Origin: a virus
Taxonomy: Duplodnaviria > Heunggongvirae > Uroviricota > Caudoviricetes
DNA length: 64,000 nt
IMG/VR virus record: IMGVR_UViG_2857349434_000001
Coordinates: 1-64,000 of that record
Reading direction: 5' to 3' (one strand)
The position numbers and the translations under genes are program-made. The notes under the pieces are model-generated. The model had not been told where the DNA came from. It made no database searches and saw only the letters and a list, made by a program, of their open reading frames with translations. Positions 1 through 64,000 of the stretch are shown here, piece after piece (positions within the stretch are counted from its first letter, which is position 1; each line of letters opens with the position of its first letter).

Positions 1-46
1 ACTTTTAATCAGTAGGTCTCGGGTTCGAACCCCGACGCGCTCACCA
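1..46 (+). tRNA. tRNA-Lys(TTT), 3' portion only (anticodon loop to CCA); the 5' half lies upstream of the window
   Basis: Read directly: anticodon loop CUUUUAA, variable loop AGGTC, T-arm TCGGG-TTCGAAC-CCCGA, acceptor 3' strand CGCGCTC, discriminator A, CCA at 44-46. Confidence 0.7.
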
Positions 47-110
47 CCTAACTTCTTGAAAAACCTTCGTAATTTCAAATCGTCAAAGAAAAATCAGCAA
101 GCACTGTGTT

Positions 111-1136
111 CTAAAGTGTGTCGGCCTCCATCTGTTCGACGGCCCGGCGAAGGGCCTTCATGTTAAGGTGAGAGTAGCGCTGAGTCATGGACGAGGTCTT
201 GTGGCCCATGAGGTCCTGCGCGGTTTTCTCAGGCGTTCCCGCCTGGATCAGCCAGCTTGCGAAAGTATGCCGCAGGTCGTGGATGTGCAGGTTCGGCATC
301 TCGGCGCGCTTGATGATTTTGTTCCAACGCTTCTGGAAGCTGAACAGCGGCTGGTTCTCCTTCTTGCCCTTGAACACGTAGCCAACACGGTGTGCTTCGA
401 GTGTGTCGGAGAGTGTGTCGAGGGGCGCCTTCGGCAGCGGGATTTCCCTGGGACAACTGTTTTTTGTCCTCTCGCCTCCAAGTTGTATCCGCTTGCGCTT
501 CATATCGATCTCGTCCCAGCGCAGCTGCAGGATCTCTTGGTGGCGCATACCGGTCCAAACACCCAAAATGACGAACAGCTTTTCCTCATAGACCTTGCAC
601 GCGGCAAGCAGCTTCTCGTACTGGTTCCCGCGCCTCACATAGGTGGTGCGCTTGTTCGCGTCTCCGATCTTCCGCTTATCGATGAGCTTCAGCGGGTTGG
701 CGGTGACGCCGCAATCCCAGTCGATGGCGTGTGCCATGAGGGTGCTCAGGAAAGCCAGGTCGCGCCGAAGCTGGACCCTCTTTCCCGTCTGCATCTTGGA
801 TTTGATATAGGTCTTGACCTGCTCTTCATCTAGTAGCCGGATCGCGATGTTCCCAAGCACCTGCACGACGTTGGTTAGGCTCGTCGTGTAGTGGCGCTTG
901 GTCGCCTCGGAGTATGGCTTCGGCCGCGGGTGCTTGAACAGCTTGTCCGTGGCGTCAATAAGCAGCAGATCGTTGGAGCGTAGGAGAGCTGCGTTTAGTT
1001 CTCGCTCAACCCGGTCTGCCTCTTGTTGAGCAGCATCGCGACTTTTGAGGCCAGTTGATTTTCGGATGGTGTTGCCACCGACATGGAGGCGGGCTTGATA
1101 GATTGTTGATCCTTCGCGGAGGTAAATGTCGGCCAT
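111..1136 (-). CDS. int: phage tyrosine integrase
   Basis: C-terminal HDLRHTFAS...GH.....TQRYSHL (R-H-R-Y catalytic signature); N-term MADIYLREGSTIYQARLHVGG..R.STG resembles arm-binding N-domains; track ORF 111..1322 trimmed to Met63; lies next to the tRNA. Confidence 0.85.
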   Translation of the reverse strand: MADIYLREGSTIYQARLHVGGNTIRKSTGLKSRDAAQQEADRVERELNAALLRSNDLLLIDATDKLFKHPRPKPYSEATKRHYTTSLTNVVQVLGNIAIRLLDEEQVKTYIKSKMQTGKRVQLRRDLAFLSTLMAHAIDWDCGVTANPLKLIDKRKIGDANKRTTYVRRGNQYEKLLAACKVYEEKLFVILGVWTGMRHQEILQLRWDEIDMKRKRIQLGGERTKNSCPREIPLPKAPLDTLSDTLEAHRVGYVFKGKKENQPLFSFQKRWNKIIKRAEMPNLHIHDLRHTFASWLIQAGTPEKTAQDLMGHKTSSMTQRYSHLNMKALRRAVEQMEADTL

Positions 1137-1327
1137 TGATGGACCTTTCCCTGTTGTGGAGAAACATCCATCGTGTTCAGCCAAGCGTCGACTTCTGTCA
1201 AGCGGAACCGGAACTGGCGACCAACCCTCTTGGCGCCCGGGATCATACCCCGCGCCGCCCAATAGCGAATAGTCCGATCCGATACAGCCAGCATATCCGC
1301 CAGCTGCTTTGCTGAAACCCAAAGCAC
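995..1327 (-). CDS. AlpA/Xis-like MerR-type HTH protein (excisionase candidate)
   Basis: LADMLAVSDRTIRYWAARGMIPGAKRVGRQFRF..VDAWL fits the AlpA/Xis pattern (SxxTIYR...G.FP.P.K.G.R...W...EV..WL); GTG start inferred; 3' end overlaps int by about 140 nt in another frame. Confidence 0.5.
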   Translation of the reverse strand: MLWVSAKQLADMLAVSDRTIRYWAARGMIPGAKRVGRQFRFRLTEVDAWLNTMDVSPQQGKVHQWPTFTSAKDQQSIKPASMSVATPSENQLASKVAMLLNKRQTGLSEN

Positions 1328-1455
1328 GATAAACCCGCCCTGACGCCTGAAATCTGATGGCTCAGATATGAATGTTGCTGATAGGCAGGCTCTGTACCGG
1401 AATGGGACAAAGGTTCCAAGTGGAAAAATCAACTTATATACAAATTGGTAACATA

Positions 1456-1737
1456 TTAGTGATGCGCTTTATTATACCTCGCTAAAACACGGATGACGTC
1501 GGGGTGAACGGGATAGCCCATCCGCTCCAATAGTTTAACGCCGTCCTTTATGACTTGAAAGGACGGCGTTAAAGCAAACATATCGTCATCGTCGTAATGA
1601 AGATCGAGCTCTGTAGCAAGCTCCAGAAGAAGCTTGCTGATGATCTCTTTGTCAGTCGCTGTTATTTTGTCTTTTTCCGGCATGTCCAGCAATTTCGTCC
1701 ACCCGTTTTCTTTGCGTGCCGTGGGCGGGGAAGCCAA
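1456..1737 (-). CDS. hypothetical protein in a low-GC segment (moron candidate); the true start may be internal
   Basis: 93-aa ORF in a roughly 45% GC stretch; K/E/D/L-rich, unlike the GC-rich antisense artefacts; overlaps the 3' end of the upstream gene and contains the 1535-1572 hairpin. Confidence 0.35.
   Translation of the reverse strand: MASPPTARKENGWTKLLDMPEKDKITATDKEIISKLLLELATELDLHYDDDDMFALTPSFQVIKDGVKLLERMGYPVHPDVIRVLARYNKAHH
1535..1572. other. perfect 15-bp stem / 9-nt loop hairpin (TTAACGCCGTCCTTT...AAAGGACGGCGTTAA)
   Basis: Read directly; no U-tract on either strand, so not a canonical terminator; lies inside the low-GC ORF. Confidence 0.6.
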
Positions 1738-2392
1738 TAATTACCCCCTTCCGCTCGCCGTCAGCACATACGCCACACTGTGTACAACTCACGTCTGTAT
1801 AGGTAGCCGGGCAGACCGCAATCTTTCTACCTTTAGGTGTGGTATTTGCCAAGTCTTTCGTCCGACGCCTGTAGTCGCTTAGGGTTTCGCCCTTTTTTCT
1901 TTGATAATCTGAGTTCAACACCACCGCGACTGGGAGCCCCAGGTCGGCCAGTTCATCAGCCCTCGTTATGCTATCGGCCGAAAGGTTGATGGTGAGACCT
2001 TCGGCGGCTGCTTCCTTAATGATTGCGATGTTTTCAAGGCTAGGTGGCTTGTGCGTAAAGACAATAGCACGCTTTCCGCGGCTAGCCTTAGCAATCTTTA
2101 ATACGCCGTCTCTATCAATTGTGTCCCTTACCCCCGGTAGATCACCAGCCTGGCCATAACGCCAGATTGCACCCCGGTTCAACTTCCTAATGGGTTCAAG
2201 GGCTTTGTCCAGCCCTCCGCCGCGCTCGCCGGCGGTCACCGCGTCCCAGTGGAGCTTCAGAGGACCGGTCATCGCGTAGCAGCCGCCCTTCTTTAACGGG
2301 CAGGCGTCGGGGCAGGTTTCCAGTGAGCTGGTCATCACCGGCATGGGGCCGGTCTTGACGTTCCGGCTGACCAGCGTGGTGTGGTAGTTCAT
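1652..2392 (-). CDS. phage protein with an N-terminal Cys cluster (resembles the GP88 family)
   Basis: MNYHTTLVSRNVKTGPMPVMTSS.ETCPDACPLKKGGCYA plus a C-terminal CTQCGVC; family assignment is from memory only. Confidence 0.45.
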   Translation of the reverse strand: MNYHTTLVSRNVKTGPMPVMTSSLETCPDACPLKKGGCYAMTGPLKLHWDAVTAGERGGGLDKALEPIRKLNRGAIWRYGQAGDLPGVRDTIDRDGVLKIAKASRGKRAIVFTHKPPSLENIAIIKEAAAEGLTINLSADSITRADELADLGLPVAVVLNSDYQRKKGETLSDYRRRTKDLANTTPKGRKIAVCPATYTDVSCTQCGVCADGERKGVIIGFPAHGTQRKRVDEIAGHAGKRQNNSD

Positions 2393-2404
2393 CTTTCCCT
2401 CGCG

Positions 2405-2437
2405 CAAACAAAAAGGGCGCCCCGAAGGACGCCCTTG
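2405..2437 (-). terminator. rho-independent terminator (minus strand)
   Basis: Minus-strand transcript AAGGGCGUCC-UUCG-GGGCGCCCUU followed by UUUGUUUG. Confidence 0.6.
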
Positions 2438-2461
2438 TTCAGTTCCGTTGTTGTGGTCGGC

Positions 2462-2599
2462 TTAGGCCGCTAGAGGGAGCGGCTGCAGGATGCGTAGTTG
2501 GATGTCGGCCGCCTGATAGTTGTCGTGCTGACCGAGGACTCGTCCGTCCGCGTCGGTTACCCACCAGCGGTCCCAGCCCTGCTCAAAGGGCAGCTTCAT
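2462..2599 (-). CDS. small hypothetical protein (45 aa)
   Basis: MKLPFEQGWDRWWVTDADGRVLGQHDNYQAADIQLRILQ..; the tail of a longer Arg-rich track ORF, which was rejected. Confidence 0.25.
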   Translation of the reverse strand: MKLPFEQGWDRWWVTDADGRVLGQHDNYQAADIQLRILQPLPLAA

Positions 2600-2642
2600 G
2601 TTGGCGACATCGGCGCGGGTCAGCACATCGCCGGTCAGTGGC

Positions 2643-2948
2643 TCATAGACTTGAATTTGCAAGGAGGTTCTCCATTTGCTTGCGCTTGCCGGATAAGATC
2701 CGGGCGACAGGCTGGCCTTTGACCAGCAGGACGTCCCCGTGAGCGTCCGGATAGATCTCGATTGGTTTGCAGTTTTGTTCGAGGGCGGTGAGGCCCTCGG
2801 GCGTGATGTTGTCCTTGCCGATCTGGTAGGCGTCGAAGATCCATCCCTTGCGCCACAAAGACGCCGCGGTGTGGTACTCACCACCCTCGGGAAAGACCCG
2901 GTCCCGCAGCAGCGCTCGGATCAGCATGCTCTTCTGTTTCGGGGTCAT
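2643..2948 (-). CDS. hypothetical protein (101 aa)
   Basis: Non-artefact composition; ATGA-coupled to the upstream gene. Confidence 0.55.
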   Translation of the reverse strand: MTPKQKSMLIRALLRDRVFPEGGEYHTAASLWRKGWIFDAYQIGKDNITPEGLTALEQNCKPIEIYPDAHGDVLLVKGQPVARILSGKRKQMENLLANSSL

Positions 2949-3160
2949 GCTGCCTCCGCCTGTTGGGGCGTGACGTTCTCGACTTCCCGGTGGACGATCG
3001 CCTCGCAGTGGTTCTCCAGATCGGCGTGCATGCTGTTGAGGAAGATCTCCTCCGCGACCCCGCTTAAAGTCTCGCCTGGGCCGATTTCATCGGGCTCGAC
3101 GGTGATGGTGAATGTGTGTATGACGGTCTCGACAATCGTCACGTCGTACTTCTTAGACAT
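2945..3160 (-). CDS. hypothetical protein (71 aa, acidic)
   Basis: Start trimmed to Met32 (MSKKYDVTIV..); 4-nt overlap with the downstream gene. Confidence 0.5.
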   Translation of the reverse strand: MSKKYDVTIVETVIHTFTITVEPDEIGPGETLSGVAEEIFLNSMHADLENHCEAIVHREVENVTPQQAEAA

Positions 3161-3170
3161 GGAGTTCCCT

Positions 3171-3398
3171 ATGCCAAAACAGTTTCCAGTGGACCTGACG
3201 GACAAGAGCATGGACGAGCTCGAAGCCATCCATGAGGCCGTGATGCAGGCCAAGCAGGCGAAGGCGATCGAGCACCAGAACGAGCTGATCCGTCAGTACC
3301 AGGAGCTCAAGGTGAAGATGGTGAAGGCTGGGGTGGTGAAGGAGGATCAGCTTCCGAACCTGAAGGTGCGGGGCTGGACAAGGCAGAAGCCAAACTAG
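3171..3398 (+). CDS. hypothetical K/E/Q-rich coiled-coil protein (75 aa)
   Basis: GGAG 7 nt upstream of the ATG; composition is atypical for antisense artefacts in GC-rich DNA; overlaps the 3' end of 3307..3753 on the opposite strand. Confidence 0.45.
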   Translation: MPKQFPVDLTDKSMDELEAIHEAVMQAKQAKAIEHQNELIRQYQELKVKMVKAGVVKEDQLPNLKVRGWTRQKPN

Positions 3399-3753
3399 CC
3401 CTCCACTCTTCCTCGGTGATCCACCGGATCTCCTTGCCGCCAGCTTGTTTCTTGGCGAGGAACAGCGGCACGAAGTCGGGCACCTCGACGTAGGTGCGCT
3501 CGATCACCTCGGGCTCGGCGCCTTGCGGTAATGGCTCCAGGACGGCCCCAGGGGGCGCCACAGGGGCTTCGGGCTGCTCGGCGCTCGCTTCCTTCCTCAG
3601 ACCCATCAGGGCGTTCAGGAAGGCCGCCAGTTCCTCCCGTGACTCGATACGGATGGTAGCGAGCGCGGCCGGTTTCAGGCCAAGCTGACGCCGGTAGGCG
3701 TCAGCGTCGTTCTTCATCGGGAAGAAGGCGCGGTCGGTGTTGTAGACGATCAT
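3307..3753 (-). CDS. hypothetical protein (148 aa) with a Pro/Ser-rich C-terminal tail
   Basis: ATGA-coupled to the upstream gene. Confidence 0.5.
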   Translation of the reverse strand: MIVYNTDRAFFPMKNDADAYRRQLGLKPAALATIRIESREELAAFLNALMGLRKEASAEQPEAPVAPPGAVLEPLPQGAEPEVIERTYVEVPDFVPLFLAKKQAGGKEIRWITEEEWRASLASALSSPAPSGSEADPPSPPQPSPSSP

Positions 3754-4031
3754 GTGCCTGGCTCCCTGAAGAACACGTCGACGATCTCGAAGCCGTTCTC
3801 GTCTTCCTCGACCGTCATGTAGGTGAAGGGCTTGCCCGAGCCCTCGGCGTAGCCCGCCACCGCGGCTGGGTCCGGCTTGATCAGGTTGCTGACGACGTCG
3901 TTGAGCATGAGCTCACCGCGGTCGTACATGCGCTGGGCGATGCGCTGGGCCTGGTCTTCGTCCTCGGCCTCGACGGCGATCTCGATGCCGATCGCGGCCG
4001 AGGCCTCGAAATGCACTCGGAACTGCGCCAT
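3750..4031 (-). CDS. hypothetical acidic protein (93 aa)
   Basis: Start trimmed to Met41 (MAQFRVHFEAS..). Confidence 0.5.
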   Translation of the reverse strand: MAQFRVHFEASAAIGIEIAVEAEDEDQAQRIAQRMYDRGELMLNDVVSNLIKPDPAAVAGYAEGSGKPFTYMTVEEDENGFEIVDVFFREPGT

Positions 4032-4033
4032 GG

Positions 4034-4186
4034 TCAGAACGTGTGCGGCGAGTAGTAGCCGCTGCACAGGCCGAGCTCGTCCATGGCGTTCCCGCAGTTG
4101 CGGGCATAGTCGATGTTGTTGCGGCCTCCGGTGGTGGCACAGCCGGCGCAAAGCAGGGCCATGCCCAAAATGATGAGCTTCTTCAT
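4034..4186 (-). CDS. small lipoprotein (50 aa), absent from the ORF track
   Basis: MKKLIILGMALLCAGCATTGG.. gives a signal peptide plus lipobox L-C-A-G-C; AAGGAA RBS; stop overlaps the start of 3750..4031. Confidence 0.5.
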   Translation of the reverse strand: MKKLIILGMALLCAGCATTGGRNNIDYARNCGNAMDELGLCSGYYSPHTF

Positions 4187-4216
4187 ATCAGGTTCCTTGT
4201 TGGGGGTTGGGGGTGG

Positions 4217-4870
4217 TTAACCGACCTTTTCGAGGTCGTACTTCTCGGCGTAGTGGTCGGCCTTGTCCTTCGGATCGAAGTCCGGGTTGAACCAGATTGC
4301 GAAGAAGTCATCCTTCGCCAGGCCGGCGCCTTCCAGGTCGAGACCGTAGTGGTGGCTGAGGTTCCACTCGAACTGGCGCAGGTACTCGGCCTTTGCCCAG
4401 TCGCTGCCCAGGATCTCGTTGCGGGCCTTCCTCGGGTCCGGGAAGGCTTCTCCCGGCGTCACCGTGTTCACGATTGCCGGAATGATCTCCCAGTCATAGG
4501 CGCCGATCTCGCGGAACCACTCCGGCAGGAGGTCATAGACCTTCAGCACCCACTTGCCGATGTCGATGCTGTAATGGCGCAGCTCGACCGAGCCGACGCC
4601 TATCCGGTACGGGTGCCAGACCGGGTTTGGCTTGTCGGTAGCGACCGTGATCTCGCACAGGTACTCCCAGACGCACAGCGCCGCCTCCATCTCGAGGTGG
4701 CTATAGGCCTCGGGCAGATCCACGGCGATCTCCTGGCGGTAGACGCGAGCGCCGGCCTTGACCAGGTCCTCGGTCTTCGCCCTGGCATCCTTCTCGTCGA
4801 CGGCCAGTTCCCGGACGATGCCCGGCACCTCGTCGTGCTCGCCTTCGATGTAGAAGAGCTCAGCTCTCAT
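4217..4870 (-). CDS. hypothetical protein (217 aa)
   Basis: Start trimmed to Met15; ATGA-coupled to rtcB. Confidence 0.55.
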   Translation of the reverse strand: MRAELFYIEGEHDEVPGIVRELAVDEKDARAKTEDLVKAGARVYRQEIAVDLPEAYSHLEMEAALCVWEYLCEITVATDKPNPVWHPYRIGVGSVELRHYSIDIGKWVLKVYDLLPEWFREIGAYDWEIIPAIVNTVTPGEAFPDPRKARNEILGSDWAKAEYLRQFEWNLSHHYGLDLEGAGLAKDDFFAIWFNPDFDPKDKADHYAEKYDLEKVG

Positions 4871-6246
4871 TTCTTCTTCCTCTGCCAATGCATTTCGCCG
4901 GCCATGATGCAACCGTAGGGGTCGACGTAGTCGACGACCTCGGCCAGCCGGTGCTTATGGATCTGCCGCTGAACCTGCTCGGCGCTTTTGTAGGCGCTGG
5001 GCAGCTCGGACAGGTCCGGGGTGCCCAGGTAGAACCGAGCGTCAAGACCATTGGTCTCGCGCTGCAGGAGCTTGTCCGCGTCGTAGAACATGGTCGCGGT
5101 CTTCATGTACGCCGTCCGGCTCAGGTTCCGGCCGGCGCCGTGGGGCGAGAAGCCCAGGGCTTCGTCCTTGTCGGCGTGCCGGGTGACCATGATCGGCTCG
5201 GCCATGTTCATCGGGATCAGGGTCCGGCCGTCGTCGTCAGGCGAGAAGCCGGCGAAGGATGGTGTGGCGCCCTTGGCGTGGTAGAAGAGGCCGTCGTCGC
5301 GCCGGAACACGAAGTTATGCTCGTTCCAGAACCGATCGACCACGGAGTTGCCGATGCGCTGCTGGATGCGGTCGTGGAGGACGAAGTGGTTCAGCTTCGT
5401 CCACTCGCGGACCAGCTGGAGCGCCTCCCAGTAATCCTGGCCCGCCTCGGTGTCGGCGTCGATCCAGGCGGCCTGGGGGTCGGTCCTGGGCGACACGATC
5501 GCCGTGTGCTTCTTGGCCGCGGCCAGGCCTCGCTTGTAGACGAGCGCGCCGAGGCCACGGGAGCCGTGGTGGGTCACGATCGCCGGCTGGCCGGTCGAGC
5601 GCAGCGTGCCGACGAACAGGAAGTGGTTGCCGTCGCCCTGCGTGCCTAGATTGGTCTCGGCGATGTCACCGTATTTCGTCTGGCGGTCCTGGGTGAAGCG
5701 GTTGTAGTCGAGGTTGGCGCGGAGCGGCATGGGCAAGGCGAAGCCTTGCTTGCGCCCGCCCGGGCCGAAGTGCGTCACCTCCTGGGCGACGTCGAGGATC
5801 TTCTTCAGATCGTCGATGCGCTTGAAGACGGTGATCGCCATCGAGCAGCACACGTCAGCCGAATGGAAACCAGGGTGGATGGCGTTCTTGGTCGCCACCA
5901 CGCCGCCCACCGGGATGATCCCGGCGGGGCAGGCGTCGGGCATGACGACGGCCTTCTCAACGGTCGGCACCCGCACCAGCTTGTCCATGGCCTCGACGAC
6001 CAGGTCGAGGTTCTTCTGCTCGACGTCGTTCTCGGGTTCGAGGAAGACGTTGAACGGGAGGGAGTTGGTACGGAGCGGGATCTCGGGCGGCGCCGGAGGC
6101 AGGAGAGTGCCCACGGTGGCCCGAATGGCATCCTCGTCGCTACCGGACTCCGACATGAGGTTGGCGATCTCGATAGCTTCGCCGAACGACCTTCCTCGGC
6201 CTTTGGGGTCGAAGCCCCAGTCGATCAGCGTCTTGCCGGTGATCAT
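4867..6246 (-). CDS. rtcB: RtcB-family RNA 3'-phosphate ligase
   Basis: Motifs ADVCCSM (cf. DIGCGM), GDGNHF, HHGSRGLG and SPHGAGRN (cf. NHAGAGR); about 459 aa; GAAGGAA RBS. Confidence 0.85.
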   Translation of the reverse strand: MITGKTLIDWGFDPKGRGRSFGEAIEIANLMSESGSDEDAIRATVGTLLPPAPPEIPLRTNSLPFNVFLEPENDVEQKNLDLVVEAMDKLVRVPTVEKAVVMPDACPAGIIPVGGVVATKNAIHPGFHSADVCCSMAITVFKRIDDLKKILDVAQEVTHFGPGGRKQGFALPMPLRANLDYNRFTQDRQTKYGDIAETNLGTQGDGNHFLFVGTLRSTGQPAIVTHHGSRGLGALVYKRGLAAAKKHTAIVSPRTDPQAAWIDADTEAGQDYWEALQLVREWTKLNHFVLHDRIQQRIGNSVVDRFWNEHNFVFRRDDGLFYHAKGATPSFAGFSPDDDGRTLIPMNMAEPIMVTRHADKDEALGFSPHGAGRNLSRTAYMKTATMFYDADKLLQRETNGLDARFYLGTPDLSELPSAYKSAEQVQRQIHKHRLAEVVDYVDPYGCIMAGEMHWQRKKK

Positions 6247-6431
6247 GATGTGCGGTTCCTTCGGTGTTGGATATGGCGCTCGGCGCCCTCGGCGGATTTC
6301 AGCGCGCGCCGGACCTTCTGGGTGGCCTTGGTGGCTCCGCAGCGCTTGAGGAGCCTGCGGGCCTCGCGGAGGTGCTCCAGGGCCCGCAGCACATCCAGGG
6401 CGTCGTGGGCGGTGGCAGGTTTCAGGGCCAT
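6243..6431 (-). CDS. small helical hypothetical protein (62 aa)
   Basis: Trimmed to Met8; ATGA-coupled to rtcB. Confidence 0.4.
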   Translation of the reverse strand: MALKPATAHDALDVLRALEHLREARRLLKRCGATKATQKVRRALKSAEGAERHIQHRRNRTS

Positions 6432-6646
6432 GATGCGCTCGCGTGGTTGCATTCGCCGGGCTCAGGGTACTGGGGAGGGTCGGGCTCGGTGCCCACCAGG
6501 TGGTAACCCTCCGGGATGTCCGGCTCGTACAGCTCGGCGGTGTCGGTCCATCGTCTGGAGACAGGACCAGGCCGTGTGCGCGCGGCGACCTGGATCCAAA
6601 TGCCGTCCGCGTTCGGCTGGTCGTTAGGAACGATCTTCAGGCGCAT
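6422..6646 (-). CDS. hypothetical protein (74 aa)
   Basis: AGGAGGA RBS 6 nt upstream of the ATG; high GC3. Confidence 0.5.
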   Translation of the reverse strand: MRLKIVPNDQPNADGIWIQVAARTRPGPVSRRWTDTAELYEPDIPEGYHLVGTEPDPPQYPEPGECNHASASWP

Positions 6647-6902
6647 TAGGCTCGTCCTCCTCGGCCAGTTCGACGTTCTCGCTCCACAGGCTGTCGATGG
6701 TCATCGCCGGCGATAAACTGACGTCGGGGAGGTCCTCGTCGTCGTAGCGCTTGCCGGAGATCGGGAGCTCGGCGTATTCGTCCTCGCGCAGCTCGATGCC
6801 GTCGCCGACGAGCTCCTTGGCCTTGGCCAGAGCAGCTTCCTCCGTCTCGGCCTTGATGTAGGCCGTGGCGCAAATCTTCAGCTCGATCGAATAGAGGTTC
6901 AT
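6624..6902 (-). CDS. hypothetical acidic protein (92 aa)
   Basis: Trimmed to Met53; GGAGGAGAA RBS. Confidence 0.5.
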   Translation of the reverse strand: MNLYSIELKICATAYIKAETEEAALAKAKELVGDGIELREDEYAELPISGKRYDDEDLPDVSLSPAMTIDSLWSENVELAEEDEPNAPEDRS

Positions 6903-7309
6903 TTCTCCTCCGGCTCTGAGCGAGTGAGCAGCAGGGTGACGGCGCGGGTCAGGAACTCGCAGTCGGCCACCTTCAGTTTCTTGCCGGTCGTGCGCTCCAT
7001 CAGCGCCTCGATCGTGTTGACGATCTCGACCCGGCGCCAATCGCGATTGTGAAACCACGGCTTGATCTGGTCAGCCGGCAGTTCGTCGGCGTCTTCGGGG
7101 ATAAGCTGGCCCTCCAGCCACATGCTGCCGCTGTCGTCCAGGAACACGTTCTGGCCAGCGATCTGACGGGTCTCGGACCCATCCCAATTCACGTCGGTGC
7201 CGTTGCCGTCGAAGTCCCAGGTCCCGTCCTTATCCCAGACGATGCCACATGAGCATGCGAGGATGTCCTCGACGGTGGCGACGATTTCTGATCCGTCAGG
7301 CGCTTTCAT
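6899..7309 (-). CDS. hypothetical protein (136 aa)
   Basis: Coupled overlaps on both sides. Confidence 0.55.
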   Translation of the reverse strand: MKAPDGSEIVATVEDILACSCGIVWDKDGTWDFDGNGTDVNWDGSETRQIAGQNVFLDDSGSMWLEGQLIPEDADELPADQIKPWFHNRDWRRVEIVNTIEALMERTTGKKLKVADCEFLTRAVTLLLTRSEPEEK

Positions 7310-7572
7310 TCGACAACCCTCACGTATTCGGCGTTGGCAAGGTGATCGGCGTAGGCACGGGCCTCCTTGGCCTGCAGCTCGAACTGCTCGGCGAGGCGGC
7401 GGGCGCCGTCGCCGTGCGGGGTGAGGTCGACATGCAGGGTGCCGTCCACCGAGTGGTCAGGCTTCGGCTTGTAGTCGACCAGTTTGCGGAACTCCTTGGC
7501 GTGATCCAGGAAGCGCTCCGCGGCGACCTGGCAGATGTTGGTCAGGGTGCTGGGGTCGATGCGCATGGTCAT
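7306..7572 (-). CDS. hypothetical protein (88 aa)
   Basis: ATGA coupling. Confidence 0.5.
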   Translation of the reverse strand: MTMRIDPSTLTNICQVAAERFLDHAKEFRKLVDYKPKPDHSVDGTLHVDLTPHGDGARRLAEQFELQAKEARAYADHLANAEYVRVVE

Positions 7573-7805
7573 GGTTCCTCCACGTAGCTGGTGACGATGT
7601 GGCCCTCATAAGTCCAATCGCCGTAGCCTGTGATGTTGGGGTCGACATCGATCTTGATCGCGTTCGCGAGGTCGATGTTCGGACGGGTCTGCAGCCAGGC
7701 TGAGATGGCTTGTTCCACCTCGTTGCGCGACAGAAAGATCTCGGTCTTGACAACCTTCTTCTTGACCGTGACGGAGATCTCGGTGTGTTCCCGGGAGAGC
7801 TCCAT
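7569..7805 (-). CDS. hypothetical protein (78 aa)
   Basis: ATGA coupling. Confidence 0.5.
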   Translation of the reverse strand: MELSREHTEISVTVKKKVVKTEIFLSRNEVEQAISAWLQTRPNIDLANAIKIDVDPNITGYGDWTYEGHIVTSYVEEP

Positions 7806-8116
7806 CAGGCGTCCTCCATCTCCACGAGAGCGTTGGTGAGCTCGTTGTCGGAATGGTCCGAGATCACGTCCTCGTCGTTGCCGTGGATCAGCAGCACGGA
7901 GCCGATCTTGGTCTTGTCGTCCGCGCGCCGGAACACCAGTTCGGTGCTGTCGGTGGCGGCGATCTCGGCGGTGATCGCGTCGAAGTCGTTGGACCTGACG
8001 ATCGCGTAGTCCTCGCCGTCGTAGACGGAGACGACATAGCCCAGGTTGAGCGCCTTCCTGACCAGCCGCTTGATGATCTTGGCCTCGGTCGGCCGGACGT
8101 AGCTGGGGAGTGACAT
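7805..8116 (-). CDS. hypothetical protein (103 aa)
   Basis: Trimmed to Met39; GAGGAG RBS. Confidence 0.5.
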   Translation of the reverse strand: MSLPSYVRPTEAKIIKRLVRKALNLGYVVSVYDGEDYAIVRSNDFDAITAEIAATDSTELVFRRADDKTKIGSVLLIHGNDEDVISDHSDNELTNALVEMEDA

Positions 8117-8117
8117 T

Positions 8118-8474
8118 TCAATTCTCCTCGTCGAAATCTTCCTTGGTGACGTAGCGGCCGAGCCGGAGACGGCCCTTGGCGTCGGGGCGGATGAAGAAGC
8201 CGGCTTGGGCCAGCTCGGGGCCGAGCTCATTCAGACCACGGAGCAACTCGGCGGCGCGGCCGGGGAGCGACTGACGGCGCTCGTTGCGCCGGAGGTTGAT
8301 CTGCACCTCCTGGATCTCGCGCCAGGTCTTGGCGCCGGCGTGTCGGAAGAACATCACCTCGGGCTTGGTCAGCTGCAGGAAGCGGTCGATCGTCGTGATG
8401 CCGTAGCGGCGCAGCACGTTTCCGGTGCGCACGCTCAGCTCCAGATCGTCGACCGGGCTATGCGGCGACTGCAT
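8118..8474 (-). CDS. RNA polymerase alpha-subunit C-terminal-domain (alpha-CTD)-like helix-hairpin-helix protein
   Basis: LELSVRTGNVLRRYGITTIDRFLQLTKPEVM...GAKTWREIQEV parallels the RpoA alpha-CTD LELSVRSANCLK..G..T..DL...E.ELL...NLG.KS..EI. Confidence 0.55.
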   Translation of the reverse strand: MQSPHSPVDDLELSVRTGNVLRRYGITTIDRFLQLTKPEVMFFRHAGAKTWREIQEVQINLRRNERRQSLPGRAAELLRGLNELGPELAQAGFFIRPDAKGRLRLGRYVTKEDFDEEN

Positions 8475-8679
8475 CGCGGATCTCCTTCAACAATTCGGGA
8501 ATGCCCTCCTGCAGCTCACAGTCCTCGAAGCCGCGGATGAAGCGCTCGGCGGCGTTGAGCGCCTTGTCCTTGTGCTGGACGTAGTCTTTGAGCGTGCTGG
8601 CCAGGGTGGCGTCGTTGTAGCCGGCCTCGTAGAGGCTGATCAGCTCGGCCACGATGTCGCGATATTTCGGTTTGGACAT
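8458..8679 (-). CDS. hypothetical protein (73 aa)
   Basis: Compact coupling within the operon. Confidence 0.5.
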   Translation of the reverse strand: MSKPKYRDIVAELISLYEAGYNDATLASTLKDYVQHKDKALNAAERFIRGFEDCELQEGIPELLKEIRDAVAA

Positions 8680-8686
8680 GGGTTTC

Positions 8687-8860
8687 CTATGCGAACGAGA
8701 AGAAGCTCCAGCGGCGCGGCCGGCGGAACCTCAGTTTGTGGGTCTTCATCAACTTCTGGATCTTGGCTTCGGCGGTGCGCGCCTCGACCTCGGTGAAGCC
8801 CCGATCGGTCGTGACCTCGGACAGCTTCAGGATCAGCAGCTTGGCCTTGTGGCGGCTCAT
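8687..8860 (-). CDS. small basic hypothetical protein (57 aa)
   Basis: Trimmed to Met82 of the track ORF; ATGA coupling. Confidence 0.4.
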   Translation of the reverse strand: MSRHKAKLLILKLSEVTTDRGFTEVEARTAEAKIQKLMKTHKLRFRRPRRWSFFSFA

Positions 8861-9051
8861 AGTTCGTAGACTTCCTTCATGAGTTCGAGATAGCGGTTGG
8901 GCCGCGGGTGGATGTTGAAGCGCTCGGCGATCGCCGGCCCGTCGCAGTCGTAGAGGCGGGCCACGACGTTGCTCTCGCCCTTCTCGCAGGGCTGGTCGTG
9001 GCACAGCACCCAGTGGCTGTAGCGCTGGCTCCAAATGGCGCGGAGCTTCAT
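8857..9051 (-). CDS. hypothetical protein (64 aa)
   Basis: Trimmed to Met25. Confidence 0.4.
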   Translation of the reverse strand: MKLRAIWSQRYSHWVLCHDQPCEKGESNVVARLYDCDGPAIAERFNIHPRPNRYLELMKEVYEL

Positions 9052-9263
9052 CCCGGCTGGCCCGCAATATAGATGTAGACTGGACCACCGTTGGGGTGGC
9101 CAAGAAGGCCTATTCGGTTCCACTTGTTTAGTAGTTCGAGGAACGAACTACGTCCGACGTGGTTTGTTCTCTGGAACAACTCTTCGTCGGACAGGGACTT
9201 TGCCTCCCGGCTGATGATCGCGCCGTCGCGGACTATCACTCGGGTGAAGATGTGCGTGGTCAT
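9048..9263 (-). CDS. hypothetical protein (71 aa)
   Basis: ATGA coupling. Confidence 0.5.
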   Translation of the reverse strand: MTTHIFTRVIVRDGAIISREAKSLSDEELFQRTNHVGRSSFLELLNKWNRIGLLGHPNGGPVYIYIAGQPG

Positions 9264-9424
9264 GCCAGGCGCTCCTTCAGCAGTTGGATGCTACGTTCCA
9301 ACTGGTCCAGGAACTCGAATTGGTCGTGCCTGCTTGTTTCAGGCCGGAAGACAATTCGGACTTTGCCCAGCTCGCGCTGCCAGCCCAGGCTCTCGAGCGG
9401 CGTCCCTGCGATGAGGACTTTCAT
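9260..9424 (-). CDS. hypothetical protein (54 aa)
   Basis: Trimmed to Met13; its ATG overlaps the ATG of the divergent gene at 9423 (tCATGa). Confidence 0.4.
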   Translation of the reverse strand: MKVLIAGTPLESLGWQRELGKVRIVFRPETSRHDQFEFLDQLERSIQLLKERLA

Positions 9425-9659
9425 GAGGTGGTTTTCTCCAAAGGTGTCTGTTCGAACCAAAAAGGTCGGCGTGCGCCAGGTCGTGTCCTCGGTGGAGGTC
9501 GCGGCGGAGCATCTGCTTCAGTGGGAGAAGCGGGGACCGAAATGGCGGAAGGCAGTTGAAATGTGTTTGGCCGCGATTGAGGGTAAGGTTGAGCCCGACG
9601 ATGTGGGCAAAGCCTTCAAAGCCGCGGCCGAGGAGTCGGGGATGTTGGAAGAGGATTGA
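9423..9659 (+). CDS. hypothetical protein (78 aa) upstream of the DNA ligase
   Basis: GAGGA RBS; stop overlaps the ligase start. Confidence 0.45.
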   Translation: MRWFSPKVSVRTKKVGVRQVVSSVEVAAEHLLQWEKRGPKWRKAVEMCLAAIEGKVEPDDVGKAFKAAAEESGMLEED

Positions 9660-10270
9660 TGCAGACCGAGCGGCTAAAGTTCATCAAGCCCATGAAGCCT
9701 CTGCTCGTGCGGGAGCCGCCAGTGAGCGACGACTGGCTGCACGAGATCAAATATGACGGCTTCCGGGTTCAGCTGATCCTCGACTGGGCCGGCGCTCGTG
9801 CCTTCACGAGGAACGAGCACGACTGGTCGCGGCGGTTCTGGCCGGTGGTCGACGCGGCCGAGAAGCTGAAGGCCAAGTCGTTCATCCTCGACGGCGAGAT
9901 GATCGCCCCTGAGCCTGACGGGCGGCCGAACTTCCTGCAGATGCATTCCCGCATGGCGTGGAATGCCGAACTGCTGGCCTATGTCGCCTTCGACATCCTG
10001 TATCTGGACGGCGAGGATCTTCGCGCCGTGCCCCTGATTGAGCGCAAGGCCAAGCTCTGGCAGCTGGTGAAGCCGGCGACCGGGATCATCCAGTATTCCC
10101 AGCACGTCGAGGGCGGCGGCGCAGATTTCTACGAGGCCGCCCAGCGGATGGGGCTGGAGGGGATCGTCTCGAAGCGTCGGGAGAGCCCCTACAAGAGCGG
10201 GGCGACCGACGCCTGGGTCAAGACGAAGTCGCCGAACTATCTCCGGCGCGAGCGGAAGCGAGCCGCTTAG
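9656..10270 (+). CDS. minimal ATP-dependent DNA ligase (nucleotidyltransferase domain only, 204 aa)
   Basis: Motif I IKYDGFRV (KxDGxR), motif III FILDGEMI, motif IV EGIVSK, motif V WVKTK; no OB domain. Confidence 0.75.
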   Translation: MMQTERLKFIKPMKPLLVREPPVSDDWLHEIKYDGFRVQLILDWAGARAFTRNEHDWSRRFWPVVDAAEKLKAKSFILDGEMIAPEPDGRPNFLQMHSRMAWNAELLAYVAFDILYLDGEDLRAVPLIERKAKLWQLVKPATGIIQYSQHVEGGGADFYEAAQRMGLEGIVSKRRESPYKSGATDAWVKTKSPNYLRRERKRAA

Positions 10271-10403
10271 CGGCCCTGGCGGCTTCCTTGGCGCCGGTCG
10301 CGCCGCGGTAGTCCTTCTTCCCGCCCTTGAGCAGGTTCTTGCCGATGTTCTTGGTCGTGACCGGCTTGCAGCGCTGGTAGAGGTGAGCGGTGTGGGTCAT
10401 CAT
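10218..10403 (-). CDS. small basic hypothetical protein (61 aa)
   Basis: ATGA-coupled to 10400..10732; overlaps the 3' end of the ligase in antisense. Confidence 0.35.
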   Translation of the reverse strand: MMTHTAHLYQRCKPVTTKNIGKNLLKGGKKDYRGATGAKEAARAAKRLASARAGDSSATSS

Positions 10404-10732
10404 GAAATCCTATCGATTGAGTGGTTGCCCCAACCCTTGGCCTCCCAAGGATCGACGCCGGTGTGCTCGCGGATGTAGTCGGCGATCTGCCGCTGGTGGT
10501 TGCTGAGCGCGATGGTGAAGTGAGTTGCCGTGCTGATCGCCGTAGCGATGTGCTGTAGGCCGTTCAGGCCCCACCACATCGAGCAGCACAGGTCGTACAG
10601 CAGGGTCTCGTCGCCGGCCTCGCGCGCCTTCTCGCAGCGGGCGAACATCTTCCCGATGTAGAGGGCGGCAAAGGGCTCGACCTCCTCCGAAATGAAGGGG
10701 ACTGCTTTCTGGATCTCGGCCTTCGTGATCAC
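10400..10732 (-). CDS. hypothetical protein (110 aa)
   Basis: Non-artefact composition. Confidence 0.5.
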   Translation of the reverse strand: MITKAEIQKAVPFISEEVEPFAALYIGKMFARCEKAREAGDETLLYDLCCSMWWGLNGLQHIATAISTATHFTIALSNHQRQIADYIREHTGVDPWEAKGWGNHSIDRIS

Positions 10733-10772
10733 ACCTTGTTCTCCATCCGTTCATAGTGTAGGAATTAATTCC

Positions 10773-10970
10773 ATGCGCATCAGCCCACCCACTATCGAAG
10801 AGTTCGCGTTCCACATCGAGCTGTGGAGCGGCGACAATCTGCGAGTGGATGAGACGCTGGCGGTGGCGCGGAATATCCGCGTGGCGAAGGCCGCCTACGA
10901 GGAGGCGGTGCGGGGGCAGGAGGGCCGCATCGTGAAGCTACGACACGGCGCCCGAGTCATTCTCCCGTAA
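10773..10970 (+). CDS. hypothetical protein (65 aa)
   Basis: Trimmed to Met28; AT-rich upstream sequence. Confidence 0.45.
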   Translation: MRISPPTIEEFAFHIELWSGDNLRVDETLAVARNIRVAKAAYEEAVRGQEGRIVKLRHGARVILP

Positions 10971-11172
10971 GTTTTGCCTTATCGAGCTCCCGGATGAGCC
11001 GGCGCGTTTCCTCGGCCTGCTCGCGCCAGCCGTCACCCAGCTTGAGGTCGGGATGACCTTGCTTGTCAGCTTCCCGGGCCGCGTCTAACTGGGCGGCCAA
11101 TTCCCAGACCAGGCGAAATCGGATCTTGCCGAAATCATCACTGGTCAGGGTGACCTGGCGCATGGGGGTCAT
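10957..11172 (-). CDS. hypothetical protein (71 aa)
   Basis: Trimmed to Met83; AAGGAAAAG RBS. Confidence 0.5.
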   Translation of the reverse strand: MTPMRQVTLTSDDFGKIRFRLVWELAAQLDAAREADKQGHPDLKLGDGWREQAEETRRLIRELDKAKLTGE

Positions 11173-11293
11173 GTCTTTTCCTTGCGTTTGAGGCGCACCA
11201 ACAGACGCAGATCGGCGATCGGCGGGCGTTTCTTGCCGGCGGTGAGCTTGCGCTGGATGCGGCCCTTGAGCTTGTGCTCCTTGCGGGTGAGCC

Positions 11294-11740
11294 TCAACTC
11301 TCCAGCTCGGTCTTGGCCGCGGCGTAGTGGAGCGGGAAGGCCCAGTCGTCCGGGAGGCCGGCCCACGAAACCCACATGCATTCGAGCGTCTCGCCCTCCT
11401 GCTTGACGGCGGAGTCATGGTGGATTGGCCCGTCGTAGCGGGCGATCACCAGGTTGTTGCCGTACTCGTCGGTGACGAGCTCTTGGACCTGTTCGATGAG
11501 CTCGGGCAGTTCCAAGACATAGCCCGTCTCCTCGGCCACCTCACGAGCACCGGCCTGCTGCCAGATCTCGCCTCGCATGTGGTAGCCGCCCGGCAGGCCG
11601 AGTTTGCCGGCGCCGGGTTCGTTGGCACGGCGGATCACCAGCAGCGAGCCCGTGTGCCGGACCAGCATGACGACCACGGTCGGGGTGTTGTCGAATAGCG
11701 GGCGCCCGTCCTTGGTGTGGGCGATGGGTTGGTCGGTCAT
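11294..11740 (-). CDS. Nudix hydrolase
   Basis: Canonical Nudix box GGYHMRGEIWQQAGAREVAEETGY (Gx5Ex7REUxEExGU). Confidence 0.85.
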   Translation of the reverse strand: MTDQPIAHTKDGRPLFDNTPTVVVMLVRHTGSLLVIRRANEPGAGKLGLPGGYHMRGEIWQQAGAREVAEETGYVLELPELIEQVQELVTDEYGNNLVIARYDGPIHHDSAVKQEGETLECMWVSWAGLPDDWAFPLHYAAAKTELES

Positions 11741-12018
11741 GCGTTCTCCTTGATGATGGCCTCGTACTCGCCGGGGCTGTGTTCGCGCAGGAAGGCCAGG
11801 GCCTGTTGGTGGAGCGGCGAGCCGGTCTGAGCCTTGGCGTGGACGTGGCGCCAGGCGTCGACGTCGCGAGTCTCGCCGGTGAAGATGTCGCTGTCGTCCA
11901 GTGCTTGGAGTTGGAACTCGCGATCGCCGTTCTCATTCGAGATCGAGCCCGAGGCCTCGAAGATGTCCCAGCCCTCGGCCTGGGCGTCAGACTGATGTTC
12001 GGGAAGCCACTCGGTCAT
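11737..12018 (-). CDS. hypothetical acidic protein (93 aa)
   Basis: GTG/ATG start; ATGA coupling. Confidence 0.5.
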   Translation of the reverse strand: MTEWLPEHQSDAQAEGWDIFEASGSISNENGDREFQLQALDDSDIFTGETRDVDAWRHVHAKAQTGSPLHQQALAFLREHSPGEYEAIIKENA

Positions 12019-12197
12019 CACCAGTTCCTCCCAGTGGTCATCCAGCGGGCGATGTGCCAGGCCAGGGCACCGAGGGTGAGCAGCGCGATGAAGAAGGCGA
12101 CCGAGATCGGCAGGCCTTGGCGTATCGCCCAGCCGGTGATCGGCGGCGCCCAGATCCCGATGGCGAGGACCAGCGCGAAGTAGAAGAGACCCCTCAT
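12018..12197 (-). CDS. small two-TM membrane protein (59 aa), absent from the ORF track
   Basis: MRGLFYFALVLAIGIWAPPITGW...ISVAFFIALLTLGALAW gives two hydrophobic helices; AAGGAG RBS. Confidence 0.5.
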   Translation of the reverse strand: MRGLFYFALVLAIGIWAPPITGWAIRQGLPISVAFFIALLTLGALAWHIARWMTTGRNW

Positions 12198-12466
12198 AGG
12201 CGGATCTCCTTCACCTTGGCGTCCGGGTCACGGCGCGGGGCCTGGCGGGTGTAGGTGTAGATGCCGTGGTCGTAGGCAACCATCACCGCCCGGGCGAGAT
12301 CGAACTCGGTGTTGTTGTAGCGCTGGTAGGGGAACTCGCCCGAGACCATGCGGGAGAAGTCGTTGAAGCGCACGACCTGCGCGGCCTCGTCGAAGACGGC
12401 GCGGATGATCTGGCCGTCCTTCTGGTAGAGGCGCATGGTGTTGAAGGTGAGATCGGTGGTGCTCAT
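12194..12466 (-). CDS. hypothetical protein (90 aa)
   Basis: Trimmed to Met88. Confidence 0.5.
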   Translation of the reverse strand: MSTTDLTFNTMRLYQKDGQIIRAVFDEAAQVVRFNDFSRMVSGEFPYQRYNNTEFDLARAVMVAYDHGIYTYTRQAPRRDPDAKVKEIRL

Positions 12467-12702
12467 TTGAGGGCCTCGCACTGGGCGGTGAGGTTTGAGT
12501 ATTCCATCAGGTTGCGATCGATCGACGCGACATCCATCAGGAACGCCAGCTGGTGGGTGATCAGCCGGATGGCGGGGTCGGTGCGCTGGTCGACACCCTC
12601 GGCGAGGCACTCTTTGCACGCCTCGTGCAGGGTGAGCGCAATGCCAGATGGATTGCACGCGCCTTGCTGGATCAGCAGGGCGTTCTCGAAGCGATTTCTC
12701 AT
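12463..12702 (-). CDS. hypothetical protein (79 aa)
   Basis: Trimmed to Met40; GGAGATCATC RBS. Confidence 0.5.
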   Translation of the reverse strand: MRNRFENALLIQQGACNPSGIALTLHEACKECLAEGVDQRTDPAIRLITHQLAFLMDVASIDRNLMEYSNLTAQCEALK

Positions 12703-12722
12703 GATGATCTCCGGGAGGCGGT

Positions 12723-12793
12723 CCCAACCATCCACGCCCCGGTGCAGGTGCGACACCGGGCCAACATGCGTTGCCGTTAAGTGGATGGTTGGG
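12723..12793. other. nested inverted repeats: outer 13 bp (CCCAACCATCCAC / GTGGATGGTTGGG), inner 7 bp (CCCGGTG / CACCGGG)
   Basis: Read directly in the 132-bp gap between the genes at 12835 and 12702; no U-tract. Confidence 0.55.
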
Positions 12794-12834
12794 TGGACCG
12801 CGGGAGGAGAGCGGTGCACCTGAAACTGGGAGGG

Positions 12835-13056
12835 TTACGGCAGCTTGTCCGCAATCCTGTGGAGGTGGTTCGCGAGATCGCGAAGGGTGTTGTGGTCCCG
12901 CGGGAGGATGACCTGGCTACGGCCGGGGGTGTTCAGGTTCTCCAGCACGACGAAATCGTGGACCGACTGGACGCTGACGCCGGTCGCCTTGAAGTGGCCG
13001 TTCTGGCCGAGGCCGGTGGGCGCGGAGCGGGCGGGGAAGGGGATGAGGACGTTCAT
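12835..13056 (-). CDS. hypothetical protein (73 aa)
   Basis: ATG with RBS; coupled. Confidence 0.5.
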   Translation of the reverse strand: MNVLIPFPARSAPTGLGQNGHFKATGVSVQSVHDFVVLENLNTPGRSQVILPRDHNTLRDLANHLHRIADKLP

Positions 13057-13283
13057 GCCATCAGCTCCGTCAGGAAGGCGTAGGCCTCATCGACGAGCGC
13101 CGGCAGATCGTCTCCCACGACACACCACGGGCCGTTCGCGCCGTCACGGGTGGGCAGCTGCCCCTCGTCGAAAGGCTCAACGGCCATGAAAGCGCCGGCG
13201 TGATCCGTGTTGAGGCGTGGGTCGCGGTCGCCGACAGTCCAGCCGTGCGACCGCAGGAAGGATATCTTGTCGGCTGTGGTCAT
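13053..13283 (-). CDS. hypothetical protein (76 aa)
   Basis: ATGA coupling. Confidence 0.5.
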   Translation of the reverse strand: MTTADKISFLRSHGWTVGDRDPRLNTDHAGAFMAVEPFDEGQLPTRDGANGPWCVVGDDLPALVDEAYAFLTELMA

Positions 13284-13558
13284 GCTGCGTTCCTCGTGAC
13301 GTCCAGGACGTAGTCCTGATGCAGGGGCGGGAGCAGCTCGGCCTCGAGCTGCTTGAAGCGGTTGCCGTCGACCTCCTCGGAGCGCCAGATCAGGAACCGG
13401 GCGAACTGGCAGGGCCGGCAGATGATCACCTGCTCGGTGCGCACCGCGTTGTAGGCCTCGGTCAGGGTCAGGCCGAAGGCGCGCTTGGCCGCCCTGGCAT
13501 TGGCGGCGTGGTTCTTGTCGACGTCGCTGAGCTTGAAGCGGACGCGGTCACCGGTCAT
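13280..13558 (-). CDS. hypothetical protein (92 aa)
   Basis: ATGA coupling. Confidence 0.5.
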   Translation of the reverse strand: MTGDRVRFKLSDVDKNHAANARAAKRAFGLTLTEAYNAVRTEQVIICRPCQFARFLIWRSEEVDGNRFKQLEAELLPPLHQDYVLDVTRNAA

Positions 13559-13613
13559 GGCGGGCTCCTGGATGGGATGGGGCCCGGGCGGTGCCCGGGC
13601 CGGGTTGGGTTGG

Positions 13614-14468
13614 CTACTTGTTGGCTTCCATGAACGGCACGGTGCCGTTCGGCAGCACGGTGGTGGGCAAGGTGCCGTTCCAGCGTTCGGCCTTGGTCAG
13701 ATCGATGATGAGCGGGTTGTTGGCCAGAGCCGAGGATCGGGCCTTGATCGCATCCGCTTCGGCATCGCCCTGGACCTTCGTGGCGTAGGCCTTGGCGTCA
13801 GCTTCGGCCTTCACGGAGTCAGCGCGGCCCTTGGCCTGGGCGACGGCGATCTCGGCCTTCACCTTTTCCTGCTCGTAGATCTGCTTCTGCTTCTGGACCT
13901 CGACCTCAGCCGTCATTCGAGCTTCGATGGTGGCCTCGTAGGCATCCGAGAAGTCGATGTTCTTGATCTGCACGGAGTCGACCACGATCGGCCCGATGGT
14001 GCCTTGGATCACCGCGTCGGCGATCTCGCGATTGAGCTCGGCGCGCTTCTGGATGGCGAGGACCGCCGTGTATTTGCCGAAGACCGTCTTCACGCTCTGG
14101 GGCACCGTCTGTTCGATGGTGCGCGAGACCAGCCCGTCCACGCTGCCGTAGTTCTGGTAGACGTTCTCCACCTGGCCGTCCGGGATGTGATAGATCACCG
14201 ACACGGCAAGGTTGGCGGTCTGCTGGTCCGACGAATAGGACGGCAGCGCGCTCTCGCCCTCCCATGTCAGCGCGTTCTGCCGGGTGGTGATCTTCACGAC
14301 CGACTGGAAGAACGGCGTTTTGAAGTGCAAGCCTGGTTCGGAGGTCGCGGTGTAGGCGCCGTTGGTGAGCAGGATACCGCGCTGGCCCTGGTCGACGGTG
14401 TAGAAGGAGGAAAAGCCGAGGATGAGGGCGCCGGCAATGGCGGCGCCCAGGGCAATGAGAGACTTCAT
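13614..14468 (-). CDS. SPFH/band-7 (prohibitin/HflC-like) membrane protein
   Basis: N-terminal TM segment, then YTVDQGQRGILLTNGAY... SPFH core and a coiled-coil EAR/K-rich C-terminus. Confidence 0.8.
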   Translation of the reverse strand: MKSLIALGAAIAGALILGFSSFYTVDQGQRGILLTNGAYTATSEPGLHFKTPFFQSVVKITTRQNALTWEGESALPSYSSDQQTANLAVSVIYHIPDGQVENVYQNYGSVDGLVSRTIEQTVPQSVKTVFGKYTAVLAIQKRAELNREIADAVIQGTIGPIVVDSVQIKNIDFSDAYEATIEARMTAEVEVQKQKQIYEQEKVKAEIAVAQAKGRADSVKAEADAKAYATKVQGDAEADAIKARSSALANNPLIIDLTKAERWNGTLPTTVLPNGTVPFMEANK

Positions 14469-14517
14469 GTAATGGTTGGTCCTTGTTGAGGTTGGAGGTG
14501 GGTAGTTCGGTTTCGGG

Positions 14518-14808
14518 TCAGTCGAACCTGACCGTCACGTCCTTGAGGAGACCCTGGCACACCACACCGGAGACGGGTTTGCCGTCCGCTCCGGTGCCAG
14601 TGAAGGTCGAGGAGAAGTGGTCGTTCTTGCTGCAGGCGAACCAGGCGTAGCCGCCGAACCTCACGTCGTGGATGCCCACGGCGTTGAGGGCACGGGTGGC
14701 AGCGCCATGGTCGGCGTCACAGCCGCCCAGGCCGGCTGTGACGAGGCTAAGGACCACGATGCAGACGCCGGCGATTAGGCCGAGCGCCTCTGGCTTGCCG
14801 TCATTCAT
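14518..14808 (-). CDS. small membrane-anchored or lipoprotein-like protein (96 aa)
   Basis: Trimmed to Met14; LIAGVCIVVLSLVTAGLGGCDADHG gives a hydrophobic segment plus a possible lipobox. Confidence 0.5.
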   Translation of the reverse strand: MNDGKPEALGLIAGVCIVVLSLVTAGLGGCDADHGAATRALNAVGIHDVRFGGYAWFACSKNDHFSSTFTGTGADGKPVSGVVCQGLLKDVTVRFD

Positions 14809-15824
14809 GCTGCCTTCTCCATGGGTTCGTACCCGTCGCAGAACCATTCGGGGACGCGGCTGTCATCCTGCCAGTTGGCGCCGTAGGCCTCGTCGACGTA
14901 TTCCTGGAGGTCAGCGGGATCGACGCCCATGTTTTCCAGCACGTCGGCGATGACGTCTGGGTAGTCCTTGCATAGGTCCAGGAGCGAGCGTCTCCGCATG
15001 TCGTAGGACTTCTTGGCCGCGGTCTTCCACGAGCGGGGCGAATAGTAGCGATCGTCCTCCTCATCGACCTCGGATGGATCTCGCGAGATCGGGAGAGCGG
15101 CCCAGTCAACGTTCAGCAGCTTGTTGCGGAGCTCGATCAGGAACGGGACGTCCTGCTGCTCGCGGGTGGTGTGCTGCCCACGGTAGCCGACCGACACATT
15201 GGTGCATTCCGGGATCAGGTGGGAATACTCGGCCGTGTCGGTGTAGACGCCCCAGGAGGAGGGCTTGAAGCCGCCCAGCTGGTCGCCCAGGGCCTGGGCG
15301 AACTTGTCGGAGCACGTCCGGCCCGGGCTCTGGTGGGTGATGATGTCCTCGTAGTCCTGCCGATCAAAGGCGATCGCCGCCTCGAACTCGCGCAGGAAGT
15401 TCGGACACTCGTCGGCCAGGGCGCGCGACCCGATGCATCCGCTCTCCTCGCCGTGGTGGATGAGGTAGAAGCCTGGGATGTCGGCCTTGATCATTTCGGT
15501 CATGAGCCAGATGCCGGCCGTGTCGTCGGCGCCGAGACAGTTCGAGCCCTCGCGGATCGCCCGCTTGGAGAGCTTGAGGATGCCGTCGCGGTAGTCGAGC
15601 GTCTGGATGCCCTCCTTGCGGTGGACGGTGTCGACATGCGACGAGAACATGATCGTGGAGGGCTTGTCCCCCACGAGCAGGTAGAGGTTCAGTTGCTCGT
15701 CACGTTTGAAGCCCAGGGGCGTCAGGTAGGTGTCGATGAACCTCTGCTCCGTAAGGGAGCCTCGGGGGCGCCGATACTGGAACATTTCGAGGATCATGCG
15801 CTCGTCGGCTGACAGCTTGTTCAT
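14805..15824 (-). CDS. M20/M28/M42-superfamily zinc peptidase-like protein
   Basis: SSHVDTV (HxDTV), GADDTAG (GxxDDxxG) and HHGEESGCIGS (EExG) match the co-catalytic zinc peptidase motifs. Confidence 0.55.
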   Translation of the reverse strand: MNKLSADERMILEMFQYRRPRGSLTEQRFIDTYLTPLGFKRDEQLNLYLLVGDKPSTIMFSSHVDTVHRKEGIQTLDYRDGILKLSKRAIREGSNCLGADDTAGIWLMTEMIKADIPGFYLIHHGEESGCIGSRALADECPNFLREFEAAIAFDRQDYEDIITHQSPGRTCSDKFAQALGDQLGGFKPSSWGVYTDTAEYSHLIPECTNVSVGYRGQHTTREQQDVPFLIELRNKLLNVDWAALPISRDPSEVDEEDDRYYSPRSWKTAAKKSYDMRRRSLLDLCKDYPDVIADVLENMGVDPADLQEYVDEAYGANWQDDSRVPEWFCDGYEPMEKAA

Positions 15825-15845
15825 TGTGATGGTCCTTTTGTTGGC

Positions 15846-17324
15846 TTAGGCTGCGAGCCGATCGGGCGCGGTGGTGGAGGTCTGGGCGATCTCAACGTCC
15901 TCGTCGCGGAGGAAGTCGCGGAGATCCGGGAAGGACTCGGTGCTGATGTAGCGACCGTCGCTCAGGCGGATGCGGCGGGACATGTCGAGGTCCCACTTGT
16001 CCGAGTAAGCACAGTGGAAGCCTTCGCGGCGAGCATAGTGTATTGAGACAGACTCGTCGTCGACCGTCTCAACTATATCCTCGTTGGCGACGTACTCATC
16101 CTCGTATTCACAGTATGTGAAGTGCTCGGATGCATACGACTGGCAGTATTCCTCGTCTCCTACAGTAACGCGATGGTCATTACTGTAGACTTCGCCGGTT
16201 CCGTCACAGCGGAAGTAGTTACGGTCAAAGCAACGATCGCAGATACTGGCGCCGTTCGCAGTGATGTAACCTTCCTCGTCGCTGTCGTAGTCACGGGCGC
16301 AGTCGTCGCATTCCGTGTCTTCGTCGTCGTAGCTCAACCCGTTGGTGTTGCGCAGGTTGACGCTGCCCGAGTAGGACAGAACTAGGTAGGTGCCGTCGTC
16401 CTCCGCCTCGTCGGCCACGTCGCAATAAGGCACAACAAAGCCCCGGCCGTATTCGATGCGCTGGATGCGGGCGCTGTGGAAGTCTGAGGCGTAGCCTTCC
16501 TTGTAGCCGGCGTTGATCAGGGCCGCTTCGAGGCGCGGGCCGTCGCCGTACCATTTGGCGTAGTAGAGCTTGCGCTCGGGCCACACCAGGCACCGCGCGT
16601 CGATGTTGTCGATCGGGCCGATATAGGCGATGCCGAGATCAGGGCCGGCGTAGACGCGGGCCGGGTGGCAGGACCCAGACCAGCCGCCCTGGCCGAAGTG
16701 CATGCAGGAACCCAGATAGGCGCCGCGGTAGATCTGCACGATCTCATCCGCGTCCTGGGTGATGTGGACCTCGCGGACGGCATAGTAGGTCGACCACTCG
16801 AGCGCGGCCTCGTGGATCTCCTCCTCGCTCAGCACATCGGCGAAGAACTTCTTCAGGTATTTGCCGGGCTTGATGGGCGTGCGGATGTCGCGGGCACGCT
16901 TCTCGGGCGTCTGGAAGTAGGCGAGCAGACCCTTGGTGGTTTCGCTCGGCGCCGGGAAGTGCTCGATCCAGCGCATGACGTTGTCGCGGAACCAGCGGTG
17001 CTTGTACCAGGGCAGATCGTCGATGCTGGTGATGTAGCGGTTGCGGAGCTCCGGGTGGTAATCGTGCGGCCGGACGGACAGCATGTGGATATGGCTGTTT
17101 GGCCAGGAGCGCGTGGCGACCTCGGGCTTGAGGTTGGAGGCGTAGTCGTAGACCAGGGACCAGGACTTGTCGGCATGGACGATCAGGGCGATCGCATACA
17201 TGTCGAAGTCGAAGTCCAGGCGCAGACCCTCGGTCTCGACGGTGCGGGTGACCCGCGGCTGAATTTCGGTGATGGCGGGCGCAGGTTCTCGCGGGCGCAC
17301 CACCTCCTTGGTGATCTCGTCCAT
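15846..17324 (-). CDS. large hypothetical protein (493 aa) with an acidic CxxC-rich C-terminal region
   Basis: Trimmed to Met25, because the track N-extension would run through the terminator; TECDDC...CDRC..C..C motifs suggest a zinc ribbon; no family recognised. Confidence 0.55.
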   Translation of the reverse strand: MDEITKEVVRPREPAPAITEIQPRVTRTVETEGLRLDFDFDMYAIALIVHADKSWSLVYDYASNLKPEVATRSWPNSHIHMLSVRPHDYHPELRNRYITSIDDLPWYKHRWFRDNVMRWIEHFPAPSETTKGLLAYFQTPEKRARDIRTPIKPGKYLKKFFADVLSEEEIHEAALEWSTYYAVREVHITQDADEIVQIYRGAYLGSCMHFGQGGWSGSCHPARVYAGPDLGIAYIGPIDNIDARCLVWPERKLYYAKWYGDGPRLEAALINAGYKEGYASDFHSARIQRIEYGRGFVVPYCDVADEAEDDGTYLVLSYSGSVNLRNTNGLSYDDEDTECDDCARDYDSDEEGYITANGASICDRCFDRNYFRCDGTGEVYSNDHRVTVGDEEYCQSYASEHFTYCEYEDEYVANEDIVETVDDESVSIHYARREGFHCAYSDKWDLDMSRRIRLSDGRYISTESFPDLRDFLRDEDVEIAQTSTTAPDRLAA

Positions 17325-17351
17325 TTCGCTCTCCAGTGGTGGGGGTGGGAA

Positions 17352-17395
17352 ACAAAAAGGCCCTCGCCGGTGGGCGAGGGCCTTGGGGTGCTTCA
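17352..17395 (-). terminator. rho-independent terminator (minus strand)
   Basis: Minus-strand transcript AAGGCCCUCGCC-CACC-GGCGAGGGCC followed by UUUUUGUUU. Confidence 0.6.
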
Positions 17396-17690
17396 CTCAC
17401 GCAGAAGCTGCTCGGTCTCCATTCAGGCTGGAGACGACACCCGCGTTTAAGGTCGGCGAAGACCCGCGTCAGCGAGGATTAAGGGCTCACCCAGGGGTGG
17501 CCCTAGCGGTCATAGGAATGACTGGTGGTTCCGGTGCGCCATATGCAGCCCGGATGGGCGAGGGATCAGATGGGGGCGCTATGTCTTGCCCTTAGTGGGC
17601 TCAGATGGTGTGGTGCCTGGGCTTGGTTACAACGTCACGGTCATGGTTGCCTCCTGCGTTGGCTCCAGGGTGGGGAGCTGTGGGATCGAA

Positions 17691-17999
17691 CTAGAGAAGG
17701 GCGATGTGCGCCACGAGGTGCGTGGGCGGCGTGGTGCTGAGGTCGGTGAACCCGCACCAGTATTCGTTGCCGACCCTGACGAAGGTCGCGGCGATGTCGC
17801 CGGTCAGGCGCTCCGACATGCGGAAGCCTCCGGCGCAGTAGCGCGGCGGCAGGAGATCCTCGAACTCACGATAGGTCTCGTGGTCGATCTTCCAGAACTT
17901 GCCGAGCATCGAGGCCGGTGTGGTGCCGGTGCGCTGCCAGAGGTTGAGGTTCCGGTAGTGCTGATCCCGGTCACCCTGGGCGCTAGGTAGCTGTTGCAT
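17691..17999 (-). CDS. hypothetical protein (102 aa)
   Basis: Track ORF; reasonable composition. Confidence 0.5.
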   Translation of the reverse strand: MQQLPSAQGDRDQHYRNLNLWQRTGTTPASMLGKFWKIDHETYREFEDLLPPRYCAGGFRMSERLTGDIAATFVRVGNEYWCGFTDLSTTPPTHLVAHIALL

Positions 18000-18216
18000 T
18001 GGGGCGGTCCCATGTGAGGTCGAAGACGTTGACGAAATATTCGGTCCCCTGATCGGGGTGACCTTCGGGGTGGACGTAGACGCGGTTCCTGCCGTTCTTC
18101 GCCCATCCGGTGACGATGTAGGGCTCGCCGCGGAATGAGATGACCTTGTCGCCTACGCGGACAAGTCGGCCGTCCGGGTGGAAAAGGTGGCGGTTAAGGC
18201 TCTGGGTGCGATCCAT
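17983..18216 (-). CDS. hypothetical protein (77 aa)
   Basis: Trimmed to Met28. Confidence 0.45.
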   Translation of the reverse strand: MDRTQSLNRHLFHPDGRLVRVGDKVISFRGEPYIVTGWAKNGRNRVYVHPEGHPDQGTEYFVNVFDLTWDRPNATAT

Positions 18217-18611
18217 TGATCGAAAGTCCTCTGTGCGTCTTCGTTGGTCATGCGTCCGTCCAGCGTGCGGATGTCGGCCATGAGTGGGGCCAGGCACCAG
18301 TCGCAGTCCTCCTCCAGCAGGAAGAACTCGAAGTCCTCCCGGTTGCAGAGTTGGGCATGCGTCACTTTGAACGAGCGACGGCGATAGGGGTGGTTGACGG
18401 CCTTGCCGTAGTCCTCGGCCTGCTCGGGGTCGACGTAGCGACGGATGCGGGCATACTCATCATGGGCGAGGCAGCGGGCGTCGATGACGAAGCCCCCGTG
18501 CGAGGAGCACGAGAAGTAGAAGGCCCCGTTGCGGTTGGTGCGGGTGGAATGGGTGCCGCCGGTGCCCCAGACGGCTTCCGCGATTGAGCGGGCTTGGGAG
18601 TGGGTGAGCAT
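18153..18611 (-). CDS. hypothetical protein (152 aa)
   Basis: Trimmed to Met36; GGAGAG RBS. Confidence 0.5.
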   Translation of the reverse strand: MLTHSQARSIAEAVWGTGGTHSTRTNRNGAFYFSCSSHGGFVIDARCLAHDEYARIRRYVDPEQAEDYGKAVNHPYRRRSFKVTHAQLCNREDFEFFLLEEDCDWCLAPLMADIRTLDGRMTNEDAQRTFDQWIAPRALTATFSTRTADLSA

Positions 18612-18766
18612 GATGCTCTCCTGAAAGGGGTGGCGGTCGTGCGGGGTGGTAAGGCCCGGGCCCGGGAGGTCAGAGGGCACGACACGACCGCCTGCGCCTC
18701 GCGGTGACCCGGGCAAGGGTCAGGGCGAGAGCGGGTTGCAGTTGCTGTTGCTGTTGCTTGGGTGGA

Positions 18767-19195
18767 CTAGGCGGTGGCGCGGCGCTTCAGGATCTCGGCC
18801 ACGATCTCGGGCCGGTAGAACTCGTTGAGCTCGTCCTCGTCCACGGTCTCCTCGGCCACCAGCATCTGGATTTCTTCCAGCTCACGGTCGTTGAACTGGA
18901 CCAGCGTGGGGTCACGGGGGTCGCGCCATGTCTGCTTGGGGGCGTCGTCGTATTTCAGCTGGCGCTCGATGATCACGCGCCAGTGGGTGGGCTCGATACA
19001 GCGGGGCTCGTAGCAGTCCGGCTTGATTGAAATGTTGTCGTGGCCCACTAAGTCCAGCAGGACTCGGGCCGGGTTGCCGACGTGGTGCATGTGGGGCTTA
19101 CCGCGGTGCATCGGACCATCCCAGATCAGGTGGGCGCCGTCGCGGTGGGAGCATTTAGCCACGCGCTCGTGAGGTGGGGTCTTCGGTCTGGCCAT
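18767..19195 (-). CDS. hypothetical Cys/His-containing protein (142 aa), weakly HNH-like
   Basis: CSHRDGAHLIWDG...H.HH...CYEPRCIEPTHW; first gene downstream of the AT-rich regulatory island. Confidence 0.45.
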   Translation of the reverse strand: MARPKTPPHERVAKCSHRDGAHLIWDGPMHRGKPHMHHVGNPARVLLDLVGHDNISIKPDCYEPRCIEPTHWRVIIERQLKYDDAPKQTWRDPRDPTLVQFNDRELEEIQMLVAEETVDEDELNEFYRPEIVAEILKRRATA

Positions 19196-19400
19196 GGGTG
19201 CTCATGTAGGCAGACGGAATAAGGCTAGCAGTAGGAGTGTCACTTCCCCAGAACAAATATTTTTAAATTACTCTAGTACTAAGTTTTGTACGTGTGTCCT
19301 GAGTTAAACTTATTCCGCTAGCCTTATTCCTCCTAATGCGATGGGGAAGAGGAAAAGAAAATAGTACTTAATATAAGGGGAAGACGCCCTAGCAAAATCA
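19196..19400. promoter_or_regulatory. AT-rich (about 38% GC) regulatory island with a 14-bp inverted repeat GGAATAAGGCTAGC (19207-19220 / 19308-19321), three GGAATAAG octamers and the motif TCCCCAGAACAA
   Basis: Read directly; sharp compositional contrast with the surroundings; lies upstream of the minus-strand operon that starts at 19195. Confidence 0.5.
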
Positions 19401-19423
19401 AGGCCTTAGTCCCAGTTCCTCAC

Positions 19424-19576
19424 CTAGTGCTTGATGTCGACGACTTCGAGCACTCTCCCGGCTGGCCGGCGAACCCTGGCCTCGTCGAGGAAACGGATGG
19501 CTTCGAGCCGGTTTCGCTCTATGGCTTCGAGCCGCTGCTCGACCTTGGCCGGCAGGTAATAGGGGTGCTGCATCAT
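19424..19576 (-). CDS. small hypothetical protein (50 aa) MMQHPYYLPAKVEQRLEAIERNRLEAIRFLDEARVRRPAGRVLEVVDIKH
   Basis: GAGGAGG RBS 6 nt upstream; preferred over the Arg/Ala-rich 117-aa track ORF 19398..19751. Confidence 0.45.
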   Translation of the reverse strand: MMQHPYYLPAKVEQRLEAIERNRLEAIRFLDEARVRRPAGRVLEVVDIKH

Positions 19577-19604
19577 GTCGGTCCTCCTCGAATTTGGGCC
19601 AAAT

Positions 19605-19617
19605 CTTACGCCGTAAG
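19605..19617. promoter_or_regulatory. 13-bp palindrome CTTACGcCGTAAG upstream of the 50-aa gene
   Basis: Read directly, about 30 nt upstream of the start codon on the minus strand. Confidence 0.4.
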
Positions 19618-19773
19618 GCTAAGAGCCCGGCGATGTGAGCGCGCGGCGAAAATTCTTGGTGGAGCGCCGAGTTGGCCCGCGCCTGCGCCACCTCCACCCC
19701 AACTCCAAACTCACTTCCACACGCTGACGCTGTACCAGCGGCTAGCCACAACCATAACTAGGCGCAGGCGCAC

Positions 19774-19980
19774 TCACTCACTGGGGACGCACACGATCTC
19801 GCGCCACCCCTTCGGGATGTGGCCCTCGGCTGCCTTCCACGCGGCCACGCAGTCGGCGCCGGCCGCCACAACCTGGCCGTCGACCACGAGCGCATAGAGC
19901 CCCTGTGGCTGCGGGTGTTGCGGCGAGATCCAGTTGACGAGCGCGGCCAGCGCGCTGCCGGCGATGGCAATGCGGATCAT
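19774..19980 (-). CDS. hypothetical protein (68 aa)
   Basis: Trimmed to Met16. Confidence 0.45.
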   Translation of the reverse strand: MIRIAIAGSALAALVNWISPQHPQPQGLYALVVDGQVVAAGADCVAAWKAAEGHIPKGWREIVCVPSE

Positions 19981-20417
19981 TGGATTTCCCCTTCGAAAAA
20001 GACACGCAGATCGGAGAGCTCGCACCCTTGCGATCGGGCGAGCTTCTCGGCTTCGACTTCACAGTGCAGGGCCGTGCCCTTCACCCGCGCCAGCACCTGG
20101 CCCGTGAGGCGATCCTCGATCAGGAACGCGGTCTCGACCCCACGCTGATCCTGCGGCGTGTACAGCCGCTTGGCGTTGCGTCGGACGGGGGCCTGGTGCT
20201 GGCGCGACGGGCGAGCGGATATGCGCTGAAGCGCCTCCCGCTCGTGAGCCGTGCATCCGCGGACGCGCTCCTTCGAGAGCGCGTTCCAGACGCGGTGCTC
20301 CGGCTCAGCCATGGAATGAGCCTGCGTAAAGCCATCCTCCCGCACGAGCACGACGTGCGCCAGACGCTGGCCAAGACGGGGTTTTTGCGTCAGGTCCGGG
20401 AGGACACGCATTCTCAT
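19977..20417 (-). CDS. hypothetical protein (146 aa)
   Basis: ATGA coupling. Confidence 0.5.
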   Translation of the reverse strand: MRMRVLPDLTQKPRLGQRLAHVVLVREDGFTQAHSMAEPEHRVWNALSKERVRGCTAHEREALQRISARPSRQHQAPVRRNAKRLYTPQDQRGVETAFLIEDRLTGQVLARVKGTALHCEVEAEKLARSQGCELSDLRVFFEGEIQ

Positions 20418-20534
20418 TCTCCATGAATTTTTTGGGCCGTAGTGGGCGCGCTAATTGATTGATTGCGCGCGCCTTATGCGCGGACGCGCATGAGGGAGGC
20501 CCGCCCCACGAGGGGGCGGGGTGGGAAGGGGCTG

Positions 20535-21260
20535 TTAGGCCGCCTTCCTCTTCGCTTCGCCCTCGGCCTTGGCCTTGGCGAGCTCTGCCGCCGGGTCGAA
20601 GTCGACCTTGCCGTCGCCCTTGGCCTCGGCGCTGGCCTTGGCGGCCATGGCCAGCTGGATGTGGCCATTCAGCCATTCGGCGAATTGCATGGCCTGCTCC
20701 AGAGTGAGCGCGCTTGCCGCGTGCTTCAGCCCGACCAGCGGATCAACCGGGTTAAGCTCGGCCTCCCGCTTGGCCTTCTCCTCGGCCTCCGCCTCGGCCT
20801 TGGCCTTCTCCTCGGCTTCCGCCTTGGCCTTGGCCTCCGCTTCGGCCTTGGCCTCCGCTTCCGCCTTGGCCTCCGCCTCATCCACAACCGGCTTCACCGG
20901 CAGGTGGCAGAGCTCTTCATAGTCCTTCATGTTGGACACTTCGAGCGCCAGCTTGTGCGCCTCCAGACATTCAGAGGCGAACTTGATGGCCTCATCCAAG
21001 TCCAAGGTCTTCGCGTGCTCCCGCTTCTCCAGCGGGAAGCCTTCCGCATAGGACTTCGTGGCGATCCGCCATGCGTTGCGGAAGGTGGAAGTCGGCGCGG
21101 CCTGTCCGAAGACCTTGGCCTCCAGCGCCTTGCGCGCCGTCGCTCCAGAGGAGCGGCCCATCGCCAGCCAGCAACAGCTGACATAGTAGCCGCCATGCGT
21201 TTTCGTTTCGAGGTCGACCATGCGGCCGACAATGCCGTTCAACGTGTAGCCCGTTGCCAT
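20535..21260 (-). CDS. hypothetical protein (241 aa) with a central EAKA low-complexity repeat linker
   Basis: Trimmed to Met38: GC3 drops sharply upstream, GGAGAG RBS, and the palindromic operators would otherwise fall inside the coding region; the AEAKAEAEAK.. block is encoded by an 18-nt tandem repeat at about 20760-20880. Confidence 0.55.
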   Translation of the reverse strand: MATGYTLNGIVGRMVDLETKTHGGYYVSCCWLAMGRSSGATARKALEAKVFGQAAPTSTFRNAWRIATKSYAEGFPLEKREHAKTLDLDEAIKFASECLEAHKLALEVSNMKDYEELCHLPVKPVVDEAEAKAEAEAKAEAEAKAKAEAEEKAKAEAEAEEKAKREAELNPVDPLVGLKHAASALTLEQAMQFAEWLNGHIQLAMAAKASAEAKGDGKVDFDPAAELAKAKAEGEAKRKAA

Positions 21261-21273
21261 TTCGCTCTCCGTT

Positions 21274-21289
21274 TTGCTCAATTGAGCAA
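21274..21289. promoter_or_regulatory. perfect 16-bp palindrome TTGCTCAATTGAGCAA (operator candidate 1)
   Basis: Read directly, 14 nt upstream of the ATG at 21260. Confidence 0.6.
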
Positions 21290-21339
21290 GTTGTTGATCA
21301 GGCGCATCTTCCCCGTCCCTTGCCCTTCCGGGCTTGGCC

Positions 21340-21355
21340 TTGCTCGATTGAGCAA
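21340..21355. promoter_or_regulatory. 16-bp near-palindrome TTGCTCGATTGAGCAA (operator candidate 2)
   Basis: Read directly; one mismatch to site 1; 50 bp between the two sites. Confidence 0.55.
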
Positions 21356-21584
21356 CTTTCGGTTCGGACATGGCTCCGCCTCGGCCTCCCGAGGGAGGCC
21401 TCGCGGGGGAGCCCCGCCATCAGCAGCAACTCACTGCCGATAACTAAGAATAACCCACCATATCCCCAGAACAATGGAAGGGGTACACGATATTCCTAGG
21501 ATTTCCTTGGCTCGACGCCGGGAATGGACCGACATATACTGCAAAAAATTTTTCGGATTTTTGAGTAATATTACTCCAAACAGA

Positions 21585-21610
21585 AAGGGCGCCCCGAAGA
21601 GCGCCCTTTC
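21585..21610 (-). terminator. rho-independent terminator (minus strand) after the gene at 21689..21916
   Basis: AAAGGGCGC-N8-GCGCCCUUU followed by UUCUGUUUGG on the minus strand; same stem family as the 2405..2437 terminator. Confidence 0.55.
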
Positions 21611-21688
21611 ATCTCGCGTCTTCTTGACCAAAACCCTAGTCCGAACCCGGGGCAGCGGTCAAACGCGTTACTATAGGATAAGTGGATT

Positions 21689-21916
21689 TTAGTTCACGGA
21701 GGCCCTCGGCGGCGAAACCAGCTCCGGCAGGATGTCCTGAACGACGCTGCTCATGGCGTGGAGGATGATCTTCCCCTCCTTCTCACCATAGTGGTCGGCC
21801 AGCAGCATGCCCGCCACCTGGAGCAGACGCGCCGCCCGGTTCTCGACGGTGACCTGATCGGCCCAGGTGCTAGTCAGCTCCTCGACCGCGTGTTGAAATT
21901 GCTGAACTGCCTGCAT
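21689..21916 (-). CDS. hypothetical protein (75 aa)
   Basis: Trimmed to Met18. Confidence 0.45.
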   Translation of the reverse strand: MQAVQQFQHAVEELTSTWADQVTVENRAARLLQVAGMLLADHYGEKEGKIILHAMSSVVQDILPELVSPPRASVN

Positions 21917-22146
21917 CAATGTGTTCCTTTCGGTATGTTGGGCATGCGGGCATGCAGATCCGCACACGTCTTTTTCATCAGCTCCATCGCCTGGTCCTGG
22001 GCCATCGTCTCCAGCAGAAACTCGGCCACCACCTGCAGGGTGACCTCGGCAATCTGCTTGATGGCCACCCCAGCCTGGCGCGCGATGTCCATGTGATCGG
22101 CCACCGCGTCCACCAGCAGATCCAGGTCGTCCTGGTGCTCACTCAT
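21916..22146 (-). CDS. hypothetical protein (76 aa)
   Basis: Trimmed to Met14. Confidence 0.45.
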   Translation of the reverse strand: MSEHQDDLDLLVDAVADHMDIARQAGVAIKQIAEVTLQVVAEFLLETMAQDQAMELMKKTCADLHARMPNIPKGTH

Positions 22147-22194
22147 AGGAGGTCCATTTCTCGTATTCCCACCACTCGTCAGCATCGACAGTTA

Positions 22195-24639
22195 TCACTT
22201 CTTCGAGCCCACAACTGTGACGTAGTTGTAGACGATGTCGGTGCCCCCACTCCGGATCTCGCGCAGCTGTTCGAACCTGAAGGCGCCGGCCAGCTCCTTC
22301 ATCAATGCGTGAAATCTCGTCCGGGGCACACGCATCACACCCCCCGCCATTGCGCAGAAGGCCCAGTATTCGTCGAAAAGGAGATCCCCCGTAGTGCGGG
22401 TCTTGGAAGGAGACAGGCCCTCGTGCTCGCGCACGCCCACCTTGAGACGAGGGCTTTGGGATAAAAAATAACGGACCGAATTGTTCTGGTTCGCCATGTC
22501 GTCGATCACCACCCGGTGGGAGGAGGGCAAGGTGTAGTCCTTGTTCGCCTTCAGCCGAGCCAGGCCCTGGAGCGCCCAGGCGACGATCTGCTCGCGCTCG
22601 GCCGCCAGGATGATCTGGTCGATGTCGATGACCTTCTTCTCGTCCGGGATGCGCCGCGGAAACTCCAGGAACAGCCAGCGACGGTTGAAGCCGTCCGATG
22701 TGTCCTTGGTCTTGGGCGAGTGATTGGACGCGAACCACTGCGCCGCCGTGGGGTGGACGTCGAACGGCGTCTGGTTCTTGTGCTGGACGGTGATCTGCTC
22801 GCCGCAGACGATCTGCTTGAAGATCTCGCCGGCGATCTCTCGCTTCTCCGAGATCTCGCCCGCGAAGTTGACCAGCTTGTCGGCCATCTGCGCCGGCAGG
22901 AACTTGTCGTGCCAGTCGGTCGGAGGGATCGCGGAATAGCTCCCATGGGGCACCAGGCCCTTGAGGATCTCCAGGATGCGGCTCTTGCCGCTGTGTGCTT
23001 GGCCGATCAGGCAGAACGCTCGCTGGAAACGTGGTGCAACTCCCATTAGCGTTACAGCAAGAGCCTCCTGGAGCGCCATCACTTTGTCACCATAGTCCGG
23101 GTCCTCGCCCCAGCAGTCGTCCAGCATCTGCAGGAAGAGCGGGCAGCGGCTGTCCTCCTGGTACCGATAGGGCAGCACGTAGGTGCAGCCATACTCCGGC
23201 GAGTGCGGCTTCAGCACCATGTCCTCGGTCAGGAAGCCGTTGGCGAAGTTCACGCCGATCAGCGCCACGGACTTGAGCTCACCGGCCAGCCGGTTGGCCA
23301 TCAGCTTCACGATCTGGGAGATGTCGGAGTAGCGCCGGCACGCCGGCAGGTTCGAATACTCGTCCGAGATGTGCTTGACGAAGTCGTTCGGGTCGACGAT
23401 CTGCCAGCACGCGCCCTTCCACTGCCAGAACTGGCCCTGGTGGTGCTTCAGCTGGCCGAACTCCTGCATGTCCTTGATCGCGGCCTTGGCGATCTCGGTG
23501 TGGTCGGTGCCGTTGATCTCGCCGGCGCGCAGCTTTTGGAGCTCCTTGCGCAGCGTGCCGACCGTGTAGACGCCCTTGGACGCCGACACGATGAACTTCA
23601 GGATGCGCTCCTCGTCCAGCGACTTGAGCTCGGTGTTGCGCGCGATGCGATCGAGCGCGAACTCGACGGCGCGCGTCCAGCCGGCCGTGTCGGGCGTCAC
23701 ATGGCGCTCGAACTCGACGACCAGGTGGTCGACGATCCGCTCGGCGCCCCATGCCTCGTTCTCCTCGGTGATGACGAGTCCGAGCTTCTCCTTCTCCTCG
23801 GCCGTCAGCCCGTCGTCCCAGCCTTCGGGCAGCGCGCGGCGCTTCTCGCCGGTGACGTCGCGCATCAGGAAGTCGACGACCTTGGTCTGCGCCTTGCCGA
23901 TGTCGACCCCGTCGCCGGCCACCTTCTCGGTGTAGCCCTCGACCCACGCCTTCATCTCGCCCATGGCCTCGACCAGGGTCCGCTCGCCGCGGGTCACGGC
24001 CCGGGCGAGAAGCCCGGCGTTGAAGACGAGCGCGTTGTCGCGCGCGCCGGCCGGCACGAAGGAGGTGATCTTGGTGTTGCCCGACGACGAGAGCTCAAAG
24101 CCCTCGGCCTTCAGGGCTTCCCGTAGGAGCACTTCCACGTTCTTCGGCAGCGCGGGGAGGGCACCGATGACGTCGGTCAGGTCGCAATTGGCCGAATAGG
24201 CCTTGCCCGTGTCCGGGTGGATCGACGGAGGCAGCACGATCTGCGTGCCCTTGGACAGACACTCGAGCAGCATCTGGCCCGCGCCGTCCTTGATGCGGAA
24301 GGTGCGCTCGCCCTCGAACCGGAACGCCAGGACGGCGCCCTTACGACCGACGCGGCGCCACGGAGAGGCCGGCAGGAGCTGTTCGACGATGCGCTGGACC
24401 CTCGGGTCCTCGCTGTCGATGTCGATCGCCACGACGCCGGAGGCCGCGCCCATCGGCAGACCGATGTTGCCGGTGCCCTTGAAGCGCAGCCACTCGTGTT
24501 GCTCGCGCTCGGTCGGCATCCGGTCGGCGAAAACCTGCCAGGCGTCGATCCACGGGTTCTTGAAACCGACCCTCAGAGGGATCGCGGGCTTGCCCAGGGC
24601 CCAATATTTGGGGGCTTCGGAGGCAAAAATACCGGTCAT
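22195..24639 (-). CDS. bifunctional primase-polymerase (Prim-Pol) fused to a D5/P4-alpha-type helicase (814 aa)
   Basis: N-term VAIDIDSED ... GTQIVLPPSIHPDTGKAY (Prim-Pol); central Walker A GQAHSGKS within a D5_N/primase_C-like NTPase region. Confidence 0.8.
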   Translation of the reverse strand: MTGIFASEAPKYWALGKPAIPLRVGFKNPWIDAWQVFADRMPTEREQHEWLRFKGTGNIGLPMGAASGVVAIDIDSEDPRVQRIVEQLLPASPWRRVGRKGAVLAFRFEGERTFRIKDGAGQMLLECLSKGTQIVLPPSIHPDTGKAYSANCDLTDVIGALPALPKNVEVLLREALKAEGFELSSSGNTKITSFVPAGARDNALVFNAGLLARAVTRGERTLVEAMGEMKAWVEGYTEKVAGDGVDIGKAQTKVVDFLMRDVTGEKRRALPEGWDDGLTAEEKEKLGLVITEENEAWGAERIVDHLVVEFERHVTPDTAGWTRAVEFALDRIARNTELKSLDEERILKFIVSASKGVYTVGTLRKELQKLRAGEINGTDHTEIAKAAIKDMQEFGQLKHHQGQFWQWKGACWQIVDPNDFVKHISDEYSNLPACRRYSDISQIVKLMANRLAGELKSVALIGVNFANGFLTEDMVLKPHSPEYGCTYVLPYRYQEDSRCPLFLQMLDDCWGEDPDYGDKVMALQEALAVTLMGVAPRFQRAFCLIGQAHSGKSRILEILKGLVPHGSYSAIPPTDWHDKFLPAQMADKLVNFAGEISEKREIAGEIFKQIVCGEQITVQHKNQTPFDVHPTAAQWFASNHSPKTKDTSDGFNRRWLFLEFPRRIPDEKKVIDIDQIILAAEREQIVAWALQGLARLKANKDYTLPSSHRVVIDDMANQNNSVRYFLSQSPRLKVGVREHEGLSPSKTRTTGDLLFDEYWAFCAMAGGVMRVPRTRFHALMKELAGAFRFEQLREIRSGGTDIVYNYVTVVGSKK

Positions 24640-25094
24640 GCGAGCTCCTTGACGCGCTCTTTCAGCGCCTGGATCTGGTCCTTCGTGCAGATTTCGGTCA
24701 GGAAACCCATGATTTTGGCCTGAAAATCGGCCATTTCCTTCATCGTCCAGACCTTTTCGCGCGCTGCGACCAGCTTCTCGACGAGGCCGGCGCGCGCCTT
24801 GGCGACCTGCAATTTTTCGCTGTGATCGGCATTTCCGAGGCCATCGACCAGCTTTTTCAGGTCGGCCAGGACGACAACAATCTCCTGCTCGACGTATTCA
24901 AGGCGGTCGGTCTCGCCGTCGAAGGTCGGGATCTCGGCCGCACTACCGCGGCTGGTGAGCTCCTTCAAGAAATCGCGGATGTTTTCGGGGTAGGGGGAGG
25001 TATCGAGGTAGGCCGGGTTGTCCTTCATCGACTGAAGAACCACCCGCAGCTGGAGGACAACGGCCTCCGGCAGTGTGGGATAGAAGGGTTGCAT
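24636..25094 (-). CDS. hypothetical protein (152 aa), first gene of the leftward operon
   Basis: Trimmed to Met51 with a GGAG RBS; coupled to the primase. Confidence 0.5.
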   Translation of the reverse strand: MQPFYPTLPEAVVLQLRVVLQSMKDNPAYLDTSPYPENIRDFLKELTSRGSAAEIPTFDGETDRLEYVEQEIVVVLADLKKLVDGLGNADHSEKLQVAKARAGLVEKLVAAREKVWTMKEMADFQAKIMGFLTEICTKDQIQALKERVKELA

Positions 25095-25205
25095 AAGGTA
25101 CTCCGGGTTCGGACACCTCATGTGGGGGCGAATTTTTGAACATCGACCCCGATACTCTAGGACAAGAAGGAAGAAATTCGGAAACAACAGGCCGATATTA
25201 CCCAC
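25095..25205. promoter_or_regulatory. divergent early/late intergenic switch region, lower GC, flanked by the 10-bp inverted repeat CTCATGTGGG / CCCACATGAG
   Basis: Read directly; genes diverge from this point. Confidence 0.45.
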
Positions 25206-26948
25206 ATGAGCCTGTTTGCGGACTTCTACACTCGTCTTGCACAAAAATTCCCGGAAGACGGGACAGAAATGTCCATGTCCGACTTCATCTGCGCGAACAC
25301 CACGCTGCGGAAGAAGCCGTTCTCGCTCAAGGGCTACGAGTTCCAGCGCGCCATCATCGACGACCTACACCTCAACCTCTCGGTCATCAAATGCTCGCAG
25401 GTGGGCCTGACCGAGGTTCAGATCCGCAAATTCCTGAGCTTCCTGAAGCGCACCAACGGCGTCAACGGCATCTTCAGCCTGCCCAACGACGAAATGTACA
25501 AGCGCGTCAGCCAGACCCGCATCAAGCCGATCATCGACGAGGACCAGGTCTTCAACCAGCACGACCCGTCGAAGAAGCCGGTGCGCTCCATGGCGCTCTA
25601 CCAGATCGACGACAGCTTCGGCTTCATCACCGGCGGCAAGGAAGGTGACGCGACCTCGATCAATGCCGACGTCATGTTCAACGACGAGTTCGACCTGACC
25701 GACCAGGAGATCCTGGCGCTCTACGGCTCGCGCCTGCAGGGCTCCGACATCAGGATGCGCCAGGGCTTCTCGACGCCGACCTTCGAGGGCTACGGGATCG
25801 ACTCCTCCTACAAGGCCTCCGACCAGCACGAATACCTATGCCGGTGCGGCTGCGGGCACTGGAACCTACCGGTCTTCAATCCGAAATTCATCCGCCTGCC
25901 GGGCCTCTCCTCGGACATCAACGATCTCAGCGAGATCGACACCGACATGGCGGCCAAGATCGACTTCGACGACAGCTACGTCATGTGCGAGCACTGCGGC
26001 CGCGCGCTCGACCTGGGCGAGCCCAGCATCCGCGAGTGGGTGCCTCGCCACCCTGGCCGGCTCGGCCGCGGCTACTGGGTCAGGCCGTTCGCAACACCCC
26101 GTCTTTCCGTCCGCTACATCGTCACCGAGCTGCTCGACTACAAGCGGAAGAACTCGATGCGCCGCTGGTACAACACCGTGCTCGGCGAACCCTACAACGA
26201 CGCGAATGCCCGCCTCTCCATCCCGGAGATCGAGGCCGTCATGAAAGGCGAAGGAGCCGTAGATGTACCCTTGGGATCTCCAGTGGCTGTGGGTGTGGAC
26301 GTCGGTCAGACCTGTCATGTTGTCGTGGCTCATCTGGGACTATCGGTACCGGTTGTTTTTAAATGGCTGCAGGTTCCATCAGGGGAGCTGAAGGAGACAC
26401 TGGCAGAGCTCCAGGCCAACTACCGGGTTGTCGCCGGCGCCATGGACCTTAACCCCTATGCGCCCACCGCCAGGGAGATCCACGCCGAGTCCAAGGGCGT
26501 CATCGTGCCCGTTGAATATGCGACGAGCCTCAAGGCGGCGCCCGTGACGCTCGTCAAGGACGAGATGGACAACATCACACACGTCTCGTCCAACCGCACG
26601 CAGATCATCGACAAGGTCGTGGGCGCAATCCGCGGCCACTCGATCGCCTTCGCTGGCTATGGCAACAAGAAGCTGATCATTCAAACCCACCTGCAGGACA
26701 TGGTGCGCGTCGAGCTGCCGGAACAGCCGGCCAAATGGGTCAAGCTCACCGGCGACGACCACTTCTTCCACGCGCTCGGCTACCTGCTCCACAGTCTGCG
26801 CGTCCACACCTACATCGAGAGCCAGGTCGAGCAGGAGGAGCGGCAGATGTCGATGCTCTTTGGCCTGGTCCAATCAGTGCAGCAAAACGAGGCAGGGCTG
26901 AACTACAAGACCCGCATTCGGACCCCATCTCTGTTGGGTCTCGGATAG
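25206..26948 (+). CDS. terminase large subunit
   Basis: 580 aa at the head of the late operon; ATPase plus nuclease architecture typical of TerL (GpA/Terminase_6-like); no small subunit seen upstream. Confidence 0.75.
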   Translation: MSLFADFYTRLAQKFPEDGTEMSMSDFICANTTLRKKPFSLKGYEFQRAIIDDLHLNLSVIKCSQVGLTEVQIRKFLSFLKRTNGVNGIFSLPNDEMYKRVSQTRIKPIIDEDQVFNQHDPSKKPVRSMALYQIDDSFGFITGGKEGDATSINADVMFNDEFDLTDQEILALYGSRLQGSDIRMRQGFSTPTFEGYGIDSSYKASDQHEYLCRCGCGHWNLPVFNPKFIRLPGLSSDINDLSEIDTDMAAKIDFDDSYVMCEHCGRALDLGEPSIREWVPRHPGRLGRGYWVRPFATPRLSVRYIVTELLDYKRKNSMRRWYNTVLGEPYNDANARLSIPEIEAVMKGEGAVDVPLGSPVAVGVDVGQTCHVVVAHLGLSVPVVFKWLQVPSGELKETLAELQANYRVVAGAMDLNPYAPTAREIHAESKGVIVPVEYATSLKAAPVTLVKDEMDNITHVSSNRTQIIDKVVGAIRGHSIAFAGYGNKKLIIQTHLQDMVRVELPEQPAKWVKLTGDDHFFHALGYLLHSLRVHTYIESQVEQEERQMSMLFGLVQSVQQNEAGLNYKTRIRTPSLLGLG

Positions 26949-26957
26949 GGGAGCCCT

Positions 26958-27260
26958 ATGGCCAAACTCAACATCGTTCTCGGCTTTGCCGAAGCCCAAC
27001 CCGCCGGCATGAAGCCGGTCATGAGCGACGACGTTGTCGACGTCCAGACGCTCGACGTTACACCCTCCAACCAGGTCTCCGACATCATGTCTGACAAGAC
27101 CGACCAGGTGTGGATGCTGACCGCGATCGGAGGCGACGTCTGGGTCGCGTTCGGCAAGGAGCCGATCGCAGCCGTGGGAGACAGCATCCCACTGATGGCA
27201 GGCGTGCCCTACACCTTCTCCGCAACCCCGACCTTCACTGTGGCGGCGATCTCGGAATGA
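26958..27260 (+). CDS. hypothetical protein (100 aa)
   Basis: Coupled to the neighbouring genes. Confidence 0.5.
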   Translation: MAKLNIVLGFAEAQPAGMKPVMSDDVVDVQTLDVTPSNQVSDIMSDKTDQVWMLTAIGGDVWVAFGKEPIAAVGDSIPLMAGVPYTFSATPTFTVAAISE

Positions 27261-28732
27261 TGCGTCTTGGCCTGGGCCTCGGCCTCACGGCCACTGCAAT
27301 TGCGACCGGGGTGGTGGCACCCCCGCCGGTCGCGCCTGTCTTCCTGCCGACGCTCACCACGGCCCCATCGCTGGTGCTTGGCACCACCCGGCTGGTCGAG
27401 GCCTATTCCGGCCCCGCGGTGCGCGTCCAGCGCGTGTCCGACGACGCCGAGCAGGACATTGGCTTTACCTCGAAATATCTCAGCAAGAGCGCGGCCGACG
27501 CCTTCCGGGGCGTGAGCGACCTGGGCGTCAAGACCTGGTACGATCAGAGCGGCAATGGCTTCCACCAGGCGCAGGCCGCCAAGGTCAACCAGCCTGGTCT
27601 GTACGCGAACGCCTCCTATAACGGTGCGCCTGCGATTTCATTCGACAGTTCCCCGCTGGCAGTCGGCGTTCGCTCCAAGTTCATGGCCAACACGGCTGGA
27701 CCGACCATCGCCAAGGAGGCCTTTACCGAGTTCTATCTGATCGTTCCGTCATTCTCGTTCAACGACAACTACTTCGGCTCGCACCCAGCCGATGCCACCA
27801 CGGTGTCGCTGTACACGCGGACGACCAACGTCGGCCTGCTGGGCAACAACACGTCTCCCTACCTCGACCAGCGAACTGGCATGAAGCGTCCACCGCCGAT
27901 CATCCCTCACGTCCTGCGCTGGCGCGGTGGGCCATCAGGGAAGCAGTTTGGCGTCAACGGTAATACCTTCACGGTGAACACGGCACCTGCCGCCGGGAAC
28001 GTCACAGGCTTTGGCTTAGGTCGCTGGAACAACACCATCCCAAGCTCCTACGACGGCGAGTTCGATATCATCGCCTACGTCTGCTACCCGGCAGCACTTT
28101 CGGATGCTGATTGCGTTCTCGTTGAGACGGCCCTCAAGGCCCAGTGCGGCGTGGTCACCAACCAGTCCGTCAAGATCATCTTCGACGGTGACAGCCGCAC
28201 GGAAGGCTCAGGCAACTCCCAGAACCGGACGTGGCCTAAGAAGCTCCTGGCTTCGATCTCCACGCCGGTCTACGCAACGAACATGGGCGTCGGCGGTCAG
28301 ACCCTCAACACCATGTCGACCAACGTCGCAGCCCGGGTGGCCTCTCAGTACGACGCCTCGTTCGCCAAGAACCTAGTGGTCCTGGGTGGCCCTGGCATCA
28401 ACGACTTCACGGCTGGTGCGACGGCGGCACAAGTTCAAGGGTACATGACGACCTATGCTGCTGGCCTCAACGCCGGTCAGACCCTCGTGGTCGCCACGGT
28501 CCCCCTCCGCTCGACCGAAACCGTTGGCCCGCGCCAAGCCTACAACACATGGCTCCGCGCCAACTACGCCTCGCTCAAGGCTGGCACGATCCTCGTAGAT
28601 CTTGATGCGATCCCAGAGTTCGCGACTTACTCGACGACGTACTGGATCGACATCGTCCATTTCAACGACGCGGGACAGCAGCTTTGGGCTAACGCCTTCA
28701 AGCCTGTCATTGAGGCCCTGATCGCAGCGTAG
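27257..28732 (+). CDS. SGNH/GDSL-hydrolase-domain protein (491 aa) with a hydrophobic N-terminus
   Basis: Trimmed to Met50; the C-terminal half has IIFDGDSRTEGSGN (GDSx block I) plus later G and DxxH-like blocks. Confidence 0.6.
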   Translation: MMRLGLGLGLTATAIATGVVAPPPVAPVFLPTLTTAPSLVLGTTRLVEAYSGPAVRVQRVSDDAEQDIGFTSKYLSKSAADAFRGVSDLGVKTWYDQSGNGFHQAQAAKVNQPGLYANASYNGAPAISFDSSPLAVGVRSKFMANTAGPTIAKEAFTEFYLIVPSFSFNDNYFGSHPADATTVSLYTRTTNVGLLGNNTSPYLDQRTGMKRPPPIIPHVLRWRGGPSGKQFGVNGNTFTVNTAPAAGNVTGFGLGRWNNTIPSSYDGEFDIIAYVCYPAALSDADCVLVETALKAQCGVVTNQSVKIIFDGDSRTEGSGNSQNRTWPKKLLASISTPVYATNMGVGGQTLNTMSTNVAARVASQYDASFAKNLVVLGGPGINDFTAGATAAQVQGYMTTYAAGLNAGQTLVVATVPLRSTETVGPRQAYNTWLRANYASLKAGTILVDLDAIPEFATYSTTYWIDIVHFNDAGQQLWANAFKPVIEALIAA

Positions 28733-28817
28733 GGGTGTGCATCACCGTGCATCGCGCCTCGGTGGGCTCGCCGGAGGCCAGCCCCCATCTGTCCAGTGAC
28801 TTTCATAAGGACATGCT

Positions 28818-30263
28818 GTGGCGGCTTTCGATTTTCTCAGCGCGATCATCCCTGCGAAGAAGAAAGCCAAGGTTGGCGGCACCGCTTCGACGCCCACCTT
28901 CAACCCGCAGCAGGTAGACCGCGTCCTCACCGTCCCGCAGTACCGGGACCACCTCACCGATCTCTTCACGTCCAGGCAGTCCGACGACAGCCGGACCCTC
29001 CTGCAGCAGCTCTTCAAGTTCGACCCGGATGTCTCGGCGGCGATGAACGCCTACCTGACGATGGCGAACACAGACTGGATCGTGCTCGCGCGCGACCTGG
29101 AGCAGAACATCGATCGTGACGCGACCAAGTCGCTGATGCTGGCGATCGAGAAGCTCGGCCGGCCGACCGACTACACCCTGGGCTTCCAGCTGAAGAAGTC
29201 GATGCGCGCGATCGCCGAGGAGCTGCGCTACATGTGCCTGCTCCGCGGTGGCATCGCCGCCGAGCTCATCGTCGACAAGCAGATGCTTCCCGACCGCATC
29301 CGCAACGTCGATCTGTCCACCATCCAGTGGTACGAAAAGAAGCCGGGCGAATACAAGCCGATCCAGAAGATCGCGGGCTCGAACGACGAGACCAATCTCG
29401 ACATCCCAAGCTTCTTCGTCTCGCACTACCGCAAGGACCCGACCTCGATCTACGGCTATTCGCCGTTCGTGTCGTCAATCAACACGATCGCCGCGCGCCA
29501 GCAGGTGATCAACGACCTCTACCGCATCATGCGCCTGACGGGCTTCCCGCGCATGCAGATCGAGGTCGTCGAAGAGGTCCTGACCAAGAACGCGCCGGAA
29601 AACATCAAGCAGGACGACGTCAAGCTGCGCGAGTGGAAGGCCAACCGCCTGGGCGAGATCCGCCAGGTGATCGAGGGCCTCCGCTCCGACCAGCCACTGA
29701 TCCATTTCGACAGCGTGCAGCCGTCGATGATGAACGACCAGAAGCCGGGCGCCGGCGTCGACATCACGGCGGTCATCGAAACGCTCAACGCCCAGAACCA
29801 GGCTGCGCTCAAGACCATGGCGACCGTCATCGGCCGCGGCGCTTCGGGCGTCAACACCGGCTCGGTCGAGGCGCGCATCGCCGCCATGAACGCTGATGAG
29901 CTTAACGAGCCGGTCGCCGAGCTGCTGCAGAACGTCTTCTCCTTCATCCTGCACCAGGCCGGCTTCCAGGGCTTCGCTGAGGTTCAGTTCCGTAAGGCTG
30001 AGCTGCGCCCCGACACCGAACTCGAGCCGCAGCTGACGCTGAAGTCGACCCGGCTGCGCCAGGATCTGTCGGACGGCCTGATCACCGACGACGAGTATCA
30101 CCTGTGGATGTACGGCCGGCTCCGGCCTGACAGCGCGCCGGAGGTCTCCGGCACCAAGTTCGTCACGCCCGTCAAGACGCAGGCCGACAAGGTCAGCCCC
30201 AACTCCGACCCGCTCGGCCGCTCGCTGGCGCCCGAGGGTGGTGAAGCCGCGAGGAGCAACTGA
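28818..30263 (+). CDS. portal protein
   Basis: 481 aa, position after the terminase; GTG start with an AAGGA RBS. Confidence 0.65.
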   Translation: MAAFDFLSAIIPAKKKAKVGGTASTPTFNPQQVDRVLTVPQYRDHLTDLFTSRQSDDSRTLLQQLFKFDPDVSAAMNAYLTMANTDWIVLARDLEQNIDRDATKSLMLAIEKLGRPTDYTLGFQLKKSMRAIAEELRYMCLLRGGIAAELIVDKQMLPDRIRNVDLSTIQWYEKKPGEYKPIQKIAGSNDETNLDIPSFFVSHYRKDPTSIYGYSPFVSSINTIAARQQVINDLYRIMRLTGFPRMQIEVVEEVLTKNAPENIKQDDVKLREWKANRLGEIRQVIEGLRSDQPLIHFDSVQPSMMNDQKPGAGVDITAVIETLNAQNQAALKTMATVIGRGASGVNTGSVEARIAAMNADELNEPVAELLQNVFSFILHQAGFQGFAEVQFRKAELRPDTELEPQLTLKSTRLRQDLSDGLITDDEYHLWMYGRLRPDSAPEVSGTKFVTPVKTQADKVSPNSDPLGRSLAPEGGEAARSN

Positions 30264-30607
30264 TGGCCGTGAACATGAGAGGCAAGGTCATTGAGGCTGG
30301 CTACCCGTGGCGCATCCGCATCGGCTTTCGCAACTCGCTGGTCTTCGACGCGGGGGCGACATTTGCCATGCACGTCCGCGCCAAGGCCGAGGACGCTAAT
30401 CCGATCGTGGCACTGACGACCGCCAACGGCGGCGTAACCATGGTCGACGCGACCACGCTCGACATCAAGATCCCGGCGACGGACGCGAGCATCTGGCCGG
30501 TCGGCAAGACCGTGGTCATGGACCTCGTCCGCACCGATGGTGGCTCGCCCGAGCACCTCGGTCTCCGCCTCCAGGTTCCCGTCCGCAACCCGGTGACGAG
30601 GCTGTAA
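30263..30607 (+). CDS. hypothetical protein (114 aa)
   Basis: ATGA coupling. Confidence 0.5.
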   Translation: MAVNMRGKVIEAGYPWRIRIGFRNSLVFDAGATFAMHVRAKAEDANPIVALTTANGGVTMVDATTLDIKIPATDASIWPVGKTVVMDLVRTDGGSPEHLGLRLQVPVRNPVTRL

Positions 30608-32440
30608 GTGGAAAACATCATCATCATCGATCCGGGTGACGCTGAACTGCTCGTGGATGGCAGCACGACCGGCGACGGCGAAATCATTGTCGACAGCGGC
30701 AGCGGCGAGATGATCGTGCAGGGCGCGCTCGCCGGGGACGGCGAAGCTAGCCTCACGATCGACGGCGTCGGCGTAGCCGGCCCCAAGGGCGATAAGGGTG
30801 ACCAGGGTGACCCGGGCCCCAAGGGCGACAAGGGCGATCAGGGCATCCAGGGAGATCAGGGTCCGAAGGGTGACAAGGGCGACCAGGGCATCCAGGGTAT
30901 TCAGGGAGAGCAGGGCCCGAAGGGCGACAAGGGCGATCAGGGCATCCAGGGTGTCCAAGGTGACCCAGGCCCGAAGGGTGACCAGGGTGACCAAGGCATC
31001 CAGGGCCTGAAGGGCGACAAGGGTGACCAGGGCGACCAAGGCCTGAAGGGTGATCAGGGTGATCAGGGCCCGAAGGGTGACCAGGGCGACCAAGGCCTGA
31101 AGGGCGACAAGGGCGCCGAGGTCTTCTACATCGTGGGCGCCCCCCAGGCGGCCGATGGGCGCGTGGGGGATTTTGCCTACACCGACAGCGCCGACGTCTA
31201 CGAGAAGACCGACGCCGTCACCTGGACCTTCCGCTTCAACACCAAGGGTCCGAAGGGCGATCAGGGCGACCAAGGCCCGAAGGGGGACCAGGGTGACCCG
31301 GGCACTGGCGACATGCTGGCCGCCACCTACGACACCAACTCGGATGGCAAGGTCAACGCCGCCGACGTGGCCGACAGCGCTCCGTGGGCCGGCATCACCG
31401 ACAAGCCGGCGGAGTTCCCGCCGGAAGCCCACACGCACGCCGACGCCACCACGGCCGACTCCGGCTTCATGTCGGCGGCCGACAAGACCAAGCTCGATGG
31501 CATCGCCGCCCAGGCCACGAAGAACGCGACCGACGCCCAGCTGCGCGACCGCTCGACCCACACCGGCACGCAGCCGCTCTCGACGATCTCGGACGCCGGT
31601 ACAGCCGCGGCGAAGAACGTCGGCACCGCTGCTGGTGAAGTCCCAGTGCTCGACAGCGGCGGCAAGATCCCGGCCGCCGTGCTGCCATCCTTCGTGGACG
31701 ATGTGCTCGAGTTCCCTGACCTGGCATCCCTCCCGACCACAGGCGAGTCCGGCAAAATCTACGTCACACTGGACAACAACTGGGAGTATCGCTGGGGCGG
31801 CTCCACCTACATCCGCCTGGTGGCCTCGCCAGGTTCAACCGACGCCGTGCCGGAAGGCGCGACCAACCTCTATTTCACGGCGGCGCGGGCTCTCAACACC
31901 GTCCTGACCGGGTTCTCCATCACCAATGCCGCGGTCACCGCCGCCGACACGATCCTGACGGCGATCGGCAAGCTGCAGGGTCTGATCAACTCGCTGACGA
32001 CGACCGTCGCCGGCAAGGCGAACACTGTCCACACGCACGCGGCCGGCGACATCACCTCCGGCACGATTGCGGACGCACGCCTGGCCGCTCGTCTTGGACC
32101 CGTCTGCCAAACCGTCACCGACATGAACACAGCCACGGCAAACGGCTGGTGGATGGGTAGCGCTATGGCGAATGCCCCGGACGGTAACTGGTATTTCGGC
32201 ATTACCATCACTCACATCGAAGCCCTGTGGCTCCAGCAGGACATCTACGGCTTCACCACCGACGTCGAGGCCGGTGACACCAAGCACTACCGCCGCTACC
32301 GCAAGAACGGTACCTGGGGCAACTGGTTCAAGGTCTATGACAGCGTTGGTGAGCTCGGGAGCATCATTGGTCGCAGCTTGACCATCTCCACCGCGGCCCC
32401 CTCGGGCGGTGTGGACGGCGATATCTGGATCCAGATCTGA
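30608..32440 (+). CDS. collagen-like (Gly-X-Y repeat) fibre protein, 610 aa
   Basis: GDKGDQGDPGPKGDKGDQG... triplet repeats (about 30780-31140), then a non-repetitive C-terminal domain; GTG start. Confidence 0.7.
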   Translation: MENIIIIDPGDAELLVDGSTTGDGEIIVDSGSGEMIVQGALAGDGEASLTIDGVGVAGPKGDKGDQGDPGPKGDKGDQGIQGDQGPKGDKGDQGIQGIQGEQGPKGDKGDQGIQGVQGDPGPKGDQGDQGIQGLKGDKGDQGDQGLKGDQGDQGPKGDQGDQGLKGDKGAEVFYIVGAPQAADGRVGDFAYTDSADVYEKTDAVTWTFRFNTKGPKGDQGDQGPKGDQGDPGTGDMLAATYDTNSDGKVNAADVADSAPWAGITDKPAEFPPEAHTHADATTADSGFMSAADKTKLDGIAAQATKNATDAQLRDRSTHTGTQPLSTISDAGTAAAKNVGTAAGEVPVLDSGGKIPAAVLPSFVDDVLEFPDLASLPTTGESGKIYVTLDNNWEYRWGGSTYIRLVASPGSTDAVPEGATNLYFTAARALNTVLTGFSITNAAVTAADTILTAIGKLQGLINSLTTTVAGKANTVHTHAAGDITSGTIADARLAARLGPVCQTVTDMNTATANGWWMGSAMANAPDGNWYFGITITHIEALWLQQDIYGFTTDVEAGDTKHYRRYRKNGTWGNWFKVYDSVGELGSIIGRSLTISTAAPSGGVDGDIWIQI

Positions 32441-33234
32441 TGACGCTCTACGCCAAAAACGCGGGCGTGATCGCATCTGCCAAGACCTTGTATGTCAAGC
32501 AGGGCGGGGTCTGGGTGCCGGCGAAGCAGGGGTACGCTCGCAACGGAGGTGTCTGGCCGAGTTTCCTGGCCCTCCCGGCTACGATCGCATTCCAGCAATT
32601 TACCGCCTACACGAGTGCGACTGGATCATCCACGACACTTACGTTCGCCAATGTACCTCTTGGGCCGGCGGGGGCTAATCGCTGCATCTTAATGATTATA
32701 CCCCACGTCGTTGGGGGTGGCTCTTCAGGTTTAGTTACTGGTGTAACTTTAGATGGCACACCCATGAAGCTACATGCCCAAGTTAATCTTGCTTTGGGTG
32801 GTTCTGGGGCCGGAATTGCACTGGCGGCTCTCAAGAAGCCAACTGGAACGACTGGAAATGTCGTGGTCACTATGTCTGGCGGCGCCGGCTTCTGGCGGCC
32901 AAATCTGGCGACGTATAACGCACAAAACATCCAGTCGGATGACCCGTTGCAGACCCCACTGGCAGAAAGTCAAGCAACGATCAGTGTCTCCTCCCACACG
33001 TTCTCACATTCAGTGAAGAAAGACGGTGTAGTTATATTCGGTGCTCAATTTTACGGAAACACTACAAACCGTTCCATGAGCGGACTTAGCCGAGACTATA
33101 ATAACGTCTACGGCGCAAGTTGGGAGCATCTTGGTGGTGCATCTGCAATTGCGGCGGATAACGCCGCATTCCCAGTCACTGTTTCTGGAGGAACGACTGC
33201 TGGCTGGAACACCATCATGGCGTCATTCCGATAG
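32440..33234 (+). CDS. hypothetical fibre-associated protein (264 aa)
   Basis: tgATGa coupling. Confidence 0.5.
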   Translation: MTLYAKNAGVIASAKTLYVKQGGVWVPAKQGYARNGGVWPSFLALPATIAFQQFTAYTSATGSSTTLTFANVPLGPAGANRCILMIIPHVVGGGSSGLVTGVTLDGTPMKLHAQVNLALGGSGAGIALAALKKPTGTTGNVVVTMSGGAGFWRPNLATYNAQNIQSDDPLQTPLAESQATISVSSHTFSHSVKKDGVVIFGAQFYGNTTNRSMSGLSRDYNNVYGASWEHLGGASAIAADNAAFPVTVSGGTTAGWNTIMASFR

Positions 33235-33250
33235 CAAGAAGGGCAACCCT

Positions 33251-33868
33251 ATGAGTTTTCTAGTCACCAACCCTGACGACGGTTCATTCGTCGTCCGAGG
33301 TCATCCTGGCTGGCGCACCGGGGACACCCCGGAAACCGCCCGTTTGCTCACCGATGCTGAACTCGTCGAGCACGGCTTCGGCCGTCTGATCATCGACGAG
33401 CAGCCAGCCTACGACCCGGCGAAGCAGACCTGTGAAGCTGCTCCCATCGACCAATGGGTCCTGACGGAGACGACCGCGACGGTGGTTTATGTCGTTACGA
33501 ACCTGAGCCTTGAGCAGCTTCGGGCCAACAAGCTGACGGCGCTCGCGGACAAGCGCTGGAACGTCGAGAACGGTGGCATCGTCATCGGGGGCGCCCCTGT
33601 TCGCACTGATGCCACCAGCCAGTCGAAGATCACCGGCGCGGTGTCGCTCTTCCAGAATGATCCGGATCTCACGTTTATCGACTGGGAGGCCCAGCCTGGC
33701 ATTTGGGTGACGTTCGACGCCGAAACGATGAAGGCGATTGGCATTGCAGTCGGGCGCCACGTTCAGGCTTGTTTCAGTCGAGCGAAGGCCCTGTCTGCAC
33801 AGATCATACAGGCCCAGGATGAGGCTGCGTTGGACGCGATCGACATTGAGAGCGGCTGGCCCTCATAG
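33251..33868 (+). CDS. hypothetical protein (206 aa), possibly a fibre assembly chaperone
   Basis: Trimmed to Met41. Confidence 0.45.
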   Translation: MSFLVTNPDDGSFVVRGHPGWRTGDTPETARLLTDAELVEHGFGRLIIDEQPAYDPAKQTCEAAPIDQWVLTETTATVVYVVTNLSLEQLRANKLTALADKRWNVENGGIVIGGAPVRTDATSQSKITGAVSLFQNDPDLTFIDWEAQPGIWVTFDAETMKAIGIAVGRHVQACFSRAKALSAQIIQAQDEAALDAIDIESGWPS

Positions 33869-33947
33869 TGCATCACCGTGATGCACACCAAGTTTGCGAC
33901 CTGACTAACTAATCACGACATGCACCCCGTACAACACGGGGCATTTC

Positions 33948-35063
33948 GTGAAACAACTACCGAAGACACCTGAGATCATCGCGCGCCTGAAGCAGGCTGG
34001 CGCATCGGTCGACAACGTGTCGGTCTTCGAAGCGATCGCCCTTAACAATCGCCCGCTGCGCAAACGGCACCCGCTCTACAACGGCGCCGTCGCGCAGCGC
34101 TCGCTCCTCCTGGAGATGGCCTTGGCTCTCGAGACCGAGAGCCGGCCATTCCAGATCATGCACAACGGCGAAGATCTGCCGATCGGCCGCGCCTTCCGTG
34201 GACAGGTCGTAGACGGCCAGGACACGGAACTGCGCATCCTCTTCTGGGTCGACAAGACCCACGAGGACAAGATCCAGCAGATCGACAACGGAACCGTTGA
34301 CCAAGTCTCGGTTGGCATCCTGCCGAAGCAGATGATCTGCTCGGCTGACGGGTTCGATTTCTTCGGCCCTAACGCTGACTTCGAAAGCCTATTCACCGGC
34401 ACTACGCCTGACGGCCACACGGTCGGTGAGAACGGCGTCTACTGCAAGATGGTCGGCCTCGAAGCCTTCTTCGAAGTCTCGCTCGTCGGGCAAGGCGGCG
34501 CCCAAAACGCGCGCATCGTGAACAGCGATCAAAGCCACTTCTCGCCTCACATGAAGGCGCTGGCCGCGAAAACCTCTCTCGATCGTCTCGCACTCACCGC
34601 AACAGCAACTATCAGGGAAAAGCCCATCATGGACGTCAAGGAACTCCTCGCCGAACTGCGCGCCACCGAGAAGGACAGCGTCAAGTTCCAGATCGAGAAC
34701 GAGCAGCTCAAGGCCTCGAACGGCACGCTCAAGACCGAGCTCGACGCGCTCAAGGCCCAGCTCGCGAACGCGAACAAGGACGAGCCGGCGATCAAGACCG
34801 AGCTCGACGCGCTGAAGGTTACCCACACCGAGACCGAAGCCAAACTGTCGGCGGCCGACGCGGCTCTCCGCGAGATCTGCAAGAAGGTCCTGACCGCCTC
34901 CGGCCAGGTCGACGCAGCTGTTCCGGAGAAGCTGGAAGAGGTCGTCGCCAAGATCACCGAGACCAAGATCAACCTGGTCGCCGGTGGAAAGTCCCAGGGC
35001 GCCGAGGGTGACCTCGCGGCCTCGGCAGCTCCCGCGGTCGCGTCCTTCCGGACCCGTCGCTAA
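33948..35063 (+). CDS. prohead protease (S78/HK97-like) fused to a coiled-coil scaffold-like C-terminus
   Basis: FEVSLVGQGGAQNARI resembles the conserved E.SLV..PA motif of caudoviral prohead proteases; the C-terminal KTELDALKAQL repeats look like a scaffold coiled coil. Confidence 0.55.
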   Translation: MKQLPKTPEIIARLKQAGASVDNVSVFEAIALNNRPLRKRHPLYNGAVAQRSLLLEMALALETESRPFQIMHNGEDLPIGRAFRGQVVDGQDTELRILFWVDKTHEDKIQQIDNGTVDQVSVGILPKQMICSADGFDFFGPNADFESLFTGTTPDGHTVGENGVYCKMVGLEAFFEVSLVGQGGAQNARIVNSDQSHFSPHMKALAAKTSLDRLALTATATIREKPIMDVKELLAELRATEKDSVKFQIENEQLKASNGTLKTELDALKAQLANANKDEPAIKTELDALKVTHTETEAKLSAADAALREICKKVLTASGQVDAAVPEKLEEVVAKITETKINLVAGGKSQGAEGDLAASAAPAVASFRTRR

Positions 35064-35096
35064 GCGCAACCAGCCAGCCAACAGGAAAACCAACCA

Positions 35097-35498
35097 ATGG
35101 CCACTTACTCTCATCAGAACGTCACGCTGCGCGGGTTCCACTGGGAAGTCTCGTCGCTCACCTTCAACCTCGCCACGGGCATCACCGAGAACGACATCGG
35201 CAAGGCCGTTTCGGTCGACGCCTCCGGCCCCAACAAGGTGAAGCTCTCCGGTGACGGCGACACCATCATCGGCCGCCTCGCGTCCGTCGAAAACCGCTCC
35301 GTCGAAGGCTCTCTTGTGGGCGCCGTCGAGCTGCAGTTCGCCAACACCCTGCCGATCAAGAACGGCTCGGTCGTCGCAGTAGGCGACACCGTGGTCGGCG
35401 CCGGCGCCGGTGAGGTGAAGTCCGCGGGCGCCGCCAACCACAACGCCAACTTCGTCGCCGAAGTCATCGGTTCGATGGCCGTGGTGGTGAAGGTCTAA
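35097..35498 (+). CDS. hypothetical head protein (133 aa), possibly decoration or DUF2190-like
   Basis: Sits between the protease and the capsid gene. Confidence 0.45.
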   Translation: MATYSHQNVTLRGFHWEVSSLTFNLATGITENDIGKAVSVDASGPNKVKLSGDGDTIIGRLASVENRSVEGSLVGAVELQFANTLPIKNGSVVAVGDTVVGAGAGEVKSAGAANHNANFVAEVIGSMAVVVKV

Positions 35499-35531
35499 TC
35501 CAAACCCCGAACGAAACGAGGAAATACCAAA

Positions 35532-36731
35532 ATGCAGTTCAAGCCTCTCTCTCAGGTCAAGCGTCGGGGTGTGGAAGCTCTCGCGGCGTTGAAGTCGGAA
35601 GACCACGGCGCGTCCCGCAGCGCCGGCCAGAAGATCTTGGCCGAAGCCAAGTCCTTCGGCCTCGACATGCGTGACTACCTCAACCTCGCGATCGACGTCC
35701 GTCGCTCCGAGGACGCCGACAAGCTCTACCGCGACGACCGCGGCTATCTGTCGGGCTACGAGGCCTCGCTGGCCTTCCTGAACCTGCCGATCCAGAACGA
35801 CTTCGAGCGCGGCATCGTGCTGGAAGCTGCGTCGGACACGTTCCAGACGTTCCCGGGCGTCCGCGCCATCTTCCCGCAGGTCGTCGATGACGTCGTGCGC
35901 TGGAAGTTCCGCCAGGACAACCTGGAGACGACCCAGGCCATCGTTGGTTCGAGCCGCACGATGTCCGGCGTCGAGCTGATCTCGACCGTCGTGGACGACA
36001 AGCAGGAAGACTACCAGGTCGTGTCGGCGGTTGCCGAGCTCGGCCGCTTCCCGGTCAAGACGATCCGTCTGTCCGAGCAGTCGGTCAAGTTCTACAAGCA
36101 CGGCGGTGGCTATCGCTTCTCGTACGAGTTCGACCGTCGCGCCAGCATCGAGACGCTCGTTCCGTACGTGAACCGTATGGACCGCGAGAAGGAGCTGTCG
36201 AAGGTTCGTTCGGCGACCCACATCCTGATCAACGGCGACGGCGTCAACCCGGCCGCTCCTGTCGTGAAGCAGAAGGACTTCGTGTCCACCGCGACCGACA
36301 AGAAGCTGAACTACGAGGCGCTCCTGCGCTGGCTCGTGGCTCGCGCCCAGGCTGGTATCCCGGTCGACACCGTTGTCGGCAACTGGGACACCTACATCGA
36401 CTGGCTGCTGCTCTTCGCCATTCCGACGTCGAATGCAAACCGCACCGACGCCGAGAACCTGGCGGCCTCGGGCTTCCAGATCGGTGGTGTGCCGATCCTG
36501 CGCGGCACGGTGAACTTCGCCCTGTCGTCCTCGGCTCCGGCCAAGCAGCTCCTGGGCATGTCGCGCGGCGACACGCTGGAAGAGTTGAACGAGGGCGGCT
36601 CGCAGATCGAAGAGACCGAGCGTGCGATCACCAACCAGTCGATCACGTTCACCAAGTCCGAGAACACCGGCTACAAGCTGGCCTTCTCCGACACCCGGTC
36701 GATCTTCGATTACGACAGCACCGACGACTAA
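35532..36731 (+). CDS. major capsid protein candidate (399 aa)
   Basis: Gene order protease to capsid; GAGGA RBS; strong terminator immediately downstream. Confidence 0.6.
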   Translation: MQFKPLSQVKRRGVEALAALKSEDHGASRSAGQKILAEAKSFGLDMRDYLNLAIDVRRSEDADKLYRDDRGYLSGYEASLAFLNLPIQNDFERGIVLEAASDTFQTFPGVRAIFPQVVDDVVRWKFRQDNLETTQAIVGSSRTMSGVELISTVVDDKQEDYQVVSAVAELGRFPVKTIRLSEQSVKFYKHGGGYRFSYEFDRRASIETLVPYVNRMDREKELSKVRSATHILINGDGVNPAAPVVKQKDFVSTATDKKLNYEALLRWLVARAQAGIPVDTVVGNWDTYIDWLLLFAIPTSNANRTDAENLAASGFQIGGVPILRGTVNFALSSSAPAKQLLGMSRGDTLEELNEGGSQIEETERAITNQSITFTKSENTGYKLAFSDTRSIFDYDSTDD

Positions 36732-36737
36732 GAGCCC

Positions 36738-36772
36738 ATGAGCCCGCCGCCCCCAGGGCGGCGGGCCTTCTT
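36738..36772 (+). terminator. rho-independent terminator after the capsid gene
   Basis: GCCCGCCGCCCC-CAGG-GGCGGCGGGC followed by CTTCTTTG. Confidence 0.5.
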
Positions 36773-36784
36773 TGAGGAAACCCC

Positions 36785-37132
36785 ATGATCAAATTGCTTG
36801 CGGAAACGAAGGGCTCGTTCCAGCTCCACGATCTGGCTCACAAGGGCCAGCGCATCCAGGCTCGCCGGCCAAGCGTCGTCGAGAACTCCCACTTCATCCA
36901 GGACCGGATCGGCCGCGGCCAGGTCCGTGTCATCGCCGAGCTCAAGCCCGAAGCCACCGACGCGGATTTCGTCAGCTACCGCAAGGAGAGCGAAGGTGAC
37001 GACCAGCTGGCGATCGACGCCTTCCTGGCCGAGTTCGGCGCCGAGGCGGCCGAGCAGCCGGCCGGCAAGAAGAAGCGCGCCAGCCGGAAGCCCAAGGAAG
37101 AGGGCGGCGAAGGCGACGAAGGTGATGCCTGA
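36785..37132 (+). CDS. hypothetical head-completion protein (115 aa)
   Basis: Position in the head-tail joining block. Confidence 0.45.
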   Translation: MIKLLAETKGSFQLHDLAHKGQRIQARRPSVVENSHFIQDRIGRGQVRVIAELKPEATDADFVSYRKESEGDDQLAIDAFLAEFGAEAAEQPAGKKKRASRKPKEEGGEGDEGDA

Positions 37133-37839
37133 TGCGCACCTTTGAGGCAGGCCGGGACGTAACGATCCCAGTCAACCTTACCTACAACGGTCAACCAGCT
37201 GTCCCGGACTCCGGGACAGCTGTGCTGTCCGTATCGGCCCCGGGCGGCGAGGTACTCTTCACCGAGGACCTGACCACCGGCCCGACCGACGCTGTGATCG
37301 TGGTGACGATCCCGGCCGCGCACAACCAGATCACCACCGCCTTTTCCCGTCGCGTCGTCCGCATCACCGCCGAGCGCGGTGGCATCCCGTTCGACGCCGT
37401 GACGATGTACCGGCTGACGCCCCAGATCCTCTACACCGTGACGCCCAAGGACGTGCGCGGTTTCCTCGGCGTGAACGAGGGTGAGCTGCCGGACGAGGAC
37501 GTCGATCTCGCCGGTGCCTACCTCAATCTCGAGTTCTCGATCGGTCGTGACAAGCTGGCCGCCGCGCTGACCTCCGGCGAGGAGGCCGAGCTGCGCGCCA
37601 ACGAAGCCGTCCTCTACAGCACCGTCCTGGAGCTCATCCCCTCGCTCGCCAACCGCGTGGCCCAGGAGGAGACGGACGGCGCGCTGAGCTTCAAGCGCAA
37701 CGCGCGCAAGGACTTCTCCGATCTGAAGAAGTCGGCGGAGGACCGTCTGTCGGCCGCCCTGGCGGCCATCAACCCGGTGGTCGACCCCGGTTACGCGATC
37801 CTGATCACGACGACTGACGCCGATCCGATCACGGGGTAA
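37132..37839 (+). CDS. hypothetical head-tail connector-block protein (235 aa)
   Basis: Coupled to the neighbouring genes. Confidence 0.45.
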   Translation: MRTFEAGRDVTIPVNLTYNGQPAVPDSGTAVLSVSAPGGEVLFTEDLTTGPTDAVIVVTIPAAHNQITTAFSRRVVRITAERGGIPFDAVTMYRLTPQILYTVTPKDVRGFLGVNEGELPDEDVDLAGAYLNLEFSIGRDKLAAALTSGEEAELRANEAVLYSTVLELIPSLANRVAQEETDGALSFKRNARKDFSDLKKSAEDRLSAALAAINPVVDPGYAILITTTDADPITG

Positions 37840-37841
37840 CC

Positions 37842-38378
37842 ATGGCCAGCCTTCACAGCGCCGCACGCCGGTTCGAAACCCTGATCTTCAAGGAGAACGG
37901 TCAGCCGTTCAACGGCACGATCATGCCGGTCGATGAGGGCAAGATCCCCAGCTACGACTTCGCGTCTCCACGCCTGATGCTCCGCACCACGGTCGAGGGC
38001 GTCGTCAAGGCGCGCGACATCATCCTGGACGACCTCAACCGGCGCTTCATCGTCGCCAACAACGGCTACTCGCCCTACGGCAAGCAGTTCACCTGGAGGC
38101 TCTTCCAGGTGCTGGCCGATCTTTCCTGGAAACGTCAGGCCAGCACGACCGACAATCTCACCGGCCTGAAGAAGGGTCAGCCGCCCCAGGATCTCGGCCT
38201 GATCCCATGCACCGTCGAAATGACGGGTCGCGAATATCCGGAGCCCGCCACCAATCTCTCGGAGGAGACCCGCAGGATCGTCACCGCGGCGCACCTGCAG
38301 CTCGGGGACCAGGTCGACGACGCCGTCGTGCGCAGGCTCGATACGGCGCTCGGAGTGACCTATGCCGAGATCCGCTAA
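37842..38378 (+). CDS. hypothetical head-tail joining protein (178 aa)
   Basis: Coupled to the neighbouring genes. Confidence 0.45.
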   Translation: MASLHSAARRFETLIFKENGQPFNGTIMPVDEGKIPSYDFASPRLMLRTTVEGVVKARDIILDDLNRRFIVANNGYSPYGKQFTWRLFQVLADLSWKRQASTTDNLTGLKKGQPPQDLGLIPCTVEMTGREYPEPATNLSEETRRIVTAAHLQLGDQVDDAVVRRLDTALGVTYAEIR

Positions 38379-39339
38379 GGCCAAGATCACCGCCACCTTC
38401 ACGAAGCAGGGGTCCTCGATAAAAGGGGGCACCGCGTCCGCATCGGTCGGTCGGTCGGTCAATCAGTTCTCCACCTCGGATATGGGGCAGCTCCCTGGCG
38501 TCGTGGCGACCAATCTTGCAAGGACGATCGAACGCTCGAACCGTGTCAACTTTTTCGCCACCAAGGCCGAGACCTTGGCGAAGCGGATCTCGGACGGCAT
38601 CGACGCAGAGCTCCGCAAGATCGGGCAGTTCATCAGCGCCGAGCTGATCGGCCAGAGGTCTGAAACGGAGTACGGCGGCAAGACCTCGCTCGAGATCGAC
38701 GAGTTTGACGAGGCCGGCATCTTCGTCGACTGGCGTAATCTGGCCAACATCACCAGGCGCAAGAAGACCGCCAACAAGGACAAGTTCTTCCTACACACGA
38801 CGGCGCTGCGTTCCGAGATCCGCGCCAAGGCCGGCCCGGGCCTGGTCAACCTGAACACCGGCTTCAGGGCGCGCGGTGGTGGCGGCGTCGTGAGCTACGG
38901 GTGTGTGACGATCCGGCCCTACTACTATGACGACGACACCGGCAAGCGCGTCTACAAGATCGCCGACATCTCGATCAACCTGCTGGCCGGCGCCCCGGCC
39001 AACGTCGTTCGCGCCGTGTTGACGCAGCAGACCTTCAACCAGGACACGACGGTCGCTGGCAACATGCCCGTGCTGGCCCGACTGATGGGACTCAGCGACA
39101 GCGCGATCAAGAAGCTGGAGGGTGGGGTGCTCGACCGCAACCGTCCCAACCCGCGCAACCGGAGTGGCTTCAAGATCGGGTCGGTCCACAACGGTTTCAC
39201 CGGCCAGAGCATGAACTTCTACAGGCCGCTGCTGGAACCGTCCCTCGCATACTTCTTCCAGAAGAGAGTTCCGCTCGCGGTTGAGAAAGCCCTGAACCGC
39301 TATTCGATCGGCAAGGGCCGCACATATGGAGGTGCCTAA
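38362..39339 (+). CDS. hypothetical protein (325 aa)
   Basis: Coupled to the neighbouring genes. Confidence 0.45.
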   Translation: MPRSAKAKITATFTKQGSSIKGGTASASVGRSVNQFSTSDMGQLPGVVATNLARTIERSNRVNFFATKAETLAKRISDGIDAELRKIGQFISAELIGQRSETEYGGKTSLEIDEFDEAGIFVDWRNLANITRRKKTANKDKFFLHTTALRSEIRAKAGPGLVNLNTGFRARGGGGVVSYGCVTIRPYYYDDDTGKRVYKIADISINLLAGAPANVVRAVLTQQTFNQDTTVAGNMPVLARLMGLSDSAIKKLEGGVLDRNRPNPRNRSGFKIGSVHNGFTGQSMNFYRPLLEPSLAYFFQKRVPLAVEKALNRYSIGKGRTYGGA

Positions 39340-39788
39340 TGAGCTACATGAATGTCTGGACGTCCATCGCGGCCTACATCAACCAGCAGATCCAGATGAT
39401 CGCGGCCAACGGCATCGCGCCGGCCAACATGCTTCAGATGTTCGACTGGGAGGCGCATGCCAACATCGAGGAGGCACCAGCCCTACACCTGATCGGGCCG
39501 GCCTCATTGGCGCTCGACGAGGTCACGGACGGGATCTACAGCGCGACCTTCGTGATCGGCGTCGGCTCGTTCAATGATGAGGGGTTGTTCGTCCACCGCA
39601 GGATGGTGGACCACCTTTTCAAATCCCTGAAGACAGGAACGCGGCTATCGGTTTTCGACAGTCAGAGCGAGCAACCGTACAGCTGGCTCAAAATCGTTGA
39701 TGGAACCGCGGTCGCGCCGATGACCAAGGCCAATACGCGAGCGCTGCAATTCATTCAGGCCGAGGCGTTGGTAGATCCGATGGCGTAG
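39339..39788 (+). CDS. hypothetical protein (149 aa)
   Basis: ATGA coupling. Confidence 0.45.
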   Translation: MSYMNVWTSIAAYINQQIQMIAANGIAPANMLQMFDWEAHANIEEAPALHLIGPASLALDEVTDGIYSATFVIGVGSFNDEGLFVHRRMVDHLFKSLKTGTRLSVFDSQSEQPYSWLKIVDGTAVAPMTKANTRALQFIQAEALVDPMA

Positions 39789-39946
39789 TGCGCCTGGAGG
39801 ATAGCCCGGTTGGTCTCGTCTTCCTGGGCGAGAGCCGTCTCAACAAGAACGACGATCTCAGCCGACAAGGAGCGCCGGAGGAAGGTAGCACGGCGCTCCA
39901 AGATCTCCTTCAAGTCGTCGTCCACGTTCAGAGTAATCCGCTTCAT
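39755..39946 (-). CDS. ribbon-helix-helix (Arc/MetJ/CopG-like) DNA-binding protein, 63 aa, antisense to the late operon
   Basis: Trimmed to Met27; MKRITLNVDDDLKEILERRATFLRRSLSAEIVVLVETAL gives a beta-strand then two helices typical of RHH; overlaps the 3' end of 39339..39788. Confidence 0.55.
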   Translation of the reverse strand: MKRITLNVDDDLKEILERRATFLRRSLSAEIVVLVETALAQEDETNRAILQAHYAIGSTNASA

Positions 39947-40055
39947 TTTACACCATTGTGCTGCACACGTTGATTGCTCATGTAGGTGCTGGTGCCCACC
40001 TAACAAGCGCGATTGAAAGATCATTCTGCGCCGATTTCAAAAGGAGCACCACCAC

Positions 40056-40850
40056 ATGGCCGGTAACGCCAAAACCAACAAGTTTATGCTGTCCACGGCG
40101 ACCGTCATGCTCGGTCCCCTTGCTGACCTCCACCAGCTCAACCCGATGGAACATTCGATCGGTCTGGTGAAGAACTTCCAGCTGACCGGCGAAGCCCAGA
40201 TGACGGAGCTCACGCAGGGCATCCGCAATGCGGTTGTCATGTCCGTGCGTACGGGCGAAGGCCTCAAGACCTCCTGTGAGGTCTACGAGTTCACCGCGAA
40301 GAACCTCGCCTATGCTGCCGGTCTCGATGCCACCGGCACGAGCTTCGACGTCGTGGACGAGATGTCGGCCCTGAGCGCCGAGGTGACTGCCGCTGCTTCC
40401 GACATCGTGCTCGCGGTGGCGCCGACGAAGCCGATCGCCGCTGGCGACTACCTCTTCATCCAGAAGGGCCAGGACGACTACGTCCACGTCGTCAAGGTCG
40501 AGACCTGGACCGACGCGACCAAGACGGCAACGCTCGCCGCCGGCTTCGAGATCCCGACCGGCATGACCTTCCCGGTAGGCTCGCGCGTCGGCCGCCTGAA
40601 GAAGGTCGTCGTCGGTCAGACTGTTACCCAGCCCGACCTGGCCTGTAAGGTCACTGGCATCCTGCCGAAGGACAATACGCCGTTCACCATCCTTCTGCCG
40701 AAGGTCAAGGTGACGCGCGGTCTGGGCATCTCCTTCGCGTCGGACAACTTCTCGAACATGCCGTTCGAGATGCAGCCGTACCAGATGGTCACGACCGACC
40801 CGTTCTACGACGAATACGGCGACGGCCAGGCGATCCTGCTGGCGCGCTAA
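40056..40850 (+). CDS. major tail protein candidate (264 aa)
   Basis: Lies just upstream of the chaperone and tape-measure genes; a strong terminator follows. Confidence 0.55.
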   Translation: MAGNAKTNKFMLSTATVMLGPLADLHQLNPMEHSIGLVKNFQLTGEAQMTELTQGIRNAVVMSVRTGEGLKTSCEVYEFTAKNLAYAAGLDATGTSFDVVDEMSALSAEVTAAASDIVLAVAPTKPIAAGDYLFIQKGQDDYVHVVKVETWTDATKTATLAAGFEIPTGMTFPVGSRVGRLKKVVVGQTVTQPDLACKVTGILPKDNTPFTILLPKVKVTRGLGISFASDNFSNMPFEMQPYQMVTTDPFYDEYGDGQAILLAR

Positions 40851-40873
40851 TTTCCAAAAATCCGTAGAACAAG

Positions 40874-40914
40874 ACCTCGCCCGTGACTACATCACGGGCG
40901 AGGTTTTTCTTTAT
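40874..40914 (+). terminator. rho-independent terminator
   Basis: ACCTCGCCCGTGA-CTACAT-CACGGGCGAGGT followed by TTTTTCTTT. Confidence 0.65.
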
Positions 40915-40925
40915 CAGGAGCATCT

Positions 40926-41342
40926 ATGTCGGACGTACTAGAGGATCGTTTTGAGATCGAACAAAACGGCGAGAAGCGCGAAATCTTCATGTCCTTCGGA
41001 CTGCTCAACGAGATCACCGCTCTGATGAGCGAGCCGGCCCAGGCGGCCAGCGTGTACTTCAATCCTGTGCTTCGCGAGCGTGTGCTCCTGGCGGCCCTCC
41101 ACCTGCGTTCCAAATCAGGGAAAATCCAGGAAACGCTCGCGTCCCTTGACGACGTCGAGATCCCAGCTTCGGACATGGAAGCCCTCCTGGCATGGGAGGT
41201 GGATCATGCCATCGGTTTTTTCACTCGTTCAATGGACCGAGTGGTGAAGCTGAAGGGCGCCCTGGAAGAGCTCAATCAGGGCGCGTCTTCACTGAATGGG
41301 TCACCGGCCTCTCGTTCGAAGAAGCAATCATCTGGACGCTGA
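40926..41342 (+). CDS. tail assembly chaperone (G-like)
   Basis: Sits just upstream of the tape measure; a -1 overlapping ORF follows. Confidence 0.65.
   Translation: MSDVLEDRFEIEQNGEKREIFMSFGLLNEITALMSEPAQAASVYFNPVLRERVLLAALHLRSKSGKIQETLASLDDVEIPASDMEALLAWEVDHAIGFFTRSMDRVVKLKGALEELNQGASSLNGSPASRSKKQSSGR
41216..41222 (+). promoter_or_regulatory. -1 programmed ribosomal frameshift slippery heptamer T_TTT_TTC
   Basis: In the G frame the codons read GGT TTT TTC; the -1 ORF (open from 41192) continues CAC...; the overlap geometry is checked against the ORF track. Confidence 0.55.
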
Positions 41343-41593
41343 AGGTCAAGCCGAGCGATCTCCGCGAGGTCTACTGGAGCCACACCTACCAGGACCTCGT
41401 GACCATCGTCCGGCTGAACACGGAAGGAAAGGTAGCGGAACTCGGTCAGCACTTCGACAACCTGGCAACGGTGATCTCGAAGGTGCTCGGCGGTTCCGAT
41501 GACGAGGACGACAATGAGGACGTCACAGTGGTCGAAAGCTGGGATGACCTTGTAGCGGCCTTCAACACGCTAGGGGGTCAAGTTGGCGCTTGA
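41222..41593 (+). CDS. frameshift extension of the tail chaperone (G-T fusion product)
   Basis: The -1 frame is open from 41192 to 41593 and ends inside the tape-measure start; classic G/GT arrangement. Confidence 0.55.
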   Translation, partial: HSFNGPSGEAEGRPGRAQSGRVFTEWVTGLSFEEAIIWTLKVKPSDLREVYWSHTYQDLVTIVRLNTEGKVAELGQHFDNLATVISKVLGGSDDEDDNEDVTVVESWDDLVAAFNTLGGQVGA

Positions 41594-44500
41594 GCAGAAT
41601 GACATCCTGTATGACGTCGACATCGACCTGCAGGATAGTCTTCGAGAAATTGATCAGCTCCGCAGCAAACTGAAAAATTTCGGCGACGACCTAGCCGTCA
41701 ACTCCACCCAAGTCCAGCAGCAGATGCGCAAGGCGGCGCAGGATTACGTCGCCTACATCCGCAAACTCGAGAGCGAGATCCGGTCCCTGCAGAAGCAGGG
41801 CCAGGACAGCACGGCCCACGAAGCTCGTCTCCAGCAGGTCCGCAACCGGCAGCGTGCAGCACCCGCGGCGATCGCCGGCGACTTCGCGCGTGGAACAGAG
41901 GCTTCCCAGGCCAACCGCGCTGTCTTCCAGCGCGAAATCAATGAGATGAAGTCGACGACCGACCAGCTGGTCGCCAAGTACGTCGAAGAGGTCAACAACA
42001 CCTATCTCAAGGCGCTCAAGCGGTCGCTCACCAACTGGGACAATGAGGCCCAGCTCACCCGCAACCGCATGGCCGATCGCAACGCCCGCGCGACGATGGG
42101 CGATGCCGCCTATGGCTTCATGAAACAGCGGGAGAGGCGGGAGCTCAACGGCGGCGCCAACCAGTTCCTGTCGCAGGCCGGCATCCTGAACAACTACGCC
42201 CTGGTCGGCGGCGTCTATAGCTCCGCCTTCAGCCTTGGCAACTTCATCGTCAACCTCGACGCCCAGTTCAAGCAGTTCCAGGCGATCACCGGCTCGACCA
42301 ACCAGGAGATGGGCCTGCTGGAGGACCGGCTGCTGTCGGTATCCGAGAAGACCAAGTTCACCGCGAACGAGATCTCCGAAGCCGCGACCATCATGGGCCA
42401 GGCTGGCATGTCGGCTGGCCAGGTCGCGGAAGCGATCGAGCCCGTCGCCAAGCTGGCGACCGCCGCCGGCACCGAGCTGAAGGACGCCGTCGACCTCGTC
42501 ACCTCGTCGCTTAACATCTTCGGCCTGCAGGCCGGCGAGGCGGGCCACCTGGCCGACGTCTTCACCGCGGCGCTGAACGAGTCGAAGCTGACCCTCGATC
42601 AGCTGTCGGCTGCACTCCAGTACGCCGGCAACACGGCGGCGACCGTGGGCGTCAGCTACAACGAATTGACCGCCGCCGTTGGCGCGATGGCGAACGCCGG
42701 CATCAGGTCGGGCTCGACGATCGGCACCGGCATGCGTCAGCTCCTGGTCGATCTGATCACGCCGTCCAAGAACCTGAAGGCGGAGCTCTCCCGTCTCGGG
42801 CTCTCGCTCGAAGACATCGACCTCAAGTCGCACGGCCTGTCCGGTGTCCTGGAGAACCTGAAGAACGCCGGCTTCGACACATCGAGCGCCTTCAGCGGCC
42901 TAGAGGTGCGTGCCGCCGCCGCCTACACCGCGCTGTCCAACAACCTGGACACCATGTCGGAGCTCCGCCAGAGCTTCCTGCTCACCAACGCGGCGGCCGA
43001 GGCGAACAAGACCCAGATGGAGAGCTTGGCCAATACGGCCAAGAACTTCGGCTCGAACCTCGGCGCCCTGGTCTACACCGCCTTCCAGCCGTTCCTGCGT
43101 ACCCTGCAGAACACCATTGCCGTTGGCTCGAACGTCCTGTCCTGGCTTCGTGAGCTGCAGCCCCTCGTCCAGATCGTGGGCACCACCATCGCCACGATGG
43201 TGTCGGCTGCGCTCCTGGTCCGGCTCGGCCGGCTGGTGGCTGGCCTGATTGGCATCGGCACGGCGGCGACCGGCGCGGCCGGCGCCATGGCGGCTCTGCG
43301 CGCGGCCACGCTGGGCAACCCACTCTTCCTCGGCGCCACGGCGCTGATCGTCGGTCTGCAGCTTCTGTCGTCCTACGGCGACACGATGGGTGCCCTGTCG
43401 GCCAAGCTGGACCGGATCAAGACCCAGCAGGACGAATACCAGGCGGCGGTCGACGCGACCAACGATCGCGTCACGACCCTCACAGCGACGATGGACGACC
43501 TGGCCCAGAAGCAGAAGGCCCTGGACAGCGGCAGTGACATCCTGCGCCAGACCAAGGTCATGGAGGTGCTGTCCACCTTCCAGGAACTGACCGGCGAGAT
43601 CGATGCGTCCACGACCTCGGTCGCTGACCTGATCAAGGCCATGCAGAACCTCAAGGCCGAGATGATCAAGGGCCTGCCGGACCAGTTCGGTCTGCTGATC
43701 GACAAGATCGACGAGAAGACCGGCCTGCTTCGTGAGAGCGCGGAGGACCAGGCGACGGGCAAGGGCAGGTGGGTCGCCTCGTACGCTGCCTCCCGGCGCT
43801 TTGGGAACGGCGGCGCTATCGAGACCCGCAATGTGCCAGTGTTCAACGACAAGGTCGCGCAGGAGTTCGGCAAGGACATCGCCGAGGCGTTCCGCATCTC
43901 CACTGACCAGGAGGATCTCGGAAGCATCAGTGGCCAGCGCGCACAAGCCCTGTCTACCGTGCTGGAGCGCATGATCACCCAGACGTCGTCCAAGATCCGC
44001 CCGCTGAGCGACCGCAACGGCGTGCTTGGCATCGGCGGCGATCTGTCGGCCGAAGAGAGCGCCCAGCTCGCCGAGCTGAAGAAGAACCTGGCGTTCCTGC
44101 AGCAGCTGAAGACGGCCTTCGACCCGATCTCGAGCTCGCTCGTCCAGATCGGTGCTGCTCAGGCCGATCGCAGGGTCCAGGTCTCGAAGCAATCGGCTGC
44201 AACGCTGGCCAGCACCAATGGCTACCAGGCGGCCGACAGGACTGCGCTGGAGACGAAGCAGAACCTGCAGAACCGTCTCGGCGACATCATCAAGTCCGAC
44301 CTGCCGATCGAGCAGACCAAGGAGGCCTACGACGCGCTCGAAACCGAGCTCAACAAGGGCATCGAAAAGATCCAGGGTCAGCTCAGGACCGCAGCTGAGG
44401 AAATGAAGAAGGCCGGCTTCTCGGATGAGGAGATCAAGAAGGCCGTCGATGGCAGCGCGCTGACCGAGGACATCGCCGGCCTGAAGGCCGCGTTCAAGAA

Positions 44501-47024
44501 GGGCGCCGAGGGTTCGATCAAGTCCTTCAACAAGTTCCAGGCCTATCTCGCCGAGAACGAGCAGAAGAACGTCGAGCGCCAGATCGCCGCCGTCAAGAAG
44601 CAGCTGGCCGACGCGCAGAACGAGCGCCAGGTCGACCTCCTGGAGAACCAGCTCTACGCGCTCGACAGCAAGCTGGCGAAGCTGGAGCAGGACGCCTTCG
44701 ACGCCGACCCGGACAAGAAGTTGGGTACCAACGACGCTGACCTGGAGCTCGCCAAGCGCCAGATCCGTGATGCCGCCAAAACGCGCAAGGACGACCTGGT
44801 CCAGTCGGTGATCGACAAGCGCGCCGAGCTCGCGGACGCCGCCAACAAGACGTTCGACGAAAACCTGAACGACCAGCTGAAGCGCGTCCAGGACGAGATG
44901 AAGAACCTCGCCGGGTCGATCGATAACAACTCGACCGCCGACTACATCAAGACGGTCAAGGATAAGCTGGACGAGCTCAACAAGAAGGCCCAGGAGCTCG
45001 CCGGCCAGATCGCCAGTATCAGCGTGTCGCAGGACTACGGCTCGTTTGCCGTGGGCGGCCTGCCTTCTGCAAGCGCCACCGACATCCAGCGCAAGATCAT
45101 TGAGGCTGCGAACAAGGCGGGTATCCCTCCGCAGATCGCGCTCGCCATCGCGTCGATGGAAACCGGCGGTACCTTCGATCCGAACAGCAAGAACCCGAAC
45201 TCGTCGGCCCGCGGCATCTACCAGAACACGGATGACAACTGGGCGAGCCACGGCCTGACACCGGGTGACCGCAGCAGCGTCGAGATGCAGATCTTCGCCG
45301 GCATCGAAGACATGCTGCGCACCCAGAAGGAACTGGGCTCCACCCAACTCTCGTTCCGCGACTACTACGGCGCCCACCTGCTCGGCCAGGGTGGCTACGA
45401 GAAGGTTCTCCAGAACCCGAACGCCAATGCTGTCGGCCTCCTTGGTTCCGACGTCGTGGCCGGCAATGGCGGCACCATCACGCAGACCGCGCAAGAGTTC
45501 CTCGACATGATCATGGCCAAGGCCAGCCAGCACCTGGCCAAGGTCAAGGACATGGTCCAGAAGCCGGTCGACGCGGCCGACGATGCCCTGGACACTCAGA
45601 CCAAGAACCTGACCGAGGGCGCCAGCGATGCCATGCGCTCGGCCACGGAGAAGATCCAGAAAAACCAGGTCAAGGCCGCGACCAAGCTGCTCGACAGCCA
45701 GGCCAAGGCGATCGAGGCCCAGATCAACACCCTGATGGTCCAGTCCTCCAAGGCCAAGGACCCGCAGGCGCTCCAGTCGATCATCGACCAGGTGCAGACC
45801 AAATGGGCCGAGATGACCAAGAAGGAGATCGACTCCTTCACCGCGGCCAACGAGGGCACCGATGGTTTCGACGAGCGCCTGGCGGCCCTCAAGGACCAGC
45901 TGGAGAGCGGCCTCGGCGGCAAGATCGTCACGCTGCTCGACCGCTACCAGAGCGCGATCGAAAACCTCGAGTTCAAGCCCCTGGAGGAAGCTCAGGCCAA
46001 GCTCGCGGCGATGCAGAACCCGCTCTACGCGAGCAAGTACACCGACGCCCAGGTCCAGGACGCCCAACACGACGTGCAGCTCCAGCAGCAGGCTGCTCAG
46101 CAGGAGAAGCTGAACCAGCTTGAGCAGCTTCACACCGTCATCCTGCAGCAGCTGTCGGCGGCCGAGCAGCAGTACGGCGCCGACAGCCAGATCGTGCAGT
46201 CTCTTAAGGAGCGCCAGTATTCGGTCGAGCAGAGCCTCGCCGGCGTGCGCCGGCAGGCCAAGGCCGACACCGACGCTGCAGCCCAGGGCGAGCTGTCGCT
46301 CGCGGACGCAATCCAGGCGGCCAACCGTGCCTGGATGCAGCGCAACGGCATCATGGACCAAAACGGCCAGCTGATCTCGGTCGCTCAGCGTGTCGGTGAT
46401 GCCTGGGGCCAGGTGCTCGATGGCCTGACCAGCTCGATGTCGACGCTGTTCACCGATCTCGCCTCTGGCTCAGTGAAGGCTGGAGATGCTTTCAAGAAGT
46501 TCGGCCTGTCCGTCGTCCAGATGCTCATGCAGATGATCGCCAAGGCGCTCGTCTTCAACATGCTGCAGGGCTTGATGGGTGGTGGCGGTACCTCCGGCGC
46601 CGGTGGTGGCTTGCTGGGGATGCTGTTCGGCGCCGGCGGCATGGCCACCGGTGGCATGATCGCGGGTATCAAGCGCGCGGCTCTCGGCGAGATGATCCCC
46701 GGCGGCACCACGCCGTTCCGCGACAGCCAGCTTCGCAAGGTGATGCCCGGCGAAATGATCCTGCGCGCCTCAGCGGTGAACCAGATCGGCCGTGACTCGC
46801 TGGAGAAAGTCAATGCGCTCGGCAATCGTCGGATCTCGGCTGGCATGCCGCAGTTGCCGGCACCCCCGCCGGCCGACCAGCGCCCGGTCAACGTCTGGGC
46901 CGTGCTGCCGGAAGAGAAGCCGCAGCTCGGGCCGGACGACGTGGTGGCCTACATCGGCGACGACATCCGCCGCCGTGGCGTCACGCGCAAGCTCATTCAG
47001 TCGGTTGCCAGTGGGAAGATGTGA
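41583..47024 (+). CDS. tape measure protein with an internal lytic transglycosylase (SLT) domain, about 1813 aa
   Basis: Long Ala/Gln-rich coiled-coil protein; SLT motif IALAIASMETGG...SARGIYQ; TTG start inferred. Confidence 0.85.
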   Translation: MALEQNDILYDVDIDLQDSLREIDQLRSKLKNFGDDLAVNSTQVQQQMRKAAQDYVAYIRKLESEIRSLQKQGQDSTAHEARLQQVRNRQRAAPAAIAGDFARGTEASQANRAVFQREINEMKSTTDQLVAKYVEEVNNTYLKALKRSLTNWDNEAQLTRNRMADRNARATMGDAAYGFMKQRERRELNGGANQFLSQAGILNNYALVGGVYSSAFSLGNFIVNLDAQFKQFQAITGSTNQEMGLLEDRLLSVSEKTKFTANEISEAATIMGQAGMSAGQVAEAIEPVAKLATAAGTELKDAVDLVTSSLNIFGLQAGEAGHLADVFTAALNESKLTLDQLSAALQYAGNTAATVGVSYNELTAAVGAMANAGIRSGSTIGTGMRQLLVDLITPSKNLKAELSRLGLSLEDIDLKSHGLSGVLENLKNAGFDTSSAFSGLEVRAAAAYTALSNNLDTMSELRQSFLLTNAAAEANKTQMESLANTAKNFGSNLGALVYTAFQPFLRTLQNTIAVGSNVLSWLRELQPLVQIVGTTIATMVSAALLVRLGRLVAGLIGIGTAATGAAGAMAALRAATLGNPLFLGATALIVGLQLLSSYGDTMGALSAKLDRIKTQQDEYQAAVDATNDRVTTLTATMDDLAQKQKALDSGSDILRQTKVMEVLSTFQELTGEIDASTTSVADLIKAMQNLKAEMIKGLPDQFGLLIDKIDEKTGLLRESAEDQATGKGRWVASYAASRRFGNGGAIETRNVPVFNDKVAQEFGKDIAEAFRISTDQEDLGSISGQRAQALSTVLERMITQTSSKIRPLSDRNGVLGIGGDLSAEESAQLAELKKNLAFLQQLKTAFDPISSSLVQIGAAQADRRVQVSKQSAATLASTNGYQAADRTALETKQNLQNRLGDIIKSDLPIEQTKEAYDALETELNKGIEKIQGQLRTAAEEMKKAGFSDEEIKKAVDGSALTEDIAGLKAAFKKGAEGSIKSFNKFQAYLAENEQKNVERQIAAVKKQLADAQNERQVDLLENQLYALDSKLAKLEQDAFDADPDKKLGTNDADLELAKRQIRDAAKTRKDDLVQSVIDKRAELADAANKTFDENLNDQLKRVQDEMKNLAGSIDNNSTADYIKTVKDKLDELNKKAQELAGQIASISVSQDYGSFAVGGLPSASATDIQRKIIEAANKAGIPPQIALAIASMETGGTFDPNSKNPNSSARGIYQNTDDNWASHGLTPGDRSSVEMQIFAGIEDMLRTQKELGSTQLSFRDYYGAHLLGQGGYEKVLQNPNANAVGLLGSDVVAGNGGTITQTAQEFLDMIMAKASQHLAKVKDMVQKPVDAADDALDTQTKNLTEGASDAMRSATEKIQKNQVKAATKLLDSQAKAIEAQINTLMVQSSKAKDPQALQSIIDQVQTKWAEMTKKEIDSFTAANEGTDGFDERLAALKDQLESGLGGKIVTLLDRYQSAIENLEFKPLEEAQAKLAAMQNPLYASKYTDAQVQDAQHDVQLQQQAAQQEKLNQLEQLHTVILQQLSAAEQQYGADSQIVQSLKERQYSVEQSLAGVRRQAKADTDAAAQGELSLADAIQAANRAWMQRNGIMDQNGQLISVAQRVGDAWGQVLDGLTSSMSTLFTDLASGSVKAGDAFKKFGLSVVQMLMQMIAKALVFNMLQGLMGGGGTSGAGGGLLGMLFGAGGMATGGMIAGIKRAALGEMIPGGTTPFRDSQLRKVMPGEMILRASAVNQIGRDSLEKVNALGNRRISAGMPQLPAPPPADQRPVNVWAVLPEEKPQLGPDDVVAYIGDDIRRRGVTRKLIQSVASGKM

Positions 47025-47407
47025 TGCAGACCTTCGACTTTCCTTTCCACCTCGTCGAGGACCAATACCCTCAGAGCTCGACGGTGATCCAGTTTGGTGG
47101 CGGCTACCAGTTCGCCACCAAGCCCAACGGGCCGGACCAGATCACCTTCAAGCTCACCTTCAAGGCGATGTGGTTCTTCGAGCGTAGCCCTGGCGTCGTC
47201 GATCGCGATCGCGATCCCCAGATCAACATGGCGCTCATGCAGGACTTCTATGAGGCTCACCGTCTCTATGAGCCTTTCTACTATCCGCACCCCCGCCGCG
47301 GTCTGGTTGTGGTCCGCTTCGCCAAACCTCTGGCAATCCCGAAGGGCGTCGAGAAGGCCAACGGTATGGTCGAGCAAGTCAATGTGGAGTTCACCCTGCA
47401 GCCATGA
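47021..47407 (+). CDS. distal tail protein (lambda M-like / GTA-like)
   Basis: Position immediately after the tape measure. Confidence 0.5.
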   Translation: MMQTFDFPFHLVEDQYPQSSTVIQFGGGYQFATKPNGPDQITFKLTFKAMWFFERSPGVVDRDRDPQINMALMQDFYEAHRLYEPFYYPHPRRGLVVVRFAKPLAIPKGVEKANGMVEQVNVEFTLQP

Positions 47408-47904
47408 GCGTCGAGGCCAATAAACCCCTGGAGCATATGCAGGACGCCCAGAAGCTGACGGCTGATGGCTATGTGAACCTGTACGAGATCCAGCTGAAGA
47501 CCGAGCCAGTCATCCTTCGCCTGACCGACAGTGTGAGCCGGAAATGGCAGGGCCAGGACTGGGAAATGTTCGGTGTGCAGATCTCCGGCGAGAAGCGCTC
47601 AGCTGATGGTGAGGAGACGCGTCCACAGCTCCAGTTCATCAATCCGGAGGGCGTCTTCAGCACCTTGGTCCGTCAGCGCCTGCTCGACCGCGCGACGGTC
47701 ATCCGCTACCGGCTCCTGCGCGAGCACTACGAAGGCGACGTGCAGATCTACCAGCGGCGCATGTGGTGGATCTCACGCATCTCGAACGTAACGGCCGGTC
47801 AAACGATCGCGGCTGAGCTGCGCGTGATGACCGAGGGTCCGAACAGCCGCATCCCGGCTCGTCAGTTCATCCCGCCGGAGTTCCCCATGGTGAGGCTCGG
47901 CTAA
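47404..47904 (+). CDS. minor tail protein (lambda L-like)
   Basis: Position; coupled. Confidence 0.5.
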   Translation: MSVEANKPLEHMQDAQKLTADGYVNLYEIQLKTEPVILRLTDSVSRKWQGQDWEMFGVQISGEKRSADGEETRPQLQFINPEGVFSTLVRQRLLDRATVIRYRLLREHYEGDVQIYQRRMWWISRISNVTAGQTIAAELRVMTEGPNSRIPARQFIPPEFPMVRLG

Positions 47905-48416
47905 TGCGATACCAGCATCTTCTCGGCCGCCAATTCGCCTGGGGTTCACAGGATTGCTTCGGGCTGCTGCGCGACTTCTACCGAGACCTTTTCGGCATCG
48001 AGCTCCCGAACATCGCGCGACCTGAAGACTTCTACCAGAAGGGTCTAAACCTCTTCGCCGAGAACTACAGGAGCATGGGCTTCAAGGAAATTCAGCTGCA
48101 TCCGTCCGAGATCAAATTCGGCGATGTGGCGGTACAAGCGATCAGCTCGACTTTTGGAAATCACTGCGGCGTGTTCGTTGAAAACGGGCGCTTTTTGCAC
48201 CACCTCTACGGTGGCCTTTCAAAGGTTGACCCGTTCCGGGGAATAGTCAGGAACAACTGCATCGGCTTCTACCGCCATCAGGATGTTCCGAGTGTCACCA
48301 TCGAGACGGAGACACGCGACCTTCGGGACTTCCTGTCGCCGAACAAGCAGAAGCTTTTGGATGAACTTCGAGCAGCAAATTCAGGACCTCAAGACAAAGC
48401 TGACGGACGGCCCTGA
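47904..48416 (+). CDS. NlpC/P60-family peptidase-domain tail protein (like the lambda K C-terminal domain)
   Basis: Catalytic Cys in DCFGLL, His in NHCGVF then HH. Confidence 0.7.
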   Translation: MRYQHLLGRQFAWGSQDCFGLLRDFYRDLFGIELPNIARPEDFYQKGLNLFAENYRSMGFKEIQLHPSEIKFGDVAVQAISSTFGNHCGVFVENGRFLHHLYGGLSKVDPFRGIVRNNCIGFYRHQDVPSVTIETETRDLRDFLSPNKQKLLDELRAANSGPQDKADGRP

Positions 48417-48711
48417 GCGCGTTGGCTTCGTCCTCAAGACGGGCGAAATCGTCGAGGTCCAGAACATCTGCGTCCATTCAGACAACGGCTTCGAAGTTTC
48501 AGGCGCCGACCTTCTAAAATTCCACGACCAGGTCGTCGCCACCTGGCACACCCATCCGGGTCAAAATTCCAATCTGTCGACCAACGACTGGTATGGCTTC
48601 CGCAACTACCCAGACTGGTTGCACCTCATCATCGGCACGGACGGCGTGAGCTCGTACCGGGTCGAGAAGGGGCGCGTCCTCTCGGATCAGAAATGGATCA
48701 ATGAAGGTTAA
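48361..48711 (+). CDS. JAB/MPN (JAMM) domain tail protein (like the lambda K N-terminal domain)
   Basis: WHTHPGQNSNLSTND matches HxHx7Sx2D; trimmed to Met27. Confidence 0.7.
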   Translation: MNFEQQIQDLKTKLTDGPERVGFVLKTGEIVEVQNICVHSDNGFEVSGADLLKFHDQVVATWHTHPGQNSNLSTNDWYGFRNYPDWLHLIIGTDGVSSYRVEKGRVLSDQKWINEG

Positions 48712-49222
48712 GGTATTCCTCCACGGATACTTTGCTAAATTCCATGAAGGCCCGATCGAGGTTGTAGCCAACACTGTCGCCGAAGCGGTGACAGCCGTTA
48801 CCCGCCAGCTCCCTGGCTTCCGCCCCAACGCCGTCCGCGGGCGCCATCGCATCTCAGTCGTGGGCTGCGACAAGGTCGAAGACATCTACCGTCCGGCTAA
48901 GGACGGCGAGGTCCATCTCATTCCCCAGTTTGTTGGCGGCAAGAAGGGCGGGTTCCTCCAGATCCTGCTCGGTGTCGCCCTTGTGGCCGTTGGCTGGTTC
49001 GCGGGCATCGGTTTCCTCGTGCAGGCCGGCGCGCTCGCAGTGCTGGGTGGCATCTCGGCCATGCTCAGCCCGCAGCCGGACAGTGAGGACGGCAAGAAAT
49101 CCCATTACCTCGGCGCCTCCGAAAACACTGTCCAGATCGGGACACGCATCCCGATCCTGTACGGCGAGGACCTAGTCGCCGGCCACTACCTCTCCTTCGA
49201 CACTGACGCAATTCGCACATGA
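48701..49222 (+). CDS. tail assembly protein I-like
   Basis: IPQFVGGKKGGFLQILLG and PILYGE align with lambda gpI IVPRVAGAKSGGVFQIVLG and PVLYGE. Confidence 0.75.
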   Translation: MKVKVFLHGYFAKFHEGPIEVVANTVAEAVTAVTRQLPGFRPNAVRGRHRISVVGCDKVEDIYRPAKDGEVHLIPQFVGGKKGGFLQILLGVALVAVGWFAGIGFLVQAGALAVLGGISAMLSPQPDSEDGKKSHYLGASENTVQIGTRIPILYGEDLVAGHYLSFDTDAIRT

Positions 49223-49229
49223 GGCCAGC

Positions 49230-50258
49230 ATGAAACCCACCCATGAAAAGATGATCGAGGCATTCGGCAAGGCCGGCGGCTTCAGGCCTGCCGAACGCAT
49301 GCTTCGCAGCATGGGTTTCGATATCTCCGAGCGGACGCTTCGGCGCGCGCTGGCCAACATGCCCACGGCGGCCGACGAGCCGTTCACGGTCGACGATGGT
49401 CCGGCGATCGACATCGAGGAGCTCCTGGAGCGCCGCATCCGCGTCTTCGAGAAGAAGAACAAGCAGCGCGAACACGACAAGCTGATCCCGGTCAGGATCA
49501 ATATCGACGGCCCGGTCGGCCTCGGCTTCATGGGCGATCCCCACGTCGACAGCGACGGCTGCAACATCAAGCTGCTACTCCGCCACACCGAGATCTTCGA
49601 CGGTCGCAATGAGGGCATGTTCGGCGCCTGCCTGGGTGACATGTGGAACAACTGGTCCGGCCGCCTCGCGCGCCTATGGGCCGAGCAGACCACGGACGGC
49701 GCCGAAGCCCGCGCGCTGGTCGAATACTTCCTGAGCCGGGTCCACTGGATGTTCGTGATCTACGGCAACCACGATCTGTGGTCCGGCCACTCGAAGATCC
49801 TCGACCAGATGCTCGCCGGCAACGCCGGCGCCGCCCGCGACTGGCGCGCCCGTGTCGGCCTCCGGTTCCCGAATGGCCGCACGCTGAAGATCTACGGCGC
49901 GCACGGGTTCCCGGGCAACTCGCAATACCTGAAGAACTTCGGCGCCGTGAAGAAGGCGCTCTTCGACGGTCAGCACGACATCTACGTCTCGGGCCACATC
50001 CACTCGGCCGGCTACACCCTTGGCGCGCACCCGGGCGCGGAGCGCGCCTTTCACGCCGTCCAGGTCGGCACCTACAAGGAGATCGACAGCTTCGGCGATG
50101 CGATCGGCGCGGAGAACCTGAACCTCTACACCTGCCCGGTGGCGCTGATCGACCCGTATGCCACTTCGCCCCTCAACTTCATCCGCTGGGAATTTGATCC
50201 CGAGCAGGCGGTCGACCGCCTCGCATGGATGCGCAAGCGTTGGAAGGACGGCAAGTAA
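49230..50258 (+). CDS. calcineurin-like metallophosphoesterase with an N-terminal HTH-like segment
   Basis: GDPHVD, GDMWN, GNHD and GHIH motifs; N-terminal GFDISERTLRRAL. Confidence 0.7.
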   Translation: MKPTHEKMIEAFGKAGGFRPAERMLRSMGFDISERTLRRALANMPTAADEPFTVDDGPAIDIEELLERRIRVFEKKNKQREHDKLIPVRINIDGPVGLGFMGDPHVDSDGCNIKLLLRHTEIFDGRNEGMFGACLGDMWNNWSGRLARLWAEQTTDGAEARALVEYFLSRVHWMFVIYGNHDLWSGHSKILDQMLAGNAGAARDWRARVGLRFPNGRTLKIYGAHGFPGNSQYLKNFGAVKKALFDGQHDIYVSGHIHSAGYTLGAHPGAERAFHAVQVGTYKEIDSFGDAIGAENLNLYTCPVALIDPYATSPLNFIRWEFDPEQAVDRLAWMRKRWKDGK

Positions 50259-53200
50259 TGAAGCCCTTTTCCGGGAGCGGCGGTTCCAGCCCCAGCAACG
50301 CCAAGGACAGCTACTTCACCGATGACGTCATCGAGCTGGTCCTGGCTATCTCGGAGGGCCCGATCAAAGGCCTTAAGGGCGACACGGCCAAGAATTTCTA
50401 CGTCGGTGACACGCCGCTCCTGAACTCCAACGGCAAGACCAACTTCAAGGATTTCGAGCTCGACGTGAATGTCGGGTCGGATCTCGGCGAGCTGATTATC
50501 CCGACCCTGGGCGGTCAGGCGTCCAGCACGACCGTCCAGAGCACGTTGTCGCAGAGCATCCCCGTCGTGCGTCAAGGCTCCCATGTCGACATCGACTGGA
50601 TCGAGGTGCGGCTGGTCATCAACCAGCTGGTCCACAACAGCGACGACGGCGCGAAGGGCCGCGACCTCGATCTGAAGATCGAGATCAAGCCCTCCAGCAG
50701 CCCGACCTGGGTGCCGGCGGTGCTCTACGCAGACATGGGGACGACGACCCAGAAGGACGGAAGCGGCCTGAAGGTCATCCAGCGCGACGACATCGAGTCC
50801 GCGATGACCGCAGCGCGCACCCAGGTGATTTGGGATCAGACTGCGCAGCCAAACCCGACCTCCGCGGAGCGCGCCCTCGGCGGCGCCTACGGCAACCGCG
50901 TCTGGTGGATCGACAGCGTTCACGACGACTTCACGCCCAAATTCTATCAGGACAACGCCTGGTTCCAGCCGGACGGCCTGACGACGGCTGGCATCCCGGG
51001 CCGCATGTCGGCGACGTTCGAGGACTCGAACTACATAGCGCTCATCGATCCTGCCAGGACCGACATCAAGCGCACGATCTTCTTCTACGAGACCGGCACG
51101 CCGGTCGGCCCGCGCGTAGGCGACCTCTGGCTCAACCCTGGCACCACGGTCCTGCTGTGGTTCAATGGTGCAGCCTGGGTGAGCTCGATCACGGCAGAAG
51201 CCGGCGCTTACGACCCCACGGCCGGCAACAAGGTCATCTCGCCGGTTGGTTGGCTGCACCTCCACGAGAAGATCACCTCCAATGCTGTGCGCGAGGTGCG
51301 GATCAAGGTCGACCGGATCGGCGATACCTATGATCTACGCGTCACCAAGCTCACGGCCGACAGCGATAGCTTCGCGGACGACCGCACCGACGTGTCGTGG
51401 GAGAGCTTCCAGGAGATCAAGGCTGAGCCGATGCGGTTCCCGCACCTGGCCACCGCGCGCCTCAAGGGACGCGCCAGCGATCAGTTCTCCAGCCTACCTA
51501 CCTTCCAGGGCGTCTATGAGGGCCGAACGGTCAAGGTGCCGTCGAACTACGATCCGGTCACCCGCAACTACACAGGCGTCTGGGACGGCACCTGGAAGCA
51601 GGCCTACACCAACAATCCTGCCTACATCGGCTACGATCTGGTCGAGAACGACCGTTACGGCATGAGCTCGACCTATCCGATCACGCTCGACCCCTTCGAC
51701 GTGTTCGAAGCCGGTCAGTGGTGCGACCGCAAGCTGCCAAGCGGCAAGCCCCAGTTCACCTTCAACATGCTGGTCAAGGATGCCCAGTCGCCGCGGGAGC
51801 TGGCCACCTACATCTTCGGCACCTTCGGCGGCCGGTTCTTCGACGACGGCAACGGCTATGGCCGCATCCGCCTGGACAACGGCGAGGCGCCGGCCGTCCA
51901 CTTGTTCACGAAGGAGAACGTCAAGAGCGGGATCTTCAAATACTCCTACACTGAGATCGAAAGCCGGATCAACGACTACACGGTCTCCTTCAAAAACCCG
52001 GACCTGTTTTACGCCGAGGACCGCCGGCGGGTTTACGATCAGCCCGCGATCGACACCTACGGGCGCGCGCCGGACGACTTCGTGGCGGTGGGCTGCAACA
52101 ACGCCGACGAGGCGGTCTACCGCGCGACGGTGAAGCTGCTGACGGATCAGACCGAGATCGAGACCGTCACCTTTGAGACCGCGCGTGAAGGCCTCTATCT
52201 CGAGCCCTACGAGATTATCCTCGTGTCGGACGACACGATGGACGACGTCATCACCGGCCGCATCAAGAGCACCGATGGCGCGCACCTCATCTTCCTGCGC
52301 GACAACGTGTACCTGGAGGACGGTTTCGACCATGAGATCGTCATCAACCTCGATCAGTTCGAGCTCGCCACCCTGTCGATCGACGCGGCGTCGGTTGGTA
52401 GGCCTACGAAGGTCCTGAAGGTCGTCGAGCAGCTGCCGGCCGGCATCCCCGCCCAAGCCGTCTTCTCTATCGGTCAGGCCGCCAAGGCTTACCGTGTGCT
52501 GACGATCGGCGAGGGCGGCGAAGGCGATGGCGACCAAGAGAGTGTCACGATCAGCGCGATCGAGGTCAACCGCACGAAGTATGCGACCGCTGCGGAGTCT
52601 CCCGGCTCGGTCATCATCGAGATCCCCGAGTTCCCGACCGATCTCTCAGTCGTGTCGAACGCACGCATCACGCCCTTCACTGAGGTGCGCAGCGGGCGCC
52701 CGGTTCAGAACCTGCGGGTCGAGTGGGACCCGCACCCGAACAAATTCGTCCGATCCTATTCGATCAACAGCCGCTTCAACGACGACCAGTGGCAGTTCAA
52801 CGGCGAGGTGAAAGGCCCTCGGTTCGAGCTCTACGACGTCAAGCAGGGCCGCTACATCTTCTCGATCCAGGCGCTGGCCCTGACCGGCCAGAAGTCGGTC
52901 GTCGCCTATGTCGACATCGACCTGAGCGGCGCCGTGCGCGTAGTCGCCCCGATCAAGAACCTGGCCCTGGTCAACCAGTCAGGTGTGAACGGCTCCATCC
53001 ATCTCTTCGACGACGTTCACGCCGATCTGGCTTGGGAGCCTGGCGAGGAAGATCCAGCGCTGTCTTCCTACCTGGTCAAGATCTTCAACGACGGCGAGGG
53101 TCTGCTGCGGACGACTTTCGTCGGCGTGCCGTCCTTCTCCTACAGCTCGTCCATGATCCGCACCGACGCGGCGACCCGCCAGCTGCGCGTCGAGATCACC

Positions 53201-55177
53201 GCCTTCGACATCTTCGGCAACGCATCGGCACCGGTGTCGATGTTCATCAAGAACCCGGCACCGGCGGCGCCCGTGGTTGCGGCTGACCGCGGTTTCGGCT
53301 CCGTCTCCTTCTCCTGGCCAATCGCCGGCCTGATCGACTATGCCGGCGCGCTGCTGTGGCTGTCGCCGACTCCTGGCATTGACCCGACCTCGCGCGCGCC
53401 GGACATGGACATCAACAGCAACACGGTCTCAGTGGCCGTGGAGAGCATGAGCGTCTGCTACGCGGTGGTCGCCCTCTACGACACGCTGGGCAAGGCCGAG
53501 CTGAACTACAGCCAGGAGGTGTTCGCGCAGTCCTACCAGACCGTTGACACCGAGCCGCCGGAGACGCCGGCCGGCTTGGGGCTGTCCACACGGCTCGAGA
53601 CTGTGGATGGGGTTGTCCAGCGCATGATCCTGACGGCTGTCCTGGGCGCGGCGGCCGACGAGGACTTCGCCTACTTCGATTTCGAGATCAAGCAGAACGA
53701 CGGCAACTGGGTCAGCTTCACGTCCAGCACCCCGACGTTCGAGTGGACCGTGCTGCCGCTCCAGACCTATGCGGTGCGCGCCTCGGCGGTGGACCAGATG
53801 GGCAACCGCTCGCCGATGACGGCCGAGCAGAGCCTGGTGACGCCGGAGTGCCCTGAGCTCGCCGATTTGATCAACGGCGGGTCGGTCTCGATCGAGGCCG
53901 GCAAGATCCGTGTCCAGGGCAGCACCATGCTGTCGGACTGGCGCAACCCGGGCGACCTGACGACGATCAACGGCAACAAGTTGGGCACCGGGACCGTGAC
54001 CGCCGACAAGGCCATCTTCGGCCAGCGTGGTGTCCAGGTCGAGGACATCGTCTTCGACTACAACAACCCCTCCGCAAACAAGGTCTCCTGGACCAGTGGT
54101 GTCGTGCGATATACCGGCGACGACGGCAACACGGCCACCCGCACGATCGCAGCCGGCAACGCCACCTGGACGACCGGCACGCTCTTCATCTGCTACACGA
54201 AGAACGCCACTGTGCTGACGGCCACGACCGACCCGCTGGTGGCTTTCGACCACGATGCAATCGTGGTGGCGACCTACAAGGGCGACAAGGCTCTCGACGG
54301 CTCCTACGGGCGCACGATTATCGACGGTGGCCAACTGAAGACCGGCACGGTGATCGCCGACCAGGCCCGGGCCAATTCGATCGACGCCAACGCCATCCAG
54401 TCCGACGCCATCCAGTCGCGCCATGTCGCGGCCGGCTCGATCACCGCCGACAAGATCACGGTCGGCAACGGTGGCAACTGGTTGGACAACGCGGACCTGA
54501 GCGCCGGCCTCAACTACTGGCTTCTGGGCAGGAGCAGCGTGAATGTCCAGGCGCTTATCCGCAACGACATCTACGCCCCGGTTGGCGGCTGTCTGCAGGT
54601 CGCCGAGACAGCGGCGTCCGCGCCGGCTGACTATGGCTATTTCATCTGTGCTGATGCGCTCGGCGCGCAACGCTATTTCCCGGTTATCCCCGGTCAGAAA
54701 TATCAGTTCTCGGTCTACGCCTACATGCTCAACGCTCCGTCGTTCGGCATGATCCGCTGGTATGACTCGGCAGGCGCGATCGTCGCGGACTCTGGCCTGC
54801 CGAACATCGCAGCCCAGAACGGCAATCCCAACTACAACCTGGGCAACTACGCCCGGCCGTTCGTCATTGCGGCCTGTCCGGCGGGCGCCGTGCGCGCGTC
54901 GGTGATCTTCGGCATCCAGGCCAAGACGACCGCTGCCGGCACAGCAGCCTACGGCTTCTTCGTGCGCCCGTTCTTCGGTGAGGCCACACCTTACCAGACG
55001 CAGCCGTCACCCTGGAGCTCAGGTGGTGCAACGGCGATCGCAGGTGGCTCGATCAAGACCAACAATCTGGCAGCGATCTCGGCCGATCTCGGCGACATCC
55101 GTGCCGGCACGGTTGGGTCCCCCGATGGCAAGTTCCTGATCACCCTCACGCAGGGCAAGTTGGAGTGGTTCGAATGA
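50258..55177 (+). CDS. host specificity / central tail fibre protein (lambda J-like)
   Basis: About 1640 aa after the I-like gene; start trimmed to the Met that overlaps the upstream stop (TAATG). Confidence 0.75.
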   Translation: MKPFSGSGGSSPSNAKDSYFTDDVIELVLAISEGPIKGLKGDTAKNFYVGDTPLLNSNGKTNFKDFELDVNVGSDLGELIIPTLGGQASSTTVQSTLSQSIPVVRQGSHVDIDWIEVRLVINQLVHNSDDGAKGRDLDLKIEIKPSSSPTWVPAVLYADMGTTTQKDGSGLKVIQRDDIESAMTAARTQVIWDQTAQPNPTSAERALGGAYGNRVWWIDSVHDDFTPKFYQDNAWFQPDGLTTAGIPGRMSATFEDSNYIALIDPARTDIKRTIFFYETGTPVGPRVGDLWLNPGTTVLLWFNGAAWVSSITAEAGAYDPTAGNKVISPVGWLHLHEKITSNAVREVRIKVDRIGDTYDLRVTKLTADSDSFADDRTDVSWESFQEIKAEPMRFPHLATARLKGRASDQFSSLPTFQGVYEGRTVKVPSNYDPVTRNYTGVWDGTWKQAYTNNPAYIGYDLVENDRYGMSSTYPITLDPFDVFEAGQWCDRKLPSGKPQFTFNMLVKDAQSPRELATYIFGTFGGRFFDDGNGYGRIRLDNGEAPAVHLFTKENVKSGIFKYSYTEIESRINDYTVSFKNPDLFYAEDRRRVYDQPAIDTYGRAPDDFVAVGCNNADEAVYRATVKLLTDQTEIETVTFETAREGLYLEPYEIILVSDDTMDDVITGRIKSTDGAHLIFLRDNVYLEDGFDHEIVINLDQFELATLSIDAASVGRPTKVLKVVEQLPAGIPAQAVFSIGQAAKAYRVLTIGEGGEGDGDQESVTISAIEVNRTKYATAAESPGSVIIEIPEFPTDLSVVSNARITPFTEVRSGRPVQNLRVEWDPHPNKFVRSYSINSRFNDDQWQFNGEVKGPRFELYDVKQGRYIFSIQALALTGQKSVVAYVDIDLSGAVRVVAPIKNLALVNQSGVNGSIHLFDDVHADLAWEPGEEDPALSSYLVKIFNDGEGLLRTTFVGVPSFSYSSSMIRTDAATRQLRVEITAFDIFGNASAPVSMFIKNPAPAAPVVAADRGFGSVSFSWPIAGLIDYAGALLWLSPTPGIDPTSRAPDMDINSNTVSVAVESMSVCYAVVALYDTLGKAELNYSQEVFAQSYQTVDTEPPETPAGLGLSTRLETVDGVVQRMILTAVLGAAADEDFAYFDFEIKQNDGNWVSFTSSTPTFEWTVLPLQTYAVRASAVDQMGNRSPMTAEQSLVTPECPELADLINGGSVSIEAGKIRVQGSTMLSDWRNPGDLTTINGNKLGTGTVTADKAIFGQRGVQVEDIVFDYNNPSANKVSWTSGVVRYTGDDGNTATRTIAAGNATWTTGTLFICYTKNATVLTATTDPLVAFDHDAIVVATYKGDKALDGSYGRTIIDGGQLKTGTVIADQARANSIDANAIQSDAIQSRHVAAGSITADKITVGNGGNWLDNADLSAGLNYWLLGRSSVNVQALIRNDIYAPVGGCLQVAETAASAPADYGYFICADALGAQRYFPVIPGQKYQFSVYAYMLNAPSFGMIRWYDSAGAIVADSGLPNIAAQNGNPNYNLGNYARPFVIAACPAGAVRASVIFGIQAKTTAAGTAAYGFFVRPFFGEATPYQTQPSPWSSGGATAIAGGSIKTNNLAAISADLGDIRAGTVGSPDGKFLITLTQGKLEWFE

Positions 55178-55596
55178 GCAACTGTCGCGGCTATCTCAAG
55201 GACGTCGATGGTGTGAAGCGTATGCGGCTGGTGAAACCCGGCTATGACGCCAATGACGAGAACGTCCCTGGCAACAAGGTCATCTTCGACAGCAAGGATC
55301 TCGGCGTCATGACGATCCTGGAGGTTGGGGAATACCACTGGACGAACGTCAAAGACTCCGGCGGTCTCGTCCGGGTCCGCAGTTGGGACTACGGCTTCGT
55401 GCCGTTGTGCGTGTTCCAGTGGCAAATCAACACGCAACCCTATTGGTCGAACCACGCTGTCGGTGAGGAGGCTGGAGCTGACCAGCTGGTGAAGGTCGCT
55501 CTCGACGGGATCTACGTCAGCATGATCTGGAGCTACTTCACCGTCTATCCAAACATCGGCCTACGCTGGCAAGCTTTCAGGATGCCCGCAATATGA
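55165..55596 (+). CDS. hypothetical protein (143 aa), paralog 1 of 3
   Basis: Shares the N-terminal motif R.(V/S)KPGYD(A/V)(N/D)... with the next two genes. Confidence 0.5.
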   Translation: MVRMSNCRGYLKDVDGVKRMRLVKPGYDANDENVPGNKVIFDSKDLGVMTILEVGEYHWTNVKDSGGLVRVRSWDYGFVPLCVFQWQINTQPYWSNHAVGEEAGADQLVKVALDGIYVSMIWSYFTVYPNIGLRWQAFRMPAI

Positions 55597-56048
55597 TCAA
55601 GCGAGGCATCTTCCAGCTAACTGGGGCAGAACCCAAGCTTCGGATTTCGAAGCCTGGTATCGACGTCGACACGGCGGGGCCAACAGATTTCCTGCTCCAT
55701 GAGGATTTTCTCTACACACAACCGTATTTCGCGCAGTTCGTCGCTTGTCCATTCGCCGGTCGGACGACCACGGGCTATGTCGAAGCCGCGGTGCCCGTGG
55801 CTATTCCAAATGTGACCTCCGATCCGCTGATCAACGTTTGGATCGTGCAGAGCGATGGTCCGATTTCCTATCCATGCCAACGCGGTCAGGGTTCCGGCAA
55901 CAGCGGAAGCGGCTTCAACATCGACGCCTACTATGTTCGATACAAGGTCGACAGTGGAACCCAGGTAACGGTCTGGTTCATGAAGCCCGACACGAGCAAA
56001 AAGTCGCCCCAGGGGGCATACCTCATGTGCTTTAGGAAGCCTCAATAA
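55593..56048 (+). CDS. hypothetical protein (151 aa), paralog 2 of 3
   Basis: KLRISKPGIDVDTAGPTDF. Confidence 0.5.
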   Translation: MIKRGIFQLTGAEPKLRISKPGIDVDTAGPTDFLLHEDFLYTQPYFAQFVACPFAGRTTTGYVEAAVPVAIPNVTSDPLINVWIVQSDGPISYPCQRGQGSGNSGSGFNIDAYYVRYKVDSGTQVTVWFMKPDTSKKSPQGAYLMCFRKPQ

Positions 56049-56494
56049 TGCCAAGAGCAAGAATTAGCGCCCAAGGACTGGAAATTGCAAAGCAGGGCTA
56101 TGACGTTGACACGGCAGCACCCGAGAATATGGCGTTCGACAAGAATTACGTCGCGTTGCGCCTTGCCTATACCGGCGTTCTGACGGTCGTGAACTTCTCA
56201 GGCTTCATGTCGGACAAATATCGACAGGCCATTTTTGTCTTCCCCACGCCGTTCCTAAAGCCCCCACTGTGCATGGTTGCGGGCCAGCGCTCTGACGGGG
56301 CAACGGACCAGACAACTTTTCTTGGCATTGCAGCTTCGGACCAGAGCAACATGGCTTGGCACGAGCCGGTCTACCAAATCATCACGACCACCACCCAGAT
56401 GGAGCTCTACGTCAGCAAGACCAGCTGGGGGAATAACGCGAGCCGTACCGTCAACTGGCGCTACTGGGTATTCCGCAACACGCTGGAGGACTGA
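56048..56494 (+). CDS. hypothetical protein (148 aa), paralog 3 of 3
   Basis: IAKQGYDVDTAAPENMAFDKNY. Confidence 0.5.
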   Translation: MPRARISAQGLEIAKQGYDVDTAAPENMAFDKNYVALRLAYTGVLTVVNFSGFMSDKYRQAIFVFPTPFLKPPLCMVAGQRSDGATDQTTFLGIAASDQSNMAWHEPVYQIITTTTQMELYVSKTSWGNNASRTVNWRYWVFRNTLED

Positions 56495-56496
56495 CC

Positions 56497-56673
56497 ATGA
56501 AGCGCAACAAAGGCATCATCGCCTATGGCACCGACGAGGACCGCGCCAAGCTCGCGGTGCTCTCCACCCTGACTGGCAAAACAGCGTCCGACTGGATCGT
56601 CCAGGAGATCCGCCGGCAGTATGCCACAGCCTTCGGTGACACGCCCCCAGAACGCATCATAGCGCAGCACTAG
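56497..56673 (+). CDS. small RHH-like protein (58 aa), absent from the ORF track
   Basis: MKRNKGIIAYGTDEDRAKLAVLSTLTGKTASDWIVQEIRRQY gives a beta-strand plus two helices. Confidence 0.45.
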   Translation: MKRNKGIIAYGTDEDRAKLAVLSTLTGKTASDWIVQEIRRQYATAFGDTPPERIIAQH

Positions 56674-56725
56674 CTCTGAACAAAAACTCGTTGGACGTCT
56701 TATATTGCCAGGAGGTTTCCAGGGG

Positions 56726-57076
56726 ATGTTTATGTCCGAACAAGAGCTCAAAGGCGTCGTTATCAACGGCAAGGTTATCTCGGCCGTTGTTGGCTGTGTC
56801 GCCATCATCACGGCGCTCTTTAGTTCAATCGGATACGTGACCTATCAAGGGTTCGAGCTGACCCAGGCGAAGGAAGACATCCAGAAACTCGAGACCAAGG
56901 TCGACACGCAGGTCGCGCAGCTCAAGGCCCAGATCGACTCTTCGAACCAGCAGAGCCGCCAGGACTTCAAAATGATCCTGGACAAGGTCGACGCGCTGAC
57001 CGGCGAGGTAACAAAATTGACGATCGCCGTGGGAAACGTCCAGTACAAGCAGGACAACACGCCGCTCCGGCAGTGA
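56726..57076 (+). CDS. single-TM plus coiled-coil protein (117 aa)
   Basis: GGAGG RBS; hydrophobic VISAVVGCVAIITALFSSIGYV segment followed by a heptad-like region. Confidence 0.5.
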   Translation: MFMSEQELKGVVINGKVISAVVGCVAIITALFSSIGYVTYQGFELTQAKEDIQKLETKVDTQVAQLKAQIDSSNQQSRQDFKMILDKVDALTGEVTKLTIAVGNVQYKQDNTPLRQ

Positions 57077-57133
57077 TGCACAGTGCAGCATGGCTGGCCG
57101 AACAACGGCCAGCCACGGCCCCATATACGGGCC

Positions 57134-57367
57134 ATGATGAAGTGGCTACACCCCGACTGGAAGAAGAAGCTTAGGCACGCCTGGAGCGTGCGCTTCCTGG
57201 CGCTCGCCGCCCTGCTGGCGGCCATGCAGGCGATGCTGCCGTACCTGCCGGCCTTCCTGACGCTCTCGCCCCAGGTGACAGGCGTCGTGACGGGCCTTGT
57301 CGTGTTCGGCGCCTTCATCAGCAACGTCTTTGTCAGCCAGAAGGTCTTCCGCAATGACCAGAATTAG
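57134..57367 (+). CDS. holin candidate (77 aa, two TM segments)
   Basis: Trimmed to Met18; VRFLALAALLAAMQAML and VVTGLVVFGAFISNVFV; lies immediately upstream of the endolysin. Confidence 0.55.
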   Translation: MMKWLHPDWKKKLRHAWSVRFLALAALLAAMQAMLPYLPAFLTLSPQVTGVVTGLVVFGAFISNVFVSQKVFRNDQN

Positions 57368-58067
57368 CATCGCGCCCTCAAAGCGGGGCGCGCAGGCCGT
57401 CATCGGGGCGCTCGCCTTCGCCGCCGCCTCCGGCTGGACCTACTGGCAGCAGCCGGCTCCGCTTCCCGACCAGCCCAAGCCCATCGTGCAGATGGTCCGG
57501 CCGGCCGTCGTGGCGCCGGCGCTCACGCCCGAGAAGCTCATCCGCCAGCAGATCGCCGCGGGCAAGATCCCTCCGGCTGTGCGCCTGGCCGTCGACCACC
57601 TGATCATCCCCTGGGAGGGCCTGGTGCTGAAGTCGCACTGGGACAAGTTCTCGAAGCGCTACGACATCTGCTACGGCGACACGCTGATCGACGGCAAGCC
57701 CGTCAAGCCTGGTATGGTCGTCACCAAGGCCTACTGCGATGCGCTGCTGATCAAGCGGGTCATCGCCGACTATTACCTCCCGCTGGTCGACGGCGTGAAG
57801 GGCTACGCCATTGCGCCGGACTCGGTCCAGGCCTCCATGCTCTCGGGCGCCTACAATTTCGGCGTCGGCCGGCAGAAGAAGTCGACGACCTCGAAATTCG
57901 TCGGCACGCGTGAATACGCCAAGGCCTGCGCGGCCCAGCTCGTCTTCATCAAGTCCGGCGGCCACGAGGTTCAGGGGCTGAAGAACCGCCGTGGCATGGG
58001 CGACAAGCAGCGCAAGGGTGAGGGCGAGATCTGCCTGAGCGGCCTGCCCCAGAAGGGTAAGCGCTGA
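57354..58067 (+). CDS. GH24 lysozyme-type endolysin with an N-terminal signal-anchor (SAR-like)
   Basis: EGLVLKSHWDKFSKRYDICYGDTLIDG parallels the T4/lambda lysozyme E...D...T core; the N-terminal AQAVIGALAFAAASGW acts as the signal-anchor. Confidence 0.7.
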   Translation: MTRISIAPSKRGAQAVIGALAFAAASGWTYWQQPAPLPDQPKPIVQMVRPAVVAPALTPEKLIRQQIAAGKIPPAVRLAVDHLIIPWEGLVLKSHWDKFSKRYDICYGDTLIDGKPVKPGMVVTKAYCDALLIKRVIADYYLPLVDGVKGYAIAPDSVQASMLSGAYNFGVGRQKKSTTSKFVGTREYAKACAAQLVFIKSGGHEVQGLKNRRGMGDKQRKGEGEICLSGLPQKGKR

Positions 58068-58165
58068 TGGAACCGATCCTCGAAGCCCTGATCAATGAAT
58101 ACGGCCCAGGGCTCCTGCTCTGCGCCGTCCTCGCCCTCTCTGTAATCATCGCGCTGGTGATCTGA
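58067..58165 (+). CDS. 32-aa hydrophobic peptide between the endolysin and the spanins
   Basis: MEPILEALINEYGPGLLLCAVLALSVIIALVI; tgATG coupling on both sides. Confidence 0.35.
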   Translation: MEPILEALINEYGPGLLLCAVLALSVIIALVI

Positions 58166-58479
58166 TGCCACCCTGGTTGTCCCTTCTGCTCCTCCGCGCC
58201 GCCATCGTGATTGGCGTGTTCCTGGCCGGCTTCGGCTACGGCTGGATGAAATACGAGAACGCGGCCGAGGTGGCCTCGCTCAAGAAGCAGGTGACCCAGC
58301 TGCAGACCAACGTCGCGATCTTGGAGGCCGACTCCAGCCAGGCTGTGGCTGACGCCGGCAAGCTCGCCCAATACGAAAAGAACGCAAAGGAGCAACGGGA
58401 TGCGATCGTTCCGAAGAAGCGCACTCTCTGTTTTGACGGTGATGATGCTGGCCGGGTGCGCAACCTCTGGAAAGGTTGA
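58165..58479 (+). CDS. i-spanin (Rz-like)
   Basis: N-terminal TM segment plus a coiled coil; contains an embedded or overlapping lipoprotein gene. Confidence 0.6.
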   Translation: MPPWLSLLLLRAAIVIGVFLAGFGYGWMKYENAAEVASLKKQVTQLQTNVAILEADSSQAVADAGKLAQYEKNAKEQRDAIVPKKRTLCFDGDDAGRVRNLWKG

Positions 58480-58711
58480 GCTGCCTCCACTCCCGGAGGA
58501 TCTCCGTGTCTGCTTCGAGAAGATGGTCGGGCCTTTCCCGGAGGGCAAGCCGATCGATGACTTGATGGTATTCGACAAGCTCGACGAGTTCATCAAGTCC
58601 GACAGGACGAAGACGGCCTGCGGTAAGCGACTGATCGCCATCTTCGACGCGGCTGGTGACCCGAAGGCCCTGGCTAAGTTGTTGCGTTCGAGCAAGGCTC
58701 GCACTAAGTAG
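58400..58711 (+). CDS. o-spanin (Rz1-like lipoprotein) overlapping the 3' end of the i-spanin gene in another frame
   Basis: MRSFRRSALSVLTVMMLAGCATSG gives a lipobox. Confidence 0.6.
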   Translation: MRSFRRSALSVLTVMMLAGCATSGKVELPPLPEDLRVCFEKMVGPFPEGKPIDDLMVFDKLDEFIKSDRTKTACGKRLIAIFDAAGDPKALAKLLRSSKARTK

Positions 58712-58738
58712 GTCTTCCTATAGTAATAGGGGGTCTAT

Positions 58739-59056
58739 TTGAGAAAGCTAATATACTTGGCGCTTATGTGCGTCTTTGCTTCGCCCGCGGGCGCCGTGTC
58801 ACGACTTGACGGCTGGGTGGAGCAGGCCTCGAACGTCCGCTACTTCGACGTGGACGAGAGCGACCCCGAGAAGGTGCTCGTGTTCGCCATCTGGTACAAC
58901 GACGACGAGGCCAAATTCAGCGCGCAGCGTGTGTGCGCCCTGGACGAGAAGATCTCGACGGTCTGGTGGGGAGATCTGGGCTCCTACAACGAGCACCACG
59001 GCAACGTTCGCGCAGCTGCGCGCGACAGCTTCTACGATTGCAAAAAGGGCCGCTGA
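58739..59056 (+). CDS. secreted hypothetical protein (105 aa) with a signal peptide
   Basis: MRKLIYLALMCVFASPAGA then a soluble domain; end-of-genome moron position. Confidence 0.5.
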   Translation: MRKLIYLALMCVFASPAGAVSRLDGWVEQASNVRYFDVDESDPEKVLVFAIWYNDDEAKFSAQRVCALDEKISTVWWGDLGSYNEHHGNVRAAARDSFYDCKKGR

Positions 59057-59066
59057 CGCGGCCCTT
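59040..59066. terminator. convergent (bidirectional) terminator hairpin between the secreted-protein gene and the ribonucleotide reductase gene
   Basis: AAGGGCCGC-TGAC-GCGGCCCTT; on the minus strand it is followed by UUUUUGC; the + stop codon lies in the loop. Confidence 0.55.
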
Positions 59067-59108
59067 ATACGCTTCCCCGTATAAACGAGGCTTATACGCG
59101 AACGCGTA

Positions 59109-61520
59109 TCACTTGTTGAAGTCGACCGGACACGCCCCGCTCTCGCAGTCGATGTGGACCTTGTCCACGTCCTCCGCCATCTGTTCAGCGATCGAGGCGA
59201 CAATCGCCTCATAGCGCGCCTTGGTGACAGGTTCCTCCGGCTGATACTCGTAGGACAGGGCGTCGACCTTCGGCAGCACCGACACGGCGCGCACCGTGTT
59301 GATGTTGGCATCCATGACCTTCGAGTATTCCTTGTAGCTCACCTTCTTGGGATCGTACTTCAGCGTGTAGGAGACCTGGTTGCCACCCTCACGGCCGATC
59401 CAGAACGTCTCCAGGAGCCTGAGCCAGCGGAACTGCTCCTCCATCGTCGCCTCGGACGCCGTGACGACCTCCGGCATGCCCAGCTGGCAGATCACCTGGG
59501 AGGTGGGGAAGCCGACGATCGTGGTGCCGGCGTAGCTCTGCAGCTCCTTGGTCGGATAGCCCTTGGCGGCGTATTCGGCCACCAGTGGGTCGTCAGAGCG
59601 GAACTGGACCCAGCGGAGGTACTCGCGCATGGGAGGCAGGTGAGCGCCCTCGGTGAGGCCGAAGAGCTTGCTGGTCGTGCCGGCCGGCTTGATGGTCCGG
59701 CGGGTGTGCGGGAACACGACGCCGAGATCCCGGCTGTAGCTGCTGGCCTCTTCGTCGACCACGCCGGCGAGCTCCTTCAGGCGGAGCCAGAAGGGCAGGG
59801 CGCGCGCGGCCGGCATCGGCATGAAGTTGCCGTTGGCGTCCTGCACCTGGTGGCCGTCACCGTCGATGGAGATCAGATCCCGGAAGGTGAGGCCGAAGCG
59901 CGCCCAGGCCCACTCCAGGATGCCCGTCAGGGACACCCCGATGCGGTTCGTGCGCTTGACCTCCCGGTCGTACATCGAGGACATGAGGTTGGTGCGGATC
60001 AGAGCGCGGGTGATATGGCGTGTGGCCTGTTCCTCTTCCCAGCTGTCGTTGGCGTGGAAGAGCGCCAGGTCGCCGATCACGCAGAAGGCGCCCAGGATGT
60101 AGAGCACGATCTCGCCGCAGGGGTTCACGATGAACTGGTAGACGTGATCCATGACCAGCTCGGCCATGGCGATCTGCATCTCGCGGAAGTCCTCGCCGCC
60201 GAACTTGGCGTAGGGGTAGACCAGGTAGTCGTCGGTGCCTTTGCGGTTGACGCTCAGCTTGGAGACGTTGAGGAAGCCGGTCTCGCCGGTGAGATCGTGG
60301 TACTGGCGGCGCTTCATGGCCTCGTTCAGATCGTGTGCCCACTTCTCCAGGCCGGTGAGCTCGATGCCGTTGCGCAGCATGTGCTTGGCACGGCGGAGGC
60401 ACTCGTAGAACTCGTCGTCGACCGCGACCGAGTTGTTCGAGGACCAGAGGAACGAGCCGTACTGCGGGAGGCCGGCCATGCTGTCGACCTCTTCCCAGCT
60501 GCGGCCGATGAACTCGATCGGGCGCTTGAGGTCGATGAAGGCGAAGATGCCGGGGTCTTTCCAGTATTTGGTCGCGATGCGCGCAGCGCGACGGGCGCCG
60601 CCCACCAGGACGCATTCGGCCAGATAGTGGTCGGCGTACATCGCCGCTGCCCATTTCGGCATGTCGAGGCCGCGTAGGCGAGCCACATTGGCGATCGCGC
60701 CCATGAGCGGGCCGGGGCCGGAGGCCGGGCGGTTCTGCATGCCCTTGATCGGCTCGCCGAAGCCGCGGACCTTGCTGAAGTCGAGGATGAGGAAGTGGTC
60801 GGTCAGGCCCTTGTAGGTGGCGACCTCGATCTCCTCCACGGCCTTGGCCCAGCCCTCACGGCTGTCGTCCACCATGTGGTAGATAGTCTTCTGGCCGGCG
60901 TGGAGGTGCATGGCCTCGCGCGGCGTCATGTAGCCGGAGATCCGACCAGACAGCACGTCAGGGTGGGTGTTGTCGATCACGCAGACCACGCGCGGCTGGA
61001 TCGTCCAGTCGACGAGCATCAGGGCGTCGTCGTAGCTCGAGCCCACGCCGGAGCCGGAGAGCAGCAGCTGGAAGGCCATGGCGCGGAACATCGCCGTCGA
61101 GCAGTTGGTGAAGACCTCCATCGGGCGGTCCTTCTGGCGGATGTCGCCGTGCTGAAGATGGCGGCCGGAGAGCAGGATGGTGCCCTCGGCGATGTGGTAG
61201 CGGAGGCCGTCCAGGTCGTAGCAGTGCGGGTGGAGAGAGGTGTTGCCCTCGGCCACGCGCAGAGCGACGTCGGCCCAGGTCTCGCGCCGCGTCTCCGGCT
61301 TACGGCCCATGAACGGTACGGTCTTGTCGTCGACGATCTTGATCAGGGGGAAGGTAAGGCTTAGTGCGGACCACCACGACTTGTAGTCGGGGTCGGCGGG
61401 GTTAAGAGAGACGGAGCGCGCGCCTGCCCATTCGGTCTTCGCTTCGTCGGTGAGGATCAGGCGAGAAACGGTGCGCTCGGCGACACCCTGGCCCATCCCC
61501 GGAAAGAAATCTCGGGACAT
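59109..61520 (-). CDS. ribonucleotide reductase, probably class II (adenosylcobalamin-dependent NrdJ-like)
   Basis: 803 aa; thiyl-radical loop NPCGEI; C-terminal CESGAC pair. Confidence 0.7.
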   Translation of the reverse strand: MSRDFFPGMGQGVAERTVSRLILTDEAKTEWAGARSVSLNPADPDYKSWWSALSLTFPLIKIVDDKTVPFMGRKPETRRETWADVALRVAEGNTSLHPHCYDLDGLRYHIAEGTILLSGRHLQHGDIRQKDRPMEVFTNCSTAMFRAMAFQLLLSGSGVGSSYDDALMLVDWTIQPRVVCVIDNTHPDVLSGRISGYMTPREAMHLHAGQKTIYHMVDDSREGWAKAVEEIEVATYKGLTDHFLILDFSKVRGFGEPIKGMQNRPASGPGPLMGAIANVARLRGLDMPKWAAAMYADHYLAECVLVGGARRAARIATKYWKDPGIFAFIDLKRPIEFIGRSWEEVDSMAGLPQYGSFLWSSNNSVAVDDEFYECLRRAKHMLRNGIELTGLEKWAHDLNEAMKRRQYHDLTGETGFLNVSKLSVNRKGTDDYLVYPYAKFGGEDFREMQIAMAELVMDHVYQFIVNPCGEIVLYILGAFCVIGDLALFHANDSWEEEQATRHITRALIRTNLMSSMYDREVKRTNRIGVSLTGILEWAWARFGLTFRDLISIDGDGHQVQDANGNFMPMPAARALPFWLRLKELAGVVDEEASSYSRDLGVVFPHTRRTIKPAGTTSKLFGLTEGAHLPPMREYLRWVQFRSDDPLVAEYAAKGYPTKELQSYAGTTIVGFPTSQVICQLGMPEVVTASEATMEEQFRWLRLLETFWIGREGGNQVSYTLKYDPKKVSYKEYSKVMDANINTVRAVSVLPKVDALSYEYQPEEPVTKARYEAIVASIAEQMAEDVDKVHIDCESGACPVDFNK

Positions 61521-61553
61521 AAAAAACCTCTCAGTTCGGTGGGAACTGAGAGG
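61521..61553 (-). terminator. rho-independent terminator (minus strand)
   Basis: CCUCUCAGUU-N7-AACUGAGAGG followed by UUUUUU. Confidence 0.6.
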
Positions 61554-61605
61554 TAAGAAATCAAAATCTTGTATGTCAGTGATGCAATTTGCTCACCCTA
61601 TAGTA

Positions 61606-62172
61606 TCACCACTTTTTTCCGCCGACGCCCTTACGGTGTTCGGCGGTGTGGTCTTTCCTGACCTTGTTGAAGGCCGTCTTCTCAAGGTAGGCGCCGTCGA
61701 GATCATAGTCCCACTTGTTGGCGTATTCCTTGATCCGCTCCAGCGTGTTGTAGAGCTGCTCGCCGATCAACCTACGGGCCTCGGGGAAATAGTCACGATC
61801 GTTGTAGCAGAGCTCGCCGAGCTCCACGACCATCTTTGAGATGTCGAACAGGGCAGCACCCTTGTTGTCGGGGAGCGGTTCCAGGCTGTAGCCGCCAGGG
61901 CGGATGTCGTAGCCATAGGCGCCGGCGAAGTCGCCGATGCGAATGATGGCGTCGACCAGTTCCACCTCGGCCGCGGGGCGGAGAGGCAACTTGTCGTCCA
62001 TCAGGCCCTTGCGCTCGCCCTCCATCGCCTCGGCGATCTCTGACACGACGAGCATGAGCAGCTCGTCCTTGTCTCGATCCAGGCGAGCGCCGGTGTCTAG
62101 GTCGTGCCACCACTTGGCATTGTTCTGGTGGCATTCGTAGGCGAGCTGGTTGTAGGAGAGACCGTTGATCAT
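61606..62172 (-). CDS. MazG-like nucleotide pyrophosphohydrolase candidate (188 aa)
   Basis: Trimmed to Met35; LVVSEIAEAMEGERK resembles the MazG EExxE helix; weak call. Confidence 0.4.
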   Translation of the reverse strand: MINGLSYNQLAYECHQNNAKWWHDLDTGARLDRDKDELLMLVVSEIAEAMEGERKGLMDDKLPLRPAAEVELVDAIIRIGDFAGAYGYDIRPGGYSLEPLPDNKGAALFDISKMVVELGELCYNDRDYFPEARRLIGEQLYNTLERIKEYANKWDYDLDGAYLEKTAFNKVRKDHTAEHRKGVGGKKW

Positions 62173-62378
62173 TCGAAACCTCGTCTGATGAGCGCGGCGA
62201 CCACGACGCCTGTCCAGGCACCGGCGCCAAGCGCGGGGATTTGCATGTCGAAGGGGGAGGGGAAGGTGAGCCACAGGCCGTACGCGATGACGCCGGCCAG
62301 TGGTGGCACCACGATCAGGCAGATGAGCGCCGTGATCGTGGTGAAGGTCTCGATGACCTTACGCACTGGGTGACTCAT
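62169..62378 (-). CDS. small membrane protein (69 aa)
   Basis: Trimmed to Met36; two hydrophobic helices. Confidence 0.45.
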   Translation of the reverse strand: MSHPVRKVIETFTTITALICLIVVPPLAGVIAYGLWLTFPSPFDMQIPALGAGAWTGVVVAALIRRGFE

Positions 62379-62985
62379 AGGGCCACGGTGGGAACCTGGT
62401 GCCCGGGTCCAGGAAGCCGTCCACGAGGGGGATCGGCGTGCCCACTTCAGCCGGGTTCGGTGGATAGCCTGGGAGGCTCTCACTCAGCTCTTCGAACTGA
62501 CCTGCGATGACCTCGTCATTGGCAAGGTTCCTGACCGTCTCCTCCGAGAGCTCGTCCAAGACGATGGTAGCCTTGAGCTCGGCCTGCTGGCGCTGCCGGA
62601 GACGCTCCTTGTGGACCGCCTTCAGACGCTCGACCCATTCCTCGCCCTGGTGGAGGAGATCGGCCTCGACCTGGGACTTGCGCCGGTTGTCGATCAGCGT
62701 GCCGTGGGCGGCTGCGTCGATCAGGATCGAGCAGCACGCCTTGACGGCGCCGAGGTTCTTGACGAACGTGTCGCGGGTCAGCTCCTCGCCGACCTTGTAG
62801 AGCTGCAGGTGGCGCATGGCCGCCTCGACGTACGTCATGGCCTCGACCATGGTGTCCCGCCAGTTGTGCGGGTCGTACTTCAGCATCCCGTCGTAGAGGG
62901 CCTCCAGCTCTGCCAGCTGGGCGGAGAGCGGGATGTAGGCCAGCGGGGGCTTCTTGTCGCCGAAGGCTTGCTTGGGATTAGACAT
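62359..62985 (-). CDS. hypothetical protein (208 aa)
   Basis: Track ORF; reasonable composition. Confidence 0.5.
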   Translation of the reverse strand: MSNPKQAFGDKKPPLAYIPLSAQLAELEALYDGMLKYDPHNWRDTMVEAMTYVEAAMRHLQLYKVGEELTRDTFVKNLGAVKACCSILIDAAAHGTLIDNRRKSQVEADLLHQGEEWVERLKAVHKERLRQRQQAELKATIVLDELSEETVRNLANDEVIAGQFEELSESLPGYPPNPAEVGTPIPLVDGFLDPGTRFPPWPYESPSA

Positions 62986-63508
62986 GGAGCAGGCCCTCCT
63001 TGACGAAGAGCTTGGTCAGCTCGGTCTCGCAACGACGCTGGCCCCAGAAGTCGACCTTAACGCCGCCGAGCGGTTCCCAGAACTTGGCGTTCCAGGGCTC
63101 GTCGAAGACCTGGAGCATCTCGTCCGCGCAGATGCGACGGTCGTATTGCTCCAGCTCCTCCATGTGTTCCCACGGCTCGTTGACGGACAGGAAGATCACG
63201 CGGAGCATGGCCTTCTCCAGGGCGCTGTAGCCGTCGATCGCACGCTTGATCGGGTTCGGGAGATCCAGCAGACCAAAGCCTTCGGACGTGTCGTGCAGGA
63301 TGGCGGCCCGCCGGAGGTGCTTCGGCACCTGGCGGTAGAGCTTCACCTCATGCTCGGCCACGTAGTAGGGCTTCTTGGTCTGGCCGGAGTAGCGGGGAAG
63401 ACGAGAGAGCGCGCGGATGGCGACCTTGAAGTCGACATCGGTGACCTGGAAGTCCAGCGGATTTACCAGGCGCATGTTGCCCAACAAGATACGAGGATCA
63501 GCTCCCAT
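62978..63508 (-). CDS. HD-domain 5'-deoxynucleotidase (YfbR-like)
   Basis: YYVAEHEV...ILHDTSEGFGLLDLPNPIK parallels the YfbR H...LHDASE..TGDLPTPVK. Confidence 0.6.
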   Translation of the reverse strand: MGADPRILLGNMRLVNPLDFQVTDVDFKVAIRALSRLPRYSGQTKKPYYVAEHEVKLYRQVPKHLRRAAILHDTSEGFGLLDLPNPIKRAIDGYSALEKAMLRVIFLSVNEPWEHMEELEQYDRRICADEMLQVFDEPWNAKFWEPLGGVKVDFWGQRRCETELTKLFVKEGLLHV

Positions 63509-63905
63509 GGAAGAACCTCCTCGGCGCGGTCGGACGGCGGCGCGGGATCAGGTACTGGACGACCCAGCCCTGGTCGATCGACTGGCACATCTCGTGGGTG
63601 CCCTGATCGAACTTGTGACGGGCGTCCTTCAACACCTCGTCGAACTCCTCGGCCCATTCGGTGCCACACCGCTTGATCGCGATGACGTGCTTGCGCACAT
63701 GCTCCCGGCCGAGCTCCTTGATGTCCGCGGGGCGCGGGCAGGCAGGAGGAAGAGTGGAGACTGCTGTCGGCCCGTAGCGGGCCACCAGAGAGTGGTAAGG
63801 AAGACCAAGACGACGGGCGACCATCGACAGATTGCCGCCCGTTTTCTTGATCTCTTCTTCTACTAGAGTATCAATTGCTGTTCGCTTCATTTGCCTCAAG
63901 CTCAA
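63498..63905 (-). CDS. Fis-type HTH DNA-binding protein (135 aa)
   Basis: GGNLSMVARRLGLPYHSLVARY resembles the Fis/NtrC C-terminal HTH GGN.S.AAR.LGI.R.TL.RK. Confidence 0.45.
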   Translation of the reverse strand: MSLRQMKRTAIDTLVEEEIKKTGGNLSMVARRLGLPYHSLVARYGPTAVSTLPPACPRPADIKELGREHVRKHVIAIKRCGTEWAEEFDEVLKDARHKFDQGTHEMCQSIDQGWVVQYLIPRRRPTAPRRFFHGS

Positions 63906-64000
63906 TGTAATAATCGGCTTGAGGGTATTTGTGGCTGACCAGCAGGATCTGCGAGATACGACTTGCGAGATACTCTAGGGTAAGCGCAGTATTATGGGCG

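Follow-up and report, generated by a model that had tools for sequence, protein, structure and literature searches.

Arc of phage P22 (PDB 1arq, 1par) is a small single-domain ribbon-helix-helix (RHH) protein encoded in the phage late region. Its gene is co-transcribed with the antirepressor gene ant, in the ant direction, and its product controls ant; the Arc operator lies between divergent promoters that overlap, and binding represses both of them. The P22 mnt gene encodes an RHH repressor, lies inside the late region and is transcribed against it, and the Mnt protein of this immI locus (PDB 1mnt) carries a C-terminal tetramerisation domain, acts on the ant promoter and serves the maintenance of lysogeny. 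In the RHH superfamily an N-terminal beta-strand is followed by two helices, with a turn motif where helix 2 begins, and the proteins are obligate dimers that recognise specific DNA by placing a two-stranded sheet in the major groove. Small single-domain proteins of the Arc, Mnt and CopG kinds usually act as repressors. AmrZ (AlgZ) of Pseudomonas aeruginosa (PDB 3qoq), a chromosomal, non-phage global regulator with N- and C-terminal extensions, both activates and represses. The RHH proteins AtaR, KacA and TacA of the GNAT-toxin systems each have an adjacent toxin gene, and TraY of the F plasmid, a relaxosome accessory protein, has RHH repeats in tandem within one chain. An RHH protein encoded among the tail genes of a phage is already on record in GenBank as PJWF_00017 of Achromobacter phage JWF (AJD82911.1, 'Arc-like DNA binding domain protein'), and the kind of regulator dealt with here is to that extent known. 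Literature on JWF, Seuss, Lumi and TCUP2199, which did not take in the JWF genome paper (PubMed 28357512), returned no functional study of this gene, and nothing was found on the timing of structural genes in this phage group.

The window analysed here, 64,000 nucleotides in length (positions 1 to 64,000 of IMG/VR record IMGVR_UViG_2857349434_000001), holds most of a siphovirus-type element of about 80 kb, a Mesorhizobium-type prophage with its structural genes on the plus strand. A primase/helicase, a class II ribonucleotide reductase and ligases are encoded, as is a tyrosine integrase (111..1322), from which the element was judged to be of the temperate type. The structural genes follow the order seen in JWF and in Caulobacter phage Seuss, namely capsid, terminator, connectors, major tail protein (MTP), terminator, chaperone with a frameshift and tape measure, and the RHH gene stands backwards in this series, just before the MTP gene (Table 1). 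The tail gene on its other side has orthologues at the same position in JWF, Seuss, phage 2-1 and Xylophilus phage Lumi. The MTP of the window is 41–43% identical to the JWF and Seuss proteins and has a weak NCBIfam tail-tube match; its gene is followed by a tape-measure chaperone homologue (phrog_37198) and then by the gene for a tape measure protein of 1813 aa (PF10145). Two strong hairpin terminators bracket the connector genes, the RHH gene and the MTP gene, and the gene preceding the first of them is a putative capsid gene, assigned by position alone.

Table 1 Features of the RHH/MTP locus, numbered by position in the window.
Feature	Position	Strand	Evidence or remark
Gene 35532..36731 (putative capsid gene)	35532..36731		position
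Hairpin terminator directly 3' of gene 35532..36731	36742..36766	+	JWF and Seuss: terminator annotated behind the capsid gene
Tail gene, last of the head-tail connector/tail-completion set, 149 aa	39339..39788	+	no family match; converges on the RHH gene
Convergent 3'-3' overlap of the RHH gene and the tail gene, 34 bp	39755..39788	.	ORF coordinates
RHH gene, Arc/Mnt/AmrZ clade	39755..39946	-	ORF, dN/dS, synteny, profiles, AF2 model, public gene call
Divergent control region common to the RHH and MTP genes, 109 bp	39947..40055	.	conservation, spacer length
Predicted sigma-70-type RHH promoter, leftward	39980..40007	-	positional homology
Inverted repeat TAGGTG-N8-CACCTA (candidate operator, low confidence), inside the promoter spacer	39983..40002	.	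only dyad in the spacer
MTP (major tail/tube protein) gene	40056..40850	+	phrog_28493 (1e-79); phrog_807, 'major tail protein'
Hairpin terminator directly 3' of the MTP gene	40871..40907	+	JWF and Seuss have an annotated terminator here too

The product of the RHH gene has 63 aa, MKRITLNVDDDLKEILERRATFLRRSLSAEIVVLVETALAQEDETNRAILQAHYAIGSTNASA. The mechanical ORF is longer, starting at an upstream ATG at 40024 and giving 89 aa. In two related loci (L006 and L010) a stop codon immediately before the MKRIT start cuts this extension off, and in these as well as in L011 and L012 MKRIT is already the start of the mechanical ORF; the 63-aa form was therefore taken as the conserved one, and exactly this gene is called on an identical public contig of 72 kb. 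An ORF of 63 codons is by itself uninformative at 62% GC, and dozens of such ORFs occur nearby on both strands. These plentiful chance ORFs of similar size, together with Pfam scores of the window protein under the gathering thresholds, would suit a spurious frame arising by chance in GC-rich DNA between two tail genes, but the conservation pattern refutes such an origin, which keeps a negligible probability. In 21 pairwise comparisons of seven close DNA copies, dN/dS was 0.03–0.13 at dS values of 0.35–1.9; ten proteins 81–94% identical to that of the window occur in Mesorhizobium genomes and assemblies; an RHH sequence pattern is common to the orthologues of about 80 loci; the AF2 model is confident; and both JWF and public assemblies annotate the gene. 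The gene is genuine and under purifying selection, a statement that follows from its conservation, in dN/dS and in synteny, and not from the length of its ORF.

A sequence-only reading of this DNA had described an opposite-strand RHH gene inside the tail operon, overlapping the end of the preceding gene and followed by a non-coding gap of 110 bp. The gene and the overlap are borne out, the latter as a convergent one; the gap is likewise present, though its length is 109 bp.

Compared singly with Pfam, the window protein gave matches below threshold, to FitA-like_RHH (8.6e-4), RHH_5 (1.1e-3) and Arc (0.12), the score for Arc (PF03869) being 12.6 bits at a cut-off of 20.4. Among 37 positional orthologues, 19 matched PF03869 at E <= 0.01 (best 2.8e-8) and two matched Pfam TraY. 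A profile of the 37 orthologues, compared with the PDB, gave AmrZ at 2.3e-9 over the strand and both helices, Arc at 6e-6 (residues 4–44) and Mnt at 2e-3. The AF2 model (monomer, from 26 sequences; pLDDT 84) is extended over residues 1–9 and has helices at residues 10–22 and 27–57, which are the features of the RHH superfamily, an N-terminal strand segment and then two helices; its confidence drops after about residue 45, and the C-terminal tail is of low confidence and variable. RHH proteins or domains made up all 50 of the PDB fold matches listed, and AmrZ fitted with an rmsd of 0.8 Å over 43 columns. The window protein is clearly a ribbon-helix-helix protein of the Arc/CopG type and, at the family level, a member of the Arc/Mnt/AmrZ clade. 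Arg25 is nearly invariant in the 37 orthologues, within the consensus RRS. The predicted recognition strand comprises residues 2–8, KRITLNV, and alignment to Arc Q9/N11/R13 suggests that R3, T5 and N7 would face the DNA. The best PHROG match of the protein was phrog_795, labelled partition protein. A centromere-binding RHH protein of the ParG/omega type, which would have a ParA ATPase gene and iterated centromere repeats close by, does not fit the locus: the neighbours of the RHH gene are tail genes, and 39930–40070 has no iterated repeats.

With the MTP used as anchor, 97 loci were retrieved from phage records, IMG/VR and GTDB genomes, and RHH genes were sought with a profile built on the first five orthologues (E < 1e-3). 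A minus-strand RHH ORF directly upstream of the MTP gene was present in 73 of 98 loci by HMM, and a divergent RHH-like ORF was recognised by eye at the same place in 8 further ones, so that about 80 of the 98 MTP-anchored loci, with 62 distinct RHH proteins, have this arrangement. Most are uncultured viral contigs, and the named records come from alpha-, beta- and gamma-proteobacteria and from one Muribaculaceae MAG. The placement beside the MTP gene persists where the MTP itself is only 33–45% identical. The distance from ATG to ATG is 87–122 bp in about 75 of the 80 loci, and the RHH gene shares a 3' overlap, of 32 bp at the median, with the convergent gene before it in 60 of 62 distinct loci. 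In the window this overlap falls on the low-confidence, variable C-terminal tail of the RHH protein and leaves no room for a terminator between the two genes.

Seuss and five uncultured relatives encode, at the same position, two RHH repeats in one polypeptide, an organisation shared with TraY; the window protein has a single repeat, and the relaxosome is a context different from that of an RHH gene among tail genes. About 15 of the 98 related loci are without the gene, including those of Pseudoalteromonas phage KB12-38 and Acinetobacter phage TCUP2199, in which the two tail genes abut or nearly abut, and the RHH gene is thus dispensable for this virion type. Its orthologue is entered as 'hypothetical protein' in phage 2-1 and is unannotated in Seuss and Lumi. 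The new elements in this comparison are the breadth and rigidity of the arrangement, the unannotated orthologues in Seuss and Lumi and the single-chain double-RHH forms.

Since its 3' end lies within a convergent tail gene, nothing is co-transcribed downstream of the RHH gene. This bears on the idea that the protein is an orphan type II antitoxin, or the product of a moron with a host-directed or anti-defence role unrelated to the tail genes. AtaR, KacA and TacA were among the top Foldseek matches (TM 0.72–0.86), owing to the long second helix that the model also has, and FitA-like_RHH was the best Pfam match of the single sequence. The sequence profiles, however, favour Arc, AmrZ and Mnt over the antitoxin families, and the gene is monocistronic. 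The minus strand carries no toxin ORF; what follows the gene on that strand is complementary to a conserved tail gene, which the RHH gene overlaps in 60 of 62 distinct loci. As no locus has an adjacent toxin gene, an antitoxin role was rejected. Morons are patchy in their distribution, whereas the RHH gene is positionally fixed across a large clade, and a search for a defence role gave no PADLOC match and no NCBIfam support; taken as a whole, the antitoxin or moron explanation is very unlikely. The earlier statements that no cognate toxin ORF is visible and that a repressor is more likely than an antitoxin agree with these results, which make a regulator far likelier.

The orthologues of JWF and phage 2-1 resemble the window gene in several respects: they lie on the minus strand between the last connector/tail-completion gene and the MTP gene, encode 65–66 aa, overlap the 3' end of the upstream gene and are separated from the MTP gene by a spacer of about 90 bp. 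They differ from it in sequence, with 21–23% identity and the recognition strand FTLRIP in place of RITLNV, and in the spacer, which has a clear rightward promoter in the two phages and a leftward one in the window. The 31-kb structural block of JWF (6356 to 37794) has no minus-strand CDS other than the RHH gene. The JWF record has no annotated integrase or repressor, and its first two genes are matched in size by counterparts at the right end, read by size only as terminal repeats. That the RHH gene is kept in JWF, where no integrase is annotated, makes a function specific to lysogeny unlikely. Within the window, Pfam or PHROG scans of about 30 further ORFs revealed no helix-turn-helix protein; the RHH protein is the sole recognisable transcription factor found so far, and the JWF product annotations name no other.

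A parallel with the P22 immI region, which had been drawn from the sequence, holds in part. The RHH gene is embedded in the structural block on the opposite strand, as mnt is, in an element also of temperate type, and its product shares fold and clade with Arc, another small single-domain protein of a phage late region. Unlike arc, however, the gene is monocistronic and faces the operon, and unlike Mnt its product has a short, poorly predicted C-terminal extension. There is no ant: no extra ORF lies between the RHH and MTP genes in the window or in related loci, and the RHH gene diverges from the MTP gene itself. The locus is not an immI module, because an antirepressor gene is lacking and the RHH gene is not restricted to integrase carriers.

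The 109-bp spacer is 93–97% identical to those of the four closest relatives (the ones without a 20-bp deletion), whereas RHH third codon positions are 55–80% identical. Its conservation is close to that of RHH codon positions 1 and 2, that is, to the non-synonymous level, and far above that of third positions. The spacer is under selection. This fits a regulator acting on its own spacer, although promoters and ribosome-binding sites alone could explain the conservation.

The predicted RHH promoter consists of a -35 element CTTGTT (40007..40002), a 16-nt spacer and a -10 element CTACAT (39985..39980) that ends 33 nt before the ATG. A scan of the window with a rhizobial consensus found 3 sites compared with 3.6 in shuffled sequences, so that the leftward match is not significant alone, and an E. 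coli-type promoter scan of 39300–41000 found nothing. Many loci, including those of a sister Mesorhizobium group, have a leftward TTGATA-16/17-TATATT or a near variant of it, and in alpha-type loci the leftward -10 element ends 32–35 nt before the RHH ATG. The call is thus made from comparative position only, the scan match being at chance frequency, and a leftward sigma-70-like promoter appears to drive the RHH gene. In beta-type loci (among them JWF and Burkholderia prophages) there is instead a rightward TTGATT-17-TAGGAT ending 32–35 nt before the MTP ATG, and a conserved block, TA(A/T)ACC-N5-AAACCTTTG...GGT (also given with TAACC-N5- at its start), extends over the -35 element and spacer of this promoter. 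Over the first 50 kb of JWF the 20-nt core of the block has a single occurrence, and it is therefore no general late-promoter motif. Leftward and rightward promoter-like elements overlap in Lumi and in three further loci (L070, L071 and L086), while the window has the leftward one only and no consensus-recognisable rightward promoter for the MTP gene.

TAGGTG-N8-CACCTA was regarded as a candidate operator with low confidence. The right arm does not vary among seven relatives; L008 and L012 have a degenerate left arm, in spite of recognition strands that are nearly the same. One weak extra match to the repeat was found elsewhere in the window, inside a coding region, and a regulon search with CCACCTAACAAGCG gave matches at chance level. 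A partial second copy of TTGATTGCTCATGTAGG, the only one, is located at the start of the minus-strand gene 18767..19195; it has no matching -35 element, and the shared 12-mer is near chance expectation. The spacer was also considered as an RNA element. It had no Rfam match and a fold z-score of -1.0, and in an RNAalifold analysis of seven relatives the covariation term was positive and no pair was compensatory. An apparent T-A to G-C swap, noticed on inspection between 39986-95 and 40046-55, fails in L012, and the RNA element was rejected.

Two palindromes elsewhere in the window, TTGCTCAATTGAGCAA at 21274 and TTGCTCGATTGAGCAA at 21340, had been proposed as binding sites of the RHH protein. 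They share TTGCTC-N4-GAGCAA, which occurs at only these two sites of the window, and, preceded by a terminator and an AT-rich stretch, they lie upstream of the minus-strand gene or leftward operon that begins at 21262. They enter the argument through a different view of the gene, as that of a Mnt-like immunity or maintenance regulator which is expressed from the prophage and has mainly distant targets, these palindromes for instance, its position among tail genes being incidental. The integrase suits this view, as does the lack of another recognisable DNA-binding regulator in the ORFs scanned. The palindromes themselves are real, unique in the window and placed in a promoter or leader region, and their two subsites 8 bp apart fit the geometry of RHH binding, as judged from operators of the MetJ type. 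The inner sequence TGCTCA-N2-TGAGCA is kept at the same place in four close relatives located with a primase anchor; all four have the same RHH recognition strand, and the comparison is non-discriminating. An exact-pattern scan of viral contigs for the palindromes gave unrelated chance matches only, and no relatives were found for the 242-aa protein encoded downstream of them.

The control region of the RHH gene itself argues against such distant targets: TTGCTC-N4-GAGCAA is absent near the gene at up to 2 mismatches, and a single 7-nt half-site there is within chance expectation. The proposal that the RHH protein binds the two palindromes is accordingly unsupported. Moreover, a position beside the MTP gene that is conserved down to the MTP identities given above speaks against an incidental placement, and JWF keeps the gene with neither integrase nor repressor annotated. 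A regulator of mainly distant targets is on this evidence unlikely.

Local control of transcription is the most likely meaning of a placement that is kept in about 80 loci, and the MTP gene is the probable target. The best reading, which has about an even chance of being correct, is that of an autoregulated RHH repressor acting on the shared spacer and gating the transcription of the tail genes between the two terminators. The protein would be a dimer that binds DNA in the manner of its clade, and it would be transcribed leftward, against the structural operon, from the host sigma-70-type promoter predicted in the spacer. It would bind operators in the same spacer, where it would repress the promoter of its own gene and govern transcription toward the MTP gene, whether this begins in the spacer or crosses it. 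No tail gene product is required in more copies than the MTP, and its gene lies downstream of the post-capsid terminator, with the low-copy connector genes in between and a terminator of its own behind it; given this bracketing and this demand, a dedicated and regulated entry point upstream of the MTP gene makes sense. As the overlap with the tail gene leaves no terminator between the two, strong late transcription entering from upstream would cross the RHH gene in the antisense direction and could shut it off. A simple switch, off early and on late, may be the outcome. Binding in the spacer, the sign of the regulation and the interference switch are all deduced from the arrangement and the sequences described above.

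The sign of the regulation could also be the reverse, with the RHH protein binding upstream of a weak, non-consensus tail promoter and being needed to switch on MTP synthesis. Neither the window nor its close relatives have a good -35/-10 pair toward the MTP gene, a usual trait of promoters that depend on an activator; the terminators that bracket the unit lead one to expect some promoter in the spacer; and the best PDB match at the family level is AmrZ, with its double mode of action. The rightward promoter of the beta-type loci, however, is near consensus, and the conserved block over its -35 element and spacer occupies a repressor-like position. The usual role of single-domain Arc/Mnt/CopG proteins also speaks for repression, and the roughly 15 related loci without an RHH gene manage without such an activator. 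Activation is therefore considered improbable.

The repressor model was carried further in the form of a 'tail gate', a more specific proposal that is possible but held only tentatively. The RHH gene and its spacer of about 100 bp would form a self-contained unit, conserved in a large clade of siphoviruses of about 80 kb with or without an integrase. The Arc-like repressor, made early by way of the host polymerase, would shut the MTP promoter. Late transcription arriving convergently from the head and connector genes would afterwards turn the repressor gene off, through collision or an antisense effect, and tail synthesis would in this way depend on prior expression of the head genes. If true, the unit would amount to an immI-like switch that lacks an antirepressor and serves the timing of morphogenesis instead of immunity, and in Seuss and its five uncultured relatives the repressor would be a single-chain double RHH.

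The fixed position, spacer length and overlap, kept even at an MTP identity of about 35%, point to a small regulatory module. If the RHH protein is merely an autoregulated accessory repressor, the finding is an ordinary one. If it gates the tail promoter, it would represent a compact natural combination of a repressor and transcriptional interference inside a virion operon, and it may be a useful part for the engineering of such phages.

At the position held by the single ribbon-helix-helix (RHH) gene, Caulobacter phage Seuss has an ORF with two RHH repeats within one chain, and the RHH profile gave two matches to it, at residues 1-55 and 56-118. A two-repeat profile match, as in Seuss, was also obtained for four uncultured relatives (L035, L036, L037 and L072), while a fifth locus, L058, has a two-repeat look by eye and a single profile match. 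The two-repeat chain of Seuss and these relatives may be a natural single-chain dimer, an arrangement in which it would resemble TraY. In Xylophilus phage Lumi, the 275-bp 'gap' 5' of the major tail protein gene contains an RHH orthologue.

Table. Coordinates of the features discussed (window positions unless a relative is named)
Feature	Position	Strand	Remarks
Tyrosine integrase	111-1322	-	left end of window
DUF7227 protein	1652-2407	-	E = 1e-83; adjoins integrase
RtcB RNA ligase	4867-6246	-	
ATP-dependent DNA/RNA ligase	9656-10270	+	
SPFH/Band 7 protein	13614-14468	-	
AT-rich stretch	19196-19400		non-coding; genome 62% GC
Two 16-bp palindromes, TTGCTC-N4-GAGCAA	21274-21289, 21340-21355		window-unique
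GC-rich hairpin terminator	36742-36766	+	directly 3' of gene 35532..36731
GC-rich hairpin terminator	40871-40907	+	directly 3' of major tail protein gene
Tape-measure chaperone gene; second ORF	40926-41342; 41192-41593	+	
Nucleotide-metabolism block	59109-63508	-	
Class II ribonucleotide reductase	59109..61520	-	
Pyrophosphatase	61606..62274	-	
MazZ-like dATP/dGTP diphosphohydrolase domain	62359..62985	-	PF18909
dNMP phosphatase	62978..63508	-	
Two-repeat RHH ORF, Seuss	L001 3496..3888; record 15171..15563	-	130 aa, unannotated
RHH orthologue, Lumi	L004 1644..~1900, between Lumi_016 and Lumi_017	-	unannotated; MVEDDLVASSIRIPRRLDDMVKQRAAAARRSRNSEIISLLEVAID...

The two palindromes lie 12-93 nt upstream of a leftward gene that starts at 21262 and has GGAGAG as its ribosome-binding site; on that strand they are preceded by an AT-rich stretch and by a hairpin terminator at about 21590-21617. 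TGCTCA-N2-TGAGCA is conserved at this place in four close relatives (L222-L225), and the palindromes are likely operators of the leftward operon. In the AT-rich stretch at 19196-19400, GGAATAAGGCTAGC (19216-29) and GCTAGCCTTATTCC (19307-20) form a perfect inverted repeat with 14-bp arms, 77 nt apart. The 12-mer TGCTCATGTAGG (19199-19210) in this stretch adjoins the start of the leftward gene 18767..19195 and agrees base for base with the -10 region of the predicted RHH promoter, a match near chance expectation.

Gene 35532..36731 was taken, on position only, as the putative capsid gene. Annotations of Achromobacter phage JWF and Seuss have the same terminator layout, after the capsid and after the major tail protein gene, which suggests that attenuation sets how much of the abundant virion proteins is made relative to the rare ones. 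Just 5' of the tape measure gene, the second ORF overlaps the chaperone gene in another frame, an arrangement typical of programmed frameshifts and annotated as such in Seuss.

No integrase is annotated in JWF, so not every member of the group integrates. In the window, the nucleotide-metabolism block may point to a modified-base pathway.
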